Assembly (NCBI GenBank): GCA_963594125.1
Contig: CAVBCV010000002.1
Location: 42,211 to 106,210 of the forward strand
DNA: 64,000 nt
Direction: 5' to 3'
Source of the DNA: Lachnospiraceae bacterium
Lineage (GTDB): Bacteria; Pseudomonadota; Alphaproteobacteria; RF32; CAG-239
Below are positions 1 to 64,000 of this stretch, in pieces. The notes under the pieces are model-generated. The model had not been told where the DNA came from. It was given only the letters and a program-made list of their open reading frames with translations, and made no database searches. Each line of letters begins with the position of its first letter. Within the stretch, counting starts at the first letter, position 1. A program made the position numbers and the translations under genes.

Positions 1-868
1 TTGCTGATGTCGCCAGTCATCTCGGCAATACGGATAACGCCGCCGATGTCTTCACCACCGCGCTTGCCGGTAATCATTTGCCCAACGCCGCGCAAGGTGG
101 TAACGGTAACATCCCAAACCTCTTCAGCGCCCATAGCCAAAGCTTGAGGCAACGAAACTTTTTCATGCGACATTTCAATAGCCGAAACAGATTTAACGCC
201 AAGCATAAACTGTTTGTTTTTAGCGCCGGTATCGTCATCAGTCTCAAGCTCGGTGAGCGAAAAAGCAAAATTTAATATTTCATCGCCGCGTTTAACTTCC
301 AATTTAACCTCATGGTCAGCCGCCATGGCAACTTCACGCGAAATATCGGCGAATGAATTTATCTGTTCGCCATTAATGGTAACAATACGATCACCGGCAA
401 TAATACCCGCCTGCTCAGCCGCTCCTGAAGGCATAACCTCGCCCACAATCGGCGGAATCGTAATTTTGCCGAACGTAAAAAATAATCCGGCATAAAGCAA
501 CACGGCAAAAAGATAGTTAAACCCCGGTCCGGCAATAACGATTGCTAATTTTTTGAACGGATTTTGGAAAGGAAAAGCTTTCTTTTTTTCTTCATCGCTT
601 AATTCATGAACCGCGCCATCCGCTGTGCTTGAAGAAGCATCGGCATCGCCCAAGAACTGGCAGTAGCCGCCAAGCGGAATCGCGGAAATTTTCCAGTAAG
701 TGCCTTTTTTATCTTTGCGCCCCCATAGTTCTTTACCAAAACCGATTGAAAACGCGCTAACCTGCACGCCAACCATGCGGGCAACTAAAAAATGTCCGAA
801 CTCATGCACAAAAACCAAAATACCGAGTAAAATTAAAAACGGCACAATGTAGTAAATTGTATTAAGCA
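1..868 (-). CDS. rseP: RIP metalloprotease RseP (site-2 protease), 3' end truncated by window start
   Basis: Minus-strand translation from ATG at 866-868 gives MEWLLNTIYYIVPFLILLGILVFVHEFGHFLVARMVGV with the HEFGH zinc motif, a PDZ-like middle region and the conserved C-terminal GGxxIGGVIRIAEMTGDIS. The ORF runs off the window at position 1. The opposite-strand ORFs in the track (74-268, 78-275, 214-495) are shadows. Confidence 0.8.
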
Positions 869-896
869 ACCATTCCATAATCAATCACCACTCAAA

Positions 897-1766
897 TTAA
901 TAAGGCAACACACAGGCAAACAACAAATAAACAAACGGAGCAACAAAGATTAAGCCATCAACACGGTCAAACACACCGCCGTGCCCCGGAATAAGATTGC
1001 TGGAATCTTTTAAGCCTAAGTGGCGCTTAATAGCAGATTCAATCAAATCGCCGATTTGAGAAACACCGGCAATTAAACCGCCAAGACCGGCATAAAATTT
1101 GTATTCAGAACTTGCCACATCAATAGGCAATATGTAAAGATACAGCATACTTACCGCCATTGCCAACACTATGCCGCCAACCAGCCCCGACCATGTTTTA
1201 TTAGGACTGATTTTAGGAGCAAGTTTGGGACCTTTGAGATTACTGCCGACGATATAGCCGCCGATATCCATTGACCAAACCATTAAGAAAAACCACAAAG
1301 TCATATAAAAATTATACGGGCGCTCGCTAAAGATATTACTGTATATCCAAATTAACGAGCCCACGCCGATAGAAATATACGGCACGCCCAAAGTCAGCAA
1401 ATAGCGATGCTCTTCTTTACGAGCCTTAAACCAAACATATAAGGAGGCAAGCAAGATAGTCGCCGCAGTTACCGCCTCATTATAAATCAGCAACGATACC
1501 GCAACCGAGATAGCATAAGCGCTTAAATATGCGTCGGAAGTACGGTTAGGAACCATATTAGCCCATTCCCATGAAAGCAAAACGCCAACCATTAAAGCCA
1601 AAACATCAACATAAGGATAGCCTTGCCATAAAGCGCCGATAACCACCGGCAGCATCACTAACGCCGTTATGGTTCGTTTTACAAACGAGCCAAGTTTTTT
1701 AGGCTCCTTTGATGTTGATTTTTTAAGCTTTACCATATCTTCTCTCCCTCGTCTGGTAATTTTCAA
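897..1766 (-). CDS. cdsA: phosphatidate cytidylyltransferase
   Basis: 289-aa polytopic membrane protein. It contains KTWSGLVGG and the C-terminal GHGGVFDRVDG motif of CdsA. It follows uppS as in the conserved frr-uppS-cdsA-rseP order. The true start may be the internal MVKLKK at about 1736. Confidence 0.85.
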   Translation of the reverse strand: MKITRRGREDMVKLKKSTSKEPKKLGSFVKRTITALVMLPVVIGALWQGYPYVDVLALMVGVLLSWEWANMVPNRTSDAYLSAYAISVAVSLLIYNEAVTAATILLASLYVWFKARKEEHRYLLTLGVPYISIGVGSLIWIYSNIFSERPYNFYMTLWFFLMVWSMDIGGYIVGSNLKGPKLAPKISPNKTWSGLVGGIVLAMAVSMLYLYILPIDVASSEYKFYAGLGGLIAGVSQIGDLIESAIKRHLGLKDSSNLIPGHGGVFDRVDGLIFVAPFVYLLFACVLPY

Positions 1767-2427
1767 TTATACTTTCAAGCTCTTCTTTGGTAAAATCAGG
1801 CCACAGCGTTTTAGTAAAAAACAGTTCGCTGTACGCAATTTGCCACAATAAATAATTACTGATACGCTGCTCGCCGCTGGTGCGAATCAGCAAATCAGGA
1901 TCCGGCACACCGGCGGTGTAGAGCATATCAGAAAAAGCCTGCTCATCAATATCTTTTAACAGCATATCACCATTTTTTACGCGCTCCGCCACTCTTTTGA
2001 CAGCGCTGACAATTTCCTGACGAGAGCCGTAGCTTAAAGCAATTTGCAAAATAAGACTTTGATTTTCAGCTGTGTTTTGCTCAAGCTTTTCCATTTTGGC
2101 AACAATATCAGGCGCAAGCATGTATCTTTCGCCGATAAAGCGGATTTTAACATCATTTTGCTCAAGCTCTTTGAAGTTTTTATCAAGATATTGCCTCAGC
2201 AACTGCATTAAAGCGCCGACCTCTTCAGGACTGCGCTTCCAGTTTTCAGTAGAAAAAGCATAAAGAGTAAGGCATTTAACGCCCAACTCTTTGACCGCTT
2301 TGGCAATATCAACAACAACTTCCGCACCTTTTTTATGTCCGGCGGCACGCGGTAATCCGCGCCCTGTTGCCCAACGTCCGTTACCGTCCATAATGATGGC
2401 GATATGATTTAACTGATTACGCGTCAC
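1723..2427 (-). CDS. uppS: undecaprenyl pyrophosphate synthase
   Basis: HIAIIMDGNGRWA and the LTLYAFSTENWKR motifs characteristic of cis-prenyltransferases (UppS). Confidence 0.9.
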   Translation of the reverse strand: MTRNQLNHIAIIMDGNGRWATGRGLPRAAGHKKGAEVVVDIAKAVKELGVKCLTLYAFSTENWKRSPEEVGALMQLLRQYLDKNFKELEQNDVKIRFIGERYMLAPDIVAKMEKLEQNTAENQSLILQIALSYGSRQEIVSAVKRVAERVKNGDMLLKDIDEQAFSDMLYTAGVPDPDLLIRTSGEQRISNYLLWQIAYSELFFTKTLWPDFTKEELESIIENYQTRERRYGKA

Positions 2428-2436
2428 TGCCCATTC

Positions 2437-3000
2437 CTACACCTGCATGATGTCTTTTTCTTTGGCGGCAAGCATTTCATCAATCTTGCGAACCGATTCA
2501 TCGGTCAGTTTCTGCACTTCATTTTCAAATCTTTTTTCTTCATCTTCAGAAATCAGATTATCTTTTTTGAGCTTTTTAATTTCATCTAAAGTATCGCGGC
2601 GGATATTACGGATAGCAACTTTATTTTGCTCGCTGTATTTTCCGGCAATGCGACTCAACTCTTTGCGACGCTCTTCGCTGAGCGGCGGAATCGGAATACG
2701 GATTAAAGTTCCATCTGAAACCGGATTTAAACCCAAGTCAGATTCACGCAAAGCTTTTTCAACGCTTTTAGCCAAGCTTTTATCCCAAACGCTAACCGAC
2801 AACGTGCGCGGATCAGGCACATTAACCGTACCAACCTGAGAAATCGGGGTTAAGCTGCCATAAGCCTCAACCATAATGCCGTCAAGCAGGCTGGCATGAG
2901 CGCGTCCGGCACGCAAACCCGCAAAATCGGCGCGTAAAGATTCCAGAGTTTTATCCATTCTGGCCTTTGTATCATTTTTAATTGTGTTAAAATCAGACAT
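2437..3000 (-). CDS. frr: ribosome recycling factor
   Basis: 187 aa. Typical Frr length and charged helical sequence. Lies between pyrH and uppS. Confidence 0.9.
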   Translation of the reverse strand: MSDFNTIKNDTKARMDKTLESLRADFAGLRAGRAHASLLDGIMVEAYGSLTPISQVGTVNVPDPRTLSVSVWDKSLAKSVEKALRESDLGLNPVSDGTLIRIPIPPLSEERRKELSRIAGKYSEQNKVAIRNIRRDTLDEIKKLKKDNLISEDEEKRFENEVQKLTDESVRKIDEMLAAKEKDIMQV

Positions 3001-3015
3001 ATTTTCCTCTGTTTT

Positions 3016-3726
3016 CTATTTGATTATTGTAAACTTTCCTTGAGCGCACACCGCTTTCAGCAGGGCGCCGTCTTCATGTTGATTGAATATAATTATCGGC
3101 ACTTTATTTTCTTTAGCAAGCACAACCGCTGAAATATCCATAACTTTCAGCTCTTTTTTAATAACCTCATCATAAGTCAAGCTGTCAAAACGCTTAGCAT
3201 TCGGATTATCCCGCGGATCAGAATCATAAACGCCGTCAACTTGCGTGGACTTTAACAGCGCGTCGCAACCCATTTCAGATGCGCGCAAAGCCGCGCCGGT
3301 ATCAGTGGTAAAATACGGACTGCCGGTACCGGAGGCAAAAATCACCACCTCACGATTTTGCAAATACGACATCGCCTTGCGATAAGAATAATCTTCACAA
3401 ACCTGAGGCATACGCAAGCCTGAAACAACTTTAGTCGGCACACCGACCTTGATTAAGGCGTCTTGCAAAAAAAGCGAGTTCATAACCGTGGCGAGCATGC
3501 CGATTTGGTCAGCCACGCTTCTATCCATGCCTTTAGCCGCCTCTTTGGCGCCGCGGAAAATGTTGCCGCCGCCGATAACAATACAAACATCAGTACCAAG
3601 CTTATGAATTTGTTTTATTTGTTCTGCCAAACGCGATACAACCTCCGGCGAAACTCCGAACTCTTTATCGCCCATAAGCCCTTCGCCTGACAGTTTGAGC
3701 AAAACTCGTTTATATTGAGGCTTCAT
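3016..3726 (-). CDS. pyrH: UMP kinase
   Basis: 236 aa, begins KRVLLKLSGE, contains the GGGNIFRG motif of UMP kinases. Confidence 0.9.
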   Translation of the reverse strand: MKPQYKRVLLKLSGEGLMGDKEFGVSPEVVSRLAEQIKQIHKLGTDVCIVIGGGNIFRGAKEAAKGMDRSVADQIGMLATVMNSLFLQDALIKVGVPTKVVSGLRMPQVCEDYSYRKAMSYLQNREVVIFASGTGSPYFTTDTGAALRASEMGCDALLKSTQVDGVYDSDPRDNPNAKRFDSLTYDEVIKKELKVMDISAVVLAKENKVPIIIFNQHEDGALLKAVCAQGKFTIIK

Positions 3727-3895
3727 GAAACGTACCTTTCTTTATAAATTTGTTTTATATTGACCTAATTTAACGCATTTGTCACCACATTTTTGCAAGA
3801 GGTTAACAATTTATAGTAAAATTGATAAAATGATTGAAATTAAACTGATATTGTGTTTATAGTGACGATAATACTAAAAGCATAAGGAGAAAAAC

Positions 3896-4543
3896 ATGAG
3901 TTTTACCGTAATTTTTATTTTATGCGCCGTGGGCGGATATTTACTCGGCTCAATTCCGTTCGGTTTAGTTTTAACCCGCTTGGCCGGATACGGCGATATT
4001 CGCAAAATCGGTTCAGGCAACATCGGCGCCACCAATGTTTTGCGCACCGGCAATAAAACTCTGGCTCTTCTTACCGTTATTTTAGACGCATTTAAAGCCG
4101 GTTTCGCCGCATATTTGGCGGAAAAGTTGGTTCCGAATGAATTTTGCTTTATATTCGGCATGCCTGCTTCAACGGCTGTTTTAGCCGCCATGCTTGCCGG
4201 TTTGTGCGGAATTATCGGGCACATGTTTCCGGTCTGGCTCAAATTTAAGGGCGGCAAAGGCGTTTCATCTGCATTTGGCTTGCTGTTCATAATACATTGG
4301 CAACTTGCTTTATCCGCGTTAGGCATTTGGCTTGCTATGGCGATTATATTCCGTTATTCCTCGCTTTCAGCTTTAACCGCCGCGGTTGCCGTTCCGTTTA
4401 TTGCCTTTTTCACTCTGCCGCAAATTTATACCGTATTTTGCATTGTTATTGTGGTAATGGTAATTTTGAAGCATCATGCCAACATTGTTCGTTTGCTTAA
4501 AGGCGAAGAAAGCAAAATTTCATTTAAAAAAGCAAAGAAGTAA
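3896..4543 (+). CDS. plsY: glycerol-3-phosphate acyltransferase PlsY
   Basis: 215-aa membrane protein with GSGNIGATNVLRTG and HMFPVWLKFKGGKGV motifs of PlsY. Confidence 0.85.
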   Translation: MSFTVIFILCAVGGYLLGSIPFGLVLTRLAGYGDIRKIGSGNIGATNVLRTGNKTLALLTVILDAFKAGFAAYLAEKLVPNEFCFIFGMPASTAVLAAMLAGLCGIIGHMFPVWLKFKGGKGVSSAFGLLFIIHWQLALSALGIWLAMAIIFRYSSLSALTAAVAVPFIAFFTLPQIYTVFCIVIVVMVILKHHANIVRLLKGEESKISFKKAKK

Positions 4544-4549
4544 CGCGTC

Positions 4550-5692
4550 GTGAAACAGCAAGAGCTTATTGATTGGATTCAACTTATAAATTCTGACGGC
4601 ATCGGACCGGTCAGTTTTTATAAGCTCTTGAACAAGCACGGTTCGGCTGCTGACGCCTTAAAATATTTGTCGGCAAAACAAGCATTATTTTCTCGCAAAG
4701 ACGCGGACTATGTGCTTAAAAAAGCCGAACAGCTCAAAATTGCGATTATCGCCCGCACTGATGAGCTTTATCCGCAAAATATCGCCGAACTGAATGACGC
4801 ACCGCCGATATTATTTGTTAAAGGGCGCACGGATATTTTGAATTATCCTGCTATGATTTCAATCGTCGGCTCACGCAACGCTACGGTAAACGGGCGCAAA
4901 ATTGCCTCTAAAATTGCCTATGATTTAACTGAAAATGACGTGATTGTGGTATCCGGCATGGCGCGCGGTATTGACGCGGCAGCGCATAAAGGCGCGCTTT
5001 ACGCCAAAGAGCAGCAAGGCGTAACCATCGCGGTTTTAGGCACCGGCGTTGACGTTCCGTATCCGGCTGAAAATAAAGGCTTATATGAACAAATTTGCGA
5101 ACAAGGCACCATAATTTCAGAGTTTGTGCTCGGCACCACCCCGCAAGCCGCTAATTTTCCGCGCCGGAATCGTTTGGTATCTGCCCTAGGGATAGGGACT
5201 TTGGTAGTTGAAGCATCATTAAATTCAGGCTCATTAATCACCGCCCGCACCGCGCTTGAACAGGGCAAAGATATTTTTGCCGTTCCCGGTTCGCCGCTTG
5301 ACGGACGCTCCGCCGGAGCCAACAAACTTATTCGCGAGGGCGCGCTGTTAACCGAATCAGCCGATGATATTTTGCAAACTTTGCGCTTTACCCAAAATCA
5401 GCAGATTAAAACTTATTCTTTGCGCAAAGCAAAGGCAAACCCTCTTGACAAACCGCAAAAAAATGACAATATTTGCGCTCAAACCAACACGGCGGTTGTA
5501 ACGAGCGACACAACATCATTAACCGCGCTTATTCCGCCGGAAGGAATCGGCATTGACGAGCTTATCCGCACAGGCGGCGGCAACGCCGAACAAACCATGA
5601 TGATGATTACCGAACTGGAACTTGAGGGTGTGATTGAACGCATAAACGGCAGCACCTTAGTTTTGAAAAACAAAAGAAACAGGAAAAACTGA
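4550..5692 (+). CDS. dprA: DNA processing protein DprA (Smf)
   Basis: GTG start. Rossmann-like core with IVGSRNAT...VVSGMARGIDAAAHKGAL and FAVPGSPLD motifs. C-terminal winged-helix-like tail. plsY-dprA-topA synteny is common in alphaproteobacteria. Confidence 0.85.
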   Translation: MKQQELIDWIQLINSDGIGPVSFYKLLNKHGSAADALKYLSAKQALFSRKDADYVLKKAEQLKIAIIARTDELYPQNIAELNDAPPILFVKGRTDILNYPAMISIVGSRNATVNGRKIASKIAYDLTENDVIVVSGMARGIDAAAHKGALYAKEQQGVTIAVLGTGVDVPYPAENKGLYEQICEQGTIISEFVLGTTPQAANFPRRNRLVSALGIGTLVVEASLNSGSLITARTALEQGKDIFAVPGSPLDGRSAGANKLIREGALLTESADDILQTLRFTQNQQIKTYSLRKAKANPLDKPQKNDNICAQTNTAVVTSDTTSLTALIPPEGIGIDELIRTGGGNAEQTMMMITELELEGVIERINGSTLVLKNKRNRKN

Positions 5693-8148
5693 TGAAATTA
5701 GTTATTGTAGAATCTCCGGCAAAAGCCAAAACCATTAACAAATATTTGGGTTCAGACTACAAAGTTCTGGCCAGTTTCGGTCATATTCGCGACCTGCCGA
5801 GCAAAGACGGCTCGGTTAATCCCGAGCATGATTTTGATATGACATGGGAATTAAGCCCCGGCGGTAAAAAACGACTTAATGATATTATTGCGGCATTAAA
5901 AGACTGCGACACCGTTATTCTCGCATCCGACCCGGATAGAGAAGGAGAAGCGATTGCATGGCATATTTTGGAAGAACTCACTGCCCGCAAAAAAATTGCC
6001 GGTAAAAAAATTGAGCGCGTGGTTTTTCATGAAATTACCAAATCTGCCGTAACGGAAGCAATTAAAAATCCGCGTTCCATTGACGATAACTTGGTTTCAG
6101 CTTATATGGCGCGGCGCGCGCTTGATTATTTGGTGGGCTTTACTTTGTCGCCGGTGTTGTGGCGCAAGCTTCCGGGGTCAAAATCGGCAGGAAGAGTGCA
6201 GTCAGTGGCGCTGCGTTTAATCTGCGACCGCGAAAATGAAATTGAAAAATTTAAGCCGGAAGAATATTGGACGGTTGACGTTGATTTACAAACGTCTGAG
6301 AAAGCTTTAATCCCTTCACACCTGATTAATCTTGACGGCAAAAAGCTTGAAAAATTTGACTTAAACACGGAAGAAAAAGCCCTTGCCGCCAAAGCCAAAA
6401 TTGAAGCGCAAAACTTTACGGTTAGCAATGTTGAACGCAAAAAAGCCAATCGGTATCCGGCGCCGCCGTTTACCACCTCAACCCTGCAACAGGAAGCAGC
6501 GCGCAAGTTGCGTTTTTCAGCTAAAAAAACCATGCAGGTGGCGCAAAAACTTTATGAAGACGGTTTTATCACTTATATGCGTACTGACGCGGTCAACCTT
6601 TCAAAAGAGGCTATTGCCGCCTGCCGCAACGCTATTTTAAAATATTTCGGCGACGCTTATTTGCCTAAAGTTGCCAAAGAATATAAAACCAAGTCAAAGA
6701 ATGCGCAAGAAGCGCACGAGGCAATCCGTCCGTCTGATGTGATGAACACTCCGAAAAAGATGGAAATTAAATTAGACGCTGACGCGCACAAATTGTATGA
6801 GCTGATTTGGAAACGCACAGTCGCCTGCCAAATGAATCCGGCAGTGCTTGACCGCGTTACCATTGATTCAGAATCGGCTGACAAGCAAATTTTGCTCCGC
6901 GCCAACGGACAAGTTATTGCTTTTGACGGATTTTTGAAATTGTACCAAGAAAGCAAAGATGATTCTGATGACGATGATGACAATCAACTGCTGCCGAATG
7001 TTGAAAGCGGGCAAGCCGTTGACAAAGGCGAGATTAAGCCGGAACAGCACTTTACAACGCCGCCGCCGCGCTTTACTGAAGCGAGCTTAGTTAAAAAGCT
7101 TGAAGAACTTGGAATCGGGCGTCCATCAACTTACGCCACGATTATTGCGGTTTTGCAAGAGCGCAAATATGTTCGGGTTGAAAAATTGCGTTTTATACCG
7201 GAAGACCGCGGGCGAATCGTTACCGTATTTTTGGAAAACTACTTCAAAAAATATGTTGAATACGACTTTACCGCGCAATTGGAAGAATTTTTAGATGACG
7301 TTTCCGCCGGCGAAATGGATTGGAAAAAGCTGCTTGCCGGTTTTTGGGCAAAATTTATTAAAAACGTTGACGCCGTGCAGCCTTTGCAGGTTAAAGACGT
7401 TATTAATAAAATTGACGAGGTTTTGGCTTATCACCTGTTTCCGGCTAAAGCCGACGGCTCTGATCCGCGTTTATGTCCGGAATGCGGCAAAGGTCATTTA
7501 AGCGTAAAACTCGGCAAATTCGGCGCCTTTTTAGGTTGTTCAAATTATCCGGAATGCAAGTATACCAAGCCTTTGACCGATATTAAAGATGAAGAAGCTC
7601 AATCAGCGGAAGCACCAAAGCCGGAAAGACCGGAAGACAAGCTTTTAGGCGAATATAAAACCCTGAATGTTTATCTTAAAAAAGGCCCGTACGGTTGGTA
7701 TGTACAATGGGGCGAAGACGCCACCGCAACTACCGAAAAACCCAAACGCGCCTCGTTGCCGAAAAATATTAAACCGGAAGAGCTGACTTTTGAACAAGCG
7801 GTAACCTTAATCAGCCTGCCGAAAGATTTGGGCAACGGCATTGAAGTCAACATCGGTAAATTTGGTCCTTATATTAAGCAGGGAACAAAATCGCGCTCAT
7901 TAACCGGCAATGATAACATTTTTAACATTACCGCCGAACGCGCCGCCGCTATTTTGCAGGGCGTTGCCGCCAAACCGGAAGCCAAAGTTTTAGGCAAAAA
8001 TAAAGACGGTAACGACATTTTGCTCGCAAACGGCAGGTACGGACCGTATATTAAGTGCGGCAAAACCAATTACGCCTTGCCGAAAGAATTGCACGGCAAA
8101 GAAATTTCATTGGAAGATGCGCTCAAAATTATGGCGGCTAAAAAATAA
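5692..8148 (+). CDS. topA: DNA topoisomerase I
   Basis: 818 aa. N-terminal TOPRIM (KLVIVESPAKAKTI, ILASDPDREGEAIAWH), the active-site region YITYMRTD, a C4 zinc ribbon (CPECGKG...CSNYPECKY) and C-terminal repeats. Confidence 0.95.
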   Translation: MKLVIVESPAKAKTINKYLGSDYKVLASFGHIRDLPSKDGSVNPEHDFDMTWELSPGGKKRLNDIIAALKDCDTVILASDPDREGEAIAWHILEELTARKKIAGKKIERVVFHEITKSAVTEAIKNPRSIDDNLVSAYMARRALDYLVGFTLSPVLWRKLPGSKSAGRVQSVALRLICDRENEIEKFKPEEYWTVDVDLQTSEKALIPSHLINLDGKKLEKFDLNTEEKALAAKAKIEAQNFTVSNVERKKANRYPAPPFTTSTLQQEAARKLRFSAKKTMQVAQKLYEDGFITYMRTDAVNLSKEAIAACRNAILKYFGDAYLPKVAKEYKTKSKNAQEAHEAIRPSDVMNTPKKMEIKLDADAHKLYELIWKRTVACQMNPAVLDRVTIDSESADKQILLRANGQVIAFDGFLKLYQESKDDSDDDDDNQLLPNVESGQAVDKGEIKPEQHFTTPPPRFTEASLVKKLEELGIGRPSTYATIIAVLQERKYVRVEKLRFIPEDRGRIVTVFLENYFKKYVEYDFTAQLEEFLDDVSAGEMDWKKLLAGFWAKFIKNVDAVQPLQVKDVINKIDEVLAYHLFPAKADGSDPRLCPECGKGHLSVKLGKFGAFLGCSNYPECKYTKPLTDIKDEEAQSAEAPKPERPEDKLLGEYKTLNVYLKKGPYGWYVQWGEDATATTEKPKRASLPKNIKPEELTFEQAVTLISLPKDLGNGIEVNIGKFGPYIKQGTKSRSLTGNDNIFNITAERAAAILQGVAAKPEAKVLGKNKDGNDILLANGRYGPYIKCGKTNYALPKELHGKEISLEDALKIMAAKK

Positions 8149-8149
8149 A

Positions 8150-8186
8150 TGTTACAATCCCTGTTTTAAGCAGGGATTGTTTGTAA
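8150..8186 (+). terminator. putative rho-independent terminator after topA
   Basis: Hairpin caatccctg-tttta-agcagggattg followed by tttgt, immediately after the topA stop. Confidence 0.4.
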
Positions 8187-8197
8187 GTGAGGAAAAA

Positions 8198-8491
8198 ATG
8201 GAAAAAGAACATTTAACAGAAACACAACGCTTAGCAAAAATGGACACAGCTATTGAAATTATGGCGGCGAGAATCGGCATTTGCATGCAGCGTATATTTG
8301 CAGAAGAAGAAAAGCCGGAAGCCGAGCAAAATCAAGAACTGCTCTCACGCCTTAACAAAGAAATGGTTATTTTATACGCCGAAAGAGATCGTATGTACGG
8401 CGGCGATAAAGATATACAAGAAAAAATTTACGAACAATATGCCCCTGAAGTAAAAGAATATTATTTGGGGAAGAAAAAGAATGTACGATAA
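8198..8491 (+). CDS. small helical protein, putative epsilon-type antitoxin
   Basis: 97-aa charged helical ORF (MEKEHLTETQRLAKMDTAIE...) with an RBS (gaggaaaaaATG). It lies directly upstream of, and overlaps by 11 nt, a zeta-toxin-like gene. The call rests on position and size only. Confidence 0.4.
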   Translation: MEKEHLTETQRLAKMDTAIEIMAARIGICMQRIFAEEEKPEAEQNQELLSRLNKEMVILYAERDRMYGGDKDIQEKIYEQYAPEVKEYYLGKKKNVR

Positions 8492-9437
8492 ATATAAACT
8501 GAGCGATGAACAACATAATGCTGTCTTAAATAAAATTTGCCGCAATTTGTTTTATGGCAAAACTCCGGCAGCGAATCCGCAAATATTTATTTTAGGCGGA
8601 CAACCCGGCGCCGGAAAAAGCATTTTGACAGAAAGAAGTTATCATAAATTAGGTAATAGCAACTTTGTTGTTATTAACAGCGATGAATTTCGTACTCAAC
8701 ACCCTAACGCGCAAGAAATTTTTGATAACCATGATAAAGACTTTGCCGCTTATACCGACCCTGATGTCAGGGTATGGGGCTCTGAAGTTTTTGACGCCGC
8801 CATCAAAGGGCGCTATAATATTATTTTTGAGGGCACCATGCGTACCACGCAAATTTGCGAAACCATTAAACGCCTGCAAGCTGAAAAATACACGGTTAAT
8901 ATTTTGGCAATGGCAGTGCCTGAAATTAAAAGCCGTATTTCAATTTATGCCCGCTATCAAGAGCAACTTGAAAATTATCCGATTGCTCGCTTTACCAGTC
9001 GTTTTTCACACGATGCCGCCTATCATGGCATGCTTGACACTTTGCAAAAAATTGAAAATGAAAAACTTTATGACACCATTACAATTTGTAACCGTAACGG
9101 AGATGTATTATTTAAAACCGGTGATAAAAATGTTGTAAATGCGATAAAAAAAGAACGTGAAAAACCGTTATCAGCATCTGATGCTTCTGATTTATTGCAA
9201 GATTGCAATGTGTTGCTTAAAAAAATGACAGAGCGCGGCGAATCCTCTGAATATATTGAAGACCTGCAATCTTTACGGCAACAAGTCAGGCAAAAAAGCT
9301 TAAATGAACGCTGTGAAAACTGTTTTGCCAATATTCATAATATGATACAAGAAGTAAAAAACAGCGACACTTGCGCAGCGCCACATTCTAAAGAAACTCC
9401 TTATAAAACTCCTACTCCCCAAAATCACGAAAGATAG
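8481..9437 (+). CDS. zeta toxin family protein (UDP-GlcNAc kinase-type toxin) with C-terminal extension
   Basis: Walker A P-loop in the zeta context: FILGGQPGAGKSILTE. Zeta-like core follows (VINSDEFRTQHPN, NIIFEGTMRT). 318 aa, so about 40-50 aa longer than canonical zeta/PezT. Confidence 0.7.
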   Translation: MYDKYKLSDEQHNAVLNKICRNLFYGKTPAANPQIFILGGQPGAGKSILTERSYHKLGNSNFVVINSDEFRTQHPNAQEIFDNHDKDFAAYTDPDVRVWGSEVFDAAIKGRYNIIFEGTMRTTQICETIKRLQAEKYTVNILAMAVPEIKSRISIYARYQEQLENYPIARFTSRFSHDAAYHGMLDTLQKIENEKLYDTITICNRNGDVLFKTGDKNVVNAIKKEREKPLSASDASDLLQDCNVLLKKMTERGESSEYIEDLQSLRQQVRQKSLNERCENCFANIHNMIQEVKNSDTCAAPHSKETPYKTPTPQNHER

Positions 9438-9462
9438 ATTAACTTTGCATAAAGTTAAACAA

Positions 9463-9510
9463 GCTGAATTTCGGATTATGAACATTCAGTTTTATTTAAC
9501 TTTTTTATTT
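9463..9510 (+). terminator. putative terminator after zeta-like gene
   Basis: Hairpin gctgaat-ttcggattatgaac-attcag followed by a T-rich run. Confidence 0.35.
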
Positions 9511-9529
9511 TACTGTCTGTTTTAGGCGT

Positions 9530-9720
9530 AAAAATACGTCTAGGGCGTCAGAACCCTTTTCATAGATAGCCGCATTTGTGTATGGCGACTAAAAAATTAT
9601 GCACCGCTTCTGTTCTCACGGACGGATGTCGGTGAATAAGGCTCAGCCAAATAAGCCGAGCCGTCTTTATCTATGAACGGTTTCTGAACATCCGCCCACC
9701 TATATCGGTGGGTTTTGTTT
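9530..9720 (+). ncRNA. structured intergenic element (possible small RNA) ending in an intrinsic terminator
   Basis: About 190 nt with no ORF. A long-range stem pairs catagatagccg (9560s) with cgtctttatctatg (9660s). There is an internal hairpin ggctcagcc-aaataa-gccgagcc. The 3' end is cccacc-tatatc-ggtggg plus TTTTGTTT (9695-9719). The RNA class is not identified. Confidence 0.2.
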
Positions 9721-9743
9721 AACCATATACAAGGATGTTTAAT

Positions 9744-10166
9744 ATGAAAAAACTGTTTTTATTTTTAATCCTCAGCCTCTGTGCCGGTGTTCTATGCAGC
9801 TGTGCTACCATAATGAGAGAAAACAGCCAAATTGTGGCTGTTAAATCTAATGTTGAAAAGGTTGATATTAGAATTACCAACCGAAGCGGCGAACTAATAT
9901 TTGAAGGACAAACTCCAACAACATTACCTCTTAAAACATCGGTAAAAGGTGGATATTTCAGCCCCGAGCAATATACCATAACTGCGTCAAAAGATGGTTT
10001 TAAAACTCAAACCCATGTTATTGATTGGCATGTCAGCGGTTGGTATTGGGCAGGTAATTTTGTAATCGGCGGATTAATCGGATATTTGATTGTTGACCCA
10101 ATGACCGGCGATATGTTCTATCTTGATGAAGAAGCAAATTTAAGTTTAGTACCTGAAAAAAAATAA
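9744..10166 (+). CDS. lipoprotein, function unknown
   Basis: MKKLFLFLILSLCAGVLCSC signal peptide with a lipobox, about 140 aa. Followed by a clear terminator. Confidence 0.6.
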   Translation: MKKLFLFLILSLCAGVLCSCATIMRENSQIVAVKSNVEKVDIRITNRSGELIFEGQTPTTLPLKTSVKGGYFSPEQYTITASKDGFKTQTHVIDWHVSGWYWAGNFVIGGLIGYLIVDPMTGDMFYLDEEANLSLVPEKK

Positions 10167-10175
10167 TATAAGAGG

Positions 10176-10203
10176 CGGTCAAACACCGCCTTTTTATTAT
10201 ACC
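10176..10203 (+). terminator. rho-independent terminator
   Basis: aggcggtcaaacaccgcct hairpin followed by ttttatt. Confidence 0.5.
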
Positions 10204-10290
10204 AATATTTTCGCTATTCTGATGATTCATTATATTTTAATCAGAATCGTGTAATGTACTTTTAATAAAACATAGTAAAAGGTTTATACA

Positions 10291-11280
10291 ATGGAACAAC
10301 AAGGCGAAATTATCATTTATCAGTCGGCTGACGGCAAAAACAAACTGGATGTAAAATTAGAAAATGAAACAGTTTGGCTTTCTCAATCTCAATTAGTTGA
10401 CTTATACCAAACCAGTAAATCCAACATCAGCGAACATATAAAAAATATTTTTAATGAAGGAGAACTATCTGCTGATTCAGTTGTTCGGAAATTCCGAACA
10501 ACTGCCGCTGACGGTAAAAAATATGAAGTATCATATTACAATCTTGATATGATTATTTCCTTAGGATACCGCATAAAGTCTTCTATTGCCACCCAATTCC
10601 GCATTTGGGCAACTGAACGCATAAAGGAATATATCATCAAAGGATTTACCATTGATGACGAACGTTTAAAGCAAAACGGCGGTGGAAATTATTGGAAAGA
10701 ATTGTTAGACCGCATCAGAGATATCCGCTCCTCTGAAAAAGTTTTATACCGTCAGGTTTTGGATTTATACGCTACAAGTTATGATTATAATGCCAAAGCA
10801 CCGGAAACTATTGAATTTTTTAAGGTTGTCCAAAATAAATTACATTTTGCCGCACACGGTCATACAGCATCAGAAGTTATATATGAACGCGCAAATGCCG
10901 ATAAGCCTTTTATGGGATTGACCACATTTTCCGGCAACCTACCGACTAAAGCCGAAGCCAAAATTGCTAAGAATTATTTAAGCGAAAAAGAATTAAAAGT
11001 ACTGAACAATCTCGTTTCCGGATATTTTGACTTTGCAGAAATCTATGCCGTCCGTCACGAACATTTATATATGAAAGATTACCTTAAACAGTTAGACAGC
11101 ATTTTATCTGCAACCGGCGAAAATATCTTACAAGGCGCAGGTAAAATCAGTCATAAAAAAGCAATGGAAAAAGTTGAGGCTGAATATAAAAAATATCAAG
11201 AAAAGACCTTAACTCCGATAGAACAAGCATATCTTGAAAACTTGAAAAGTTTGGAAAAAAAGATAGAAGACAAAAAATAA
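10291..11280 (+). CDS. RhuM family virulence/DNA-binding protein
   Basis: N-terminus IIIYQSADGKNKLDVKLENETVWLSQSQLVDLYQTSKSNISEHIKNIFNEGEL is the hallmark opening of RhuM-family proteins. 329 aa. Confidence 0.75.
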   Translation: MEQQGEIIIYQSADGKNKLDVKLENETVWLSQSQLVDLYQTSKSNISEHIKNIFNEGELSADSVVRKFRTTAADGKKYEVSYYNLDMIISLGYRIKSSIATQFRIWATERIKEYIIKGFTIDDERLKQNGGGNYWKELLDRIRDIRSSEKVLYRQVLDLYATSYDYNAKAPETIEFFKVVQNKLHFAAHGHTASEVIYERANADKPFMGLTTFSGNLPTKAEAKIAKNYLSEKELKVLNNLVSGYFDFAEIYAVRHEHLYMKDYLKQLDSILSATGENILQGAGKISHKKAMEKVEAEYKKYQEKTLTPIEQAYLENLKSLEKKIEDKK

Positions 11281-11320
11281 CAGTTATGATGTATTTGAAA
11301 AATTAATATTTTTTATTTGA

Positions 11321-11418
11321 CAATACAACTTATGCACAGCACGGACTCGTAAATATTGCAAAAAAAAAACGCGAGCTAAAATCTTCTCAAATTTAACTTT
11401 TTGAGAGGATTTTAGCTC
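11321..11418 (+). promoter_or_regulatory. conserved pilin-gene 5' module, copy 1 (promoter/5'UTR; RBS-sequestering hairpin)
   Basis: The sequence caatacaacttatgcacagcacggactcgtaaatattgc-A10-cgcgagctaaaatcttctcaa-atttaacttt-ttgagaggattttagctc-ATG. The arms gagctaaaatcttctcaa and ttgagaggattttagctc form an 18-bp stem with one G-U pair. The GAGAGGA Shine-Dalgarno sits in the 3' arm, and the stem ends 1 nt before the ATG. Near-identical copies lie at 21724-21820 and 58938-59034. Confidence 0.6.
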
Positions 11419-12054
11419 ATGTATACACAATCGGGAAGAAGTATGGTAGAGATGCTCGGCGTCTTAGCGATAATTGGCGTCTTATCTGTTGGGGCGATAA
11501 GCGGCTATGGGAAAGCGATGTTTAAGTATAGACTTAATAAACAAACTGAACAGCTAAATCAGGTTATCGGCACGATTGTACGCTATAAAAGCAGCTTAAT
11601 GCTTAACCCCGCTTCTGCCGACGCGCCGGTTTCTGATTATAATATAGTTTCGTTACTTAAAAAGCTCGGTGAAATTCCAAAGGAAATGTATATCAATGAT
11701 GATAGATTTATCAAAGATGCTTTCGGAACCGAATATCAAATTTATCATCGCAATACCGATAAAAGCATTACTTTACGAACTGTAGATTTAGGCAGAAACG
11801 AAACTGGTTTTCAAATTTGCAAAAATTTATATTTAATTGCCAAAGAATGGCACCAAGAATTATACGTCATAATTGTTGCAGCTTATAAAGGTGATACGTA
11901 TTCATCAAAAGGCTGTTATTTGGGCGATAACAGCACATATCAAGGCTGCTCCTCTAAAAGATATATTAAAGACTTAAAGCTGAGCGAGCTTGACGATATT
12001 TGCCGGACTGCCGCCGATGAGCAAGGGCATTATTCGGTATCAATAGATTTTTAG
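11419..12054 (+). CDS. type IV pilin-like protein (prepilin, short leader), paralog 1
   Basis: MYTQSG|RSMVEMLGVLAIIGVLSVGAISGY has the class III signal: Gly at -1, Glu at +5 and a hydrophobic alpha1 helix. Four Cys in the C-terminal part. 211 aa. Confidence 0.7.
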   Translation: MYTQSGRSMVEMLGVLAIIGVLSVGAISGYGKAMFKYRLNKQTEQLNQVIGTIVRYKSSLMLNPASADAPVSDYNIVSLLKKLGEIPKEMYINDDRFIKDAFGTEYQIYHRNTDKSITLRTVDLGRNETGFQICKNLYLIAKEWHQELYVIIVAAYKGDTYSSKGCYLGDNSTYQGCSSKRYIKDLKLSELDDICRTAADEQGHYSVSIDF

Positions 12055-12061
12055 ATACATT

Positions 12062-12090
12062 AAAGGCTCCGATTGCTCGGAGCCTTTTTA
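12062..12090. terminator. bidirectional terminator between convergent genes
   Basis: aaaggctccgattgctcggagccttttta, a perfect hairpin flanked by A/T runs on both sides. Confidence 0.5.
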
Positions 12091-12104
12091 TAAGATTTCA
12101 GCAA

Positions 12105-12833
12105 TTATTTTCTATCGCCCATTAATCTTAACAAGTACAAGAACAAGTTAATAAAATCAAGGTACAATGAAAGCGCGCCTGAAACAGCTTTGCGGGTAAC
12201 CATATCATCGCTGTCGGCAGATGCATACATATTGCGAATCGTCTGAGTATCATATGCGGTTAAGCCGACAAAAATGGCAACCCCGATATAAGACAATGTG
12301 TAATACATAGCCTCACTTTGCATAAAAAAGTTTACAATCGTGGCGATAATCAAACCGATTAAACCCATGATTAAAAACGAACCAAAGCCTGTTAAATCGC
12401 GCTTAGTGGTATAGCCGTATAAGCTCATGGCGCCAAACATAGCGGCGGTAATCAAAAATACGCGGGTCATACTTGAAGCGGTGTACATTAAAAGAATCGG
12501 GGTTAAAGACGCGCCCATAACCGCCGAGAATAGCCAAAACACTCCATTAACCTGCGCCGGAGAGCCTTTAGCGACAACCCATTGAAACGCAAATATCATA
12601 ATCAACGGAGCAACTAACAAAAGCCAACCAAGACCGGACAAACTTACGGTTCCTGCCGCTTGATTAATATTGAAAAAAGCCTCAATTAAAGACGTGTTGG
12701 CAATTAAATAAGCAACCAAAGCCGTTAAGCATAAGCCTGCCGCCATATAGTTATAAACTTTAACCATAAAGCCGCGCAAACCTTCGTCTATGCCGCTCCG
12801 TTCAACTGCGGAAGTATAAGATTTAGTTTCCAT
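12105..12833 (-). CDS. Bax inhibitor-1/YccA family membrane protein
   Basis: 242 aa with 7 predicted TM helices. The BI-1/YccA-type C-terminal region carries conserved charged residues (GVAIFVGLTAYDTQ...). Confidence 0.75.
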   Translation of the reverse strand: METKSYTSAVERSGIDEGLRGFMVKVYNYMAAGLCLTALVAYLIANTSLIEAFFNINQAAGTVSLSGLGWLLLVAPLIMIFAFQWVVAKGSPAQVNGVFWLFSAVMGASLTPILLMYTASSMTRVFLITAAMFGAMSLYGYTTKRDLTGFGSFLIMGLIGLIIATIVNFFMQSEAMYYTLSYIGVAIFVGLTAYDTQTIRNMYASADSDDMVTRKAVSGALSLYLDFINLFLYLLRLMGDRK

Positions 12834-12907
12834 AATGTTCTCCTCAAAAAAATTCCTATTGAGTAATATAGAAATTTTTTACGCTGAAATCAACAGATAT
12901 ATAACAA

Positions 12908-12943
12908 AAATGCCCGCAAGTTTGCGGGCATTTTTGCAAAGTA
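12908..12943. terminator. bidirectional terminator
   Basis: aaaaatgcccgcaagtttgcgggcattttt hairpin with flanking A and T runs. Confidence 0.5.
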
Positions 12944-12951
12944 TTTGCGGC

Positions 12952-14112
12952 TTAAGCTGCTTTTGCAGAATATTTAGCGGCAAATTCATTCATTTTTTCA
13001 ATGATATATGACTGTTCATCGTGTTCCAAATACGGGTGCATCGGAATGCTCAATACGGTTTTGGAAAGTTTTTCACATACCGGAACCGAACGAGTGTTCC
13101 ATTTTGCATACGCGGTTTGAGTATTTACCGGACGCGGGTAATATGCTCCGCATGGAATACCGGCTTCACGCAGATAAGACATTAATTCATCGCGATGTTC
13201 GCAATTAATGGTGTACAAAGCATAAGCCGAACGGCAGTTATCTAAAATGCGCTGTTTTCCAAAGTAATCACTGAGTTCATTATCATAACGCTTAGCAATG
13301 GTGTAACGGTCAGCCAATTCTTTATCCAAAACAGTCATTTTCTGCAACAAAACAGCGGCTTGGAAAGTGTTCATACGACCGGTCATGCCCAAACGAACGT
13401 TATCATAGTGATCATCAGGGCTCATGCCGTGAACGCGTGAAGATTTAACCAACTCATTTTCTTCATTGCTGTTGGTAAATACGGCGCCGCCGTCACCATA
13501 GCCGCCTAACGGCTTGGTCGGATAAAATGAAGTTGCGGTCATATCTGAGATTGAACCGGCTCTTTTGCCATGATATACCGAGCCGAATGATTGGCAAGAG
13601 TCTGACAAAACTTTCATACCGTTTTCATGAGCGATTTTGATGATTTCATCAAGTTCGCACGGTGAGCCGAAAATATCAACCGGAATAACGGCTTTAAGGT
13701 TCAATTTGCCTTCTTTTTTAACTTCGGCAATAGCGCGCTTTAAGTCTTCAGGGTTCATATTGTAGGTATCCGGACGAGAATCTACAAAAACAGGAGTTGC
13801 GCCAAGCAAAACCGGAGCTTCGGCTGATGAAACGAAGGTAAATGATGAAACAAATACGGCATCGCCCGGCTTAACATCCCATGCCATCAAGGCTAAGGTT
13901 AAAGCATCGGTACCGGAACCGCAGGTTGCGCAATATTTGCTGCCGGCATATTCAGCCAATTTTTGATCCAATTCTTTAGTTTCAGGACCCTGGCAGTATG
14001 CGCCGTGAGTTAAAATTTTTTCAATGGCGGTCATAAATTTATCACGACCGATAATTTTTTGCGATGTTGCGCAATCAAACAAACAAATGTTTTTTTCAGG
14101 TTTATTTGTCAT
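12952..14112 (-). CDS. DegT/DnrJ/EryC1/StrS family PLP-dependent aminotransferase
   Basis: SGTDALTLAL, DIFGSPCELDEI and SFYPTKPLGGYGDGGAVFTN motifs of sugar aminotransferases. The start is taken at MTNKPEKN (ATG 14112, RBS aagga) rather than the longer ORF-track start at 14178. Confidence 0.85.
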   Translation of the reverse strand: MTNKPEKNICLFDCATSQKIIGRDKFMTAIEKILTHGAYCQGPETKELDQKLAEYAGSKYCATCGSGTDALTLALMAWDVKPGDAVFVSSFTFVSSAEAPVLLGATPVFVDSRPDTYNMNPEDLKRAIAEVKKEGKLNLKAVIPVDIFGSPCELDEIIKIAHENGMKVLSDSCQSFGSVYHGKRAGSISDMTATSFYPTKPLGGYGDGGAVFTNSNEENELVKSSRVHGMSPDDHYDNVRLGMTGRMNTFQAAVLLQKMTVLDKELADRYTIAKRYDNELSDYFGKQRILDNCRSAYALYTINCEHRDELMSYLREAGIPCGAYYPRPVNTQTAYAKWNTRSVPVCEKLSKTVLSIPMHPYLEHDEQSYIIEKMNEFAAKYSAKAA

Positions 14113-14306
14113 TTTCAATCCTTTTGTAAAATGTTCAACTGGGGCGATATTATGACACAACCAGCCTTGTTGCAACACACAAAACGTTTCTTGATTGTAA
14201 CAAAGCGACTTTTCATACCTTTATTTTAAATATTTTTGTTGATTAAATAAAGGGAATTGTTATATTTGAGATAATTGTACATTTTTTGATTATATAAGGA
14301 CAGGTT

Positions 14307-15089
14307 ATGAAAAAAATTGGTCTGACGGTTTTGTTGGCACTGGGGTTGACGGCATGCGCAACCGGCAAAAATATGTCTGATGACTCCGCTGACGACAACG
14401 CTCTTGAAACATATAACCGCGCAGTGTTTGAATTTAACTATAAATTAGACAAGGCGGTTATAAAACCGGTGGCAAAAGGCTATAAAAAGGTTACCAACCA
14501 ATTTGTGCGCGACAGAGTGAGCACTTTTTTTAACAATTTGGAAGAACCGGCTTACGCAATTAATAATTTGCTGCAGGGCAAAGTTAAAGACAGCGGCACT
14601 TCAGTCGGGCGCTTTGCCGTAAACTCCACGCTTGGCTTGCTCGGGTTGTTTGATGTTGCTGACGGTTGGGGCTTAAATAAAAAGAAAAATTCGTTTGACG
14701 CCACCTTGGCTTATTACTGCACACCGGACGGACCGTTTTTTATGGTTCCGGTGTTAGGTCCGGCAACTCCGCGCTACTTAGTCGGATGGGCGGGAGACGC
14801 TTACGCCAGCCCGATGTATTGGGCGTTGGTTGACGTTGATGACAGCGGAGTTGACGCCGCCGTTTGGGGCTCGGTCGCGCTTAAATACATTAATATCAGA
14901 GCTGAAAGTTTGGCTTTAACCGACAGCTTAGAAGAAGGCGCGGTTGATTTTTACGCCACCATGAAATCAGCCTTTATGCAAAATCGGCAAAAATTTACCG
15001 GTATTTGCGATGTGAAAAACAATCAAGACAATGTGCCAAGTTATGACTTTGACTTTGGGTACGATGATGTTGATGATGACTTTGAATAA
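14307..15089 (+). CDS. mlaA: MlaA/VacJ family lipoprotein
   Basis: Lipobox LTAC. NRAVFEFNYKLDKAVIKPVAKGY region typical of VacJ/MlaA. 260 aa. Confidence 0.8.
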   Translation: MKKIGLTVLLALGLTACATGKNMSDDSADDNALETYNRAVFEFNYKLDKAVIKPVAKGYKKVTNQFVRDRVSTFFNNLEEPAYAINNLLQGKVKDSGTSVGRFAVNSTLGLLGLFDVADGWGLNKKKNSFDATLAYYCTPDGPFFMVPVLGPATPRYLVGWAGDAYASPMYWALVDVDDSGVDAAVWGSVALKYINIRAESLALTDSLEEGAVDFYATMKSAFMQNRQKFTGICDVKNNQDNVPSYDFDFGYDDVDDDFE

Positions 15090-15110
15090 CTTTTAAATCG
15101 GGGAACTTTA

Positions 15111-15710
15111 ATGAAAAAAATTTTATTTACCTTTTTAACCGCTTTGTTGCTCGCCGCAAATTCAGCAAATGCCGAAATTAATGCGCAAAAAGCTGAGGAT
15201 TTTGTTAAAAATGTGACCAAACAAGGCATTGAAGAAATTATCAACTCAGATGTTTCGCAGGCTGAAAAAGATCAGCGCTTCGCAAAGCTTTTTAATGAAT
15301 ATCTTGACTTAGACTTTATCGGGCGGTTTGTTTTAGGGCGCTATTGGAAAACCGCGACACCTAAACAACGCACTGAGTTTGTTAACGTTTACCGCGAGTT
15401 AAACATTAAAACATGGTCAAAACGTTTTGATGAATTTAAGGGCAAAACCTTTGTTTTTAACGGCGCCTCGCCTTCATCCTCTGAGAATCAGATTTTTGTA
15501 AACTCGGTTGTTCCGATGGATCAGGGCGCACCGGCAAAAGTGGTATGGAGAGTTAAAGAAACTAACGGGCAATTTAAAGTGGTTGACATTATTATTGAAA
15601 ATGTAAGCTTAGCAATTACCGCCCGAAATGAATATACCGCTTATATTCGCAAGTCACCGAACGGGCTTGACGGATTAATCAGCGACCTTAAAAAGAAAAG
15701 CCAGCAATAA
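15111..15710 (+). CDS. mlaC: phospholipid-binding protein MlaC (Ttg2D family)
   Basis: Signal peptide. FIGRFVLGRYWKTATPKQRTEF motif of toluene-tolerance Ttg2D/MlaC proteins. Adjacent to mlaA. Confidence 0.75.
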   Translation: MKKILFTFLTALLLAANSANAEINAQKAEDFVKNVTKQGIEEIINSDVSQAEKDQRFAKLFNEYLDLDFIGRFVLGRYWKTATPKQRTEFVNVYRELNIKTWSKRFDEFKGKTFVFNGASPSSSENQIFVNSVVPMDQGAPAKVVWRVKETNGQFKVVDIIIENVSLAITARNEYTAYIRKSPNGLDGLISDLKKKSQQ

Positions 15711-15801
15711 CGCGGCTGATTTACCGATTTTAGAATGAAATAATTGACAATCGGCGAGATTTCAGCTATCATATTTGTATAATTATTTTCTGGGGGCAAA
15801 G

Positions 15802-16773
15802 ATGCAAAAGTTTAAAACATTTTTCATTTTGTTAGCGGGCATGTTATTTATGAGCTCAGCGGCAACAGCGCGAGTTTGCTTTTTAGCCAGTACGGACGAA
15901 GAAACCGGCTGTTTGGTCAGCGGTGATGAGTACAATTATGAAAACAGTGAAAGATGCCGCGGTATGGCTCCTTGCGAACACCCCAGTAAAGGCGCTCCAA
16001 CCTGTATTGATAACAGCATCAGCTATTTTTACGCTGATAACTGCTGCTCCAACACCGCGCTATATGAAAAATGCGAAGGCACCGGTAAAGTTTGCAAAGG
16101 TTCGGTCTGCGCAAGTTCAGTCAACGGCGTTAACTACAATTACTGCAAAATCGGAAACTGTGTTTGTGATTCTTCATATTCAAAAACTTGCGACGCATCA
16201 GAAGGCTTAATCGGCGTCGGTGAGCCTTGTGACGGCAAATATAAAAGCTGCCGTTGCGATTCAAGCTATCATACTTGTGACAAAAACGCAACATGCACCG
16301 GTAGTTCATGCACAGATGATGGCGGCACTAAGTTTCAATCTTGCGAATGTCCGGCTATCGGCGGCGATTGGGTATCTGACCCGAGCGCTTGTTGCGGCTC
16401 ATACACAACCAGTTGCACCAACCGACCGAGCGGAAAAAGAGTTTATAAATGCGCCCCGGCATTTACTCCGTCATGCGTTTGCGGCACGATTAATGATACC
16501 AATAAATCGCAATGCGTAAGCGGCTGCACCGATTCAAGATATGAATATGTCGGTAAGGTTCCGGCTAATGTTGAGTGCAATGACTTCACAAGAGGAATTT
16601 CAGGAGACTGCGGAAGCGCTTGTCATTGCAAATCAGGTTATTGGGATTACTCGTCAAGTTGCGATACGCAAAGCAGTAACGTTTGCGGCGAGTTGGGCTA
16701 TACTGACACCTCTTGCACGGGTGACTGGATTGCCTGCCCGTTTGACCCATCGGCTAAAAAATGCTTGAACTAA
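15802..16773 (+). CDS. secreted cysteine-rich repeat protein, unknown function
   Basis: MQKFKTFFILLAGMLFMSSAATA signal peptide. About 323 aa with roughly 55 Cys. Recurring CxCDSSYxxCD / CxGSxC modules. No recognised catalytic motifs. Confidence 0.6.
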   Translation: MQKFKTFFILLAGMLFMSSAATARVCFLASTDEETGCLVSGDEYNYENSERCRGMAPCEHPSKGAPTCIDNSISYFYADNCCSNTALYEKCEGTGKVCKGSVCASSVNGVNYNYCKIGNCVCDSSYSKTCDASEGLIGVGEPCDGKYKSCRCDSSYHTCDKNATCTGSSCTDDGGTKFQSCECPAIGGDWVSDPSACCGSYTTSCTNRPSGKRVYKCAPAFTPSCVCGTINDTNKSQCVSGCTDSRYEYVGKVPANVECNDFTRGISGDCGSACHCKSGYWDYSSSCDTQSSNVCGELGYTDTSCTGDWIACPFDPSAKKCLN

Positions 16774-16799
16774 CTTTTGTTCAATTTAATAAATGTATT

Positions 16800-16838
16800 T
16801 AACGGCAGGGCTTAAAGTTCTGCCGTTATTTTTATAAA
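16800..16838 (+). terminator. rho-independent terminator
   Basis: aacggcagggcttaaagttctgccgtt hairpin followed by atttttat. Confidence 0.5.
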
Positions 16839-16934
16839 CTTTTTGCGTTAACGCACAGGTTATAAAATGTTCTTGTGTTTTGCCTTGCGGCATGTTATAT
16901 ATTGGTTGTATTTGGAGGAGAATATTGGTTTGCC

Positions 16935-17294
16935 ATGATTATCAACAGTAATGATGTTTTGCAAAGAAATATTTTAACAAATAAATGCTTTTATCAAACG
17001 ACCGCTCAAATTATGCACGACTTTGAGCAGAAGGGTTATGCTAACTCCGCAGACGAAACGGCTAAAGTTATTGCCGCTTACCATAACATGGTGCAAAAAA
17101 AATCTAAAAATAATTACAGCAAAGATTATAACGAGGCATTCAGCAAAATTGACAACGCCATAAAAAGTATGGCGAACAAAGTTTTTTACACCTATGACAA
17201 ACAGAGCTTTGATTACGCTTATCGTTCATTTCAAAATTTTGATTACATTAACGCCATTATCGGGCGGCAACGCCTTAAAAAGAACTCTTGGTAA
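16935..17294 (+). CDS. hypothetical protein
   Basis: 120-aa ORF (MIINSNDVLQRN...) downstream of GGAGGAG. No recognisable domain. Confidence 0.4.
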   Translation: MIINSNDVLQRNILTNKCFYQTTAQIMHDFEQKGYANSADETAKVIAAYHNMVQKKSKNNYSKDYNEAFSKIDNAIKSMANKVFYTYDKQSFDYAYRSFQNFDYINAIIGRQRLKKNSW

Positions 17295-17388
17295 TACCGG
17301 TTGTTGACTTTTTTATTTTCATTATTGCAATCAAACACTCTTGAGGCTAAACTGTTGCTATAATATTAATTACAGCAACGAGGCTAAA

Positions 17389-18366
17389 ATGAAACAAATA
17401 TCAGTTATCGGCTGCGGCCGTTGGGGAACTTTTTTGGGTTGGTATGCCGCCAACTATTGCGTTGACAGCGTTATTTTATATGATATTCCGACCTCACCTA
17501 ACTTTATTGAACTGCAAGAAACCAGACAAAATCCATATTTGCAATTAAGCGATAATATGACCTTAACTCCGGATTTAAACAAAATTTTGCAAAATGATTA
17601 CATCATTATCTCAATCGGTTGCCAACACTTGCGCGAACTTGCCAAACAGCTGAACGGCTACAATCTTGACGGCAAATACTTTTTGCTTGCCATGAAAGGG
17701 CTTGAAGAACCGAGCGCCAAAATTTTGGTAGACGTGTTTAATGAAGAGATTAAACAAAATATTCATGTCGCCTGCTTGGGTGGTCCCGGACACGTGCAAG
17801 ATTATATGAAAAAAGTTCCGTCCTGCGCGGTTATTGACAGCTATGAAGAAGATACCAAAGACAAATGGATTAAGTTAATGCAAAGTAATTTAATTCGTTT
17901 TTACTATGGCGATGACGTTATCGGCAACCAAATCGGCGCCGCGCTTAAAAACGTTATCGGTATTGCCGCCGGAATTTTGGACGGCTTGGATTGGTACGGG
18001 CTTAAAGGCGCGTTAATGGCGCGGGCTCCGGTTGAAGTTGGGCGCCTGATTAAGCACTTTGGCGGCAACCCGTTTACCGCTTATGGTTTGGCGCATCTTG
18101 GCGATTATGAGGCAACATTGTTTTCAAAGCACAGCCACAACCGCATGTTTGGCGAAATGTTTGCCAAAGGCGAGCGCTTCGGCAAATTGGCAGAGGGCGT
18201 TGACACCTTAAAAGCCGTAAAAGCCATTGCCGATAAAGAAAATATTGATATGCCGATTTGTCAGGCTTTGTATAAAGTTATTTTTGAAGACGCTGACATT
18301 AAAGAAACTATCCGCGCGATGTTTGAACGCGGACTCAAAAAAGAATTTGAGTATATTTCAAAATAA
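17389..18366 (+). CDS. gpsA: NAD(P)H-dependent glycerol-3-phosphate dehydrogenase
   Basis: MKQISVIGCGRWGT N-terminal Rossmann motif. Central NVIGIAAGILDGL motif and C-terminal region of GpsA. Confidence 0.9.
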   Translation: MKQISVIGCGRWGTFLGWYAANYCVDSVILYDIPTSPNFIELQETRQNPYLQLSDNMTLTPDLNKILQNDYIIISIGCQHLRELAKQLNGYNLDGKYFLLAMKGLEEPSAKILVDVFNEEIKQNIHVACLGGPGHVQDYMKKVPSCAVIDSYEEDTKDKWIKLMQSNLIRFYYGDDVIGNQIGAALKNVIGIAAGILDGLDWYGLKGALMARAPVEVGRLIKHFGGNPFTAYGLAHLGDYEATLFSKHSHNRMFGEMFAKGERFGKLAEGVDTLKAVKAIADKENIDMPICQALYKVIFEDADIKETIRAMFERGLKKEFEYISK

Positions 18367-18411
18367 GTTATGTTTTTTATATAGATTAATTAAACAAAGA
18401 AAGGATTTAGC

Positions 18412-18969
18412 ATGTTAATTTTTATCGCCGCCGTGGTTGTTATCGGATTATATGTTATTGCGACTTATAACTGGTTAGTTAAATGCAACCAGCAAGTTAA
18501 AGAGGCGTGGAGCACTATTGACACCCAGTTAAAGCGCCGTTACGATTTAATTCCGAACTTGATTGAAACGGTTAAAGGTTACACCAAACATGAAAAATCA
18601 ACTTTGGAAAACATTGTTAAAGCTCGTAATTCGGCAATAAACGTAAGCGATGTGCAAGCCAAAGGCGAAGCGGAAAATATTTTATCCGGCGCGTTAAAAT
18701 CAGTTTTTGCTTTAAGTGAAAGTTATCCTGACTTAAAAGCTAATGAAAACTTTAAAGAACTACAAAAAGAGCTTGCGGAAACTGAAAACAAAATTCAGGC
18801 AAGCCGTCAGGTCTATAATGCCATGGTACTTGCATTAAACACCAAAGTTGAAACTTTTCCCAGCAACTTGATTGCCCGAAAATTTAACTTTAAGAAAGCG
18901 GATTTTTTCAAAATGACTGATGACGAATCAGCAAAAGCACAAAATGCTCCGAAAGTTAAATTTGAATAA
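18412..18969 (+). CDS. LemA family protein
   Basis: N-terminal TM followed by NWLVKCNQQVKEAWSTIDTQLKRRYDLIPNLIETVKGY, the LemA signature. Confidence 0.85.
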   Translation: MLIFIAAVVVIGLYVIATYNWLVKCNQQVKEAWSTIDTQLKRRYDLIPNLIETVKGYTKHEKSTLENIVKARNSAINVSDVQAKGEAENILSGALKSVFALSESYPDLKANENFKELQKELAETENKIQASRQVYNAMVLALNTKVETFPSNLIARKFNFKKADFFKMTDDESAKAQNAPKVKFE

Positions 18970-18983
18970 TTAAAGGATAAAAC

Positions 18984-19532
18984 ATGATTATTATCGGGAT
19001 TGTTGCCGCTTGCGCGCTCTTGAGTATATTTTATTTTAACCGCATTATAAAATCAGATAATATGTCAAAAGAGGCATGGGCTGATGTTAATGTGCAACTG
19101 AAAAGGCGGTATGACTTAATACCTAATTTAGTGACGGTGGTTAAAGGTTATATGGCGCATGAAAAAAGCACCTTAACTGAGTTGGTTACGCTTCGTAATT
19201 CGGCTATTAATAATAAGGCGCCGGAGCTGAAAGAAAACGATGAGAATCATATTACGGATAACTTAAAGCACATTATCGCCATTGCGGAAAAATATCCGGA
19301 ATTAAAAGCCAATGAGCAGTTTTTGGAATTACAGCGCAATTTGGCTGAGATTGAAGATAAATTGCAAATTGCCCGCCGCTATTACAATGCGACCATACGC
19401 GATTATAATATTGCGTTACACTCTTTTCCGAGCAACATAATTGCCGGTATGTTCAATTTTAAGGACAAGGCTTATTTTGAAATAAATGCCGGTGAAAGCA
19501 AAAACACTGAGGTAAAATTTAATGAAAAATAA
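18984..19532 (+). CDS. LemA family protein (tandem paralog)
   Basis: Same architecture and motif (WADVNVQLKRRYDLIPNLVTVVKGY) as the upstream gene. Confidence 0.85.
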   Translation: MIIIGIVAACALLSIFYFNRIIKSDNMSKEAWADVNVQLKRRYDLIPNLVTVVKGYMAHEKSTLTELVTLRNSAINNKAPELKENDENHITDNLKHIIAIAEKYPELKANEQFLELQRNLAEIEDKLQIARRYYNATIRDYNIALHSFPSNIIAGMFNFKDKAYFEINAGESKNTEVKFNEK

Positions 19533-21261
19533 GCTGGCGTATTTTTTAGTTTTCTGCCTTATGCTGATTTCAGGCGCAGTATTTGCAGAAGAAAGAATAA
19601 CCTCATTTGACAGTTTAATTCAGGCGCAATATGACGGCTCGCTGATTGTTACCGAAAAAATTACGGTATATCATGAAGGCAAAGAAATCCGCCGCGGCAT
19701 ATATCGTGATTTACCGACCGGTAAAGGCGAAAAATACAAACTGCTGGAAATTTTAAGAAACGGCAATCCTGAACCAGGGTTTGTTGAAACAGGATATGGT
19801 TACTATCGCATAAATACCGGAAATGATGACTATCTGCCGCAGCCCGCTTTATCAGAATTTACTGTTAAGTATAAAGTATGGAACATTCCGCAGGCTTATG
19901 ACGGATATGATGAAATATATTGGAATGTTACCGGTGACGGTTGGCAGTTTCCGATAGAAAAGGTTTCAGCTAAAGTTGAATTGCCGAAAGAGGCTTCCAT
20001 AATTCAGCAAGCAAGCTACATCGGACGGTACGGGAGCACGGAATCGGCTATTGAGACCGGAGCCGGAAGTTTCAAGGGGAGGCTCTTGCTGCCCAGAGAA
20101 CAGATGACTATTGCCGTGGCGTTTACCCCCGGAGTTATTTCAACAAAAAAGATGGCGGACTATAAAAATATTTTTATGCCGGCGGGTTATATAGTTTATT
20201 TAATCTGTTTATTATGGATATGGTATAAAAAAGGCAGAGACCCGACCCAAAAAGCAATTATGCCACAATACGAGCCGCCCAAAGAGTTAAGCGCGGCGCA
20301 AGCTTATTGTTTATACAACAAAGGCGCGGTAAAAGACATATTCCCGATTTCTGTTATTCAGATGATAATAAACGGATTTTTGAAACTTACCACCAAAGAG
20401 GAAGGCGCTTTTATTTTTAAGAGTACGGTTTATTTGGTGGAAAGAACCGGCAAAGAACCTTCCAATATGGAAGAAAAACTTTATGATGAATCCGGAGTTT
20501 TAAAATTTGACGGAGAATACAACCCCGCAGCCAGAAGCTTATTCATCAAATATCTAAATGCCGTTGAGGCTTCGGTCAGCCATTTGTATGCAAAAAATAC
20601 GATATGGGTATTTATGCCAACGCTGCTGTATATTTTTAGTTTGCTTTTTGCCTATAATAATTTGACAGATTTTTTTAATATTATTGCGCCGATGATTTTT
20701 ACAGCTTTTGTGCTTACTTATGTCAGTTCATTACGGTTTAGCACCTTATTACGGCAAGGAGTATTCGCATCCTTATTTCTTTTAGTCAGTGGTTATCTGA
20801 TGTTTCTGTTTATTATATCGCCAAATTACAGAAATGATATGTTACCGTTTATACTGGTAAGCTTAACATTGGGTACTTCTGCCATTTTTTCATATTTAGT
20901 TTACAAACCGTCAGAAAAAGGGGCGCGGCTGATTGAACATCTGGAAGGGTTAAAAATGTTTTTGAAAGCAACCAAAGACCCGGATCATATCAAAAAAAGT
21001 TTGGACGATAAATGTATGGAAAAATTATTTCCGTACGCAATGGCTATCGGTTTGGAAAAAGAATGGGAAACAAAATTCACCTCATTATTCGGAAAAGAGG
21101 CTTATCAAGAGTTTATGCTATATCACCCGTACACAAGCAACATTTTTGCCCATAGTGTTTTTACTACTGCGCGACCAACACGCAATAGCGGTGGAAGCGG
21201 CTCGTTCGGCGGCGGATTTTCCGGCGGCGGACATGGCGGAGGCGGCGGAGGCGGCCGATAA
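19522..21261 (+). CDS. DUF2207 family membrane protein with Gly-rich C-terminal tail
   Basis: Signal peptide, N-terminal extracytoplasmic domain (ITSFDSLIQAQYDGSLIVTEKITVYHEG), multiple TM helices, C-terminal GGSGSFGGGFSGGGHGGGGGGGR. LemA + DUF2207 is a recurrent gene pair. Confidence 0.8.
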   Translation: MKNKLAYFLVFCLMLISGAVFAEERITSFDSLIQAQYDGSLIVTEKITVYHEGKEIRRGIYRDLPTGKGEKYKLLEILRNGNPEPGFVETGYGYYRINTGNDDYLPQPALSEFTVKYKVWNIPQAYDGYDEIYWNVTGDGWQFPIEKVSAKVELPKEASIIQQASYIGRYGSTESAIETGAGSFKGRLLLPREQMTIAVAFTPGVISTKKMADYKNIFMPAGYIVYLICLLWIWYKKGRDPTQKAIMPQYEPPKELSAAQAYCLYNKGAVKDIFPISVIQMIINGFLKLTTKEEGAFIFKSTVYLVERTGKEPSNMEEKLYDESGVLKFDGEYNPAARSLFIKYLNAVEASVSHLYAKNTIWVFMPTLLYIFSLLFAYNNLTDFFNIIAPMIFTAFVLTYVSSLRFSTLLRQGVFASLFLLVSGYLMFLFIISPNYRNDMLPFILVSLTLGTSAIFSYLVYKPSEKGARLIEHLEGLKMFLKATKDPDHIKKSLDDKCMEKLFPYAMAIGLEKEWETKFTSLFGKEAYQEFMLYHPYTSNIFAHSVFTTARPTRNSGGSGSFGGGFSGGGHGGGGGGGR

Positions 21262-21317
21262 ATATTTTTGCCTATCAGATAGGATATTTACTTTTAAGAT
21301 ATTGTATATATAATATT

Positions 21318-21428
21318 AATATAAGGGCAATGAAGAGTGGAAAGGACAGCCGCCGCCATGTGTGTTTTTTAATTAGAACACCTTGAAGAGATGTATGACA
21401 GAGATGTTCGCCTGTCCATTGCCCTTAT
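21318..21428. repeat. intergenic palindromic element
   Basis: ataagggcaatgaagagtggaaaggacagccg at 21318-21350 is the inverted complement of gcctgtccattgcccttat at 21409-21428. Confidence 0.3.
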
Positions 21429-21434
21429 CTTTTG

Positions 21435-21456
21435 CACAATACAACTTATGCACAGC
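21435..21456 (+). repeat. partial extra copy of the 5' end of the pilin 5' module
   Basis: caatacaacttatgcacagcac is identical to the first 22 nt of the module at 11321. Followed by degenerate similarity (cggattttgcaacaaaaacaaac). Confidence 0.4.
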
Positions 21457-21606
21457 ACTATTAATTCCCATCCCGAGGAGGGGTGGCGGCGATAGCCGAC
21501 GGGGTGGTGAAAATATAAGGATAGAAATTAGACAGGGATGTTGTTTATGTTTCGGATTTTGCAACAAAAACAAACATTTAATTTATTGTTGAATAGTGAT
21601 GTGACC

Positions 21607-21720
21607 ACCCCGCCTTCGGCATCCCTCCATAGAGGGGAATTTTTATAGTACCGCATCCATAGAGGGGAATTTTAAAATGGGTGGCACCCTGACTTGAAAT
21701 GGGAATTTTAAAGTGCGGAT
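21607..21720 (+). repeat. short direct repeats upstream of pilin paralog 2
   Basis: catcc(c)tccatagaggggaatttt occurs twice (21607-21642, 21650-21676). A third partial copy, gggaattttaaag, follows. Located immediately upstream of the conserved module copy 2. Confidence 0.4.
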
Positions 21721-21723
21721 TTA

Positions 21724-21820
21724 AATACAACTTATGCACAGCATGGACTCGTAAATATTGCAAAAAAAAAACGCGAGCTAAAATTCTCTCAAAACTAACT
21801 TTTTGAGAGGATTTTAGCTC
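21724..21820 (+). promoter_or_regulatory. conserved pilin-gene 5' module, copy 2
   Basis: aatacaacttatgcacagcatggactcgtaaatattgc-A10-cgcgagctaaaattctctcaaaactaactttttgagaggattttagctc-ATG. Hairpin arms gagctaaaattctctcaaa and tttgagaggattttagctc. Confidence 0.6.
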
Positions 21821-22588
21821 ATGTATACATATTTTAGCCGCCTTTTACACCGCACGCCGTCACACTCCGACTTGATCGGAGTGTCCAGGTGGGGGAAATT
21901 TGCTAATTTGGTTGACCTGGACCATCGGGTCAAGCCCGATGGTGACAACATTGTGAATGCTGGTAGGTCTATGGTGGAAATGCTTGGCGTGCTCGCGATT
22001 ATCGGAGTGCTGAGTGTTGGTGCAATAAGCGGTTATAGCAAAGCCATGTACAAATATAAACTTAACAAACAAGCTGAACAGCTTAATACTGTAATAAATG
22101 CTGTTGCCCGCAATGCGCACAGCTTTGATAATTTGTTAGCCAATAAAGGCGCCTTTTATATAACTGATACTTTTGTTAAAATGGGTGAAATTCCAACTGA
22201 AATGCAATACAGCGAACATTATATCCGTGATGTGTTTAATCTTTTTTGGACAATAAGTATACTAAACTATGACACCGGCACTTCATTAAATTTATCAGCT
22301 AACGAAGAAGGCACTTTAAAAAATAAATCAGCAAATAATTTGGACATTTGCCGCAATATTATTACTGTTGCTAAGGAAAATTCAGACAGTATCGCTTCAG
22401 TCTCAAACGTGATTTATAATCAAGACAGCGATAACTATACCGCAACCTCTTTATATGGCGATGCGTACTGCCTATCGGGCAGACCTTGTTTAAGAAACTT
22501 GAGCCTTGACGATATTTATAACTTTTGCACAAAATTTACCGGCGGCGACAAGCTGCCTCAGCTTAAAATAACATGGTGGATTAAGTAA
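21821..22588 (+). CDS. type IV pilin-like protein, paralog 2 (long N-terminal extension)
   Basis: The ORF from the conserved ATG reads MYTYF...(about 47 aa)...NAG|RSMVEMLGVLAIIGVLSVGAISGYSKAMYKYKLNKQAEQL. The mature part is homologous to paralog 1. Four Cys in the C-terminal part. An alternative internal GTG/ATG start closer to the G|R site is possible. Confidence 0.65.
   Translation: MYTYFSRLLHRTPSHSDLIGVSRWGKFANLVDLDHRVKPDGDNIVNAGRSMVEMLGVLAIIGVLSVGAISGYSKAMYKYKLNKQAEQLNTVINAVARNAHSFDNLLANKGAFYITDTFVKMGEIPTEMQYSEHYIRDVFNLFWTISILNYDTGTSLNLSANEEGTLKNKSANNLDICRNIITVAKENSDSIASVSNVIYNQDSDNYTATSLYGDAYCLSGRPCLRNLSLDDIYNFCTKFTGGDKLPQLKITWWIK
21831..21961 (+). mobile_element. RPE-like palindromic insertion, in-frame in the pilin 5' region (copy A)
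   Basis: About 130 nt absent from paralog 1. It forms three consecutive hairpins: cactccga-cttga-tcggagtg, ccaggtggggg...ttgacctgg and ccatcggg-tcaagc-ccgatgg. The reading frame is preserved. Confidence 0.45.
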
Positions 22589-23552
22589 TTTCAGTAATCG
22601 CACGCAGGTTGCCATCGCGGTTAATTTGTACCACCCGTAGCTTATGGCGCATTTCTTCAATGGTTTTAACGCGGTCAATAGTCGGATAAGTATGCAAAAT
22701 ACGGTCGGTAAACGCCTGATACGCGGCTTCAGAGCTTTCAGCGTGAATAGTTGCCAAGCAGTTATCGTGACCGGAGCCCATCAGCTCCCACAAAGCGCCG
22801 GCGTTGCTGGTTGAAATTTCACCACCGATAATGGCGTCAGGCGTAAAACGCACTACAAGGTCAATAATTTTGGCATAGTCCATTTGGTTGGTTTGCTCAG
22901 TACGCGATAACACCAAATGCACGCGGTTAGGATGCGGAACCAAAAGCTCGCGCGTATCTTCAATGGTTACAATGCGCTTATGAATATCCAAAATTTTTAA
23001 CAAGTTGTTCAAAAAGGTGGTTTTACCGGTTGAAGTTGCGCCGCTGACTAAAATATGATCACCGCGCTTAATGCTTAACAACAAGCGTTCATACGGGTCT
23101 TCAGGGTCTTTAATCTGCTTTAAAGGGTTGATTTTGTGTAATCCATGTCCTTGCGACAAGCCGTAATCTTCAAGTCCGAAAGCAACCTCATCGCTATGAA
23201 CACGGATAGTTAAGGCCACGCCGCCGGTTAAGTCATCTTGGTCATACATGATGTTACGACCGGCAATGGCTGAAAAACGGTGATCGCCGGGGATTGTGGC
23301 GTACACTACCGGCGAGCCTTGAATCGGGTCAAACGGAAGCTCATAAGTGTTGGCAACAATATAAAGCAAGTCAGTTAAATACTCTTTTGAGAGCTTTTCA
23401 TCTTTGTACATTACCCACGGATAAGCCCTTTTACCGCGCAAGCGCAGCCAAATTTGACCGGAGCGGTTTATCGCCACCTCTTCAATGTTATCTTGATTAT
23501 ACCAATAAGAGAGCGGACGTAACACTGATTCTAAAACCGTAAATGTGCTCAT
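22581..23552 (-). CDS. virB11: type IV secretion ATPase VirB11
   Basis: ILVSGATSTGKTTFLNNLL P-loop (the GGTSTGKTTF-type Walker A typical of VirB11). TIEDTRELLVPHPNRVHLV (HPNRVHL as in VirB11). PDAIIGGEIS and CLATIHAESS His-box. 323 aa. Confidence 0.85.
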   Translation of the reverse strand: MSTFTVLESVLRPLSYWYNQDNIEEVAINRSGQIWLRLRGKRAYPWVMYKDEKLSKEYLTDLLYIVANTYELPFDPIQGSPVVYATIPGDHRFSAIAGRNIMYDQDDLTGGVALTIRVHSDEVAFGLEDYGLSQGHGLHKINPLKQIKDPEDPYERLLLSIKRGDHILVSGATSTGKTTFLNNLLKILDIHKRIVTIEDTRELLVPHPNRVHLVLSRTEQTNQMDYAKIIDLVVRFTPDAIIGGEISTSNAGALWELMGSGHDNCLATIHAESSEAAYQAFTDRILHTYPTIDRVKTIEEMRHKLRVVQINRDGNLRAITEIT

Positions 23553-23563
23553 GGGCTGTTCTC

Positions 23564-26500
23564 CTAGAATAACTGTGCCGAAGTGTTAGTGCTGCCGGCG
23601 GTTGACGACGGCGGAGGAGTTGCCCCCACTGAAGTTACCGGCGGAATTGCCTGTCGCTGCTGCTGTCTGCGCTTTTGCTTATTAGCCTCGGCATTATCAT
23701 CAATCAACGGAGTGGTCGGCTGAACATTATCAGCTTCATTATCCATATAAACAACGCCTTGAGTACCGCCGGAGGTTCCGGTACCGGAGCTGCCGCCACC
23801 GCTGCTCTTGCTTGAAGAACCTTGGTCACGGTCATCAATAAGAACCGTCGGCTTATTCAGAGCGTCAAGAGCTTCTTCATCGCTGCGGGCCGCAGTGCGT
23901 ATCCACAAATCTTCCTTAGGATAAATAATCAAACGAGTGCCGGCCGGAACATAAGTAATCGCCTCAATATTGGTTTTATCCTGCAAAATTTGATTAAACA
24001 TATCGTCCATGTTTTGCAAAAAGTTTTCACGGGCATCTTGCGCAGCCTCAGCGCGAGCATTTGAAGTAGTGCTGCCGTCAGATGAGGTTGAGGTTTCGCC
24101 ACTGGCGGCAATATACGCAACCGCGCTGCTCATCAAGGTGGTTACCATCGGCAAAGTATACTTTTTAAGCAACTGCTCATCAAGATAACCGATAGCTCCG
24201 CCGCGACCTTGAGCATCACCGGTTTGCGCCGATGAAAATTCAAACGCTGAGCCGTCAGGACGAATAAGCCGGTTCCAGGTAATAGAAACACGAACCGCGC
24301 CGCCGCTGTTACCGCCGCTTGAACCGCCGGAAGATGTGCCCATAACACGGCTACCGGCCGGAATAACGATATTGCGCCCTTGCTCGGCGTATACGTTGCG
24401 TTCAACAATCGCCGTTACCGGAGCGCTGTCTGAACCGTTGCTTGACATAATGGTACGAGCCAAAACAGCCGGAATCGGCTTATCAGCCAAAATCATTTCG
24501 CTCATATCAACACGCCAACTTGAAATTTGACGCGGAATACCGTCCCAATACGGCTGCATACCGTCAAAACTCTTGGTATCGGCATTGGTTGAAACTTTGC
24601 CGACCGTGATTTCCTGCCGACGAGCCGCCTGAGCCGCCGCTAACGCCGCCGCCCGAACCGGATCATATCTTTCTCCGGGACCAAAGCCGCCACCCGGACC
24701 TAAATTTGACGGATTGTTTCCGGTGCCGTAAGCGCCGCCCGAACCGAACGTGCCGGCCGGAATAAACATTTGTCCGCCTTTGTTGTCTTTAACTTCTTCA
24801 ATACCGATTAAGCCGCCTTCATTATCCACAATCAAGCCATCCGGCATTTTTTTACCGATTAAATTGCCAAGCTTATCAACAACATCATTGTTGATCAAAA
24901 TATCGCCAAGATAATTGCCGTCAGGCGTTAAGGCAATGCCGATGGTTTTAAGCCCGTATTTGCCGGTATCGTCCGTGGTGGAACCTTGCGGAACATCAAC
25001 AGCGCCGATATTGATTTTGCCGCTATCCGGTTTGCCGGTGCCATCGCGGCGGGGAGTGTTTGCCCAATCCGCCGGTTTAGGCTCGCTCGGTTTTACCACA
25101 TTATAATACTGCAGTTCTTTTGCTAATGCCAAAACTTTGCCGCTATCATCACTGATTTCACCGCTGCCGCTGATTTTACCGATAACTTTACCGTCATGAT
25201 TGATAACTTCGCCGTTTAAGCGCAGTTCGCCGATAACATTATTAGCGTCATCGCGGATAAAGTAATCACGGTTGCCGCGACCGATTAAAGTATAATCTTT
25301 GCTGACTAAAAAGCCTCTGTCGGCTTTGCCGATACGATTACCGGCAAAATTAAGCACTATTCCGTCACGGGTTAAATAACCAAGCGTGTTGCCTTCGTCA
25401 TCATAAACATAAAAATCATACAAGGCATAACCAATGTTTTTATTATCATTAACCACCGTACCGTCAGCCAAAACTTTACCTAAAATGTCGTTTTTATCGC
25501 TGATGACCGTGCCGTCTGAAGTTACACGACCTAAAAAGCTGTTATCATGGTTAAAGGCAACTTTATAGCGGAAAGCCATACCTAAAACCTCACCGCCTGA
25601 TGATAACGCCGTGTCATCAGGCTGCATATAACCGAGCTCTTTGTTAGTAGAGCTGATAATTTTGCCGCTGGTATTACTGCGACCAAGTATATTGTTTTCA
25701 AAGTCAATTACCGGGAATACTTCTGCCACCCGACCGATAAATTTACCGTCATTGTTATAATAGCGCCCATTCCAAGTAACACAGCCTAAATCTTCATGAT
25801 TGTAGTTAAGCAAATGTCCGAGCGGATTAACCGTGCCTAAGCCTTTACCGGCAAAGTCAGCAACCATGCCTGATTTTACGCCGAAGCCTATCATATTGCC
25901 AACCTCAGATACTGCCTGCCCATTGGTTAAAATTTTGCCAAGCACAACGCCGCGGCTGTTGCGGATTTCACCGCGCGGACCGATAACACCCAAAAATGAG
26001 CATTTGTTGTTAACCACGCTGCTCATATTGCTGATTTTACCGATTAATGATTTGTTGGTATCAGCAACAATATCACCACCTAAAACCGAACCGATTTTGT
26101 TACCGGCAAAATCTCGCACAGCGCCGAAAATATCAGCATAGCCAAGCATATCGCCACTGATTGAGGTTGCTAAAAATGATTGTCCGGCGCCGCCGATAAC
26201 CGGCATTTGCTTGTTATCAGGCGTTCCGGTTGCCGAAATGACTTTATAACCGGGGACAATTTTGCCGCTGATATTACCCTTTTCATCAGTGATTAAATTG
26301 GTTTCAGTTAACGAACCCAAACTCTGCCCATCAGCTGAAACGACAAAATACGGATTAAGCGTGCCGACAACAACTTTATTGGCTGCGTCAAGGGCTAAAC
26401 CGGTTGCAGTTAATTTATAATTTCTTTCAGCCGGAATGCCCTGCAATTCGGCATTAACACCGATATATCCGCTAAGCTCGCCCGCCTCAGTATACAAGGC

Positions 26501-27811
26501 TGAGAGCGGAACGGAATTTCCGACCAATAAATTATCGGCAGAATATACATATCCGAACGGCGAAACCTTAAATTTGTTAATGCCGTCTTCAGAAAAATCA
26601 GCTCCGATACCGCTTAAACCCACTAAATTGGAACTATTATCAAAAATCAGCGCTGTTTCAGGAGCGGCGCCGATAATGCGCCCGATATTATCATAAGCAA
26701 TTTTGCCTTTGGCATAACCAAGCGGCGTTCCGGTTACGGAAATAACCGCGCCGCTGCGCAAGATTTGAGCTTGCAGTTCAGCCAAATAATCAAACACCGG
26801 TCCCGATTTAATCACCTGACCGATAATTTTACCGTCAGGGTCTTTTACAAAACCGCGGGCAGTGATAGTACCTACGCTTTGCTGAGCCTTGTAAACGCTT
26901 CCGTCCGGCATAACGCGTCCTAAATATTTGCCTTTTAAATCCGTTGCCGTGGCGGCAATATCAATTTTAAAGCCGATAACCTCATTTTGATTGTTAATAA
27001 TTTTATCATCGGCGCGTAATTTGCCAACAACTTTACCCAAGCTGATAACCTCGCCGTTATAGGCAACCAAGCCAAGATATTTGCCGAAATTATCAAAAGC
27101 ATAACCGTTGGAAACCGCTTTACCGATAACTTTATTATTTTCATCATAAGCAAAACCGTTAGCATGAATTTTGCCGATAACTTTAGCCTCAAAATCCGTT
27201 ACTTTTCCGCCGGGGGCAATACTGCCGATAAAATCGCCGGTTGGCGAAACAACCATTTTGGCGGAAATTAATTTACCGTCTAACACATACCCGTTGCCGC
27301 TGTTACGATAAGCATAACCCATGGCGGAGATAAAACCGATATTTTGTCCTTCCATGCTGATATATTGCCCGTCGCCGGTTAAACGACCAATCGCGTCGCC
27401 TTTATCATTATAAACCAATCCCGGATATAAAACCGCGCCCAAAATATTGTACGAATCGTCAACCACTAAAGCATTCGGCAGCACTTTACCTACAATTTTG
27501 CCGGACGGAAGACGCACTGAGCCGTCATTATTTACTCGTCCTAAAAGTTTATTATCATTGCCGATAGCAATACCCTGAGGAATAATGCCGCCTTTAATCT
27601 CGCCTTTGTTATTTACAATAAAACTATCAGCGGTAATGTTGCCGATAACTTCATTGTCAAAGCTGACCACCGTACCGTCAGGAATAACCTTACCGATTAA
27701 ATCGCCGTTAAAATTAATGGCCGTAATTTCTTGCGCAAAAGCCGAACCGGCCGTCATACAAATGACCGCCGTTAACATGATTTTGCATAATTTCAGTAAT
27801 TTTCCTGCCAT
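23564..27811 (-). CDS. virB10: giant repeat protein with VirB10/TrbI C-terminal domain
   Basis: Start at MAGKLLKLCKIMLTAVICMTAGSAFA (signal or anchor; RBS ggagga upstream). About 1100 aa of about 11-residue tandem repeats (GxxIGxVxxDGxVxx). A Gly/Ser-rich linker follows. The C-terminus contains PAVLARTIMSSNGSDSAPVTAIVERNVYAE...RVSITWNRLIRPDGSAFEF...AITYVPAGTRLIIYPKEDLWI, matching the VirB10 beta-barrel domain. Confidence 0.7.
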   Translation of the reverse strand: MAGKLLKLCKIMLTAVICMTAGSAFAQEITAINFNGDLIGKVIPDGTVVSFDNEVIGNITADSFIVNNKGEIKGGIIPQGIAIGNDNKLLGRVNNDGSVRLPSGKIVGKVLPNALVVDDSYNILGAVLYPGLVYNDKGDAIGRLTGDGQYISMEGQNIGFISAMGYAYRNSGNGYVLDGKLISAKMVVSPTGDFIGSIAPGGKVTDFEAKVIGKIHANGFAYDENNKVIGKAVSNGYAFDNFGKYLGLVAYNGEVISLGKVVGKLRADDKIINNQNEVIGFKIDIAATATDLKGKYLGRVMPDGSVYKAQQSVGTITARGFVKDPDGKIIGQVIKSGPVFDYLAELQAQILRSGAVISVTGTPLGYAKGKIAYDNIGRIIGAAPETALIFDNSSNLVGLSGIGADFSEDGINKFKVSPFGYVYSADNLLVGNSVPLSALYTEAGELSGYIGVNAELQGIPAERNYKLTATGLALDAANKVVVGTLNPYFVVSADGQSLGSLTETNLITDEKGNISGKIVPGYKVISATGTPDNKQMPVIGGAGQSFLATSISGDMLGYADIFGAVRDFAGNKIGSVLGGDIVADTNKSLIGKISNMSSVVNNKCSFLGVIGPRGEIRNSRGVVLGKILTNGQAVSEVGNMIGFGVKSGMVADFAGKGLGTVNPLGHLLNYNHEDLGCVTWNGRYYNNDGKFIGRVAEVFPVIDFENNILGRSNTSGKIISSTNKELGYMQPDDTALSSGGEVLGMAFRYKVAFNHDNSFLGRVTSDGTVISDKNDILGKVLADGTVVNDNKNIGYALYDFYVYDDEGNTLGYLTRDGIVLNFAGNRIGKADRGFLVSKDYTLIGRGNRDYFIRDDANNVIGELRLNGEVINHDGKVIGKISGSGEISDDSGKVLALAKELQYYNVVKPSEPKPADWANTPRRDGTGKPDSGKINIGAVDVPQGSTTDDTGKYGLKTIGIALTPDGNYLGDILINNDVVDKLGNLIGKKMPDGLIVDNEGGLIGIEEVKDNKGGQMFIPAGTFGSGGAYGTGNNPSNLGPGGGFGPGERYDPVRAAALAAAQAARRQEITVGKVSTNADTKSFDGMQPYWDGIPRQISSWRVDMSEMILADKPIPAVLARTIMSSNGSDSAPVTAIVERNVYAEQGRNIVIPAGSRVMGTSSGGSSGGNSGGAVRVSITWNRLIRPDGSAFEFSSAQTGDAQGRGGAIGYLDEQLLKKYTLPMVTTLMSSAVAYIAASGETSTSSDGSTTSNARAEAAQDARENFLQNMDDMFNQILQDKTNIEAITYVPAGTRLIIYPKEDLWIRTAARSDEEALDALNKPTVLIDDRDQGSSSKSSGGGSSGTGTSGGTQGVVYMDNEADNVQPTTPLIDDNAEANKQKRRQQQRQAIPPVTSVGATPPPSSTAGSTNTSAQLF

Positions 27812-27821
27812 AGTTAACACT

Positions 27822-30800
27822 TTAATTCCTCCGATTTTGAGCAACTTCCTGCAATGCGTAACCTGATACATTTTTATCTAAGTCAACAAACGAGCCGTTG
27901 CTTTTTAAGTATCCGATGTCTTTACCGTTACCTGATATAACTCTGCCGGTTGCCGCCAAGCGTCCCAAATATTTACCGTCATTTGAAACTATCGCCGTTC
28001 CGGTTTTATAGGACATACCTAAAATAGCATTTTGATTATCAACCGCCAAGCGCCCTGATAAAACCCGTCCGATAACAGAATTATCAAACCCGCGAACCGT
28101 GCCGTCAAAGCCGACATAAGCCACAACTTTATCCTGATTGTTAATTACAATATCGGCATCGGCAATTTCACCTATTAAACGACCTTCTTTATTTACCGCT
28201 TTACCATCGGAATAAACTTTGCCGATAACCACATTTTTGGTATTGATTACCGCGCCGTCAGGCAATACGGAACCGATAATTTTGCCGCCGTAATTAATTA
28301 CAACGCCGCGTTTAAGCACACTTAAATTTTTATCGCTTGCGCCGCCGGGGAGTATAAAAGTTGTCCGTTTAGAATTTAAATCGCGCACTCCGCCGGAAGC
28401 ATCAGTGTATCCGGTATAATTTCCGAATAAGTCAGTTACCACCGATTCAGGCACAACCTCGCCGATTACATTGCCGTTATCAGCGTTTAAGATTAATCCG
28501 TCACTGTTTTCAAGACCGGCTTTTTTACCTTTTTTATCAATAACCGTGCCATCAGCTTTAACATAACCTAAATACGAACCGTCATAACCGATTGCGGCGC
28601 CGGTGCGAACAATGCCGCCCGCGTATTGGTGCTTATCATCAAACCAGCGACCTTTGGCATCAGCCTGCCCCAAGTGTTCGCCGAAACGAGTTACAACTCT
28701 GCCATCCGCATTAATAAAACCTACATTTTTGCCGTTAAAATCAACCACTTTACCAAACGGAAGCAGTTTGCCGATGTTGCCGATATAAAAGCTCATGCCA
28801 TCACCGTAAATGCGGTCAATCACAGCGCCTTTATTATCATAAACATTGCCGTCAGCAAACAGACGACCGATAATATTACCGTCTGAATTTAACAAAATAT
28901 TTTTTTCAGGCAACGCCACCCCGATTATCTTATTGTTTTTATCAGCAATGTATTTGTGCAAAAACAACTTGGCGTCAGGGTGAGCTTTAATTTGCAAGGA
29001 GCCGTCAGATTCAAACGTACCTAACAATTTTCCATTTAAATCAAAGGCATAAAACGGCTGCGAGATTTTACCCAAATAAATTCCGTCTGAGGTGAATACT
29101 TCATCGTCAGTATTAACACATCCCACCGGCAATAATGCCGCAGAAACAACGTTGCCGGTCGGCACTAATCTTCCGACTACCCCGCCTTCAGCATTAAACG
29201 CCACTTTATACCGCGCAACTTTGCCGATAATATCGCCGTTATCATTTAACACACTGCCATCAGGATTTACGCAGCCGACATATTTTTTATCTTCATTTTT
29301 AACAATACCCTGCTCATCGGCGTCGCCAAGATAATTGCAGCTATTGTCAAACACGCGACCGGTTTTTACAACATCGCCCATATAAATATTTTTTTCATTA
29401 TAAACACTGCCGTCAGCATACACATGATAAGGCATATCCTGCCCATCTTTGGTAATAACGCCGGTTTTATTTAAAACTCCGACATTAGAGCAGCCCCAAC
29501 CGATTATAGTACCGCCGCGAACACCTTTCGCCACAAATTTGGAGCCGTTAGCCTCTTTAACCAAAGTGTTCGGCAACATACGACCCAACACCTGACCGCG
29601 GGTATTAATAACTTCTCCGGTCGGCGAAACATTGCCTAAAACCTTGCCTTCCGGTGTTATCGGAATTAAATCTGCGCGAACAATAGCGCCGATTTTGACT
29701 GCTTTGTTACTGATGACATTGCCGTCTTTATCCACCCTGCCAACTATACCGCCGTCAGCGCCCACTACGGAACCGTCTTTTTTTACATAACCCAATACTT
29801 TGCCGTCATCACTGACTGCCAAATTATTATACTCTCCTACTCTGCCGACAATATTACCGCGCTCATCAATAATAGTGCCGTCAGGCTGCATTTTACCGAT
29901 AACCCGCCCGTTAGCGTCTAAAATAGTGCCATCTTCAAGCTTTTTCCCGATTTTGTTACCGTTAAAATCATAAATTGTGCCGTCTTCATCAATATAGCCG
30001 ACCGCATTTCCATCCGCGTCATAATATATCTGCCGCGACGCGCCGAGTTTACCGATTTTTTCATTGCTTAACTTATAGGCATCGCCGTTTTCATCAACAT
30101 AACCAACCACATTGCCATCCGTATCAACAATAGAGTTATCAGGCATAACCACGCCTAAAACATTGCCGCTTTCATCAACCGCGGTACGTCCGGGTTTGCT
30201 GACATAGCCGATAACATTGCCGTTCATATCAACAACTTCGCCATTAGAATTTAACCTGCCGATAACGTTACCTTCTTTATCTACCACCGTGCCGTCTTCA
30301 AGCACTCTGCCGATAACATTACCGTTGGAATCGTAAACATATCCGGCTTCTACCGATTTACCGATTTTTACCCCATTACGATCAACCACTGTACCATCAG
30401 ATATTTCTTTACCGATAACATTGCCGTTAAAATCAAAAGCTTTACCATCAGCGCTGACTTTACCAATAACATTGCCGTTATCGTCATAAATCAGTTTTTT
30501 ATTACCGGCGACACCGATAATATTGCCGTTTTCATCAACGATGAGTCCGTCTTCATTAACCCTGCCGATAACATTACCGTCTTCATCACGAACATAACCT
30601 TCATCATCAATATAACCGATGATTTTACCATCCGGACCATAGGCTATGCGGTTTTTGCCATCATCAGCCATGGCTTTGCCGATAGTTTTACCGCTTTTAT
30701 CCAAAACATTGCCTTTAGCATCCAAAGTGCCAAGTTTGTTACCGTTTAAGTCAACTACTTGCCCGTTCGGCGTAACATATCCGATAATATTGCCGCTTGT

Positions 30801-31937
30801 ATCTCTGACAATTCGGCTGTTTCCGGGCGCTGTTTTGCCAATTAAGCTACCATCTTTATCAACAACATTGCCATAAGCGTCAGCCGTGCCGATTTCGTTA
30901 CCGTTTAAATCAACAGCCTGTCCGTCAGGAGTGATATAGCCGATAATATTGCCGTCCGCATCTTTGATAACCATGGTGTCACCGGTTGAAACTTTACCGA
31001 TTACATCGCCGCTTTTATCTAAGACATTGCCATTAGAATCAACCGTACCAAGGCGTTCGCCTTTTAAGTCAACCGCTTTACCGTTCGGGGTAATGTAACC
31101 AATGATTTTTCCGTTAGAATCGCGGATAACCAAATTTTCACCGGAAACGGCTTTACCGATAACATTACCATTTTTATCAATAACATTGCCATTAGCGTCA
31201 AGATAGCCGATTTCATTGCCGTTTAAGTCAAACGCGCGTCCGTCAGGGGTGACATAGCCAATAATATTACCGTCAGCATCTTGGATAAGCATGCGTTCAG
31301 CGCCATCTGAAGCGCCGCCGGAAGGAGTGGTGGTGCAAAAGTTGCAATCGGCCTGCGTAACTGCTTTACCGTCAACCGGAACTTTTTCAGCTTTGGCATT
31401 TTGCGCACCGACATTAGTTTCATGCCATGAGATAATAAAATTATTCTGCACATTGCCGCCGGTGGTCGGGAACCATTGCATGGTAACATTACAAGTTTGA
31501 TTGCCGCGTAATTCTTTGCCGCTGCAATCATCATCATAGCGGAATCCCTCAAACGGAGGTTCGGCAAGCTTTACTGAAACAATGCGAATAGGCGTTTTGC
31601 CGGTGGTGCCGATAGTCAGCACGTTTTTAGCATCTGTGCCCAACACAACCTGCCCCATATTAACCGGGTTCGGCGTGGTGGTAATCGGGAGTTCGGTTTC
31701 CTCCACTTCTTCAAACTCAAGATTATTGATGAGAGGATTGGTGTTTTCATTAAAATCTATTACATTGTCATCAGCGGTAAATACCGGCTCTTGTGATTCT
31801 TCGGGAGCCGCCCCGCTTGAAAACAACAGCAACAAACCAAATAAAAACACCACAAAAGAAGTAATACCAACAATCAAAATTATTCGGTTGGTTTTACGAA
31901 CATATCTTTCAGAGTGTGTTAAAACTTCTTTACTCAT
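27822..31937 (-). CDS. giant repeat protein with VirB10-like N-terminal topology (cytoplasmic tail, single TM, Pro/acidic linker)
   Basis: MSKEVLTHSERYVRKTNRIILIVGITSFVVFLFGLLLLF gives a cytoplasmic N-terminus plus one TM. An acidic/Pro linker and a Cys-containing globular segment follow. Then about 1100 aa of the same 11-aa repeat family (DxNGNxIGxVxPDGxxVD...) organised in about 44-aa super-repeats. It ends 10 nt upstream of the VirB10-domain gene. Confidence 0.6.
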   Translation of the reverse strand: MSKEVLTHSERYVRKTNRIILIVGITSFVVFLFGLLLLFSSGAAPEESQEPVFTADDNVIDFNENTNPLINNLEFEEVEETELPITTTPNPVNMGQVVLGTDAKNVLTIGTTGKTPIRIVSVKLAEPPFEGFRYDDDCSGKELRGNQTCNVTMQWFPTTGGNVQNNFIISWHETNVGAQNAKAEKVPVDGKAVTQADCNFCTTTPSGGASDGAERMLIQDADGNIIGYVTPDGRAFDLNGNEIGYLDANGNVIDKNGNVIGKAVSGENLVIRDSNGKIIGYITPNGKAVDLKGERLGTVDSNGNVLDKSGDVIGKVSTGDTMVIKDADGNIIGYITPDGQAVDLNGNEIGTADAYGNVVDKDGSLIGKTAPGNSRIVRDTSGNIIGYVTPNGQVVDLNGNKLGTLDAKGNVLDKSGKTIGKAMADDGKNRIAYGPDGKIIGYIDDEGYVRDEDGNVIGRVNEDGLIVDENGNIIGVAGNKKLIYDDNGNVIGKVSADGKAFDFNGNVIGKEISDGTVVDRNGVKIGKSVEAGYVYDSNGNVIGRVLEDGTVVDKEGNVIGRLNSNGEVVDMNGNVIGYVSKPGRTAVDESGNVLGVVMPDNSIVDTDGNVVGYVDENGDAYKLSNEKIGKLGASRQIYYDADGNAVGYIDEDGTIYDFNGNKIGKKLEDGTILDANGRVIGKMQPDGTIIDERGNIVGRVGEYNNLAVSDDGKVLGYVKKDGSVVGADGGIVGRVDKDGNVISNKAVKIGAIVRADLIPITPEGKVLGNVSPTGEVINTRGQVLGRMLPNTLVKEANGSKFVAKGVRGGTIIGWGCSNVGVLNKTGVITKDGQDMPYHVYADGSVYNEKNIYMGDVVKTGRVFDNSCNYLGDADEQGIVKNEDKKYVGCVNPDGSVLNDNGDIIGKVARYKVAFNAEGGVVGRLVPTGNVVSAALLPVGCVNTDDEVFTSDGIYLGKISQPFYAFDLNGKLLGTFESDGSLQIKAHPDAKLFLHKYIADKNNKIIGVALPEKNILLNSDGNIIGRLFADGNVYDNKGAVIDRIYGDGMSFYIGNIGKLLPFGKVVDFNGKNVGFINADGRVVTRFGEHLGQADAKGRWFDDKHQYAGGIVRTGAAIGYDGSYLGYVKADGTVIDKKGKKAGLENSDGLILNADNGNVIGEVVPESVVTDLFGNYTGYTDASGGVRDLNSKRTTFILPGGASDKNLSVLKRGVVINYGGKIIGSVLPDGAVINTKNVVIGKVYSDGKAVNKEGRLIGEIADADIVINNQDKVVAYVGFDGTVRGFDNSVIGRVLSGRLAVDNQNAILGMSYKTGTAIVSNDGKYLGRLAATGRVISGNGKDIGYLKSNGSFVDLDKNVSGYALQEVAQNRRN

Positions 31938-31949
31938 CTTTCTTATGCT

Positions 31950-33626
31950 TTACTGAATACGAACCACACTGCAGAACACACCGTTACGACCGAGCTGGCT
32001 GCAAATTTCATCACCGGCATCTATGGATTGAACCGGTCCGATTCTTAAGTGGAACAGCTCGCGTCCTTGTCCGTCAGCCGGAGCGTCAACCGAATAAAAC
32101 GGCTGATAACCGCCAAGCGCCGATGAATATTTGCGCGAAAGTTCTCCCCACAAGTTTTCCAAATTGCCAACATCAGAATCGGTGCCAAGTTCTACGGAAA
32201 TGCTGGCGACATCATCGCCTTCAAAGCCACTGCCGTAACGATAATCAGCAAACGGATTTTTGCCTTCGGGCAGCTTGCTCTTGTTATCAATATGATGCAT
32301 TTTGCTGTAATCAAGGTTAAGAGCGCCTTTACCGCCAACACCGGCATTAAAGGACGAGCCTTTGCCGCCCGCGCTACCGCCGTTGTTACCGGCATTACCT
32401 GAAAGGGCGTTTACGTCAACACCGACAAAGGTTGCTCCGCCCATGTTGCCGCCCGCGCCGTTAGCGCCATTTGCTCCGGCACCATAGCCGTTATAATTAT
32501 CAGCGCCACCCGGTCCAAAGCCTTGAACTACACCGCCTTTACCGGAAACAGAAGCTTTTTTGCCTGACGGTAAAGCAGGCGGAACCTGCCAATCATCACT
32601 TTCGGCATATTCAACATATTCAAGTCCGGCATCATCGGCGCGGCGCAATTTTAAGCAAATTAAGCGTTTGCCGTTGCGCAAAACCATATCGCCGACACCT
32701 TCAACAATGATTAAACGGTTGTTAGGTCCGGCAGTACGGAAGCCGACCGGAGTTTCAACACGCTCAACAATTAAGGTTACAATCGGGCGCTGAACCATAT
32801 TTAAGGCTTTTTCGCCAAAATCAATATAGGTGAAAATATCGTCACGCCAAACGCGTTCCGGCGCAATAACCACATCATCAGGGTTAGGAACATAAACTTC
32901 AATATCAAAACGGAATTTGGTCGGGTCAAGCGGAATGCTCTGAATCCAATCTTCTTTTTGATTGCGCTTGGTAAACAATGAATCGGCCGATTTATTGCTG
33001 CCGCCGCGATATGCGCTGGCATTTACGCGACTACCGCCGGAACTACCACCTCCGATAGCGCCGACGGAACTCCCGTTTTTTTCCGCGTCCACAACCTCAA
33101 TATCAATAATTGAGTTAGTTAAGCGCTCAGTATTTACACCCTCACTGCGAGCATAAAACGCATATTTATTGCCTGAGCGACCAAAAACCATAATATTAGT
33201 ATCAACACCAACCATCGCGCCTGATTTAGGATACAATAGTAATGTGTTAGGTCCGGAAATACGGGCGTCAAAAGTTTTGCTATCGCCGATGTAAACATCT
33301 TCAACCAACTCCCATTCCGGAAAGTTTACAAGCGTTATCATACCTTCGCGCAGGCGTACCGGCAAAACCAAATCAGGCGACCAATAATAGCGGGAATATG
33401 CCGGCTTGCTTTGCCCTTCGCCCAAGTTTTGCAATGGGTCTAACCATGCGCTTTGCATCATACCCAAGGAGCTGATACCGGTATAACCCATGTTCATCGG
33501 CTGATACATGCCCTGACTTTGGTCGGCATTTTGGTTTAAGCTGTCAATGCTCGCTTGCGCGTGCGCTGTCAACGGCGCCGCCATTAATGCAAAAACTGAC
33601 AATATTTTACTAACACAATGTTTCAT
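31950..33626 (-). CDS. virB9: VirB9/TrbG-like protein fused to a C-terminal SPOR-like domain
   Basis: Signal peptide. VirB9 N-domain (MITLVNFPEWELVEDVYIGDSKTFDARISGPNTLLLYPKSGAMVGVDTNIMVFGRSGNKYAFYARSE). VirB9 C-domain (VVIAPERVWRDDIFTYIDFGEKALNMVQRPIVTLIVERVETPVGFRTAGPNNRLIIVEGVGDMVLRNGKRLICLKLR). Long Gly/Asn-rich linker. The C-terminal approximately 70 aa (ASISVELGTDSDVGNLENLWGELSRKYSSAL...ELFHLRIGPVQSIDAGDEICSQLGRNGVFCSVVRI) has the SPOR two-half pattern. Confidence 0.75.
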   Translation of the reverse strand: MKHCVSKILSVFALMAAPLTAHAQASIDSLNQNADQSQGMYQPMNMGYTGISSLGMMQSAWLDPLQNLGEGQSKPAYSRYYWSPDLVLPVRLREGMITLVNFPEWELVEDVYIGDSKTFDARISGPNTLLLYPKSGAMVGVDTNIMVFGRSGNKYAFYARSEGVNTERLTNSIIDIEVVDAEKNGSSVGAIGGGSSGGSRVNASAYRGGSNKSADSLFTKRNQKEDWIQSIPLDPTKFRFDIEVYVPNPDDVVIAPERVWRDDIFTYIDFGEKALNMVQRPIVTLIVERVETPVGFRTAGPNNRLIIVEGVGDMVLRNGKRLICLKLRRADDAGLEYVEYAESDDWQVPPALPSGKKASVSGKGGVVQGFGPGGADNYNGYGAGANGANGAGGNMGGATFVGVDVNALSGNAGNNGGSAGGKGSSFNAGVGGKGALNLDYSKMHHIDNKSKLPEGKNPFADYRYGSGFEGDDVASISVELGTDSDVGNLENLWGELSRKYSSALGGYQPFYSVDAPADGQGRELFHLRIGPVQSIDAGDEICSQLGRNGVFCSVVRIQ

Positions 33627-33644
33627 TTTTTAAACACCTTTTAT

Positions 33645-34391
33645 TTATTCGGCTTTATTACGTGAAAGCGAATATCTGGTAACAGTAAAGCCTACCGGAT
33701 TATTCAAACGTTCACCATATTTAACGGTCTTTTTACGATACATAATTCTTAAAGAAGCGGTCCAATAATTAATTTCCGGCGCGGAAGAATCAGGATACAT
33801 ATCACGAGTTTCATATTCAACCTGCCATAAACCGCGACCAAGCTCGTTTACGGTCATAATCCGCACCACTCTGATTAAACCGCGGTTACGAATTATATTT
33901 AATGCCGGTCTGGCGGTTTTTTCAACAAACGACTGATAAACAGCCGATGATGACATCTCCTGCAGCTGTCCGCCCGGCATCCAACGAGATTCCATTTCAG
34001 AAACATCGTTGGTAAAGGCGCTGCGCAACAACACATACTCGCGAACAAAAACTTCAGTTATGGCTTTGCGGTCTTCCATATTGCGCAGAGGAACGATGTC
34101 ATAAACCTGTTCCTGTTTGTTTTCAAACGTTAACAAAAACGGCTCAAGGCGGTACAGCGGCAAAAGCTGTGTAATTGCCAAAATTAAAACCAAGTTACAA
34201 CACAAGCTGATAGCAACGATAACCGCAAATGCGCGCGCCGTCCACAAATAGCGCTTTTCACTGGCGTTTACCACAATATCTTCAGCGCGGCGTCTTTGCG
34301 GCTGAGGGCGACGCACCGCCTGACGCGGCATTCCGCCCTGTCCGGTAATTAAACGCTGCTGCGTGTTGCCTATACCTAACCTATCTGCCAT
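33645..34391 (-). CDS. virB8: VirB8-like protein (paralog a)
   Basis: Cytoplasmic N-terminus, one TM (FAVIVAISLCCNLVLILAI), periplasmic NTF2-like domain ending in NPVGFTVTRYS (VirB8-type NPxGFxVTxY motif). Confidence 0.7.
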   Translation of the reverse strand: MADRLGIGNTQQRLITGQGGMPRQAVRRPQPQRRRAEDIVVNASEKRYLWTARAFAVIVAISLCCNLVLILAITQLLPLYRLEPFLLTFENKQEQVYDIVPLRNMEDRKAITEVFVREYVLLRSAFTNDVSEMESRWMPGGQLQEMSSSAVYQSFVEKTARPALNIIRNRGLIRVVRIMTVNELGRGLWQVEYETRDMYPDSSAPEINYWTASLRIMYRKKTVKYGERLNNPVGFTVTRYSLSRNKAE

Positions 34392-34404
34392 TTTATTTTA
34401 CCCG

Positions 34405-34593
34405 TTATATTGTTGCGACAAACCAATCCGGAAGGGTGTGCGGAAGCTCAACTTCAATGCAGGCGCACGGAGAAAGTTTAAGTTCGTTTACGTCTTTACC
34501 GACACCTACCGGCTCAGGCTCATAGTATGAACCGAACAAACTGCATGCCGACAAGACAACAATCACCAAAAATAGAATTATTTTTTTATACAT
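34405..34593 (-). CDS. virB7: small lipoprotein, VirB7-like
   Basis: 62 aa. MYKKIILFLVIVVLSAC lipobox. Located between two virB8 paralogs and upstream of virB9, as VirB7 is in rvh-type loci. The call is by position and size. Confidence 0.5.
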   Translation of the reverse strand: MYKKIILFLVIVVLSACSLFGSYYEPEPVGVGKDVNELKLSPCACIEVELPHTLPDWFVATI

Positions 34594-34733
34594 TGCCGTA
34601 TCCTTTTATCTCCAGATATTATCACATTAAACTTTTTATTTTAAAAAGTCTAATACGAACACTCCAAATCCCCAACTTATCAACAAGTTAGACGACTTTT
34701 GAGTATAGCATAAAGTAAAAAGATTAATATAAA

Positions 34734-35492
34734 TTAAAGAATTTCAACTTCTGTCTGAGAATATCGGGTTACGGTAAAGCCGAGCGGGTTCATCAAACGT
34801 TTAGCCATAAACATTCGCTCAGGAATAAACACCGCGGTAAGCGATGCCGTCCAATATTTGGTAACAAGCACCATACTGCCGTTTTCAGAATTGCGAACAT
34901 CAGGCGAAAGGTCATATGTGCGGAAGTCAATTTTCCACACGCGGCTTTTTTCACCGCCGACCCGACCGATTGAAATAATTTCAGCATCGCGAACCACTCT
35001 GGTTTTTAATAAATCGCCAAGGTCTTTGAGCTGTTTGGCCTTAAATTCGGCATAAACCGACGGCGACGAGAGGTATGAGACCATACCGCCCGCATACCAC
35101 CTGCTTTGCATTTCGCGCTCGTCATTTAAGACCGTATTGCGCAAAAGTACATATTGCCGAATAAAAAGATCCATAATTTGATTGGAAGAGGGCATATCGG
35201 GAGCGATGGTTTCATAACGCACCATGGTGTCGGAACTATCTTGTTTGATAATTAAAAACGGCTCCACCATAACCTCAGGGGCAAGCTTAAACAGCACCAA
35301 CGAGGCACTGGTAAAAAAGCCCAATGACAATATGGCAAACAACATTACCAACCGCGACAACCAGCAATAATAAAGCTCTTTGGCGCTTTTTACCGCTGAT
35401 TGTCGGTCGGTGATGTAATTAACCTGCCGCGGGGCGGCGTTTGCATCGGTTATAGATAAAGTTTCGTTTCCGTTTCCAAGTTGATTTACCAT
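34734..35492 (-). CDS. virB8: VirB8-like protein (paralog b)
   Basis: Same architecture as paralog a: TM (LVMLFAILSLGFFTSASLVLF), C-terminal NPLGFTVTRYS. Clearly homologous to 33645-34391. Confidence 0.7.
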   Translation of the reverse strand: MVNQLGNGNETLSITDANAAPRQVNYITDRQSAVKSAKELYYCWLSRLVMLFAILSLGFFTSASLVLFKLAPEVMVEPFLIIKQDSSDTMVRYETIAPDMPSSNQIMDLFIRQYVLLRNTVLNDEREMQSRWYAGGMVSYLSSPSVYAEFKAKQLKDLGDLLKTRVVRDAEIISIGRVGGEKSRVWKIDFRTYDLSPDVRNSENGSMVLVTKYWTASLTAVFIPERMFMAKRLMNPLGFTVTRYSQTEVEIL

Positions 35493-35504
35493 GGTTTATC
35501 CTGT

Positions 35505-38500
35505 TTACTCTTCACTTCCGCAATAGGGTTCTTCAAAGTTGTTCAAATTGTTCTGAAACTCTTTTTCAGCCTCGTCTTCATATTTTGAACGCGCCTGTTC
35601 ATCAGCCCGAGCGGTTTTGATTTTTTCAGATAGTTCGGAGTTCGGCTCGCTGTTATCGTCTAAGTCAACCAACTCTTCATTATCCATTTGCAAAGAGCCC
35701 ATTATGTTCTTTACCTTTTTAATTTTTTCTTCCAAGGCGTCATTTAACGGCTTAACCTCGGCAATTTGCTTTGCGCCCTCAGCGGTTAAAGCGTTTTTGC
35801 GACTGTCAAGCGCCGCGGAAATGGTGTTGAAAGTGCCCTCATCCGATAAGTCAAAATCAGCCGGAGGAGTATAGCCTATGTCAGCAAATTTCTTTACCAA
35901 GAACTCGCGAGTTTCATTCATTTTAACTTCAAGCTCATCTACCGAATCCTGATAATGAGTTTCCATTTCAACAAAGTTCAGATAATCGCCGAAAACGTTG
36001 CGGGTAAACAAAGCCTTGCGGTAAGTATTCATTTTATGAATATCCTCATCGCTGGTGTCGTCACTGTCATCAGCTTCAGCCTCGTCAAGATATTGCATGA
36101 TTTTTACAATAGTTTTGCTAAAGTCTAAGCCTCCGTTGGTTACCTTAGGCGGGAAGGTTATGACCGCATCGCCGGTATAGGACAAGATTTGCGCCAATTC
36201 GCTCCTACCTTCCGACTTATCGGTTGATTCATTTTCAACCGCGCCGGTCTTAAAATCAGCGCCATCATTAAAGGTGATATAACCTCTGCCCATAATTACC
36301 TTGACTGATTTAACATCAGTACATTTTTTGGTGGTAACCTTTTTGTGGTAGACTTTATATTCGCCGTTTTTAATATCAACCACATAATTGCCGTATGCAC
36401 ACGGGTATTTATCGCCGCGGAGCACTTCATCACCGGCATCGGTGTTGTTCATGCCGCCTAAAACCTCAGTAACATCAACATCGCGCTCAACAAAGCCGTT
36501 CGGCTCTAAAACAAGTTTCCAAATCGGCGGAATTTCTTGTCCGTAGGCTAAAAAGTCAGCGCGGGTGGTTTTCCATAAATCTGATTTAACAACATTGCCG
36601 AAATCAACTCCGTCAAAGTGAACAACCTCTCGCATCGGCGGAGTGTAGCTGATGGTTATGCCTTTCGGCGCCTGAAAATCAGCGAGTTTCGGGTCAAGTC
36701 CGACAAAGTAATTATCATCAGCCTGATAGCATTTTTCACCGCCGCACATTTGTTCAACAATAGCGGTTGCCGCCAATTTGGCTAAAGCTTTAACATCGCC
36801 GAACAGAAGCAAATCAGAACCGGCAAAGGTTGCGTTTACTTCTTGCATGCTTTGCATCATTTCGCGGTGAATTTGCAAAATTTGCTGATGTCCCGCCAAT
36901 GTGTAACGAGCATCACCTAAGCCTTGAATTTTGCCATAAGCCTCATCAACGCTGGCAAGAGCCGCGGTTTTAAAGGCGTCAATCGCATTATCGGTAACGC
37001 CAAGCACCGCCGACAAATAAGTTTGTTTAAGCTCAGCCTCTTCCGTTGCAAAGCCGGAAGCTTCCGAAACAAAGCTGCTGCCGGAAAGCGAGTGCTGCAC
37101 AATGCTATCTTGCTGCTGTTGCATTGCTTGCTTTAAGGCTTGCATATTTTGATATTCAAGAGCCGAAGCATTGGCGGCATAATCGCTCTTTAAACGGGCG
37201 ATTTTTTCATCCAGACTTTCAAGCTGAGAGCGCAACTTGTCTATTTGCTCGCGCTTAGCCTCAATGCCGTTCAAGGCTGTTTCTTCTTTAGCCTTGGCTT
37301 CCTCAGCCTTCTTTTGCATATAAGCAACGCCTTGTTCGCCGCGTTTTTCAAAGCTCTTGTCATAAGCAGATGATTCTTTGCTCTTTTCCTGTGAAATTTT
37401 AATAGTCTGCTTTTGATAATCAGCGTTTGCCTCCGCTTCCTGACGCTCTTTGACCGCGTCATTATATTTTTCCTTCATGCCGTTAAGCTCAAGGTTAGCG
37501 GCGTCAAGACTTGCGTAAACGGAGTTTTTCTGATTTTCAAGCACGGCTAAACTTGCCAGAAAATCATCACGCAATTTTTTAACCGCAGCATCGGCTTTTT
37601 GCTTAGCCGCCGCCAAGTTTGAAACCGGCGCATCTGCGGCAACAGCGGCTTCGGCAAACGGAAGCATATTAGTTAAAGCCTCAGCGTTAAATTCTTTAAC
37701 CGTATCAATGGTGAACTCTTCAGGCAATTCAGGCTCGCCGTTAAAATCAGTGATGGCGCCATTGATAGACATTGCCAAATTAACGGCGACAACTCTTAAA
37801 TCAGCGTTATTGATATATTTTTTGATATTTTCATACTTTAATTTAAGATACTGGTCATAAACATGTTTTTCATCGGTCCAAATCGGGTACGCGCCTTTCA
37901 TGCCGCCCCATTTAGGGCTGGCAGACGCCATATCCGCGCCGATTGCTTTCGCCATTTCAGCGCCAAGCTGCCAGGTCATCAGCTCCTCGCGGCGGTTTTC
38001 GGCTTCCGCTTTAGGCTCGTCGCTCGGGCGCAATAATGAACTGTCGCCCAAGCCGCTTGCATTTTCCTGCTTTAAGCGTTCGGTATTTTTTTCCATATTT
38101 TCAATATTGCCGTCACCGTCCGCTATTAAGCTGGTGGAGTAATCATCTGAGGTCAGCTCCAAGGTTTTTACCGCTTTGGCGGCTTTATAGGCTGAAATCA
38201 GCCAGCCGCTCATACCGGCGCGGTTTGAATATTTGTTAATGCCGTAGCTGCTGCAAATTTTGTTGCCGCAGAGAATATCGCCTTCCTGCAAATGTTTTAA
38301 GTTTTCAGGCGTTACCGGTTTGCCGCTGTCGCAGTAAAGGTTAGTGCCGGTATAGCTGCACCCCTCGCCTGCCCAAACATCAACCGGTGTTGCATAATAT
38401 TTATTTACAAATTTAACGGCGCACTGCTCTGATTTTAACAGTTGCTCAATGGCTTTTTCATGAAGTTTTTTCATTTTAGCATATTCTTCAAAGCCGCGCT

Positions 38501-39563
38501 TATATTCAGGCAACTGACGTTTGAGGTTATGCGCGGTTAAAGCAAGCTGCAAAGTTTGATAAGCGTTGTTGGCTTCCGCCGAGCTTTGAAACTGCTTAGC
38601 GGTGCCGGTAAACTGAGTTTTAACCTCATACGGCTTAGCATCGGTAACCGTAGGAACATTAGCGGCGCCCGTGGTGACCGGAGTAACCGTATAATCGCCG
38701 TAAGAAGTTTGCGCAAATGCCATTTGCGTGGTTTGAGTGTAGGTAAACACGTCATTATAACTTGTTTTTTCCTCTTCACCGGCATGATTTATTTCATCAT
38801 CGGTCGGCATACGCGGATTAATACCCGCCAAAATAGCCTGCGCGACTTCATATTGAGCTTTAACCGCCATTAATTCTTCCGTGATTTTAAGCATAGAATC
38901 GTAAATGGCATTCAGCTTATAATAGTTGGTCCATACGCCCAATTCCTCATCATTCGGAGAGGCGCTGTCGCAAGCGGTGCTGTCGCCATTTTCTTTGCCT
39001 TGAACATAACAGCCGCTTAAAGCGTCAAATTCTTCTTTAAGCTTAATCATGCGGGCTTCCAAGTCGCGAACGGCGATGTACATTTCAATCATAGAATCGT
39101 TGCCGAACTCCATACCCTTTTGGCGATAAGCTTTTTTAACCGCCTCTTGATATTTCGGGAATCTTTTCAGCATAGCGGGCGGATAAGTATAAAACAGCTC
39201 GTCCATTGCCGCTACGATAGACTCTTCATCGGTTATATCGGCAACTTCTGAGGTTTCAATAGTGCGAACCGAGGCAATAGCCGGATAACCTTTTTCTTTG
39301 TGCAAAACAGAAGTATCTATTTTGAACGGAATAATTCTGCCCGCTGATTTTAGAGCGTCAAGCACTTCCGCCTGTTTTTGATTGTAGGAGTCATAAACAG
39401 TTGAAAGCTTGGTGAACACGCCCTGCACTGCCGAGCCGACATCACCCGCCACATCAAGGGTCGGGGTAATCGGGGTCGGAGGAATCATCCACGCATCAGC
39501 CTTTAACGGCAGTAATGCGATAGTAAAGGTAAATAAACCTATATGTAAATATGATTTTTTCAT
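35505..39563 (-). CDS. giant secreted coiled-coil protein (1352 aa), unknown function
   Basis: MKKSYLHIGLFTFTIALLPLKADA signal peptide and no further TM. Long heptad-like, charged helical regions. A Cys-containing middle segment and an acidic tail. Lies in the T4SS operon between the secreted helical proteins and virB8b. Confidence 0.6.
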   Translation of the reverse strand: MKKSYLHIGLFTFTIALLPLKADAWMIPPTPITPTLDVAGDVGSAVQGVFTKLSTVYDSYNQKQAEVLDALKSAGRIIPFKIDTSVLHKEKGYPAIASVRTIETSEVADITDEESIVAAMDELFYTYPPAMLKRFPKYQEAVKKAYRQKGMEFGNDSMIEMYIAVRDLEARMIKLKEEFDALSGCYVQGKENGDSTACDSASPNDEELGVWTNYYKLNAIYDSMLKITEELMAVKAQYEVAQAILAGINPRMPTDDEINHAGEEEKTSYNDVFTYTQTTQMAFAQTSYGDYTVTPVTTGAANVPTVTDAKPYEVKTQFTGTAKQFQSSAEANNAYQTLQLALTAHNLKRQLPEYKRGFEEYAKMKKLHEKAIEQLLKSEQCAVKFVNKYYATPVDVWAGEGCSYTGTNLYCDSGKPVTPENLKHLQEGDILCGNKICSSYGINKYSNRAGMSGWLISAYKAAKAVKTLELTSDDYSTSLIADGDGNIENMEKNTERLKQENASGLGDSSLLRPSDEPKAEAENRREELMTWQLGAEMAKAIGADMASASPKWGGMKGAYPIWTDEKHVYDQYLKLKYENIKKYINNADLRVVAVNLAMSINGAITDFNGEPELPEEFTIDTVKEFNAEALTNMLPFAEAAVAADAPVSNLAAAKQKADAAVKKLRDDFLASLAVLENQKNSVYASLDAANLELNGMKEKYNDAVKERQEAEANADYQKQTIKISQEKSKESSAYDKSFEKRGEQGVAYMQKKAEEAKAKEETALNGIEAKREQIDKLRSQLESLDEKIARLKSDYAANASALEYQNMQALKQAMQQQQDSIVQHSLSGSSFVSEASGFATEEAELKQTYLSAVLGVTDNAIDAFKTAALASVDEAYGKIQGLGDARYTLAGHQQILQIHREMMQSMQEVNATFAGSDLLLFGDVKALAKLAATAIVEQMCGGEKCYQADDNYFVGLDPKLADFQAPKGITISYTPPMREVVHFDGVDFGNVVKSDLWKTTRADFLAYGQEIPPIWKLVLEPNGFVERDVDVTEVLGGMNNTDAGDEVLRGDKYPCAYGNYVVDIKNGEYKVYHKKVTTKKCTDVKSVKVIMGRGYITFNDGADFKTGAVENESTDKSEGRSELAQILSYTGDAVITFPPKVTNGGLDFSKTIVKIMQYLDEAEADDSDDTSDEDIHKMNTYRKALFTRNVFGDYLNFVEMETHYQDSVDELEVKMNETREFLVKKFADIGYTPPADFDLSDEGTFNTISAALDSRKNALTAEGAKQIAEVKPLNDALEEKIKKVKNIMGSLQMDNEELVDLDDNSEPNSELSEKIKTARADEQARSKYEDEAEKEFQNNLNNFEEPYCGSEE

Positions 39564-39576
39564 TGCTTATTACTCC

Positions 39577-40824
39577 TTACTTATCGGTTACGCCTGCCAA
39601 AATGCCGGTTTTGTCTTCATCAGTCGGCACATCTTTTACCGTAAACACGTAATTATCCAAATTGAGCTTAGCCGGATCTTTATCATAATTCAGCAAGCGA
39701 TACTTTTGGTTACGAATGTTTAATGATGTTTTTAAGCGCATATCGGCAATGATTAAATTGGTGTAGTTATACAAAATTTTAATATCTTCAATTCGCTGTT
39801 CAATCAGCAAATTACCGGCCGTTAACTTAGCGTCAACTGCGGCGATGTTATCTTTTTTACGCTCTAAGCGCTCCAGATCATCATCAAAATGCAATTTAAG
39901 TTCAGCCGCTGAGATAAACGCGTTTTTAACGTCCGCGGTTAAAACTTCTTCACGATGAGTGCGAATGCGCTTAACGTTAGGTTCGTTTTCAGGCTCATCA
40001 GGCAGCAAGAAGTTTTCCTTTATCATGGCGTTATATTCCGTGGTTTTTTCTTCCGGGCTCTTTTTAAGCATCGGGGCAAGCGCAGTTTGCAAAAACTGTT
40101 TACCGGTATCTATGCCAAATTCAGCAAGCTGTTTTTCAAGCAACTTTTTCTCTTCAAGCAGTTTTTGATAAGTTTCGTCATCTTTTAAGAAGCCGTCTTC
40201 ATCTTTGTCAAACTGCTCGGCTTGAGTGGTGTAATTTTGAGCCTCAAGCTCAGCCGCCGCAAGTTGCGTGGCAATCATATTGCGAACCTCATCATCGGTT
40301 GCTTCCGCAAGCATCTCTTGCAAAATTTTTACATTAGTGACCGCATTTTGCTGGTTAGCCAACAGCTGAGTTTCGGCATTCTTTTTATAATCGTCCATTT
40401 CTTTTTCTTTGTCGGTCAGCTGTTTGGTAATTTGCGAAACCTGTCCGGCGTCAGAACCGGTTAAACCCGCCACTTGTTCCTCATAAGTTTTAACCGTTTT
40501 ATCTTTTAAGCCTTCAACCGTGCCGGTAACTTCATCAATTTTTTTCTGAGTGTTTTCATAAGTATCCTGAACGGATGAAGCCGCCGCCGCAACATCTTCT
40601 TTAAGAGCTTTAACGCTTTCAACCGCGGTGTTGGCGCCGGTGTAAAATTCTTGCACTTTACCGGCGACGGTGTTTACAACCGTGCTCGCTTTTTCAGCGG
40701 TTTCCTCAACCACGGAAACAACTTTACCCGCGGTTGCCGCCACGTCAATTTTTAATCCGGCGCGAGCCTCTGCTCCAACACATGTCAGTGCCAAAAGCAA
40801 AATAACAAATCTATTTTTCTGCAT
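39577..40824 (-). CDS. secreted coiled-coil protein (415 aa)
   Basis: Start at MQKNRFVILLLALTCVGAEARA (ATG 40824, RBS AGGAGGG) rather than the longer ORF-track start. Entirely helical and charged. Confidence 0.55.
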   Translation of the reverse strand: MQKNRFVILLLALTCVGAEARAGLKIDVAATAGKVVSVVEETAEKASTVVNTVAGKVQEFYTGANTAVESVKALKEDVAAAASSVQDTYENTQKKIDEVTGTVEGLKDKTVKTYEEQVAGLTGSDAGQVSQITKQLTDKEKEMDDYKKNAETQLLANQQNAVTNVKILQEMLAEATDDEVRNMIATQLAAAELEAQNYTTQAEQFDKDEDGFLKDDETYQKLLEEKKLLEKQLAEFGIDTGKQFLQTALAPMLKKSPEEKTTEYNAMIKENFLLPDEPENEPNVKRIRTHREEVLTADVKNAFISAAELKLHFDDDLERLERKKDNIAAVDAKLTAGNLLIEQRIEDIKILYNYTNLIIADMRLKTSLNIRNQKYRLLNYDKDPAKLNLDNYVFTVKDVPTDEDKTGILAGVTDK

Positions 40825-41503
40825 TGTCACCCTCCTGTGTTTTTTCTTTTTCATTTTCATAGTTTTGAATAGCCATAGTGCTCTTGTAGGCATTTATAGC
40901 GTCTTGCATACCCATAATTCTCTCCCATCTGGCGAGCGAGCGCAACTGCATAGCATTGCTGGCGTTAAACGCCTCTTCAATGGTGTTGAGCGAATAATCG
41001 GGGTCTTCTTCTTCTAACAACTCTTGCCGCAAAATCAGCGCTCTGGCGTATAACTGCGCTGCCGCAACCTGATTTTCACGGTTAATTGATTCACGCAATT
41101 TGCGCGCGACCGTGTTGTTGTGGTCTTCGCCCCAAGTGCGGTTATAGGTTGATTTTACGGTTTCAATATTTTCATCCTCGTTGGGTTTTTCATCCAAACT
41201 GTTTTCCATACCGGAGAGCACCGCGGTTTTAACAATATCTTTGGGATCAAGCTCATCAAGCTTAAAATCTTTAATATTTTGAATATCCTTTTTGGCATCG
41301 CGGAAACCCTGCTTAACCTCAGAGGAAAGATTTTTAGCCTCGGTTAAAACATCTTGAACCTGTTTTTTAACCGCTTCATATTTGATGACAAAGGCGTTAA
41401 TAGCGGCCTCTATCGCCTCAATATCAGCCTTTGCCGGCACTGCGTAAAGCACACCGGCTAAAAGCATGACTGCAAATTTTAACCGCCTATTCATTGCCTT
41501 CAT
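40811..41503 (-). CDS. secreted alpha-helical protein, VirB5/TrbJ-like by size and position
   Basis: About 230 aa. MKAMNRRLKFAVMLLAGVLYAVPAKA signal peptide. All-helical sequence. Downstream of virB4 where virB5 normally sits. Confidence 0.45.
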   Translation of the reverse strand: MKAMNRRLKFAVMLLAGVLYAVPAKADIEAIEAAINAFVIKYEAVKKQVQDVLTEAKNLSSEVKQGFRDAKKDIQNIKDFKLDELDPKDIVKTAVLSGMENSLDEKPNEDENIETVKSTYNRTWGEDHNNTVARKLRESINRENQVAAAQLYARALILRQELLEEEDPDYSLNTIEEAFNASNAMQLRSLARWERIMGMQDAINAYKSTMAIQNYENEKEKTQEGDNAEK

Positions 41504-43052
41504 CCTTATTTTCGTTTTTGTAATAATCAGGATCAAGCATTTCAATCGTGCTTACGCTTTCAGTAACCAACTGTCCGGTTAAAGATTCCATTAAGCGGAT
41601 AATTATTTCTTGGTTAATCAAGCCGACATTACCTGAAAATGAAATTTCTTCACGCTCGTTGGTTAAAGCCTCAGATTTTTTCTCAAGATCTTCATTAACC
41701 TTTAAGAAGTTAGCGGAATAGTTTTTATGCGTTAAGGCAACCGCCAAATCATTTGCGATGTGGTCATGCTTGGCGATTTTGTAAATACGGAGCCATTCCG
41801 CGGCAACTTCCGCATTGGGGTCATGCAAATCAACCACCCATTTTTTAACGCATTCCGCAACTTTTTCCTCGGAAAGTTCATCAACGTTCATATCGCATTT
41901 TTTAGCGATTTCGTCTGAGTAAATAAACTTACCGTCATCATTGGTTCCGGTTTTGAATTTAGGATTTTTCTTAACAAACTGAGCGAACGCCGCAGGTTTG
42001 GTCATCATGGCATACGAGCTGATAATGTCCTCGGTTTTATCGGCGGCGGAAGTGTTATACTTAAAGCGACGCGCGCCGCCTGAGGCGCTGTCCTCATCAA
42101 AATCAGGTTTAAGGAGCGGTCTGTCATTAAAATCGGGCATAACTCCACCGAATCCGGAATCATCGCTGCTATCAAAGTCAGGAGTTACCGGAAGTTCAGA
42201 ATCGCTCGGTTCATCGGGCAAGCTCGGAACATGCGGATTGTCAGGCTCGCTCGGGGCTGACGGAGTGGTAGGTAATTGCGGCTTATCACTGCCCGGGGTC
42301 GGCTCAGGAACATCATCAAAACCGCCGTCATAGCCGAAGTCATCATCAAAGTTTTCATCAAACTCTTCATCGCCGGTATCCCAATCTTCACTGTCGGAGC
42401 CGTTACCGGTATCAGGGCGATATGATAATGAAACATCGTCAAATTTGCCTTTAGCGGTATTATATTTTTGCAGAGCCTCAAGATATTCGTCTTCAAGCGC
42501 GGCTCTTTCCGCTTCAGAGGCGTTTTCATAACGCTGTTTTATGCTCTCATACTCTGATTTAGCCCGCTCATAGTCAGCCTTGGCGGAGTCATAAGCTTTT
42601 TGACCATCGCTGTTATACTTATCGCCGTTACCTATAATGTCTTTGGTGGTAGCGGAAAGGTTATATTTGCCAAGTTGCAAATACGGGTCTTTGATATTGT
42701 TAATAATGCTGCCGATTTCAGCCTCCCACTGAGCGCGCAATTTTGCCAAGCGCTCGGCGCGGCGTTTTTTCTTTTCAAGACGCTGACTGAGTTTTTCAGC
42801 CTTTTCTTTTTCATCAACGAATTTAGACAGAGCGCCGACATTATCGCCGATTGCCTGCTGAATTTTGCCGACAGATAAGGTTGATTTAATGGTTGAGGCG
42901 GTTGATTTTGCCTTAGTGACATAGCCGGAGATGGTGTTAAGCACCTCGGCAATATCAAAAGTCGGCCATAAAAAAGCCTGACATGGGGTGGTGTGTAAAG
43001 CAACGCATATAAACGCCATTGCGGTTACGAGTGTAAGTGTTTTCTTTTTCAT
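41487..43052 (-). CDS. secreted coiled-coil/acidic protein (521 aa)
   Basis: MKKKTLTLVTAMAFICVALHTTPCQA signal. Coiled-coil block (KEKAEKLSQRLEKKKRRAERLAKLRAQWEAE). Acidic Pro/Asp-rich region and a C-terminal globular domain. No TM. Confidence 0.55.
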   Translation of the reverse strand: MKKKTLTLVTAMAFICVALHTTPCQAFLWPTFDIAEVLNTISGYVTKAKSTASTIKSTLSVGKIQQAIGDNVGALSKFVDEKEKAEKLSQRLEKKKRRAERLAKLRAQWEAEIGSIINNIKDPYLQLGKYNLSATTKDIIGNGDKYNSDGQKAYDSAKADYERAKSEYESIKQRYENASEAERAALEDEYLEALQKYNTAKGKFDDVSLSYRPDTGNGSDSEDWDTGDEEFDENFDDDFGYDGGFDDVPEPTPGSDKPQLPTTPSAPSEPDNPHVPSLPDEPSDSELPVTPDFDSSDDSGFGGVMPDFNDRPLLKPDFDEDSASGGARRFKYNTSAADKTEDIISSYAMMTKPAAFAQFVKKNPKFKTGTNDDGKFIYSDEIAKKCDMNVDELSEEKVAECVKKWVVDLHDPNAEVAAEWLRIYKIAKHDHIANDLAVALTHKNYSANFLKVNEDLEKKSEALTNEREEISFSGNVGLINQEIIIRLMESLTGQLVTESVSTIEMLDPDYYKNENKDEGNE

Positions 43053-43132
43053 GCCGGCCTCCTTTAATAGTCCGCTCTTAATATTAATATTTTACCATAA
43101 AAACTATATGTCACAAAGCATTTTCTGCAAAA

Positions 43133-45565
43133 TTACGCCATATTTAAATATTTTGTAACAAAGTTCTCTTCTCCGTATTCTTTAATCAACTGTTCAACCA
43201 ATAATACGTTTTTATTACCGGAGTTGTACAGTTTAAGATAAGGTCCTAACGCCCCTAAGTTGACGTCTAGCACCACTGACTCATCGGTGTCCGGTCGTTT
43301 AAGCAAAATAGCGTACGGAAAATCGCGATAAGTTTTACCAAATATAAAGTCAAGCTCGCTTTGCGTAAGGTTCCAGTTGGCATAATCCTCCGGCAAAGCC
43401 TGCGCATTACGGAAAAAGATCATTGTTTTACATTGTCCGCGGATAACCTCGCCGACGCCTAATTTATCAACAATATTCGGTTGTTGGAACGCGCACAAAT
43501 ACGCCTGACGTTTTTTACGACCTTCTTGCAAACCGATGATAAAGTAATCACGGAACATCGGGTGTTTTAACATCGGCGCGGTTTCATCAATCATAATCAA
43601 TGTAGGCGCACCGGTAGCGCTGGCTTCAGTTTGAATACGGTGCATGATGTAACTGATTACCGCCGGAGCCAAGGTTTCATCTTCAAAGATGTGGGTAAAG
43701 TCAAACGCCATAAAACGCTTAGACTTTAAGTCAAGGCTATCGGTATCGGAGTTAAAAATATTGCCGTATTGGTCAGGATTTACCCAGCGATAAAGTTCGC
43801 GGCGCATGGTTCCGGTCGGTGAAAAACAGCTTTTGTAAAGGTTTTTCATAATACGTTCTTCCGGACGCAAATAGTCAAACGCGGTAGTAACGGCGCGGGC
43901 AATTTCACGTTCAGATAAGGCATCGTCCGCCATGGTGATAGACTTCATCCAACGGCGCAAAAAGGCGCGGTTGTTGGGGGTATTGTCTGTGTCAAACGGG
44001 TTTAGAGTAACGTTCTTTTCATCACCGTCAAAGCCGACATAAGCGCCGCCGATAGAACGGGTGAAAATTTTGGCACCGTTAAGGCGGTCAAAGAAGAACA
44101 CTTTTAAGTCACCATGGCGCATCGCCTGCCCTGCCAAAAAGGTAAGCAAAGTGGTTTTACCTTGACCGGTAGGACCGATAATACAGCAGTGAGCAACGGC
44201 GTATTCATCAGATGTAATATGAAATTGGAAGCGGTACGCCGAACCTGACATGGTGCGGAACACCGTGATGGCTCCCGGACCCCAGTCACTTTTGCCGAAA
44301 CCTTCTGACGGTTTGTCAAACGAGATAGCAAGCGCAACCACGCGCGATAAGTAACGATAAGTTCTGGGATAAGTGTCATAAGTCGGGAACTGGCTGAAGA
44401 AAGTTGCCTGCGTAACCCAACCCTCGCGCACCGGCGTTACGCCATAGGTGCGGCAAATACGTTGAACTTCGCTCTCGCCAAAGTCAAGCTCTTCTTTGCT
44501 GGAGCCCTTGATTAAAATACTCATTGAATATTCGGTTAAAGCCTGATAATCGGCGTCGCTATCTTCAATGGTGGAAAGAGCTTGTCCGTATTGGTTAACC
44601 ACTTCAGATGAAAAGCTGGTTAAAGTTGCCATACGCTGTTGCTGAATAAGCATCATGCGGGCTTGCGGCTTAAAGATTGGGCGCACGTTATGCAAAAGAA
44701 CCAACTCGCAGTCTATGGAAAGGAGCGAAACTATCATGCTCTCGTCCATATAGTCGCCGGTGGTGCGAATACCCATTACAATTTCATATAATTCCTTATC
44801 GCCGCTGAAAAAGCGGATAATGCCGTCTTCACGCGTAAAGTGGATATGGTCGGCGGTGAGCATTTCATTAAGCTCGGCGCCTTTGGCGTTGCGAACCTTG
44901 GGCAGCGGCCTTGAAACCGGACTGCACAAGCGGCTGAAAACATAAAACGGGCTGTCGGTTGCCGGACCGTCGGGGCTTTCAAGCATCGGGGTAACCCCAT
45001 ATTCGCCAAGGGTGGCAATCAGCGATTGGCTGGCGTAGTTTAAGTCTTTGAGCGCGTCCTTGCGGTCAATAACCGATAATATAATATAGTGTTTATTGCT
45101 ATAAACACGGCTCATATTATCCATCCAAATTTCAGAAACTTTTTCCAAAATTTCGTTGTTGAAGTTGCCCTGCTCGTTATCAAGCGCGGTGCGTTCGCGG
45201 TCAGTGATAACGCGGCAAACAATTTGCAGCTCTGAAAGGTTGTCAATCCATGATTTGCGGGCTTCCATCATGGAATACATTTTTTCCGGAGTGGCGGAGC
45301 CTAAGTCAAGCCCGGTAACACGAAACACACGAGCGTACGAGCCGTTGGTGCAACGAATGGTCATGCCGTCTGACATAATTTCAGCAAACGGCAAAAAGTC
45401 TGACACGCGCGACTCACGCGGCTGAGGCAAAACCCACGAGCCGAACTTGGACGAGAGCAAAACCGCAAACGCCGCCGCTGAGATAAAACCGACAACAGCC
45501 ACCACAACTTCAGCGTTGGTGAGGCCGGAGACAAACATATTAAAAAAATCAAAATCAGGGCTCAA
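43133..45565 (-). CDS. virB4: type IV secretion ATPase VirB4
   Basis: 810 aa. Walker A CIIGPTGQGKTTLL, Walker B LIMIDETAPML. N-terminal membrane-associated segment. Immediately follows a VirB3-like gene with a 4-codon-scale overlap. Confidence 0.9.
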   Translation of the reverse strand: MSPDFDFFNMFVSGLTNAEVVVAVVGFISAAAFAVLLSSKFGSWVLPQPRESRVSDFLPFAEIMSDGMTIRCTNGSYARVFRVTGLDLGSATPEKMYSMMEARKSWIDNLSELQIVCRVITDRERTALDNEQGNFNNEILEKVSEIWMDNMSRVYSNKHYIILSVIDRKDALKDLNYASQSLIATLGEYGVTPMLESPDGPATDSPFYVFSRLCSPVSRPLPKVRNAKGAELNEMLTADHIHFTREDGIIRFFSGDKELYEIVMGIRTTGDYMDESMIVSLLSIDCELVLLHNVRPIFKPQARMMLIQQQRMATLTSFSSEVVNQYGQALSTIEDSDADYQALTEYSMSILIKGSSKEELDFGESEVQRICRTYGVTPVREGWVTQATFFSQFPTYDTYPRTYRYLSRVVALAISFDKPSEGFGKSDWGPGAITVFRTMSGSAYRFQFHITSDEYAVAHCCIIGPTGQGKTTLLTFLAGQAMRHGDLKVFFFDRLNGAKIFTRSIGGAYVGFDGDEKNVTLNPFDTDNTPNNRAFLRRWMKSITMADDALSEREIARAVTTAFDYLRPEERIMKNLYKSCFSPTGTMRRELYRWVNPDQYGNIFNSDTDSLDLKSKRFMAFDFTHIFEDETLAPAVISYIMHRIQTEASATGAPTLIMIDETAPMLKHPMFRDYFIIGLQEGRKKRQAYLCAFQQPNIVDKLGVGEVIRGQCKTMIFFRNAQALPEDYANWNLTQSELDFIFGKTYRDFPYAILLKRPDTDESVVLDVNLGALGPYLKLYNSGNKNVLLVEQLIKEYGEENFVTKYLNMA

Positions 45566-45845
45566 ATTTATTCCCCTTTTCCGGATACAAATTTTTTGAA
45601 ACTACGTTGGTTTGCCCGAAAGCCTGAATCATTGCCGAAAGATGAGGTTCCTTAACTCCGGCAAATACAATGGCGGCATGCACCAACACAAACGTGACCA
45701 CAAAAAGCAACGGGTTAATATCTGCTACACCGATTGCCATAAACATTACCGGAAACTGAATGCCGGCATTAAGCACCACAGGCAAAACCGGCCCCCAAAA
45801 TATTTTGGGCGGCTGAGCCACTGCTTTTAATATCATATCCTGCAT
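45555..45845 (-). CDS. virB3: VirB3-like membrane protein
   Basis: 96 aa with two hydrophobic helices. PVLPVVLNAGIQ...LVHAAIVFAGVKEPHLSAMIQAF resembles the VirB3/TrbD core. Overlaps the virB4 start. Confidence 0.6.
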   Translation of the reverse strand: MQDMILKAVAQPPKIFWGPVLPVVLNAGIQFPVMFMAIGVADINPLLFVVTFVLVHAAIVFAGVKEPHLSAMIQAFGQTNVVSKNLYPEKGNKFEP

Positions 45846-45972
45846 TTTATGCTTCCTCTAATAATTTATGTTTATATTTTTAAGCGGTATTTAAGCCGCG
45901 TCAACTGCTTTTAGCAAATAATCCACTTTTTAGCAAAACAGCAGGCGGAGTTTGCAGGCTCCGCCCGTTTAA

Positions 45973-47157
45973 TTAATTGCCGAAAAAGCCATCCATACGG
46001 TCGCCGAGTTCCTCAGCTCTTTTACCGGTTTGGTAAGTTTCTCTGCCTAAAACAGCAGCGCCACCTGCCGCATCAGCTCCACCCTGAATACCGCCGGTTA
46101 CAGTACCAACCGCCGTGCCAACACCGGAGTTAGCAATGCCTGACGATCCGGCGTTAGTGCCGCTGACGCCGTCAATCACATAGCCCAAATTAGCTAAAAA
46201 GTTTTGGAAATTACCGTTAAGTTGACCGCTGCTGGTGTAAATTTGGTCAGCGCTCATCCCAACCGACGCCGCCAACGCGCCCAATTTATCTAACGCCTTG
46301 CCGTCACCGGAGATAATATCGCCGATACGCACCGCGCCGTTTTCAGTGGCTTTTTTGAGTAATTTAGCGTATTCAACCGCGTTAAGAGCCTGATTGGCAC
46401 CGGCAATACCGGCATTGGCGATGCGAATAATATCCGCCATTACCTGCGCCGGATTTTTTTGGCATACACCGTTTTGAATTTTGCCGGAACAGCATTGACG
46501 CGCGCCGTTGTTATAACGACAGCCGTTGGAATCCCAGTCGGTAACCGTAGGAGCATTGCTACTGGTCGGCGGAATTATACCGCCGCCGTTAGCGCCTTCA
46601 GCGCCGCTGCTGACGCCGGGGATAGCCGGCAGATTAAAGCCGCCGGATTGTGTGCCAGGGTCATCTTTGCCGTCAGGATCTTTATCGCCGGGGGTTTTGT
46701 CAAGCTGGTCTTGCATTTCTTGGTTAGGATCTCGGTCAGGGTTGCCGTCCGGGCATTCTTGACCTTTACAATCTTTGCCGCCGTCGTCTGTTTCCGGAAT
46801 GTCGCTGCCTTGAATTGACGAGCCGCCGCGAATAAAGTTGCCGTAGCTGAACTGAGAATCTTCAAGATTAACTCCGGCAAAATAGTTAATAAACGGCATC
46901 ATTACCGCTAATAACGACAAACCAATCATGATATAAGCAAGGTGCTTAAAGCTGATTTTGTTAAAAATCGCCAGCGTGGTGAACATAATTAAGCCGAAAC
47001 CGGCAATAACATAAACAATACGGCGAACATCTATCACCGTGGTCATCATTTTTTGCGATATTACCTGAAAGATGTTATCCGCCGCCATGGCGCTTGCCGG
47101 AAGCAGCAGCACGCCCAAAAGCAGAGTTAAAAACAAATATTTAAATTGATGTTTCAT
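45973..47157 (-). CDS. VirB2/TrbC-like pilin core with about 280-aa Gly-rich, Cys-containing C-terminal extension
   Basis: Signal peptide MKHQFKYLFLTLLLGVLLLPASAMA. Two hydrophobic helices (IVYVIAGFGLIMFTTLAIF / AYIMIGLSLLAVMMPFINYF) as in T-pilins. A long G/D/P-rich tail with CxxxxC pairs follows. Confidence 0.5.
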   Translation of the reverse strand: MKHQFKYLFLTLLLGVLLLPASAMAADNIFQVISQKMMTTVIDVRRIVYVIAGFGLIMFTTLAIFNKISFKHLAYIMIGLSLLAVMMPFINYFAGVNLEDSQFSYGNFIRGGSSIQGSDIPETDDGGKDCKGQECPDGNPDRDPNQEMQDQLDKTPGDKDPDGKDDPGTQSGGFNLPAIPGVSSGAEGANGGGIIPPTSSNAPTVTDWDSNGCRYNNGARQCCSGKIQNGVCQKNPAQVMADIIRIANAGIAGANQALNAVEYAKLLKKATENGAVRIGDIISGDGKALDKLGALAASVGMSADQIYTSSGQLNGNFQNFLANLGYVIDGVSGTNAGSSGIANSGVGTAVGTVTGGIQGGADAAGGAAVLGRETYQTGKRAEELGDRMDGFFGN

Positions 47158-47179
47158 GACCGCCTCCGTTTAAGTTAAA

Positions 47180-47530
47180 TTATTCGCCGGTTTTTAAGGT
47201 GTCGGAAATGCCGCTGACACTGATATCCGCGCCGGTGCCCGCCGCTAAATAGTTAATAATGCCGGCGGTGGCGGCTATTACTATCAGACCGATAATAATG
47301 GCGCTGAGCCACTTCCAGTTAAGGGCGCCGAAAAAGCTGCCGATGGCGATGGCGATAATACCAAAACCGGCGGCGCCGTAAATAATGCCTTTCATGCCCT
47401 CAAAAATTTCACCGCCGGTTCGGGTTAAATCTTCAAACACGGCGTAAGAATCAGTTGCGCATAAAATTGAAGAAAGCGCAAAAACCAGCAAACCAAAGCT
47501 GAGGTATTTCTTTAAATTTATAAGCAACAT
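47180..47530 (-). CDS. virB2: VirB2/TrbC-like T-pilin
   Basis: 116 aa. Signal peptide plus two TM helices (GIIYGAAGFGIIAIAIGSFFGAL / LSAIIIGLIVIAATAGIINYL). Confidence 0.6.
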   Translation of the reverse strand: MLLINLKKYLSFGLLVFALSSILCATDSYAVFEDLTRTGGEIFEGMKGIIYGAAGFGIIAIAIGSFFGALNWKWLSAIIIGLIVIAATAGIINYLAAGTGADISVSGISDTLKTGE

Positions 47531-47539
47531 TGTTTAATT

Positions 47540-47572
47540 CTCCTTAAAATAATTTAAGCGCAGGGGAAAGCG
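47540..47572 (-). terminator. possible attenuator/terminator between virB2 paralogs
   Basis: GC-rich hairpin caggggaaagc-gcga-ggctttcccc with a flanking T-run on the plus strand and an A-run on the other side. Confidence 0.3.
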
Positions 47573-47602
47573 CGAGGCTTTCCCCTTTTTTGATGGCACA
47601 AA

Positions 47603-47979
47603 TTAGAAGCCATTACCTGTTGATTGTTTGAAGGTATCATCAAATCCGGTTGAACCTTCTTGAATTTTCTTTTGACCGGTTGCGTAATCAACAATCGCAC
47701 CGGCAGCGGCAAGCACCGCCAAACCAACGGCTAAACCTGCGAACCATGCCCATTTTACTTTACCGAAAATAGCTTGGAACGCCAAGCCGACTAAACCGAA
47801 ACCGCCGACTACGAAAATAATGGTTTTAACGGCTTTGAACACGTTAAGAGCTTTATTAGTAGCAATATCCATAACCGTCGTACCACCAACAGTTTGAGCA
47901 CTTGCATCGCCGACCAAAGACATCGTAAAGACTAAGCCTAAGGCGAACAATGTGAATAAATTGTTTTTAAGAAACTTCA
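47603..47979 (-). CDS. virB2: VirB2/TrbC-like T-pilin (first gene of operon)
   Basis: Start at MKFLKNNLFTLFALGLVFTMSLVGDASA (ATG 47979, RBS AAGGAG). Two TM helices (IIFVVGGFGLVGLAFQAIF / AWFAGLAVGLAVLAAAGAIV). Confidence 0.6.
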
Positions 47980-48389
47980 TTGTTTTTCTCCTTAAATATC
48001 GTGACAAAACTTCTTATACACTTATAGAATACCAGATTTGAGAACATTTTGCCAGTTTTTTATAGTCTGCGCAATTTTTGTTAACACTTTGTTTTTAATA
48101 CAAAAACATGCCGTGTAACAAAAAATTCATATTCACCTTCGGCATTCAATACGGGCTTTAGTATATTTTTAAAAGGTAAAAAAATCTCTAATTTTTTAAA
48201 ACAGCTTTTGGTTTAAAAATTTGCAAAACGCTTGCGGCAGAAAAAATTTCCGCAACTTCATTATATTAACGCAATTTTAAGGTTATCAGTTGTATCTTTT
48301 TTATAACCGGAAGGGCGATTTGCGCCCAAATTGTATGCAAACGCATTGATTTGGCGTGATAAATTGCCGTATTAGGAGTTTGGAATTTT

Positions 48390-50177
48390 ATGCAGAAAAA
48401 AGCAGTTAAAAACTTTGTTTACAGCTTTTTATTCTCTTTACTGGCGGTTGCCGCCGTCGGTAAAGTGTTTTTCCGCGCGCCGGAAGCTCCGAAAAACCAA
48501 ACCGGAAATAAAGTTATTAAAACGCAGGATATATCGCTGTTTTCAAAGCCGAAAGACTTAACGGTTCGGCAGATTGCCGCCGCGCCCGCGGTTGACGTGA
48601 GCGCGATTGAGGCTTTAACCGCTCCCGCTCCGGCGGCGGAAATTGCCGCGCCGGAAGAGGCTTTAGAGCCAAAGCCGGAAGTTTTGGCGGAAAACATTAA
48701 TAATATTACAACAGATACTATTACCGCGGAAAGCAACATAATTACCAAGCCTGAACTTAGCACTGACCTTGCCGCCGCGCAGGAAATTGTGTTAGAGCCG
48801 GAAGAGATAGCTTCCGCGCAGGCTGCCGCGCCCGCTTATGAGCAAAGCGGTATTGTGTATGCCGACATCAGCGACACGCTGCAAGATGAAAAAATACAAA
48901 ATATTATGTTAAGCAAACCTTCTGAGCCGCTCAAAATTTTGTACGCGCCGGAAGATGAAGATATTAGCGCTGAAAATATTGTGGTGGCGGAAAATACGGC
49001 AACCGATAACGCCGCTTTAAGCGTTGCCCAGATTGAAGACGACGAAATTCCGCTGGTGGAAACATCCGGCACACTGCATAAGCAAATTGAAGTGCAAAAC
49101 TCCGCGTCAGGTTCTGAAATTGCGATGTTGGAGCCGAATATTTTGGTTAACACCATTGAGGAAGCGGACGCTCCGGAAGAAAAAACTTTAGCGGAAGCCG
49201 ACTTAAAGCAAAACGAATGGCAGCAGATGTCGGAAAAACAGCCGGAAGAAAGCCCGTGGGTGGTGGCTAAAGGCAATCGGTTTGCTAAAAACAAGGCGGT
49301 AGTGGAGCAATTTGCGCAAAGCGAACAAACTTTGGCGGAAACTCCGGCTCCGGCAGAAGAAGAGGTTGACGAATCTCAATCTGAGCCGGAAGAACAAACA
49401 AGCCTTTTGCGCCCCGCCGCGGAAGATGAAAACATCAGTTTGGCGCTTAAAGAAGAGGACAGTAACATTTCAGGCGGCGAAACCAAAGTGGCTTACCAGA
49501 TGGTGCCCAACCTTTTGATTCCGATACCGGACGATATTGCCAACGACCCGAATTTAACGCCGCAGCTCTCATATTCGCCCGATGACAAACCGGCTAAAAA
49601 AGACGAGGCTAAAGAAACCGCCGCGGCAACTCCGAACGATGAGGGCGGTTTAAATGAAGATGAAAAGAAAACCGGCTTATTTAAAAGTATAACCTCATGG
49701 TTTGCCGGTAACAAAGATAAAAGTAAAGATGAAAACCCGCAGACCGAAATCAGCCAATCGTCAGGGCAAAGCCGCAGCACTTTTGACTTTTTCGGCGTGG
49801 GAAGCAAGTTTCCGGGGCAGAGCAAACCGGCAAAAATTCTGCCGGCGGAGCTGAGACTTTCGTTTCAGCCCAACAGAGCGGAAATTTCAGGGCAGACTTT
49901 GCGCTGGATTCACGCTTTTGCCGATAACGCGCGCGACAATGACGATTTGTATATTGAAATCAGAATTGACGGCACCAGCTCATTTGCCCTGCAAAAGAAA
50001 AGGCTTAACCTGTTAAGCACTATTTTAGCAAACCGCGGAGTGGATTACAGAAAAATTAATATTGTGTTCACCTCGCGCGAGCCAAATTCATTTATTATTA
50101 GGAATATTCGGTTTAACAATAATGAAGAGGTTGTGATAAGCAAAGACAATGACAACTCTTATTACCGCCCATGGTAA
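48390..50177 (+). CDS. membrane-anchored acidic low-complexity protein with possible C-terminal OmpA/MotB-like domain
   Basis: N-terminal TM (FVYSFLFSLLAVAAVGKVFF). About 450 aa E/A/P-rich acidic region. The C-terminal approximately 110 aa (LRLSFQPNRAEISGQTLRWIHAFADNA...YIEIRIDGTSSFALQKKRLNLLSTILANRGVDYRKINI) loosely matches the OmpA-like peptidoglycan-binding pattern. Divergently transcribed from virB2. Confidence 0.45.
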   Translation: MQKKAVKNFVYSFLFSLLAVAAVGKVFFRAPEAPKNQTGNKVIKTQDISLFSKPKDLTVRQIAAAPAVDVSAIEALTAPAPAAEIAAPEEALEPKPEVLAENINNITTDTITAESNIITKPELSTDLAAAQEIVLEPEEIASAQAAAPAYEQSGIVYADISDTLQDEKIQNIMLSKPSEPLKILYAPEDEDISAENIVVAENTATDNAALSVAQIEDDEIPLVETSGTLHKQIEVQNSASGSEIAMLEPNILVNTIEEADAPEEKTLAEADLKQNEWQQMSEKQPEESPWVVAKGNRFAKNKAVVEQFAQSEQTLAETPAPAEEEVDESQSEPEEQTSLLRPAAEDENISLALKEEDSNISGGETKVAYQMVPNLLIPIPDDIANDPNLTPQLSYSPDDKPAKKDEAKETAAATPNDEGGLNEDEKKTGLFKSITSWFAGNKDKSKDENPQTEISQSSGQSRSTFDFFGVGSKFPGQSKPAKILPAELRLSFQPNRAEISGQTLRWIHAFADNARDNDDLYIEIRIDGTSSFALQKKRLNLLSTILANRGVDYRKINIVFTSREPNSFIIRNIRFNNNEEVVISKDNDNSYYRPW

Positions 50178-50264
50178 TAAGTTTTGCGCGGCGCTTGATT
50201 ATTTGAAATTCAACCTGTATGATGGAACAACAATGTAATGAAGTATGACATAGGGGAATTAAAT

Positions 50265-51020
50265 ATGAATAATAAATTACTCTTATCCGCCTGCCTGTTG
50301 TGTTTGGGTATGGCCGGCTGTGTGCGCTATAATTCAGCTTACACGGCTCAATGCAACGGTCCTGAGTGCCCGATGGACGTGTATATTGATGAAACATACG
50401 CCGCCATTCCGCCGGAGGGATATATCTGCCAAAATGCGGCAGACCCCAATATGTGTCCGAACGACCCGTATGTGAACTACACCCGCACCGCCGCCGATTT
50501 TAGAGAATACGGCGAAAGAACTCCCCGCGACAGATTAGTCTCGCAGGCCGGCGCAGGCAATAACCTCTCGGCGTCTATTCCCCCGTCAGTTGAAGATGAG
50601 GTTATTGAGTATGAAGAACAAGCAGGCGTTGCCGCTGAACCTGAAGTGCCAGAAGAAGAAAAAGTTGCTCCTGAGGACATAAAAGTTGATGAAACTATTG
50701 TTGCCGATACAGAAAATGATTCTGATGAAAATTCAGATGATGTGGAAGATCCGGTTCAGGATTGGCTTGCTGAAGAAGGTCAAAACCTTAAAGCTTTGCT
50801 TACTGAATGGAGCGAGCAGTCTGGCTGGCGCTTGGTTTGGAACACCAACCGCAATTATGTTTTGAACGCCGGAGCTATGTTTAGAGGACGCTTTGCCGAT
50901 GTCAGCTCGGCTTTAATCAGAGCTTTCGCCCGCGCCCGTCCGGCTCCGATTGCAACATTTTATAAAGGAAACCGCGTATTAGTCGTTGAAACGATGGAGG
51001 ATGAAAATGCGTATGAATAA
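50265..51020 (+). CDS. lipoprotein with TcpQ/PilL-like C-terminal domain
   Basis: MNNKLLLSACLLCLGMAGC lipobox. Acidic middle region. C-terminal LKALLTEWSEQSGWRLVWNTNRNYVLNAGAMFRGRFADVSSALIRAF resembles TcpQ/PilL-type pilotin-like domains that accompany type IVb secretins. Translationally coupled to the secretin gene. Confidence 0.5.
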   Translation: MNNKLLLSACLLCLGMAGCVRYNSAYTAQCNGPECPMDVYIDETYAAIPPEGYICQNAADPNMCPNDPYVNYTRTAADFREYGERTPRDRLVSQAGAGNNLSASIPPSVEDEVIEYEEQAGVAAEPEVPEEEKVAPEDIKVDETIVADTENDSDENSDDVEDPVQDWLAEEGQNLKALLTEWSEQSGWRLVWNTNRNYVLNAGAMFRGRFADVSSALIRAFARARPAPIATFYKGNRVLVVETMEDENAYE

Positions 51021-52626
51021 GTTTTTTAATTTAGCTCTTGGTACGGCAGTTGCCGCTTTGGTTGCGGCGTGCTCCGTTTCAACCGACCTGGACGCAACTT
51101 TGGACCGCGAAGTTGAAAACACCGTGGCTTTGAAAGAAAAAGCCAAGGCTCCGGTTACTCCGGCGGTTACTGATGTTATCAGAGTTAATGACGATATTTG
51201 GCTCGGCGACACCAGTGAAGTTGAGTATGAGGGCGATCCGGTTCCGAGTTATTTGGAAACTCCGGACGGCGTTACCTTAATCAGCAACCGCCCGATTACG
51301 TTATATGAAATCGGCGATATGCTGAACAAAATTACTTCACTTTCAGTCAGATACGATCCGACTTTGGAAGAAACTTCAAAGCAGCAGGCTGACGGCAACG
51401 CGCCTAACTTGGAATCTATCGGCGCGCAGTGGACCGACAGCACCAAAATGCTTGTTTCATACAAAGGTCCTTTGAGCGGCTTGCTTGATGAAGTTTGCAA
51501 CCGTTTCGGCATTTGGTGGAAATATGAAAAGAAACAAATTTATTTTTATAAATTTATCACCAAAACCTTTGTGTTATACACCTTGCCTACCAAACCGACC
51601 TTGTCGGTTAACGTCGGCGGCTCGTCTACCGACGGCAGCGCGGGTTCATCATCTGTTTCACTCAGCAACACCGCAAATATTGACTTGTGGGCTAATATTG
51701 AATCATCAATTAAATCAATGATTAGCAATGAGGCTCAGTTGACGATGGATCAGTCAAACGGCACCATCACTTTGACCGGCACTCCGACCGATATTCGCAA
51801 AGTGGCAAAATTTGTTAATGAACAAAACATCCGCCTTTCACGGCAAGTTGCCATCAGCGTTAAGGTTTTGCAGGTTAATGTTTCAGATTCAGACCAATAT
51901 GGTCTTAACCTTTCCGCCGCGTTTAAGGGCAACAACCACATCACTGATTTAGGTTTGGCAAGTCCGGGCGGTTTGGGCGCTGAGGTTACCAACAACCTGT
52001 CTATGACAATTTTATCCGGTCAGTGGACTTTGGCAGGCGCTATTCAAGCCCTTTCAGAGCAAGGCACCACCAACTTAATCACCAGTGGTACGGTTACAAC
52101 CTTGAACAACAAACCGGCTCCTATTCAGGTGGTTAAAACTCAGAACTATATTTCTGAAATTACTAAAACCAACTCCGGCAGCGACGGCAGCTATTATGAC
52201 CTTTCCACCACTACGGAGGAAATTGAAACCGGCTTTACGCTTGATGTTTTGCCGCGTATTTTGGAGCACGGCCGCTTGATGTTGATGTTTAACCTAACCT
52301 TGTCTGACCTTATTGAACTTGAAAGAGTTGATTTGGGCAGCGGCTCAAGCACCGAGGGCGAAACCAGCGGTCAATACATTCAAAACCCGATTATTGAAAC
52401 CCGCGGCTTTACGCAGGAAGTTGCCTTGAAATCAGGCGAAACCTTAATCTTGAGCGGTTATGAACGTGTTGAAAACACCGCTAAAAAAACCGGCGTAGGT
52501 TCGGCTGAAAACTCACTCTTGGGCGGCACCGCAACGGCTGAAAAAACTCGCAGTATCTTGGTTATTATGTTAACCCCTGTGGTTTTGGACTCCCCGCTTG
52601 TGCCCGAATCCAGAATGAAATACTAA
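51007..52626 (+). CDS. pilN: type IVb pilus secretin lipoprotein (PilN/TcpC-like)
   Basis: Lipobox ALVAAC. Secretin N-domain (ITLTGTPTDIRKVAKFVNEQNIRLSRQVAISVKVLQVNVSD) and C-terminal secretin domain (IIETRGFTQEVALKSGETLILSGYERVENT...RSILVIMLTPVVL). The exact start (51001/51007/51013) is uncertain. Confidence 0.8.
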   Translation: MRMNKFFNLALGTAVAALVAACSVSTDLDATLDREVENTVALKEKAKAPVTPAVTDVIRVNDDIWLGDTSEVEYEGDPVPSYLETPDGVTLISNRPITLYEIGDMLNKITSLSVRYDPTLEETSKQQADGNAPNLESIGAQWTDSTKMLVSYKGPLSGLLDEVCNRFGIWWKYEKKQIYFYKFITKTFVLYTLPTKPTLSVNVGGSSTDGSAGSSSVSLSNTANIDLWANIESSIKSMISNEAQLTMDQSNGTITLTGTPTDIRKVAKFVNEQNIRLSRQVAISVKVLQVNVSDSDQYGLNLSAAFKGNNHITDLGLASPGGLGAEVTNNLSMTILSGQWTLAGAIQALSEQGTTNLITSGTVTTLNNKPAPIQVVKTQNYISEITKTNSGSDGSYYDLSTTTEEIETGFTLDVLPRILEHGRLMLMFNLTLSDLIELERVDLGSGSSTEGETSGQYIQNPIIETRGFTQEVALKSGETLILSGYERVENTAKKTGVGSAENSLLGGTATAEKTRSILVIMLTPVVLDSPLVPESRMKY

Positions 52627-52644
52627 CAGTAAAGGAATAATACC

Positions 52645-53937
52645 GTGTTAGAGGATGCTAATTTAGATGAAAACTATTCCGGCGAAGTTAATTCGGCGGA
52701 ACGAGACGAAACCAAGGCTTGGGGTACCAGCTTTGATATAGGCGGCGTGACTTATGCCGCAAGCTTGTTCTGGCAGCCTCTGCAAAATCGGGACGACCCG
52801 TTTGTTGAAATTATTGAGGCTTCCGAAAACGTTTTGGAAGGCGCCGACCTCTTCTGCTTAAAACCCGGTAAATCGCCGCAATTCGGTTTGTGCGTTTCAT
52901 ATCAGGGCTATAAAAAGAAAATGTCGGCGGCGGCGGTCTCGGTTTCAACCGCGCTTTCTGACCGCTCGTCATTTTTGGCAGTGTTTAAGGTTAGCAATGG
53001 ATGGTGGTATGTCTGCGCTCGTAACGATATAATCCTGTCCGATGGCGATATGCTCTTTTTAAATGAAGAGGACGCCAAAGAACAGTTTATGTCAATGCTC
53101 GCGGTTCCGGATTGGGGTCGCAAAATCGCGCCGGAAGAGTGGGGCTTGGACGATATTGAAAATATATCGCTTGAAAGCCTGCTTGAAAAAGGCGCCGACG
53201 CAAAACTGCAAAAAATCAGAGCATTGCGCGGACCAAAACTGTTTGCCGTGGTGGCAGCAGTCGGCGTTGCCGCAATTTGGCTCGTTTCAACCTTAATCAA
53301 CTCGGTATTTTTGGCGCCGCCGAAAAAGCCGATTGTTACTCCGGTGCCCATCAGGCAAATTGAAAAAGCGCCTCCTCCGCCGGAGCCTAAGCCATGGGAA
53401 AACCTGCAAGACCCGCAAGCCGTTTTAATCGGTTGCTTAAAAGCTACGCAAGACGTGGTCGGCATTGTTACTCCGGGATGGAAAATTGAGGGTATTACCT
53501 GCACTCCGACCGGCTTGGTTACCTCATGGAAACGCGAAATCGGGCGTATTTCATGGATTGATAAAGCGCTTAATAAATCAGGCGTTACGTTTTCAAGCCG
53601 CTCTATTGCCGCTAACGGTAACAGCGTGATTGTTTCAGTGCCGATTACGGGCGTTAACACCTTTAATTCGCCACCGGAAATGAACGGTGTTGATTTGGTT
53701 AACACCTTAAACGATTTGTTCCAAGGATTGCAAATGCCTATCAGTATGAATACTGAGACTTGGACATCTCCGCAGAAAAATGTTTATCGTTCGGTAAAAT
53801 TCAGCTTTACTTCCAACCATGATCCTAAACAATGGTTAGGTTTGTTAATGAAATTTTCAGGACTTAAGATTAATACTATTAAATATGATATAAACAGCCA
53901 TAACTGGTATTACGAAGGAGCAATATATGTATTATAA
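52645..53937 (+). CDS. bitopic assembly protein, PilO2/GspL-like
   Basis: GTG start. About 190-aa cytoplasmic N-domain, single TM (LFAVVAAVGVAAIWLVSTLI), Pro-rich linker and about 200-aa periplasmic domain. The size and position match PilO of R64/PAPI-1-type clusters. Confidence 0.45.
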   Translation: MLEDANLDENYSGEVNSAERDETKAWGTSFDIGGVTYAASLFWQPLQNRDDPFVEIIEASENVLEGADLFCLKPGKSPQFGLCVSYQGYKKKMSAAAVSVSTALSDRSSFLAVFKVSNGWWYVCARNDIILSDGDMLFLNEEDAKEQFMSMLAVPDWGRKIAPEEWGLDDIENISLESLLEKGADAKLQKIRALRGPKLFAVVAAVGVAAIWLVSTLINSVFLAPPKKPIVTPVPIRQIEKAPPPPEPKPWENLQDPQAVLIGCLKATQDVVGIVTPGWKIEGITCTPTGLVTSWKREIGRISWIDKALNKSGVTFSSRSIAANGNSVIVSVPITGVNTFNSPPEMNGVDLVNTLNDLFQGLQMPISMNTETWTSPQKNVYRSVKFSFTSNHDPKQWLGLLMKFSGLKINTIKYDINSHNWYYEGAIYVL

Positions 53938-55495
53938 GCTTTTAAATAAAAATTTACTCACTGCCGCTTTGGTTTCTCTTATTACTTTAAGCGTTGCCAA
54001 AACCTGTGAGGCTCAGGGCGTTGTTTCATTGGTTGAAGACAACAACGCGGTTGCGCCGCAGAAAAATACCGAAAAGGCTGCTAAACCAAGCGCAGATTTA
54101 ATGAGCCCGGAAGTGCCCGACGTTTTGGACGATGATGTTATTCCGCTTGACAGCGGGTTAATCTCACCGGCTCCGGCAACCGTTCCGGCTCCGAAGGCTA
54201 TGGCTCCTAAACCGGCTCCGGCAGCAAATGCCGCTCCGAAAGCGGACATTGCTCCGGCTCCGAAAGCTGACGCTAAAAATCCGGCGCCGGAAGCTTTTGA
54301 CGCCGATATGGATTTTTCACTCGGTATGGAAAACGTTGAAAACAACGATGTTCCGGCTCCCGCTCCGGCAAACGGCGTTGCTCCGACCACTTCACCGCTC
54401 GGCGCGCCTGCCGCGTCATCGCCTTTGATGGCTCAGCCTGAAGCTCCGAAACCGGCTCCGGCTAATAAAGAGTTTGGCGACAGCGTGCTTGAAAAAGTAA
54501 ATAACGACCTGTTTAACCAGATGTCGGATATTGAAAAACAAACCACATTGCTTACTTTGGAACTGCGCCGCGAAAAGGTCAGAAACGAAATTGAGGCGAT
54601 TAAGGCTCAGCGCGCTAAGGCTATGGAAGAAAAACTTGCCGCTGAAGAAGAAAAGAAACGTCAGGAATTTGAGTGGAAAAAAGAACAAGAAGCTAAAGTT
54701 TTAAGAGAACAACAGCTTTTGAAAGAAAAAGAAATTGAACTTGAAAAATTAAAGCAGAAAAAGGCTCTGACCGCTTATATGAACCAGATGTTGGAGCAGA
54801 ATCAGCAGTGGATTGCCGAAAATGCTAAAATTTACAAGCAAATGCAGCAGGTTGAAGAAGATCGCAAAAACCTGGCTGACAACTTCAAGAAAAAACTTGA
54901 AGAGCTGACAACCGTTTCAAACAAAACCGTTCAAGCCGCCAATACTGCCAAAAGCAATCACGACCGTACGGTTGCAAGCTTGACCGCGCAGAATATTCAG
55001 CTTAAAAAACGTATTGAAGCTGACGCTTTGGCGGCAAAGAATCGGCAGCAAAATCCGTTTGCGGCGGATGGCAAAGACGGCGACAAGCAAGGAGTTTCAA
55101 CCTCGGTTGACGCTAAAATCGCGCCGGTTAACATTGCTAAAGAATACGCCATTATGGAAATTATCGGCAAAGGCGAAAATTTAACCGCCAAACTGATTAA
55201 CAAAGAAGGCGAATCGTTCCTCGCTCGCAAAGGCACTCTGTTGCACACCGGTCACACCATTGAAGACATTACGCAAAACTATATTCAGTTTGACCGTAAC
55301 GGCTTGAAAGATTATCTGTATACCAGCAGCAGCACCATGACGGCTGAGCCTGATAAAATGGACGGCACCGCCACTACCGATAAAGCTCCGCAACCGCAGC
55401 AGGCTCCGGCGCAACAACCGGCTCAGCAGCAGAGCTCAGGTATTTCCTCAGACAGAGGCATCCCTTCATTGGGAACAGGTATGTTTATTAAGTAA
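53927..55495 (+). CDS. PilP-like periplasmic protein with Ala/Pro-rich and coiled-coil regions
   Basis: Signal peptide. AP-rich low-complexity region. Long coiled coil. C-terminal beta-domain (YAIMEIIGKGENLTAKLINKEGESFLARKGTLLHTGHTIEDITQNYIQF) resembling PilP/GspC HR domains. Confidence 0.45.
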   Translation: MYYKLLNKNLLTAALVSLITLSVAKTCEAQGVVSLVEDNNAVAPQKNTEKAAKPSADLMSPEVPDVLDDDVIPLDSGLISPAPATVPAPKAMAPKPAPAANAAPKADIAPAPKADAKNPAPEAFDADMDFSLGMENVENNDVPAPAPANGVAPTTSPLGAPAASSPLMAQPEAPKPAPANKEFGDSVLEKVNNDLFNQMSDIEKQTTLLTLELRREKVRNEIEAIKAQRAKAMEEKLAAEEEKKRQEFEWKKEQEAKVLREQQLLKEKEIELEKLKQKKALTAYMNQMLEQNQQWIAENAKIYKQMQQVEEDRKNLADNFKKKLEELTTVSNKTVQAANTAKSNHDRTVASLTAQNIQLKKRIEADALAAKNRQQNPFAADGKDGDKQGVSTSVDAKIAPVNIAKEYAIMEIIGKGENLTAKLINKEGESFLARKGTLLHTGHTIEDITQNYIQFDRNGLKDYLYTSSSTMTAEPDKMDGTATTDKAPQPQQAPAQQPAQQQSSGISSDRGIPSLGTGMFIK

Positions 55496-55509
55496 TAAGG
55501 GTACGCTCA

Positions 55510-64000: not shown

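What the first reader, a model, noticed from the sequence alone, without database searches (positions are those of the whole stretch)
31950..33626. VirB9 fused to a SPOR-like peptidoglycan-binding domain
After canonical VirB9 N- and C-domains there is a long Gly/Asn-rich linker (GGVVQGFGPGGADNYNGYGAGANGANGAGGNMGG...) and a C-terminal approximately 70-aa module. Its two halves (SISVELGTDSDVGNLENLWGELSRKYSSAL / ELFHLRIGPVQSIDAGDEICSQLGRNGVFCSVVRI) follow the SPOR RNP-like pattern seen in FtsN/DamX. SPOR domains bind denuded glycan at septa. A secretion-system outer-membrane core protein tethered to peptidoglycan in this way is unusual, and it could localise the machine to division sites or poles.
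Basis: partly seen in the sequence, partly recalled or inferred. Interest (0 to 1): 0.6.

Follow-up and report, generated by a model that had tools for sequence, protein, structure and literature searches.

The report
VirB9 fused to an atypical SPOR domain
The outer-membrane core protein (VirB9) of a chromosomal type IV secretion system in uncultured gut Alphaproteobacteria carries, on a long floppy linker, a genuine SPOR-family cell-wall-binding domain whose sugar-binding groove has lost its most conserved residues, so it probably tethers the machine to the cell wall but not in the textbook way.

Summary
ORF 31950-33626 (-) encodes a 558-aa protein made of a Sec signal peptide, a VirB9/CagX core (Pfam above threshold), a 116-aa Gly/Ala/Asn/Ser-rich linker and an 84-aa C-terminal module. 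The ORF sits between VirB8 and VirB10 in a complete T4SS operon.

The module is a real SPOR domain:
- Pfam SPOR passes its gathering score when the tail is scanned alone, and 28/28 family tails match.
- AlphaFold gives a beta-alpha-beta-beta-alpha-beta fold.
- A tail profile retrieves ordinary SPOR proteins from 1.84 billion sequences.

The fusion is fixed in 56/56 complete genes from gut alphaproteobacterial species genomes. It also occurs in divergent MAGs and, in diverged form, on two Sphingomonadales plasmids.

The functional reading needs correction. The glycan cleft is remodelled: Glu479 replaces the most conserved Gln (FtsN Q251, where Q251E reduces denuded-glycan binding and septal localisation), Asp483 replaces the aromatic residue, and Ser553 replaces a hydrophobic one. 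The beta3 Arg (R528) and a Cys pair are kept.

Most likely this is a flexible peptidoglycan tether with altered or weakened specificity. Septal targeting is unproven. I rate it a new variant of a known kind.

The parts
31950..33626 (-). Whole gene: VirB9-linker-SPOR fusion protein, 558 aa
   Evidence: ORF list. More than 1763 homologs; nearly all of the 120 best are 533-578 aa and most cover 95-100% of the query. VirB9 core and tail are in one reading frame in 56/56 complete loci.
33558..33626 (-). Sec-type signal peptide, aa 1-23 (MKHCVSKILSVFALMAAPLTAHA|QA), not a lipobox
   Evidence: By inspection of the translation: basic n-region, hydrophobic core, AHA cleavage motif. It is a helix in the full-length model. 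No dedicated predictor was run.
32652..33395 (-). VirB9/TrbG/CagX core, aa 78-325 (conserved blocks aa 41-180 and 221-335)
   Evidence: Pfam PF03524 48.4 bits, above the 34.2 cutoff. TIGR02781 VirB9 reaches only 35.3 bits against a 217.7 cutoff. Conservation profile. Plasmid VirB9 proteins match aa 3-353 at 25-38% identity.
32244..32591 (-). Low-complexity Gly/Ala/Asn/Ser-rich linker, aa 346-461, probably disordered
   Evidence: Composition, and a length range of 83-147 aa (median 108) across 56 species. It is the least conserved part of the protein. pLDDT is about 27-40 (the whole full-length model is poor).
32223..32243 (-). Nearly invariant YRYGSGF motif, aa 462-468, just upstream of the SPOR fold; function unknown
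   Evidence: Y462, G465, G467 and F468 are at least 90% conserved. The motif is unstructured in the model (pLDDT below 50).
31953..32204 (-). SPOR-family domain, aa 475-558: beta1 476-483, alpha1 486-499, beta2 509-514, beta3 524-532, alpha2 535-546, beta4 553-556. Cleft residues are E479, D483, L524, H526, R528 and S553. Conserved Cys pair C542/C552.
33645..34391 (-). VirB8 paralog immediately upstream
   Evidence: Pfam VirB8 75.9 bits. Syntenic in 56 loci.
34405..34593 (-). 62-aa lipoprotein (LSAC lipobox), a VirB7-like candidate partner of VirB9
   Evidence: Translation. Weak lipoprotein-signal hit. Conserved at this position in 56 loci. The VirB7 role is an inference.
23564..27871 (-). Giant VirB10: beta-flower repeats plus a C-terminal TrbI domain
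   Evidence: Pfam TrbI 112 bits and Bflower_2 171 bits. Syntenic in 54 loci.
27822..31937 (-). 1371-aa membrane-anchored beta-flower repeat protein directly downstream of VirB9
   Evidence: Pfam Bflower_2 294 bits. Syntenic in 55 loci.

Best explanation
This is the VirB9 outer-membrane core subunit of a chromosomal VirB-type type IV secretion system. A SPOR-family domain of the two-cysteine alphaproteobacterial subtype has been fused to its C-terminus through a disordered linker of about 116 residues. After export by Sec, the VirB9 core assembles with VirB7 and VirB10 under the outer membrane. Each subunit lets its SPOR domain hang into the periplasm on a tether (random-coil reach about 8 nm, contour about 44 nm), which is long enough to reach the peptidoglycan layer. 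Many copies per machine would give avid, flexible attachment of the outer-membrane complex to the sacculus, stabilising or positioning it. The ligand is most likely still a peptidoglycan glycan strand held on the beta-sheet face, because the fold, the beta3 Arg (R528) and the Cys pair are retained. The cleft is remodelled, however: Gln to Glu, aromatic to Asp, hydrophobic to Ser. Specificity or affinity therefore differs from the canonical recognition of denuded glycan at the septum. Shown here: the architecture, SPOR homology and fold, conservation of the fusion, and the cleft substitutions. Inferred: periplasmic tethering, copy number, peptidoglycan binding and altered specificity.
Against: No binding or localisation data exist for any member. 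FtsN Q251E reduces denuded-glycan binding, so the domain may bind peptidoglycan poorly or not at all. The extra negative charges (E479, D483) would repel the lactyl carboxylate that defines denuded glycan (chemistry; my inference). The eLife Dot/Icm structure paper judged that DotK and Lpg0657 probably do not bind peptidoglycan directly, because key residues are missing. That shows how unreliable residue-based arguments are in either direction. The VirB9 core could not be modelled (pLDDT about 30), so the position of the C-terminus relative to the membrane is assumed from canonical VirB9 structures (my knowledge).
Confidence: 0.5

Rival explanations
1. One reading: a canonical SPOR domain that binds denuded (peptide-free) glycan made by amidases at the septum. 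New T4SS machines would then be recruited to division sites and end up at the new poles.
For: The domain is a true SPOR homolog with the correct fold. The beta3 Arg (R528) is retained, and the RlpA L307 equivalent is Leu. RlpA binding relies heavily on backbone contacts. Q251E reduces binding rather than abolishing it. There are precedents for envelope machines recruited through septal peptidoglycan (PilQ AMIN domains, PMC5285504, listed, abstract only) and for polar T4SS placement through a peptidoglycan-binding subunit.
Against: The most conserved cleft residue is Glu or Asp in nearly all VirB9-attached domains, which is the same change that weakens FtsN. The CH/pi aromatic (F274 equivalent) and the I313 equivalent are also lost. 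Among ordinary SPOR domains, Glu never co-occurs with the aromatic (0/14 against 110/148, p = 3e-8). That indicates a separate functional subclass, not neutral drift.
Confidence: 0.2
2. A repurposed SPOR fold that no longer binds peptidoglycan and instead acts as a protein-protein module. It might dock onto the beta-flower repeat proteins or VirB10, the VirB7-like lipoprotein, or itself, forming an extra periplasmic ring of the machine.
For: Canonical carbohydrate-contact side chains have been lost. Sequence conservation of the whole domain is very high (40 of 100 columns invariant), more than is usual for SPOR domains, which share under 20% identity. There are family-specific conserved features away from the cleft: L489/E490 in helix 1, the YxYGSGF motif, and the exact R-x-Q C-terminus. 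The operon encodes unusual giant periplasmic partners.
Against: A variable, disordered linker of about 108 aa fits a reach-and-bind tether better than a fixed structural ring. The Sphingomonadales plasmid fusions lack the giant beta-flower proteins yet keep the tail. The beta3 Arg (R528), typical of glycan binding, is retained. The full-length AF2 model was too poor to show any docking.
Confidence: 0.2
3. The tail is not SPOR at all but an unrelated ferredoxin/RNP-like fold (for example a ring-building motif), and the Pfam hit is chance.
Against: The isolated tail passes the gathering score and 28/28 tails match. The reciprocal profile search finds strong PF05036 proteins. Those proteins share the G-P motif, the Trp in helix 1 and both Cys with the tail. 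Known SPOR structures outrank all generic ferredoxin-like folds in two programs.
Confidence: 0.03

Closest known systems
SPOR domains of cell-division proteins (E. coli FtsN, DamX, DedD, RlpA; P. aeruginosa RlpA; B. subtilis CwlC), Pfam PF05036
   Same: They share homology and fold: a four-stranded antiparallel sheet backed by two helices, the G-P turn after beta3, basic residues on beta3, a periplasmic location and a C-terminal position after a disordered linker.
   Different: The cleft residues differ: E479 for Q251/Q270, D483 for F274, H526 for R285/R309 and S553 for I313. The Cys pair joins alpha2 to beta4, as in a two-Cys SPOR subfamily; FtsN also has a disulfide in its SPOR domain, and from my own knowledge it joins beta1 to beta4 instead. 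The domain is attached to a secretion-machine subunit, not to a divisome protein or a lytic enzyme.
Two-cysteine multi-SPOR proteins of uncultured bacteria (e.g. P0155, P0163, P0212; some with ankyrin repeats), the nearest sequence relatives of the tail
   Same: They share both Cys (over 99%), the Trp in helix 1 and the RLRxGP motif. A minority of their domains, 13 of 14 of them N-terminal, are also Glu-type without the aromatic.
   Different: There is no VirB9 core. Most of their domains are the canonical Gln/aromatic type (148/176).
Legionella Dot/Icm DotK (and Lpg0657): OmpA-like lipoproteins in the type IVB outer-membrane core complex
   Same: This is a T4SS outer-membrane complex component with a peptidoglycan-binding fold. 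[quoted passage not shown] Like the tail here, it lacks some canonical ligand residues.
   Different: It has a different fold (OmpA-like, not SPOR), is a separate lipoprotein and not a fusion to the VirB9-like subunit, and belongs to a type IVB rather than a VirB-type IVA system.
AMIN domains of the type IVa pilus secretin PilQ (also TsaP LysM)
   Same: A peptidoglycan-binding domain is fused to the outer-membrane channel subunit of an envelope-spanning machine and is implicated in recruitment to division sites or poles (PMC5285504 and PMC10653833, titles and abstracts).
   Different: The fold is unrelated, the channel protein is unrelated (a secretin), and the domain is N-terminal rather than at the end of a long C-terminal tether.
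Canonical VirB9/TraO/TrbG (e.g. plasmid VirB9 of Magnetospirillum, Roseibium, Paracaedimonas, Microbulbifer)
   Same: They share the CagX/VirB9 core and the position between VirB8 and VirB10.
   Different: They are 318-362 aa long and end right after the C-terminal domain, with no linker or tail. The window protein scores far below the TIGR02781 equivalog cutoff.

Membership tests
SPOR domain (Pfam PF05036) | Match to the family HMM at or above the gathering score (21 bits) | tested here: met
   The isolated tail, aa 459-558, scores 23.7 bits with E 6e-5. All 28 diverse family tails match, best 9.3e-8. In the full-length protein the score is 18.9 bits, just below the cutoff. Ten of the 120 closest homologs carry a precomputed PF05036 hit.
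SPOR domain (Pfam PF05036) | RNP-like beta-alpha-beta-beta-alpha-beta fold: a four-stranded antiparallel sheet with two helices on one side | tested here: met
   [not shown]
SPOR domain (Pfam PF05036) | Conserved Gln on beta1 that hydrogen-bonds the glycan (FtsN Q251 / RlpA Q270) | tested here: not met
   Glu479 is invariant in 28 family tails and is E in 17/19 divergent fusions, against Q in 148/176 ordinary SPOR domains. It is Asp in the Sphingomonadales plasmid fusions. The importance of this Gln is documented.
SPOR domain (Pfam PF05036) | Aromatic or hydrophobic glycan-stacking residues (RlpA F274; FtsN I313 equivalent) | tested here: not met
   Position 25 is D/N/G/A/H/S and never aromatic, against F/Y in 121/180 ordinary domains. 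Position 95 is S/N, against L/F.
SPOR domain (Pfam PF05036) | Basic patch on beta3 (RlpA R309/R311; FtsN R285) | tested here: inconclusive
   R528 (equivalent to R311) is conserved 20/20. H526 replaces R309/R285 in the core family, but this position is Arg in 13/20 divergent fusions.
SPOR domain (Pfam PF05036) | Binds denuded peptidoglycan glycan strands and localises to the septum | not testable with these tools
   This needs sacculus co-sedimentation or ITC and fluorescence localisation.
VirB9/TrbG/CagX (Pfam PF03524) | Match to the family HMM at or above the gathering score (34.2 bits) | tested here: met
   48.4 bits, covering aa 78-325 and profile positions 4-195 of 198. All 120 listed homologs carry a precomputed PF03524 hit.
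VirB9/TrbG/CagX (Pfam PF03524) | Encoded between VirB8 and VirB10 in a T4SS operon | tested here: met
   VirB8 is upstream. A beta-flower protein, then the TrbI-domain VirB10 and VirB11, are downstream. This order is conserved in about 55 loci.
VirB9/TrbG/CagX (Pfam PF03524) | Two beta-sandwich domains (N- and C-terminal) as in solved VirB9/TraO | tested here: inconclusive
   The full-length AF2 model has pLDDT of about 25-50 over the core. There was no sequence-level PDB match.
P-type VirB9 equivalog (NCBIfam TIGR02781) | Score at or above the equivalog cutoff (217.7 bits) | tested here: not met
   35.3 bits. It is a divergent member of the superfamily, not an equivalog of Agrobacterium VirB9.

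The most novel reading that the evidence does not exclude
The VirB9-attached domains, together with the Glu-type (mostly N-terminal) domains of some multi-SPOR proteins, may define a distinct acidic-cleft SPOR class with a different ligand. One candidate is a de-N-acetylated (positively charged) or otherwise edited glycan, which canonical SPOR-RlpA is predicted not to bind. If so, placement or stability of this gut-bacterial T4SS would be coupled to the editing state of the cell wall. That would parallel, by an unrelated fold, the PgdA/DotK control of Legionella Dot/Icm.
Probability: 0.15. Interest if true: 0.75.

Novelty: new variant of a known kind. Interest (0 to 1): 0.52.

Why it matters
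How VirB-type (IVA) secretion machines are fixed and positioned in the cell wall is poorly understood. Known peptidoglycan links are a lytic transglycosylase (VirB1) or, in type IVB systems, a separate OmpA-like lipoprotein. Here a whole lineage of gut Alphaproteobacteria (57 species-level genomes found, more than 1700 database proteins), and at least two cultured Sphingomonadales plasmids, have built a cell-wall-binding fold directly into the outer-membrane core subunit.

This gives a simple, testable handle on T4SS anchoring. It also exposes a natural SPOR subclass in which the residue regarded as most critical for ligand binding is systematically replaced by an acidic one. Working out what that subclass binds would extend the current model that all SPOR domains read denuded septal glycan.

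Public annotation names these proteins only as TrbG/VirB9 or hypothetical. I found no paper that mentions the fusion.

Tried and rejected
- PDB sequence searches with the tail alone, the tail profile and the full-length profile gave nothing useful. Only fold comparison worked.
- hhalign of the tail profile against four E. coli SPOR domains was statistically weak (E 0.014). I used it only for register, which the 207-domain alignment then confirmed.
- Full-length AF2 modelling failed for the VirB9 core (mean pLDDT 40), so there is no structural confirmation of the core and no information on docking of the tail.
- tblastn of the tail against 72,556 plasmids found nothing. That would have wrongly suggested absence: reading the gene ends of the best VirB9 hits and using a broader SPOR profile showed diverged tails in Sphingosinicella and Erythrobacter.
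- The 550-aa Microvirga VirB9 has a Pro/Ala-rich linker and a two-Cys tail that looks SPOR-like by eye, but it matched neither Pfam nor my profiles. I leave it unassigned.
- Literature searches for VirB9 with SPOR found nothing. Searches for SPOR with type IV secretion gave only chance co-mentions.
- I considered whether the cluster is a conjugative element. The flanks are housekeeping genes, and no coupling protein or relaxase-sized ORF is in the window, so I treat it as chromosomal.
Full report
**1. What is in the sequence**

The three quoted peptides are at aa 364-397, 475-504 and 523-557.

I compared the protein with a set of 35 sequences filtered at under 80% identity. This divides it into the following parts:
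- a variable signal peptide, aa 1-23, ending AHA|QA
- two conserved blocks, aa 41-180 and 221-335
- a poorly conserved, gap-rich Gly/Ala/Asn/Ser linker, about aa 346-461
- a C-terminal block, aa 462-558, that is as conserved as the core

Pfam assigns aa 78-325 to CagX/VirB9 (PF03524) at 48.4 bits, above the gathering score of 34.2. NCBIfam's strict VirB9 equivalog model reaches only 35 bits against a cutoff of 217.7. No solved VirB9 is detectable by sequence. This is therefore a divergent member of the VirB9 superfamily.

**2. Genomic context**

The gene lies in a minus-strand T4SS cluster spanning about 22.6-48.0 kb. In order, the cluster holds:
- VirB2, and a 394-aa protein with a weak VirB2-like N-terminus
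- VirB4
- three ORFs with no family match
- a 1352-aa coiled-coil protein
- VirB8, a 62-aa lipoprotein, and a second VirB8
- this VirB9
- a 1371-aa beta-flower repeat protein
- a 1435-aa beta-flower protein ending in a TrbI/VirB10 domain
- VirB11

The flanks encode topoisomerase I, GpsA, a DegT aminotransferase and an AddA-like helicase-nuclease. The cluster is therefore chromosomal. No coupling protein or relaxase was found among the ORFs I scanned, and none of the unscanned ORFs is long enough to be one.

**3. Is the tail a SPOR domain?**

In the full-length protein, Pfam SPOR (PF05036) scores 18.9 bits, just under its 21-bit gathering score. Four further tests settle the question.

- *Isolated tail.* Scanned alone, aa 459-558 scores 23.7 bits (E 6e-5). 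All 28 diverse family tails match SPOR, the best at 9.3e-8.
- *Predicted fold.* An AlphaFold2 model of the tail has pLDDT 75-92 over the folded part and shows the beta-alpha-beta-beta-alpha-beta order. The same fold appears, with confidence, inside the otherwise poor full-length model.
- *Reciprocal search.* A profile of the tail, searched against 1.84 billion representative proteins, gives 228 hits. Beyond the VirB9 fusions and their fragments, the hits are proteins with two or three SPOR domains. All ten that I tested are strong PF05036 proteins at 66-113 bits.

**4. How widespread is the fusion?**

- The protein database returns more than 1763 relatives. Nearly all of the 120 best are 533-578 aa, and most cover 95-100% of the query.
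- Among one-genome-per-species assemblies, 57 loci were found. All come from uncultured Alphaproteobacteria of human, ruminant, rabbit and other animal guts, on contigs up to 582 kb. The nearest are 96% identical (B13_bin.31) and 94% identical (MGYG-HGUT-00610).
- In 56 of 56 loci where the gene is not truncated by the contig end, the VirB9 core and the tail are in one reading frame.
- The gene order from the coiled-coil protein to VirB11 is conserved.
- Linker length ranges from 83 to 147 aa (median 108), while its sequence is not conserved.
- More divergent fusions exist, with tail scores down to 44 bits. Those that carry a source name come from Alphaproteobacteria MAGs. Sources call them only TrbG/VirB9 or hypothetical.

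Among 72,556 plasmids, 20 encode VirB9 homologs. Their architecture varies:
- The three closest are 35-38% identical and unusually long (430-550 aa). Sphingosinicella sp. BN140058 plasmid p1 and the Erythrobacter aureus YH-07 plasmid end in a diverged domain. It matches a broad two-Cys SPOR profile over its full length at 34-35 bits, E about 5e-7 for an assumed million-sequence search. Their T4SS clusters include a coupling protein.
- The Microvirga protein has a long Pro/Ala linker and a SPOR-like looking tail that I could not confirm.
- The five more distant homologs I examined have no tail. Magnetospirillum, Roseibium, Paracaedimonas (Holosporales) and Microbulbifer VirB9 are 318-362 aa and end just after the core. 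The Azospirillum protein is 444 aa, but its extra length is N-terminal.

The fusion therefore marks one branch of alphaproteobacterial VirB9 proteins. It is not a property of Rickettsiales or Holosporales.

**5. The ligand face is remodelled**

The RlpA SPOR-glycan crystal structure names the contacts:
- Q270, described as highly conserved, hydrogen-bonds the lactyl carboxylate of MurNAc and the N-acetyl group of GlcNAc.
- F274 stacks on a sugar.
- L307 makes hydrophobic contact.
- R302, R309 and R311 form a basic pocket.
- Many of the contacts come from backbone atoms.
- The FtsN equivalents are Q251, S254, W283, R285 and I313.

I aligned 207 ordinary SPOR domains and 20 divergent VirB9-attached domains to the tail profile. 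A profile-profile alignment to the four E. coli SPOR domains gave the same register. The results are:

| Position (window residue) | Equivalent in RlpA / FtsN | VirB9-attached domains | Ordinary SPOR domains |
|---|---|---|---|
| E479 | Q270 / Q251 | E in 17/19, invariant in the core family | Q in 148/176 |
| D483 | F274 | never aromatic | F or Y in 121/180 |
| S553 | FtsN I313 | S/N | L/F |
| position 19 | none assigned | S/A | W |
| L524 | L307 / W283 | mostly L or I | variable |
| H526 | R309 / R285 | R in 13/20, H in 6/20 | R in 157/207 |
| R528 | R311 | R in 20/20 | R 115, Q 76 |
| C542, C552 | none | C in 20/20 | C in over 99% |

The Sphingomonadales tails have Asp at the Gln position and Gly at the aromatic position.

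Among ordinary SPOR domains, Glu at this position occurs 14 times, 13 of them in the N-terminal domain of a multi-SPOR protein. It never co-occurs with the aromatic residue: 0/14, against 110/148 for Gln-type domains (Fisher p = 3e-8). The acidic variant therefore looks like a recurrent natural subclass, not drift.

The literature is direct on the consequence. [quoted passage not shown]

**6. Most likely mechanism**

*Shown.* This is a Sec-exported VirB9 homolog with a long, variable, low-complexity linker and a conserved SPOR-fold domain, in a conserved T4SS operon.

*Inferred from established knowledge of VirB7/9/10 core complexes.* The VirB9 core sits beneath the outer membrane in many copies per machine. 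Each copy would dangle a SPOR domain into the periplasm. For a 116-residue random coil I estimate an end-to-end distance of about 8 nm and a contour length of about 44 nm. That is enough to reach the peptidoglycan layer.

My best explanation is a multivalent, flexible tether from the outer-membrane complex to the sacculus (confidence about 0.5). Glycan binding on the sheet face would be retained through the backbone contacts and R528. Specificity or affinity would be altered, because the groove has gained two acidic residues and lost its Gln and its aromatic and hydrophobic residues.

The rivals are:
It remains possible because Q251E weakens binding without abolishing it (about 0.2).
- A repurposed protein-protein module (about 0.2). 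The unusually high conservation of the whole domain argues for it, as do the family-specific features away from the cleft. The variable tether argues against it, as does the persistence of the tail in plasmid systems that lack the giant beta-flower proteins.
- A chance resemblance, which is essentially excluded (about 0.03).

**7. Comparison with known systems**

By homology and fold the tail belongs to the SPOR family. It fails the family's best-known functional signature, the Gln and the aromatic residue, so I file it as an atypical SPOR domain. I do not assume FtsN-like behaviour.

The closest functional precedent is Legionella DotK, an OmpA-like lipoprotein of the type IVB core complex. 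[quoted passage not shown] The structure paper had doubted direct binding because key residues are missing (PMC7511231). That is a caution against over-reading residue loss here.

PilQ AMIN domains offer a further analogy: a wall-binding domain fused to the outer-membrane channel subunit itself.

I found no paper that mentions VirB9 together with SPOR.

**8. Verdict**

- Observation: confirmed.
- Interpretation: partly supported. The SPOR homology is right. The septal denuded-glycan function is doubtful.
- Novelty: a new variant of a known kind. Peptidoglycan-binding modules on secretion-machine outer-membrane components are known, but a SPOR domain on VirB9 has not been described, and its acidic cleft is unusual.
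- Interest: moderate, 0.52. The fusion is a clean and widely conserved architecture with cultured carriers available for testing. The acidic-cleft SPOR subclass raises a specific open question about ligand range.

Noticed in passing
window 23564-31937 (-): Two giant beta-flower / YD-like repeat proteins follow VirB9. One is 1371 aa with an N-terminal membrane anchor. The other is 1435 aa and ends in the TrbI/VirB10 domain. The two ORFs overlap by 50 nt. Both are conserved in about 55 related loci, and in L043 (11543-18484) they are a single ORF. A VirB10 enlarged by about 1000 residues of beta-flower repeats, plus a paralogous repeat protein, is unusual for a T4SS.
   Followed up: partly
window 34405-34593 (-): A 62-aa lipoprotein (lipobox LSAC) sits between the two VirB8 paralogs and is conserved at that position in 56 loci. 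It is a likely VirB7 equivalent but has no family match.
   Followed up: partly
window 35505-39563 (-): A 1352-aa secreted protein rich in coiled coil, with no Pfam family, sits inside the T4SS operon where VirB5/VirB6 would be expected. It is conserved in 49 loci.
   Followed up: no
window 45973-47157 (-) and 47603-48007 (-): There are two VirB2/TrbC-like genes. One is a normal 134-aa pilin. The other is a 394-aa protein with only a weak N-terminal pilin match (E 0.0024) and a long extension.
   Followed up: no
window 50238-59832 (+): A type IVb-pilus-like cluster (secretin PF00263, PilO PF06864, T2SSE ATPase) lies directly next to the T4SS cluster, on the opposite strand.
   Followed up: no
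proteins P0163, P0166, P0180, P0189, P0193, P0215, P0217, P0219, P0221, P0223, P0225, P0234, P0241 (not in the window): In multi-SPOR proteins of uncultured bacteria, the N-terminal SPOR domain is Glu-type without the aromatic residue. Their other aligned SPOR domain does not have Glu at that position, except in P0163, where both domains do. This suggests a division of labour between SPOR subtypes within one protein.
   Followed up: partly
[not shown]
   Followed up: no
L064 2246-3898 (Microvirga sp. VF16 plasmid pMVF16-3): This 550-aa VirB9 has a roughly 150-aa Pro/Ala-rich linker and a two-Cys C-terminal module that resembles SPOR by eye but matched neither Pfam nor my profiles. It may be a further diverged member of the same fusion.
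   Followed up: partly
P0154 and P0177 (not in the window): These proteins combine ankyrin repeats with two-Cys SPOR domains. It is an odd pairing of a eukaryote-like interaction module with a cell-wall-binding domain.
   Followed up: no

Follow-up and report, generated by a model that had tools for sequence, protein, structure and literature searches.

Divergent VirB5-like proteins and a giant secreted protein encoded between virB4 and virB8 in a chromosomal VirB-type secretion locus

Among the essential parts of VirB-type secretion systems, VirB5 is the least conserved and the least understood. It has roles as stalk cap, in the start of pilus growth and in target-cell contact. In the crystal structure of TraC, a globular helical appendage is joined to a three-helix bundle. 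In the model of the R388 type IV secretion system (T4SS), VirB6 is the platform carrying VirB5. Adjacent genes of Helicobacter pylori encode CagL, CagI and CagH, and CagL is regarded as a VirB5 analogue. The Trw system of Bartonella has multiple copies of trwL/VirB2 and trwJ/VirB5, no VirD4, and is responsible for host-specific erythrocyte adhesion (PMC2883598, PMC3406051, PMC12857230).

Layout and conservation of the locus

The window, a stretch of 64 kb, carries four tightly packed genes for secreted proteins between virB4 and virB8. All coordinates below refer to features on the (-) strand. The genes encode proteins of 521 aa (p521, 41487-43052), 244 aa (p244, longest ORF 40811-41545), 438 aa (p438, longest ORF 39577-40893) and 1352 aa (p1352, 35505-39563), at the positions given in a preliminary description. 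Likely starts at M15 (41503) and M24 (40824) reduce p244 to ~230 aa (40811-41503) and p438 to ~415 aa (39577-40824), respectively. The spacing among the genes is -17 to +80 nt, and no terminator-like sites were found on this strand from 35.5 to 43.1 kb.

The upstream neighbour is a VirB4 ATPase (43133-45565; TIGR00929, E 1.7e-111). The upstream operon part (45555-48007) encodes two TrbC/VirB2 pilins (47603-48007 and 47180-47530), a weaker VirB2-like fusion of 394 aa, VirB2-like at its N-terminus (45973-47157), and a VirB3-sized protein (45555-45845). Downstream follow VirB8 paralogue a (34734-35492; PF04335, E 1.7e-14), a VirB7-like lipoprotein of 62 aa with an 'LSAC' lipobox (34405-34593) and VirB8 paralogue b (33645-34391). 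The lipoprotein motif 'VGVG..L..SPCACI' is common to the VirB7 genes of plasmid relatives. In the downstream operon part (22581-33626), VirB9 carries a SPOR-like tail and VirB10 an N-terminal beta-flower extension of ~1100 aa; this part also encodes a 1371-aa beta-flower repeat protein and VirB11. The T4SS set on this one strand includes two to three VirB2, VirB3, VirB4, two VirB8, VirB7, VirB9, VirB10 and VirB11. A polytopic VirB6, a VirD4 coupling protein and a relaxase were not found in the 64-kb window, where the proteins with at least five transmembrane (TM) segments are housekeeping enzymes only.

Sec signal peptides were judged from the sequence (K/R in the n-region, an h-region and an A-x-A-like site). 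A Kyte-Doolittle scan (cut-off 1.6) detected an N-terminal hydrophobic segment in each protein and nothing else in p521, p244 and p438; p1352 has one additional marginal window at residue 918 (1.65), within a confidently modelled soluble region. The N-terminal hydrophobic core is retained in 35/40 to 63/63 orthologues, depending on the family, and internal hydrophobic windows occur in zero to two members of each family. The signal-like N-terminus without TM segments, proposed earlier for each of the four proteins, was borne out. A crude heptad score exceeded that of shuffled sequences in p521 (43% vs 12%), p438 (56% vs 25%) and p1352 (42% vs 15%), but not in p244 (26% vs 27%). The described dominance of helices holds for p438, whose AlphaFold2 model is almost all helix by DSSP at low confidence (pLDDT 52.5), and largely for p1352. 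The acidic tract ascribed to p521 is strong; that of p1352 proved to be a short D/E run only, in a protein with a net charge of -66. Against Pfam and NCBIfam, the four proteins yielded only sub-threshold coiled-coil noise.

A virB4-[four to six secreted proteins]-virB8 module is present in 62 of 62 complete related loci, all from metagenome-assembled genomes of gut and rumen Alphaproteobacteria that form an uncultured clade. No literature on any T4SS of this clade was found. Each paralogue forms its own orthologous family over 40-63 loci, and the p438 and p1352 families occur in 63 of 63 (62 loci and the window). The families result from a stricter BLAST clustering; iterative HMM clustering merges them via coiled-coil composition. 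The extra genes of the five- and six-gene variants are linked to p244 and VirB5 profiles, too. Compared with the two nearest relatives, the four genes show a dN/dS of 0.05-0.16, indicating purifying selection, so the four ORFs are real genes. This ratio and the intact genes in the 62 loci counter the earlier consideration that the ORFs may be pseudogene fragments. At a VirB4 identity of 86-87%, the four proteins share 36-61% identity, often over partial length only. Divergence at a faster pace than in the core machinery points to surface-exposed, partner-contacting parts.

Relation of p521, p244 and p438 to VirB5

Profile-profile comparisons identify p521, p244 and p438 as apparent VirB5 paralogues, ancient and strongly diverged. 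The VirB5 reference set (A6) consists of proteins with PF07996 in precomputed annotation, one of them named VirB5 by its source. Real alignments scored 38-52, reversed targets 14-20 and column-shuffled targets at most 14.7. The preliminary description had suggested expanded VirB5-like paralogues; this applies to three of the proteins and not to p1352, in which no segment gave a signal with VirB5 profiles.

The p244 family, including signal peptides, aligned with A6 over 210 columns (Prob 95.9%, E 5.3e-9) and without them over 183 colinear columns (Prob 72-77%, E 2-3e-5). Counted from M15, p244 has the features of a full-length divergent VirB5 homologue and appears to retain the whole VirB5 layout.

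By its sequence, p521 is a secreted VirB5-family protein, in which a coiled-coil and acidic/Pro-rich insert splits the N-terminus from the C-terminal domain. The mature N-terminal segment 'FLWPTFD...AIGD' (residues 27-70, 42843-42974) aligns with 'GIPVID...TIGQ' of VirB5, with a Pro-to-Gly distance of 39 residues in both. The family N-terminus matched that of VirB5 with Prob 84-86% and E 6e-6 to 7.4e-6. It reads 'WPTxD' or 'IPVID'; P30 and D33 are nearly invariant, G69 is invariant, and some orthologues carry the canonical 'IPVID'. Residues 204-258 (42279-42443) make up a D/E-rich tract with an acidic share of at least 40%, after which comes a Pro/Ser/Asp-rich linker. The C-terminal domain (residues ~411-517, 41502-41822) appears homologous to that of p244 (Prob 96.1%, E 3e-9) and more weakly to VirB5, of which residues 128-209 matched the family C-terminus with Prob 48% and E 1.9e-4.

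The secreted, all-helical p438 carries a putative VirB5-type C-terminal domain at residues 265-374 of the 415-aa numbering (39703-40032), including the invariant R291. Its family (81 diverse sequences) matched A6 in this domain (Prob 87.1%, E 4e-6) and the p244 family with Prob 97.0% and E 1.1e-10. Foldseek of the low-confidence p438 model against the PDB found generic helical bundles, nothing at E <= 0.001. The three candidate VirB5 derivatives thus comprise the full layout in p244, the N-terminus and C-terminal domain in p521, and the C-terminal domain alone in p438.

HMMs of all three families had the VirB5 gene as top match among 1104 six-frame ORFs from two plasmid T4SS loci. The genes sit between virB4 and virB7/virB8, where VirB5 is expected; further support comes from the location directly 3' of virB4 and the VirB5-type mature N-terminus of the p521 family. 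The N-terminal motifs conserved in p244, p438 and p1352 differ from this 'IPVxD' type. The four window proteins, 56 first-gene proteins and 38 p244-family members had no PF07996 match at E <= 0.1-1 in single-sequence scans. Another domain, DUF4141 (PF13605), matched 6 of the 56 first-gene proteins below threshold (E <= 1), at a VirB5-like N-terminal position. The best match, L028, scored 24.4 bits (E 1.9e-5) and did not reach the gathering score of 30 bits; p521 of the window had no match. These weak matches cover the mature N-terminus and, in part, the signal peptide. Profile searches of PDB sequences with p244, the p521 N-terminus, p438 and p1352 returned designed coiled coils, syntaxin, ATP synthase b and spike HR1, and no TraC, TrwJ or CagL.

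Many weak matches to unrelated coiled-coil entries of Pfam and the PDB are what would be seen if the four ORFs were decaying or arisen by chance and the similarities were compositional artefacts of charged helical sequence. This explanation is scarcely credible, however, in view of the selection on intact ORFs, the reversed and shuffled controls far below the real alignments, and certain invariant residues that these families have in common with VirB5.

The giant protein p1352

P1352 is a giant secreted, clade-specific protein without recognisable relatives. It is encoded in every related locus and is invariably the last gene ahead of virB8. No match was found in Pfam and NCBIfam, and the exact sequence is not on record in public assemblies. 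The structure models were built on shallow alignments of 27-29 sequences. The AlphaFold model of p1352 is fairly confident (pLDDT 71) and predicts a coiled-coil hairpin of ~170 residues together with globular domains. Two helices of ~80 residues form the antiparallel hairpin in the model (residues ~649-819, 37107-37619; H625-706 and H713-795 in model numbering, pLDDT 80-95). The best-conserved part is a globular alpha/beta region at residues ~919-1148 (36120-36809) with many invariant residues and two Cys pairs. Beta domains and ~250 low-confidence residues complete the model. In hhalign comparisons with VirB5, p244, p438 and p521 profiles, the p1352 segments gave one coiled-coil match only (P 1.8e-4). 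Since a VirB5 link is not detectable, the role of p1352 can only be inferred.

Foldseek retrieved generic coiled-coil folds, none at E <= 0.001, which covered the long helical hairpin only with TM-scores of at most 0.1 on the query. SMC arms, prefoldin and ESCRT-III scored equally well, so these matches represent generic coiled coils. The same results, and the absence of a hydrophobic hairpin from p1352, make it very unlikely that the protein is a membrane-active translocator, as in type III secretion, or resembles an alpha-pore-forming toxin, delivered at the pilus tip.

Canonical VirB operons have virB6 in the slot that p1352 occupies here. An assignment of p1352 to VirB6/TrbL, characterized by at least five TM helices or Pfam TrbL, was rejected, as p1352 has no internal TM segment and no Pfam or NCBIfam match. 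The closest plasmid VirB4 proteins (35-39% identity) are encoded on Erythrobacter aureus plasmid NZ_CP031358 and Microvirga pMVF16-3 (NZ_CP069357), which are conjugative as judged from their relaxase and VirD4. Their genes follow the order of the window, with virB2-B3-B4 and VirB5 ahead of a second TM-less VirB5-like gene, which is longer and fills the slot of p1352, and with VirB7 ('SPCACI') and virB8-B11 after it. A polytopic VirB6 is likewise absent within 18 kb on either side. Unlike the window, these plasmids have a relaxase, VirD4 and only two VirB5-like genes, and they lack the 1352-aa protein, the virB8 duplication and the beta-flower extensions. The second gene (Ea_453/Mv_428) matched the VirB5 profile with Prob 97% and E 5.7e-11, and only one further member of this family was found in a plasmid collection.

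P1352, perhaps with p438, might be a soluble replacement of VirB6, building a periplasmic stalk or cylinder in a lineage that lost the polytopic protein. P1352 fills the slot from the VirB5 genes to virB7/virB8, the window lacks a candidate with at least five TM segments, and both plasmid systems do without VirB6 and have a TM-less protein of 430-450 aa in this place. Yet that plasmid protein is itself VirB5-like and shows no similarity to p1352, and a virB6 gene may sit elsewhere in the genome; in Rickettsiales, the vir genes are scattered over the genome. We know of no T4SS without an inner-membrane VirB6, and the replacement is considered improbable.

Proposed role and comparison with described systems

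The region probably encodes the exported, variable components of a chromosomal T4SS of VirB type that is specific to this lineage: a diversified set of VirB5 tip or stalk proteins with the giant subunit p1352. All four proteins would be exported by Sec. The VirB5-like proteins would be received in the periplasm by the VirB4/VirB8 platform, form the stalk cap, nucleate the VirB2 pilus and end at its tip, in analogy to the TrwJ/VirB5 pentamer of R388. Several paralogues may provide a mixed or an alternative tip set. P1352 may attach as a subunit of the tip or stalk, its coiled-coil hairpin holding the globular domains off the base. The assembly model derived from R388 may not apply, because no polytopic VirB6 is present in the window. 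In the gut, these proteins probably serve in adhesion or in the recognition of targets.

A different fate is conceivable for some or all of the proteins, p1352 above all: as Sec-dependent T4SS substrates they would follow a two-step export like pertussis toxin via Ptl, the route of VirD4-less systems (PMC12857230). All four have signal-like N-termini and diverge fast, VirD4 is missing from the window, and p1352 is without homology to any machine component. The lack of VirD4 holds for these 64 kb, however; three of the four proteins are VirB5 homologues by their profiles, every family keeps a fixed virB4-virB8 position typical of subunits in 62 loci, and the universal p1352 always adjoins virB8. 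Export as substrates is hence improbable. Structural parts rather than cargo, as proposed in the preliminary description, would agree with a synteny found in all the loci and with the homology to VirB5; its alternative of a novel extracellular component still applies to p1352.

With the tip and stalk set as the preferred reading, the locus represents a natural series of VirB5 derivatives, each maintained in dozens of species as an orthologous family of its own, and a giant partner with a confident predicted structure and no relatives. Joint assembly, if true, would show how T4SS tips can be made of mixed subunits and could explain the attachment targets of abundant uncultured gut Alphaproteobacteria. 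The apparent absence of VirB6, also in the closest conjugative relatives, bears on the VirB6/VirB5 platform model of pilus biogenesis. The profiles from this analysis would let annotators find VirB5-like genes missed by Pfam. Only a small chance is given to the far-reaching version, a conserved chromosomal T4SS whose central stalk and pilus tip are of a new kind, as a mixed assembly of three to five ancient VirB5 paralogues and a soluble subunit of 1300-1650 aa without polytopic VirB6, serving host or neighbour contact and not conjugation in a widespread uncultured gut and rumen alphaproteobacterial clade.

Members of the VirB5 family (PF07996; VirB5, TraC of pKM101, TrwJ of R388, TrbJ) are likewise Sec-exported, TM-less, mostly helical and encoded just after virB4. 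The locus differs in an identity too low for the Pfam model, in three to five paralogues instead of one, in about twice the usual size of p521 and p438 with coiled-coil and acidic inserts, and in the lack of a VirB6 partner nearby. The DUF4141 gene of Bacteroidetes conjugative transposons, located between traG/VirB4 and traJ, also follows a VirB4 homologue. CagL, CagI and CagH resemble the window in consecutive genes for exported VirB5-related or -associated proteins, thought to be jointly active at the T4SS surface. Similarity in sequence is not expected, and the Cag system, unlike the window, possesses a coupling protein and, with CagW, a VirB6 of its own.

Like the system of the window, Bartonella Trw belongs to the chromosomal VirB-type systems of Alphaproteobacteria, has multiple VirB2-like and VirB5-like genes, and its exposed components vary in sequence; Trw lacks VirD4, and no coupling protein was seen in the 64 kb of the window. 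The window has two TrbC/VirB2 genes, one weaker VirB2-like fusion and three VirB5-like genes. In Trw, the copies arose by recent tandem duplication, which also amplified trwI/trwH (VirB6/VirB7). Such a recent amplification was rejected for the window, where the paralogues form separate orthologous families and VirB6 is lacking. In contrast to Trw, the paralogues appear ancient (<20% identity, seen by profiles only), and a 1352-aa protein is added. On the best reading, the logic of a VirB5 set combined with a giant protein is closest to Bartonella Trw.

Gene content of the secretion operon

The T4SS genes of the window form a single long, densely packed string on the minus strand. It starts with two VirB2 pilins (47603-48007 and 47180-47530). 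Between virB2 and virB3, a 394-aa protein (45973-47157) with a weakly VirB2/TrbC-like N-terminus is a possible third, fused pilin; after an N-terminal signal and two TM segments, its middle is rich in Gly/Asp/Pro and its C-terminal domain in Gly/Ala. A VirB3-sized protein precedes VirB4 (43133-45565). Four ORFs, p521 (41487-43052), p244 (40811-41545), p438 (39577-40893) and p1352 (35505-39563), lie between VirB4 and VirB8a (34734-35492), as correctly placed in the preliminary description. A 62-aa VirB7-like lipoprotein (34405-34593), not flagged there, contains an 'LSAC' lipobox. Its motif 'VGVGKDVNELKLSPCACIEV' has a match in the VirB7 lipoproteins encoded by the T4SSs of the Erythrobacter and Microvirga plasmids. 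The gene order is thus B8a-B7-B8b. VirB8b is followed by VirB9 (31950-33626, 558 aa), which has a Gly/Asn/Ala-rich linker and a SPOR-like tail (weak C-terminal match to the peptidoglycan-binding SPOR domain, E 0.0019, under the Pfam cut-off). Next come a 1371-aa protein, anchored by an N-terminal TM segment, and VirB10 (together 23564-31937). The former and the first ~1100 residues of VirB10 consist of 'beta-flower'/DUF3659 repeats (PF21785, E 6e-89 and 7e-51), very large extensions on or beside the T4SS core. VirB11 is last in the string.

VirB6/TrbL, VirD4, VirB1 and relaxase genes were not found within the 64-kb window, where polytopic proteins are limited to housekeeping enzymes, DUF2207 and one T2SS-F protein. 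Around the operon lie a type IVb pilus cluster and housekeeping genes such as cdsA, plsY, dprA and topA, which indicates a chromosomal locus. The pilus cluster (50238-58899, plus strand) adjoins the T4SS operon divergently and encodes TcpQ, a secretin, PilO, a T2SS-E ATPase, T2SS-F and a bundlin-like pilin. Three paralogous type-IV-pilin-like genes (11419-12054, 21821-22588 and 59035-59832) have 'GRSMVEMLGVLAIIGVLSVGAI' in common; two of them, 41% identical, flank the T4SS and pilus region. Where GC content is lowest in the window (0.35-0.38), one gene of the zeta-toxin family and one of the RhuM family (8481-11280, plus strand) may constitute a small mobile or defence islet.

Proteins encoded between virB4 and virB8

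The longest-ORF starts of p244 and p438 are probably too far upstream. Starts at M15 and M24 yield proteins of 230 and 415 aa, respectively, with overlaps shortened to 17 and 14 nt. The signal peptides and lack of TM segments described earlier fit the sequences: each protein begins with a single signal-like hydrophobic stretch, preceded by a basic n-region and closed by an A-x-A-like site, and TM segments are absent from the rest of the chain. Orthologues share this pattern. The helical, heptad-like and acidic character attributed to the proteins held in part. In a low-confidence AF2 model p438 is nearly all helix; p1352 was modelled as mainly helix with some beta domains. A home-made heptad score lay far above that of shuffled sequences for p521, p438 and p1352, and not for p244. 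p521 has a pronounced acidic tract (residues 204-258), p1352 only a short one. Against the two closest relatives, dN/dS of the four genes is 0.05-0.16, compared with 0.02-0.085 for VirB4 and VirB8; this purifying selection rules out pseudogene fragments.

By profile comparison, p521, p244 and p438 are relatives of VirB5. The reference alignment comprised relatives of the Erythrobacter VirB5 protein, many annotated with PF07996 (precomputed) and one named VirB5 by its source. The p244 family aligned end to end over 210 columns (Prob 95.9%, E 5.3e-9) and, after removal of the signal peptides, over 183 colinear columns (Prob 72-77%, E 2-3e-5). The p521 family matched the VirB5 N-terminus with its own (Prob 84-86%, E 6-7e-6) and VirB5 128-209 with its C-terminus (Prob 48%, E 1.9e-4). 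The p438 family, represented by 81 diverse members, matched the C-terminal domain of VirB5 (Prob 87.1%, E 4e-6). The C-terminal domain of p244 is related to those of p438 (Prob 97.0%, E 1.1e-10) and p521 (Prob 96.1%, E 3e-9). Because coiled-coil-rich sequences can match falsely, the key comparisons were repeated with targets that had been reversed or column-shuffled. Against real scores of 38-52, reversed targets reached 14-20 and shuffled ones at most 14.7. Among 1104 six-frame ORFs from two plasmid loci, the VirB5 gene was the top match of each of the three family HMMs. No member of the three families reached the Pfam VirB5 model, and a profile-sequence search found no VirB5 in the PDB.

A conserved motif directly follows the predicted cleavage site in each family. 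It reads 'QWPTLD...AIGD' in the family of p521 and its counterparts directly after virB4, with the canonical 'IPVID' in some orthologues. Among plasmid-borne VirB4s, the nearest (35-39% identity) come from Microvirga and Erythrobacter plasmids. In these operons a VirB5 gene directly follows VirB4, and its product starts with 'GIPVID...TIGQ' or 'QVPVLD...AIGQ'; the Pro-to-Gly spacing of 39 residues is common to both groups.

The VirB5-paralogue proposal, good for these three proteins, is unproven for p1352, which has no sequence matches in Pfam, NCBIfam or PDB. The VirB5 signal is absent from every p1352 segment; its one alignment with the N-terminus of VirB5 (Prob 14%) is mostly due to the signal peptide. 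Its mature N-terminus is Pro-rich ('LLPPGPxTPTxD'), or Pro/Cys-rich in some orthologues ('PPCPICPSFD'). A similar N-terminus is encoded by the second, longer gene in the plasmid operons ('PCPSPIMPPPCIVAD', 'FPCPIID'). This gene is clearly of the VirB5-like type (Prob 97%, E 5.7e-11); profile comparison of p1352 with it showed no similarity. An AF2 model of residues 25-1200 (pLDDT 71, pTM 0.60) is uncertain for the first ~330 residues and confident from about residue 350 on. The confident body comprises a Cys-containing beta/alpha region and two ~80-residue helices forming a hairpin; residues ~919-1148 form a well-conserved alpha/beta region. Without matches, yet conserved and with a modelled body, p1352 is a real, structured protein of no assigned kind. 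A translocator or toxin-like function therefore keeps a modest share of the probability.

The p1352 gene occupies the position of virB6 in canonical operons. In the two plasmid T4SSs this slot holds the second VirB5-like gene, whose product is TM-less, and no polytopic VirB6 was found within 18 kb on either side. This absence is common to the window locus and its closest conjugative relatives, which have a relaxase and VirD4, whereas the window has neither. That p1352 is a soluble stand-in for VirB6 is given similarly limited weight, since VirB6 could be encoded elsewhere in the genome.

Conservation of the interval

A VirB4 search of a one-genome-per-species collection yielded 292 loci. The best 80 are almost all from uncultured Alphaproteobacteria MAGs of human, primate, ruminant, rabbit and chicken guts, including 'Proteobacteria bacterium CAG:495' and 'Candidatus Scatocola'. 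All 62 spanning loci have, between VirB4 and VirB8, four to six ORFs whose products lack internal TM segments; the last is always 1217-1654 aa long. BLAST clustering placed p438 and p1352 in one family each (63 of 63 loci); the p244 family occurs in 40 of 63, and the first-gene set is more variable. Divergence of the module proteins far outpaces that of the core: at 86-87% VirB4 identity, p1352 retains 41-46%, p438 38-45% and p244 36-46%. The p438 profile found only 185 clusters (E <= 0.001) in 1.84 billion representative proteins, and a word-indexed search with p1352 found 26 relatives, without Pfam domains or names. Both families are narrow and lineage-specific.

Some species have five- or six-gene modules (loci L027, L031-L040, L046, L051, L062-L080). 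Several of the extra families link to p244/VirB5 profiles; three (~445, 191 and 384 aa; clusters 5, 7 and 9) showed no link to anything in profile comparison. The interval behaves like a VirB5 array that can be expanded.

Proposed role and comparison with known systems

The four genes lie inside a T4SS operon and encode soluble proteins with export signals; the set is conserved in synteny, fast-evolving and under purifying selection. VirB5 assembles as a pentamer on the VirB6 platform, serves as the nucleus for VirB2 polymerisation and finally occupies the tip of the pilus (PMC12857230). The paralogues probably provide a mixed or alternative stalk-cap or tip set; p1352 would be an adhesin or an attached subunit of the tip or stalk, and the system would serve contact with host or neighbouring gut cells. 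Alternatively, the exported proteins could be cargo that leaves by a Sec-dependent route, as pertussis toxin does, a reading with a modest share as well, as p1352 is of no assigned kind and VirD4 could lie elsewhere in the genome.

The stalk-cap or tip reading has a counterpart in Bartonella Trw, which lacks VirD4, carries several variable copies each of VirB2 and VirB5, and is thought to build variable adhesive pili (PMC12857230); TrwJ binds erythrocyte band 3 (PMC2883598, PMC3406051). No paper on a T4SS in the present clade was found. Multiplied VirB5 genes are already known from Trw and, loosely, from CagL/I/H. In contrast to these, the copies described here lack a polytopic VirB6 nearby, are ancient and each fixed as its own family, include two with large inserts or a lost N-terminal half, and are accompanied by a partner of 1300-1650 aa.

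What the first reader, a model, noticed from the sequence alone, without database searches (positions are those of the whole stretch)
45973..48007. Three VirB2-like pilin paralogs, one with a 280-aa Gly-rich cysteine-containing extension
47603-47979 and 47180-47530 are canonical about 120-aa T-pilin precursors (signal peptide plus two hydrophobic helices). 45973-47157 begins the same way but continues into a long G/D/P-rich tail with CKGQEC and CRYNNGARQCCSGKIQNGVCQ motifs. Multiple virB2 copies are typical of Anaplasmataceae. A pilin core fused to a large extracellular tail is not typical. A hairpin between the first and second paralog could set differential expression of the major pilin.
Basis: partly seen in the sequence, partly recalled or inferred. 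Interest (0 to 1): 0.5.

Follow-up and report, generated by a model that had tools for sequence, protein, structure and literature searches.

The report
T4SS pilin paralog with long tail
A chromosomal type IV secretion operon of an uncultured gut alphaproteobacterium starts with three related pilin genes, and the third is a real, conserved gene that joins a normal pilin core to a fast-evolving tail of about 300 residues with no known relatives, an arrangement not described for this pilin family.

Summary
Three minus-strand ORFs (P1 47603-47980, P2 47180-47530, P3 45973-47157) open a full T4SS operon (VirB3-like, VirB4, VirB8 x2, VirB9, VirB10, VirB11). P1 and P2 pass Pfam's TrbC/VirB2 threshold. 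P3's first 95 residues are a paralogous pilin core (profile-profile 99.6%, E 1e-23 against P1).

The 394-aa ORF is not an assembly artefact. The same core-plus-tail protein occurs in about 170 database proteins and about 40 species of uncultured gut and rumen Alphaproteobacteria, always in the order P1-P2-P3-virB3-virB4.

The tail comprises:
- a conserved CxxxxCP loop
- a length-variable low-complexity linker (omega 0.5-0.7)
- a 4-Cys beta mini-domain
- a roughly 160-aa probably helical domain (omega about 0.2)

The tail has no homolog outside this family, no Pfam domain and no fold match.

A stable hairpin directly after P1 is conserved as a structure across lineages, which is consistent with P1 being the major pilin. 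A second hairpin follows P3.

Best reading (about 0.4): P3 is a low-copy or tip pilus subunit displaying a variable binding module. Main rivals are an inner-membrane-anchored periplasmic subunit and a processed pro-pilin. I rate it a new variant of a known kind.

The parts
48260..48289 (-). Promoter-like site upstream of P1 (CTGATA-18-TATAAT), in the divergent intergenic region 48008-48389
   Evidence: Consensus scan, 10 of 12 matches. Weak evidence only: the number of such sites in the region is close to the shuffle expectation.
47603..47980 (-). P1: canonical TrbC/VirB2-family pilin precursor (125 aa), the probable major pilin
   Evidence: PF04956 at 32.5 bits, above GA 27.9. Family of 950 proteins; the 120 best listed are 112-134 aa, nearly all carry PF04956, and some are named TrbC/VirB2 pilin by NCBI or JGI. 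AAGGAG Shine-Dalgarno sequence before the ATG.
47562..47586 (-). GC-rich hairpin directly after the P1 stop codon; a candidate attenuator or 3' stabiliser of P1 mRNA
   Evidence: 10-bp stem, region MFE -21.2 kcal/mol, z -2.8. Structure conserved with different stem sequences in orthologous loci: median MFE -21.9 after P1 against -6.0 after P2, and 26 of 36 loci at p <= 0.05. No U-tract on the mRNA strand.
47180..47530 (-). P2: second canonical TrbC/VirB2-family pilin precursor (116 aa)
   Evidence: PF04956 at 28.2 bits, above GA 27.9. 32% identical to P1, E 5e-14. Conserved in all loci examined.
45973..47157 (-). P3: 394-aa VirB2-core protein with a long C-terminal tail (whole gene including stop)
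   Evidence: Single ORF with a GGAGG Shine-Dalgarno sequence, 22 nt after the P2 stop. Full-length family of 78-170 proteins. The slot is conserved in about 40 species.
47083..47157 (-). P3 residues 1-25: signal peptide ending in A-M-A
   Evidence: Hydrophobic segment 5-27. P20, A25 and A26 are invariant or nearly so.
46873..47082 (-). P3 residues 26-95: pilin core, two helices joined by the invariant loop N66-K67-I68-S69-x-K71-H72
   Evidence: hhalign against the P1 family: 99.6%, E 1e-23. 25 invariant columns among 85 sequences. omega 0.04-0.05. AF2 helices 29-65 and 70-94.
46750..46872 (-). P3 residues 96-136: conserved post-helix segment (YGNFI...GSD) and the CxxxxCP disulfide-loop motif
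   Evidence: Y105, G117, S118, C130, C135 and P136 are at least 90% conserved or invariant. omega about 0.26.
46543..46749 (-). P3 residues 137-205: acidic G/D/P/N-rich low-complexity linker of variable length
   Evidence: Composition G 17%, D 14%, P 11%. omega 0.5-0.7. Indel hotspot among close variants. pLDDT below 50.
46453..46542 (-). P3 residues 206-235: four-Cys beta mini-domain (WDSNGCR..CC.GK..NG.C)
   Evidence: pLDDT 75-86 with four short strands in both AF2 runs. omega 0.15-0.26. Present in most but not all family members.
45976..46452 (-). P3 residues 236-394: A/G/N-rich C-terminal domain, probably helical, with a GDIISGDG motif and a (F/W)FG(N/G)(K) end
   Evidence: Helices predicted at low confidence. 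Only generic coiled-coil or helical-bundle PDB matches, E about 1e-4. omega about 0.2. C-terminal motif counts.
45942..45967 (-). Terminator-like hairpin just after the P3 stop codon, before virB3
   Evidence: 9-bp stem with 7 GC pairs, followed by CTGTTTTGCT on the minus strand. A hairpin occupies the same position in many orthologous loci, several with a T-run.
45555..45845 (-). VirB3-like small membrane protein (96 aa), overlapping the virB4 start
   Evidence: Assigned from size, hydrophobic segments and its position directly before virB4. No Pfam hit. 58-99% identical across loci.
43133..45565 (-). VirB4 ATPase (810 aa), which anchors the locus as a T4SS
   Evidence: TIGR00929 VirB4_CagE E 1.7e-111 and PF03135.

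Best explanation
P3 is a genuine single gene for a VirB2-family pilin-domain protein.

After Sec export and signal-peptide cleavage, its two hydrophobic helices would sit in the inner membrane like any VirB2 pilin, with the basic loop facing the cytoplasm. The C-terminal tail of about 300 residues would then lie in the periplasm, where its six cysteines can form disulfides.

I propose that the pilin core lets the T4SS machinery extract P3 and build it into the pilus made mainly of P1. It would be present in low copy number, most plausibly in the first (distal) layer or sparsely along the shaft. The C-terminal end of a VirB2-type pilin lies on the outer pilus surface. The flexible linker would therefore hold the Cys mini-domain and the helical domain away from the fibre, as a lineage-variable binding module for a host, mucus or partner-cell ligand.

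Gene order and RNA structure fit a stoichiometry gradient: promoter, P1, conserved hairpin, P2, P3, second hairpin, virB3 onward.

Shown here: paralogy, conservation of the fusion, domain layout, selection pattern and conserved hairpins.
Inferred: membrane topology, incorporation into a pilus, surface display and binding function.
For: Real, conserved fusion: 78-170 full-length homologs and about 40 species share the P1-P2-P3-virB3-virB4 order.

Pilin core:
- The core aligns with P1 without gaps through both helices and the loop, which is compatible with quasi-equivalent packing.
- It is under very strong constraint, omega 0.04-0.05.
- One lineage (L042) keeps a short 144-aa version of the P3-type core, so the core works as a pilin-sized protein by itself.

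Tail features typical of exported, exposed modules:
- paired cysteines
- a low-complexity linker with indel variation between close strains
- the fastest divergence in the locus: tail 25-35% identity where VirB4 is 81-87% and the cores are 60-75%
- purifying selection on its folded parts, omega about 0.2

Expression layout: a structurally conserved hairpin after P1 only, plus a terminator-like hairpin after P3. This fits major-pilin and minor-pilin stoichiometry.

Literature:
- The C-terminal residue of a cyclic conjugative pilin is exposed on the pilus surface (PMC13434634, read).
- Variable VirB2 C-terminal extensions in X-T4SSs have been proposed to decorate the pilus (PMC6536674).
- No recognisable VirB5 tip protein was found by Pfam in the operon.
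Against: - There is no direct evidence that this T4SS makes a pilus or that P3 enters one.
- A 30-kDa tail on a pilin is sterically awkward and has no experimental precedent.
- The tail fold is unknown: AF2 mean pLDDT is 47-54 and the C-terminal domain scores 30-67. No adhesin or lectin domain was detected and the Foldseek best E was 0.9.
- G/P/D-rich linkers are also typical of periplasm-spanning proteins such as TonB or VirB10 (my own knowledge).
- Fast divergence also occurs in periplasmic T4SS parts.
- Secreted helical ORFs downstream of virB4 (244 aa and 438 aa) could still be divergent VirB5-like tip proteins.
Confidence: 0.4

Rival explanations
1. P3 is an inner-membrane-anchored structural or assembly subunit of the T4SS that never leaves the cell envelope. 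Its pilin-like helices would dock at the pilin or VirB6-type site of the inner-membrane complex. Its tail would span the periplasm through the flexible linker to contact the stalk, the outer-membrane core (VirB9/VirB10) or peptidoglycan. It might compensate for the missing polytopic VirB6 or for VirB7.
For: - The P3 core is as constrained as VirB3 and VirB4 (omega 0.04-0.05 against 0.05-0.09), and more constrained than whole P1 or P2 at 0.12-0.24.
- No polytopic VirB6-like ORF lies between virB4 and virB8, and no VirB7 was recognised.
- The linker composition resembles periplasm-spanning spacers (my own knowledge of TonB and VirB10).
- The other subunits of this system are also heavily elaborated: VirB9 with SPOR, VirB10 with beta-flower arrays.
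Against: - The tail diverges far faster than any other machine part.
- Linker length varies between near-identical strains, which is odd for a part with fixed structural partners.
- Some members lack the Cys mini-domain, and one lineage lacks the tail altogether while keeping the rest of the locus.
- VirB6 may simply be encoded elsewhere in the genome.
Confidence: 0.3
2. P3 is a pro-protein. The tail would be cleaved off near the conserved segment after helix 2, as the C-terminal 27+4 residues of RP4 TrbC are. That would give a normal-sized, possibly cyclic, third pilin plus a free periplasmic or secreted tail protein with its own function.
For: - C-terminal processing of conjugative pilins is established for RP4 TrbC and R27 TrhA (PMC13434634) and was raised for extended X-T4SS VirB2 (PMC6536674).
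- The segment just after helix 2 (YGNFI..GSD, CxxxxCP) is the best-conserved part of the tail and could be a recognition site.
- P1 and P2 carry a short conserved motif at the equivalent place, G(F/I)xDT(F/L).
Against: - No TraF or signal-peptidase-like (S26) protein was detected among the operon ORFs scanned.
- A disposable pro-region of 270 residues with two folded modules under purifying selection is costly.
- The covalent link is kept in about 170 proteins. No naturally split core-plus-tail gene pair was found, and the one apparent split (L040) is a frameshift.
Confidence: 0.15
3. P3 is a decaying or neutral duplicate. On this view the pilin paralog acquired junk low-complexity sequence by read-through and has no specific role.
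For: - The linker is low-complexity with omega 0.5-0.7.
- AF2 confidence is low over much of the tail.
- One MAG carries a frameshifted copy.
Against: - The ORF stays open in about 40 species whose VirB4 proteins are down to about 73% identical to the window's.
- The Cys mini-domain and C-terminal domain have omega 0.15-0.26, and the core 0.04.
- Conserved motifs (CxxxxCP, GDIISGDG, the C-terminal FFG) persist down to 30% identity.
Confidence: 0.03
4. The 394-aa ORF is an assembly or annotation artefact that joins a pilin gene to an unrelated gene.
For: None found. The only reason to suspect it is the unusual architecture.
Against: - The same architecture appears at about 100% coverage in independent assemblies from NCBI, ENA, JGI and Logan and in 40 GTDB species representatives.
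- The tail never occurs without the core among 1.8 billion representatives.
Confidence: 0.01

Closest known systems
TrbC/VirB2 pilins of P-type/VirB-type T4SSs (Pfam PF04956; e.g. A. tumefaciens VirB2, RP4 TrbC)
   Same: - Signal peptide, two hydrophobic helices and a short basic loop.
- Gene placed directly before virB3-virB4.
- P1 and P2 are ordinary members, and the P3 core is their paralog.
   Different: - P3 is three times longer, with a C-terminal tail of about 300 aa that has its own folded modules.
- The window's P3 scores below the Pfam gathering threshold (18.5 against 27.9 bits).
- Cyclisation and processing are unknown, and no TraF-like peptidase was seen in the operon.
VirB2 of bacteria-killing X-T4SSs (Xanthomonadales), with variable C-terminal extensions (PMC6536674)
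   Same: A VirB2 core followed by a highly variable C-terminal extension. The same two hypotheses apply: decoration of the pilus surface, or removal by processing.
   Different: - The review attributes the larger size of X-T4SS VirB2 to these extensions but describes no folded domains or cysteine motifs in them. That they are only tens of residues long is my recollection, not something I checked.
- P3's tail is about 300 aa with Cys modules and a helical domain.
- P3 coexists with two canonical pilins in the same operon.
Multi-copy VirB2 systems: Bartonella Trw (trwL/trwJ arrays), Anaplasmataceae virB2 paralogs, the Patescibacteria VirB2-like pilin array (PMC12857230, PMC3556328)
   Same: Several sequence-divergent VirB2 paralogs in tandem, in a chromosomal, apparently non-conjugative T4SS of a host-associated bacterium. 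These are proposed to give variable surface structures.
   Different: Those paralogs are all pilin-sized. Here the paralogs are three fixed, orthologous slots conserved across about 40 species, and one of them carries a large extra module.
VirB5/TrbJ pilus-tip proteins (e.g. pKM101 TraC, R388 TrwJ)
   Same: The role proposed for P3 is low-copy, distal, host- or target-contacting and fast-evolving. The tail's C-terminal domain is probably helical, as VirB5 is.
   Different: - No sequence or profile similarity was found: no Pfam hit and no VirB5/TraC among the PDB profile matches.
- VirB5 has no VirB2-like membrane core.
- The tail is not homologous to the secreted helical ORFs downstream of virB4.
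Two-domain tip adhesins of chaperone-usher pili (FimH, PapG: pilin domain plus receptor-binding domain)
   Same: The logic of the architecture is shared: a polymerisation-competent pilin module fused to a variable binding module and made in low amounts relative to the major subunit. This rests on my own knowledge and is an analogy only.
   Different: The fold and assembly pathway are unrelated. In FimH the binding domain is N-terminal, whereas in P3 it is C-terminal. No binding activity is known for P3.

Membership tests
TrbC/VirB2 pilin family (PF04956) | Match to the family HMM at or above the curated threshold | tested here: inconclusive
   P1 scores 32.5 and P2 28.2 bits against GA 27.9, so both are met. 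The window's P3 scores 18.5 bits, E 0.0024, below GA. 43 of 48 P3-family members hit at E <= 0.01, and one long member (P0130, 619 aa) scores 30.2 bits, above GA.
TrbC/VirB2 pilin family (PF04956) | Homology of the core to bona fide family members | tested here: met
   P3 core family against P1 family: hhalign 99.6%, E 1.1e-23, 89 columns, and 98.4%, E 7e-15. BLASTP E 1e-8 and 4e-7.
TrbC/VirB2 pilin family (PF04956) | Cleavable signal peptide followed by two hydrophobic helices joined by a short positively charged loop | tested here: met
   Hydropathy segments and AxA-type sites in P1, P2 and P3. AF2 helices 29-65 and 70-94 with the loop NKISFKH. The loop is invariant in 85 sequences. Actual cleavage was not tested.
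TrbC/VirB2 pilin family (PF04956) | Gene located with virB3-virB4 in a T4SS operon | tested here: met
   The order P1-P2-P3-VirB3-like-VirB4 is found in the window and in 40 of 42 related loci.
TrbC/VirB2 pilin family (PF04956) | Small precursor of about 100-150 aa | tested here: not met
   P3 is 394 aa. Family tails are 133-523 aa after the core, median 286. P1 and P2 meet this feature (125 and 116 aa).
TrbC/VirB2 pilin family (PF04956) | Polymerises into a T4SS pilus, with maturation by cleavage or cyclisation | not testable with these tools
   Needs purification of surface filaments, mass spectrometry or cryo-EM from an uncultured organism.
Solved conjugative/T4SS pilins (PDB) | Detectable sequence similarity to an experimentally solved pilin | tested here: not met
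   Neither the P1-family profile nor the P3-family profile (best 60 of 90 matches shown) matched a solved pilin. Foldseek with the low-confidence model gave nothing, best E 0.9.
RP4-type cyclic pilin maturation | TraF-like (signal-peptidase S26-type) maturation peptidase encoded with the T4SS | tested here: not met
   No such Pfam hit among the operon ORFs scanned. The rest of the genome was not available.
VirB5/TrbJ tip protein | Sequence or profile similarity of the P3 tail to VirB5-family proteins | tested here: not met
   No Pfam hit for the tail. The PDB profile search returned only generic helical bundles. The tail is not related to neighbouring secreted helical ORFs.
Rho-independent (intrinsic) terminator | GC-rich stem-loop immediately followed by a U-tract on the transcript | tested here: inconclusive
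   P1-P2 hairpin: the stem is met (10 bp) but the T-run is on the opposite strand, and on the mRNA the stem is preceded by A6. The post-P3 hairpin at 45967-45942 has a partial T-rich tail, CTGTTTTGCT. Structural conservation is shown. No transcript data were available.

The most novel reading that the evidence does not exclude
P3 is a new class of T4SS pilus subunit: a 'tip pilin' or initiator pilin. Its VirB2-like core would form the first pentameric layer of the fibre, and its tail would form the distal adhesive cap. In that role it would take over the job of VirB5 (none is recognisable in this operon), in the manner of a FimH-style two-domain adhesin. It would let reduced-genome gut Alphaproteobacteria attach to host mucosa or to partner cells through a rapidly diversifying, recombining binding module.
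Probability: 0.25. Interest if true: 0.75.

Novelty: new variant of a known kind. Interest (0 to 1): 0.5.

Why it matters
VirB2 pilins are regarded as minimal subunits of about 7-10 kDa whose tight helical packing leaves little room for extra domains. Target recognition is assigned to separate proteins such as VirB5 or CagL.

A pilin core permanently fused to a disulfide-bearing, fast-evolving module of about 30 kDa suggests a different way to put a binding or structural module on, or under, a T4SS fibre. This fusion is conserved across a whole lineage of uncultured human and animal gut Alphaproteobacteria, alongside two ordinary pilins.

If the tail is displayed, it is the likely determinant of what these poorly known gut bacteria attach to. 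It would also be a natural example of large-domain display on a conjugative-type pilus. If instead it is periplasmic, it points to an unrecognised T4SS subunit in a system that lacks an obvious VirB6.

Either outcome is testable by heterologous expression, and each would broaden the known range of T4SS architectures.

Tried and rejected
- **Tail homologs outside the family.** A phmmer search of the tail alone against 1.84 billion representatives gave only 7 hits, all with the same architecture.
- **Known domains in the tail.** Pfam and NCBIfam on the window protein, on 48 family members and on ten long-tailed members gave nothing beyond TrbC and low-complexity noise (collagen-like, extensin-like).
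- **Solved-structure relatives.** The profile search against PDB sequences gave only generic coiled coils and helical bundles.
- **Structure prediction.** Two AF2 runs (48 and 85 sequences) gave mean pLDDT 47 and 54. Foldseek against the PDB gave nothing, best E 0.9. I ran no further search on a low-confidence model.
- **VirB2-VirB5 fusion.** The tail is not related to the secreted helical ORFs after virB4, to the 595-aa divergent ORF, or to the extra ORF after the short P3 in L042 (hhalign below 1%). Those ORFs have no PDB sequence matches.
- **Plasmid origin.** tblastn of P3 against 72,556 plasmids gave no match. The window is chromosomal, flanked by housekeeping genes.
- **Natural split genes.** L040 is a frameshift of an otherwise intact gene. 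L034's long gap is non-coding.
- **Hevein- or knottin-like reading of the Cys mini-domain.** I considered this from memory and dropped it, because there is no Pfam hit and the aromatic residues such domains use are absent.
- **Exact look-up of the window protein's contig.** This failed: the protein is not on record.
- **Literature searches.** I found no paper on this clade's T4SS or on large VirB2 fusions.
Full report
**What is there**

The minus strand of the window carries three consecutive ORFs:
- P1, 47603-47980 (125 aa from the ATG)
- P2, 47180-47530 (116 aa)
- P3, 45973-47157 (394 aa)

Each ORF has a Shine-Dalgarno sequence a few bases before its ATG: AAGGAG for P1 and P2, and GGAGG for P3 (sequence).

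The remaining operon genes follow downstream on the same strand:
- a 96-aa VirB3-like membrane protein and VirB4 (TIGR00929, E 1.7e-111)
- four ORFs without family hits (521, 244, 438 and 1352 aa)
- two VirB8 paralogs
- VirB9 with a SPOR domain
- a 1371-aa beta-flower repeat protein
- a 1435-aa VirB10 with beta-flower repeats
- VirB11

A type IVb pilus locus lies divergently on the other side. The rest of the window holds housekeeping genes (cdsA, uppS, frr, pyrH, plsY, dprA, topA, mlaA/C, gpsA). It holds no relaxase or coupling protein. This is therefore a chromosomal T4SS.

**Are they VirB2 paralogs?**

P1 and P2 pass Pfam's curated threshold for TrbC/VirB2 (32.5 and 28.2 bits against 27.9). 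P3 hits the same model with residues 2-83 but below threshold (18.5 bits, E 0.0024).

Pairwise BLASTP links all three cores:
- P1/P2: 32% identity, E 5e-14
- P1/P3: 26% over 73 ungapped residues, E 1e-8
- P2/P3: 37%, E 4e-7

I built family profiles from orthologs in 33-41 loci. They give hhalign probabilities of 99.6% (P1 vs P3 core, E 1.1e-23), 98.7% (P1 vs P2) and 97.1% (P2 vs P3). The tool's own hhalign run gives 98.4%, E 7e-15.

All three have a signal-like N-terminus ending in an AxA-type site, and two hydrophobic helices around a short Lys-containing loop. AF2 models the P3 core as two long helices, 29-65 and 70-94.

P1's family has 950 members. The 120 best listed are 112-134 aa, nearly all carry PF04956, and some are named TrbC/VirB2 pilin by NCBI or JGI.

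Neither family matches solved pilins at sequence level. Membership therefore rests on Pfam, architecture, context and paralogy.

**Is the 394-aa ORF real?**

Yes.
- A sequence search found 78 homologs, most covering about 100% of the query down to 33% identity.
- A profile search raised this to 170, with lengths up to about 626 aa. NCBI names one of them 'TrbC/VirB2 family protein'.
- A scan of GTDB species representatives found 40 loci. All are MAGs titled uncultured Alphaproteobacteria or 'Azospirillum sp.', from human gut, rumen, rabbit, mouse and other animal samples (a named cluster member).
- In 40 of 42 fetched loci the order is P1-P2-P3, followed by virB3-virB4 wherever the contig continues.
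- The P3 slot holds an ORF of 316-645 aa, with two exceptions. L040 is a frameshifted copy, since the tail continues in an overlapping frame. L042 has a short 144-aa P3-type pilin.
- The tail alone, searched against 1.84 billion representative proteins, finds only 7 proteins, all with this same architecture.

**Anatomy of P3**

| Residues | Feature | Evidence |
|---|---|---|
| 1-25 | Signal peptide | |
| 26-95 | Pilin core with 25 invariant positions among 85 sequences, including G53-F-G-L56 and the loop N66-K-I-S-x-K-H72 | |
| 96-136 | Conserved post-helix segment and a nearly invariant C130-x4-C135-P136 motif | |
| 137-205 | G/D/P/N-rich low-complexity linker; the main site of indels among near-identical strain variants | |
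| 206-235 | Four-Cys mini-domain, the only tail part predicted with confidence (pLDDT 75-86, four short strands) | |
| 236-394 | A/G/N-rich region modelled as helices only with the deeper alignment and at low confidence; contains a GDIISGDG motif and commonly ends in (F/W)FG(N/G)(K) | |

Across 125 family members the tail is 133-523 aa (median 286). Cys counts are 6 (82 members), 4 (23), 2 (25) or 0 (5).

No Pfam or NCBIfam domain, PDB sequence relative or Foldseek match explains the tail.

**Selection**

I computed Nei-Gojobori estimates against four related loci.

| Region | omega |
|---|---|
| Mature P3 core | 0.04-0.05 |
| VirB3, VirB4 | 0.05-0.09 |
| P1 | 0.17-0.21 |
| P2 | 0.12-0.24 |
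| P3 Cys mini-domain | 0.15-0.26 |
| P3 C-terminal domain | about 0.2 |
| P3 linker | 0.5-0.7 |

At protein level, where VirB4 is 81-87% identical, the cores are 60-75% and the tail only 25-35%. The tail is therefore functional but is the fastest-evolving part of the locus.

dS at P3 also exceeds that of its flanks in the L001 and L006 comparisons. Close variants show mosaic C-terminal segments. Both hint at allele exchange, but I did not test this formally.

**The hairpins**

It has a 10-bp GC-rich stem, and the 72-nt intergenic RNA folds at -21.2 kcal/mol (z -2.8). Its T-run is on the plus strand. On the mRNA the stem is preceded by A6 and not followed directly by Us, so it is not a canonical intrinsic terminator.

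The comparative evidence is stronger. The 60 nt after the P1 stop fold with a median of -21.9 kcal/mol across 36 distinct loci, against -6.0 after P2. They beat shuffles at p <= 0.05 in 26 loci, with clearly different stem sequences.

A second hairpin, terminator-like on the correct strand, follows P3 at 45967-45942. It recurs in many loci, several with a T-run.

The layout is promoter region, P1, hairpin, P2-P3, hairpin, virB3 onward. This is what would be expected if P1 is the abundant major pilin and P2 and P3 are made in smaller amounts. It resembles fimbrial operons, a comparison that rests on my own knowledge. No transcript data were available.

**Mechanism**

By the standard VirB2 topology, the loop is cytoplasmic and both termini are periplasmic. 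The tail would then be periplasmic in the membrane-inserted state, which is consistent with its paired cysteines.

In assembled conjugative pili the C-terminal residue lies on the outer surface (PMC13434634). A tail attached there would project outward.

I therefore favour P3 as a low-copy or distal pilus subunit that displays a variable binding module (confidence about 0.4). For comparison, X-T4SS VirB2 extensions were proposed either to decorate the pilus or to be processed off (PMC6536674).

The rivals are:
- an envelope-resident subunit whose tail spans the periplasm (about 0.3). This is favoured by the extreme core constraint and by the absence of any polytopic VirB6-like ORF in the operon.
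- a pro-pilin whose tail is removed, as in RP4 TrbC (about 0.15). This is weakened by the lack of a TraF-like peptidase and by the cost and conservation of the tail.
- decay (about 0.03) or artefact (about 0.01), both effectively excluded.

**Comparison and novelty**

Multi-copy VirB2 genes are known in Anaplasmataceae, Bartonella Trw and Patescibacteria (PMC3556328; PMC12857230), but those paralogs are pilin-sized. The 2025 T4SS nomenclature review and my literature searches mention no VirB2 with a large folded extension.

The proteins do exist in databases, labelled as hypothetical or generically as TrbC/VirB2 family. This is thus an undescribed variant of a known kind, not a new kind of system.

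The host lineage is uncultured. A paper on reduced-genome, possibly partner-dependent gut Alphaproteobacteria (order Rs-D84, PMC12306168) may be relevant, but I did not establish that the window belongs to that order.

Noticed in passing
window 35505-43052 (minus strand): None of the four ORFs between virB4 and virB8 (521, 244, 438 and 1352 aa) has more than one hydrophobic segment, and none has a Pfam or PDB sequence match. The operon therefore has no recognisable polytopic VirB6/TrbL or VirB5. The 244-aa and 438-aa ORFs are signal-peptide-bearing, charged and helical-looking, so they are possible divergent VirB5/TrbJ analogues.
   Followed up: partly
window 23564-31937 (minus strand): VirB10 is 1435 aa, with a TrbI domain preceded by arrays of beta-flower repeats (PF21785/PF21784) and DUF3659. 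The overlapping upstream 1371-aa ORF consists almost entirely of the same repeats. This is an unusually elaborate outer part for a T4SS.
   Followed up: no
window 31950-35492 (minus strand): VirB9 (558 aa) carries a C-terminal SPOR peptidoglycan-binding domain. There are two tandem VirB8 paralogs (252 and 248 aa).
   Followed up: no
window 48390-58307 (plus strand); also L001 1-8792: A type IVb pilus locus (TcpQ-like, secretin, PilO-like, T2SSE ATPase, T2SSF platform) sits divergently next to the T4SS pilin genes. It is preceded by a 595-aa acidic low-complexity ORF with no family hit. The adjacency is conserved in a relative whose P3 is 62% identical.
   Followed up: partly
window 8000-12000: A low-GC stretch (0.35-0.38 against about 0.44 elsewhere) carries a zeta-toxin family gene (8481-9437) and a RhuM virulence-family gene (10291-11280). 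It looks like a small inserted island among housekeeping genes.
   Followed up: no
L003 4779-5545: One close relative (human gut MAG MGYG-HGUT-00610) has two tandem P1 copies, 84% and 82% identical to the window's P1. That gives it four pilin-like genes before virB3.
   Followed up: no
L042 6657-7556: In a yak-rumen MAG the third paralog is a short 144-aa pilin with a P3-type core and no long tail. It is followed by a separate 149-aa secreted charged ORF that is not homologous to the P3 tail. This is either the ancestral state or a tail loss.
   Followed up: partly
window 45973-47157 compared with L001 and L006: Synonymous divergence at P3 (dS 1.0-1.5) is well above that of the flanking P2 (0.41), virB3 (0.32) and virB4 (0.68). 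Close strain variants show mosaic combinations of C-terminal segments. Both suggest recombinational exchange of P3 alleles.
   Followed up: partly
hit table (P0004-P0035): Many independent assemblies carrying P3 homologs have their longest contigs at about 57.0-57.8 kb. This suggests a recurrent assembly break, probably a repeat, at fixed positions around this locus.
   Followed up: no
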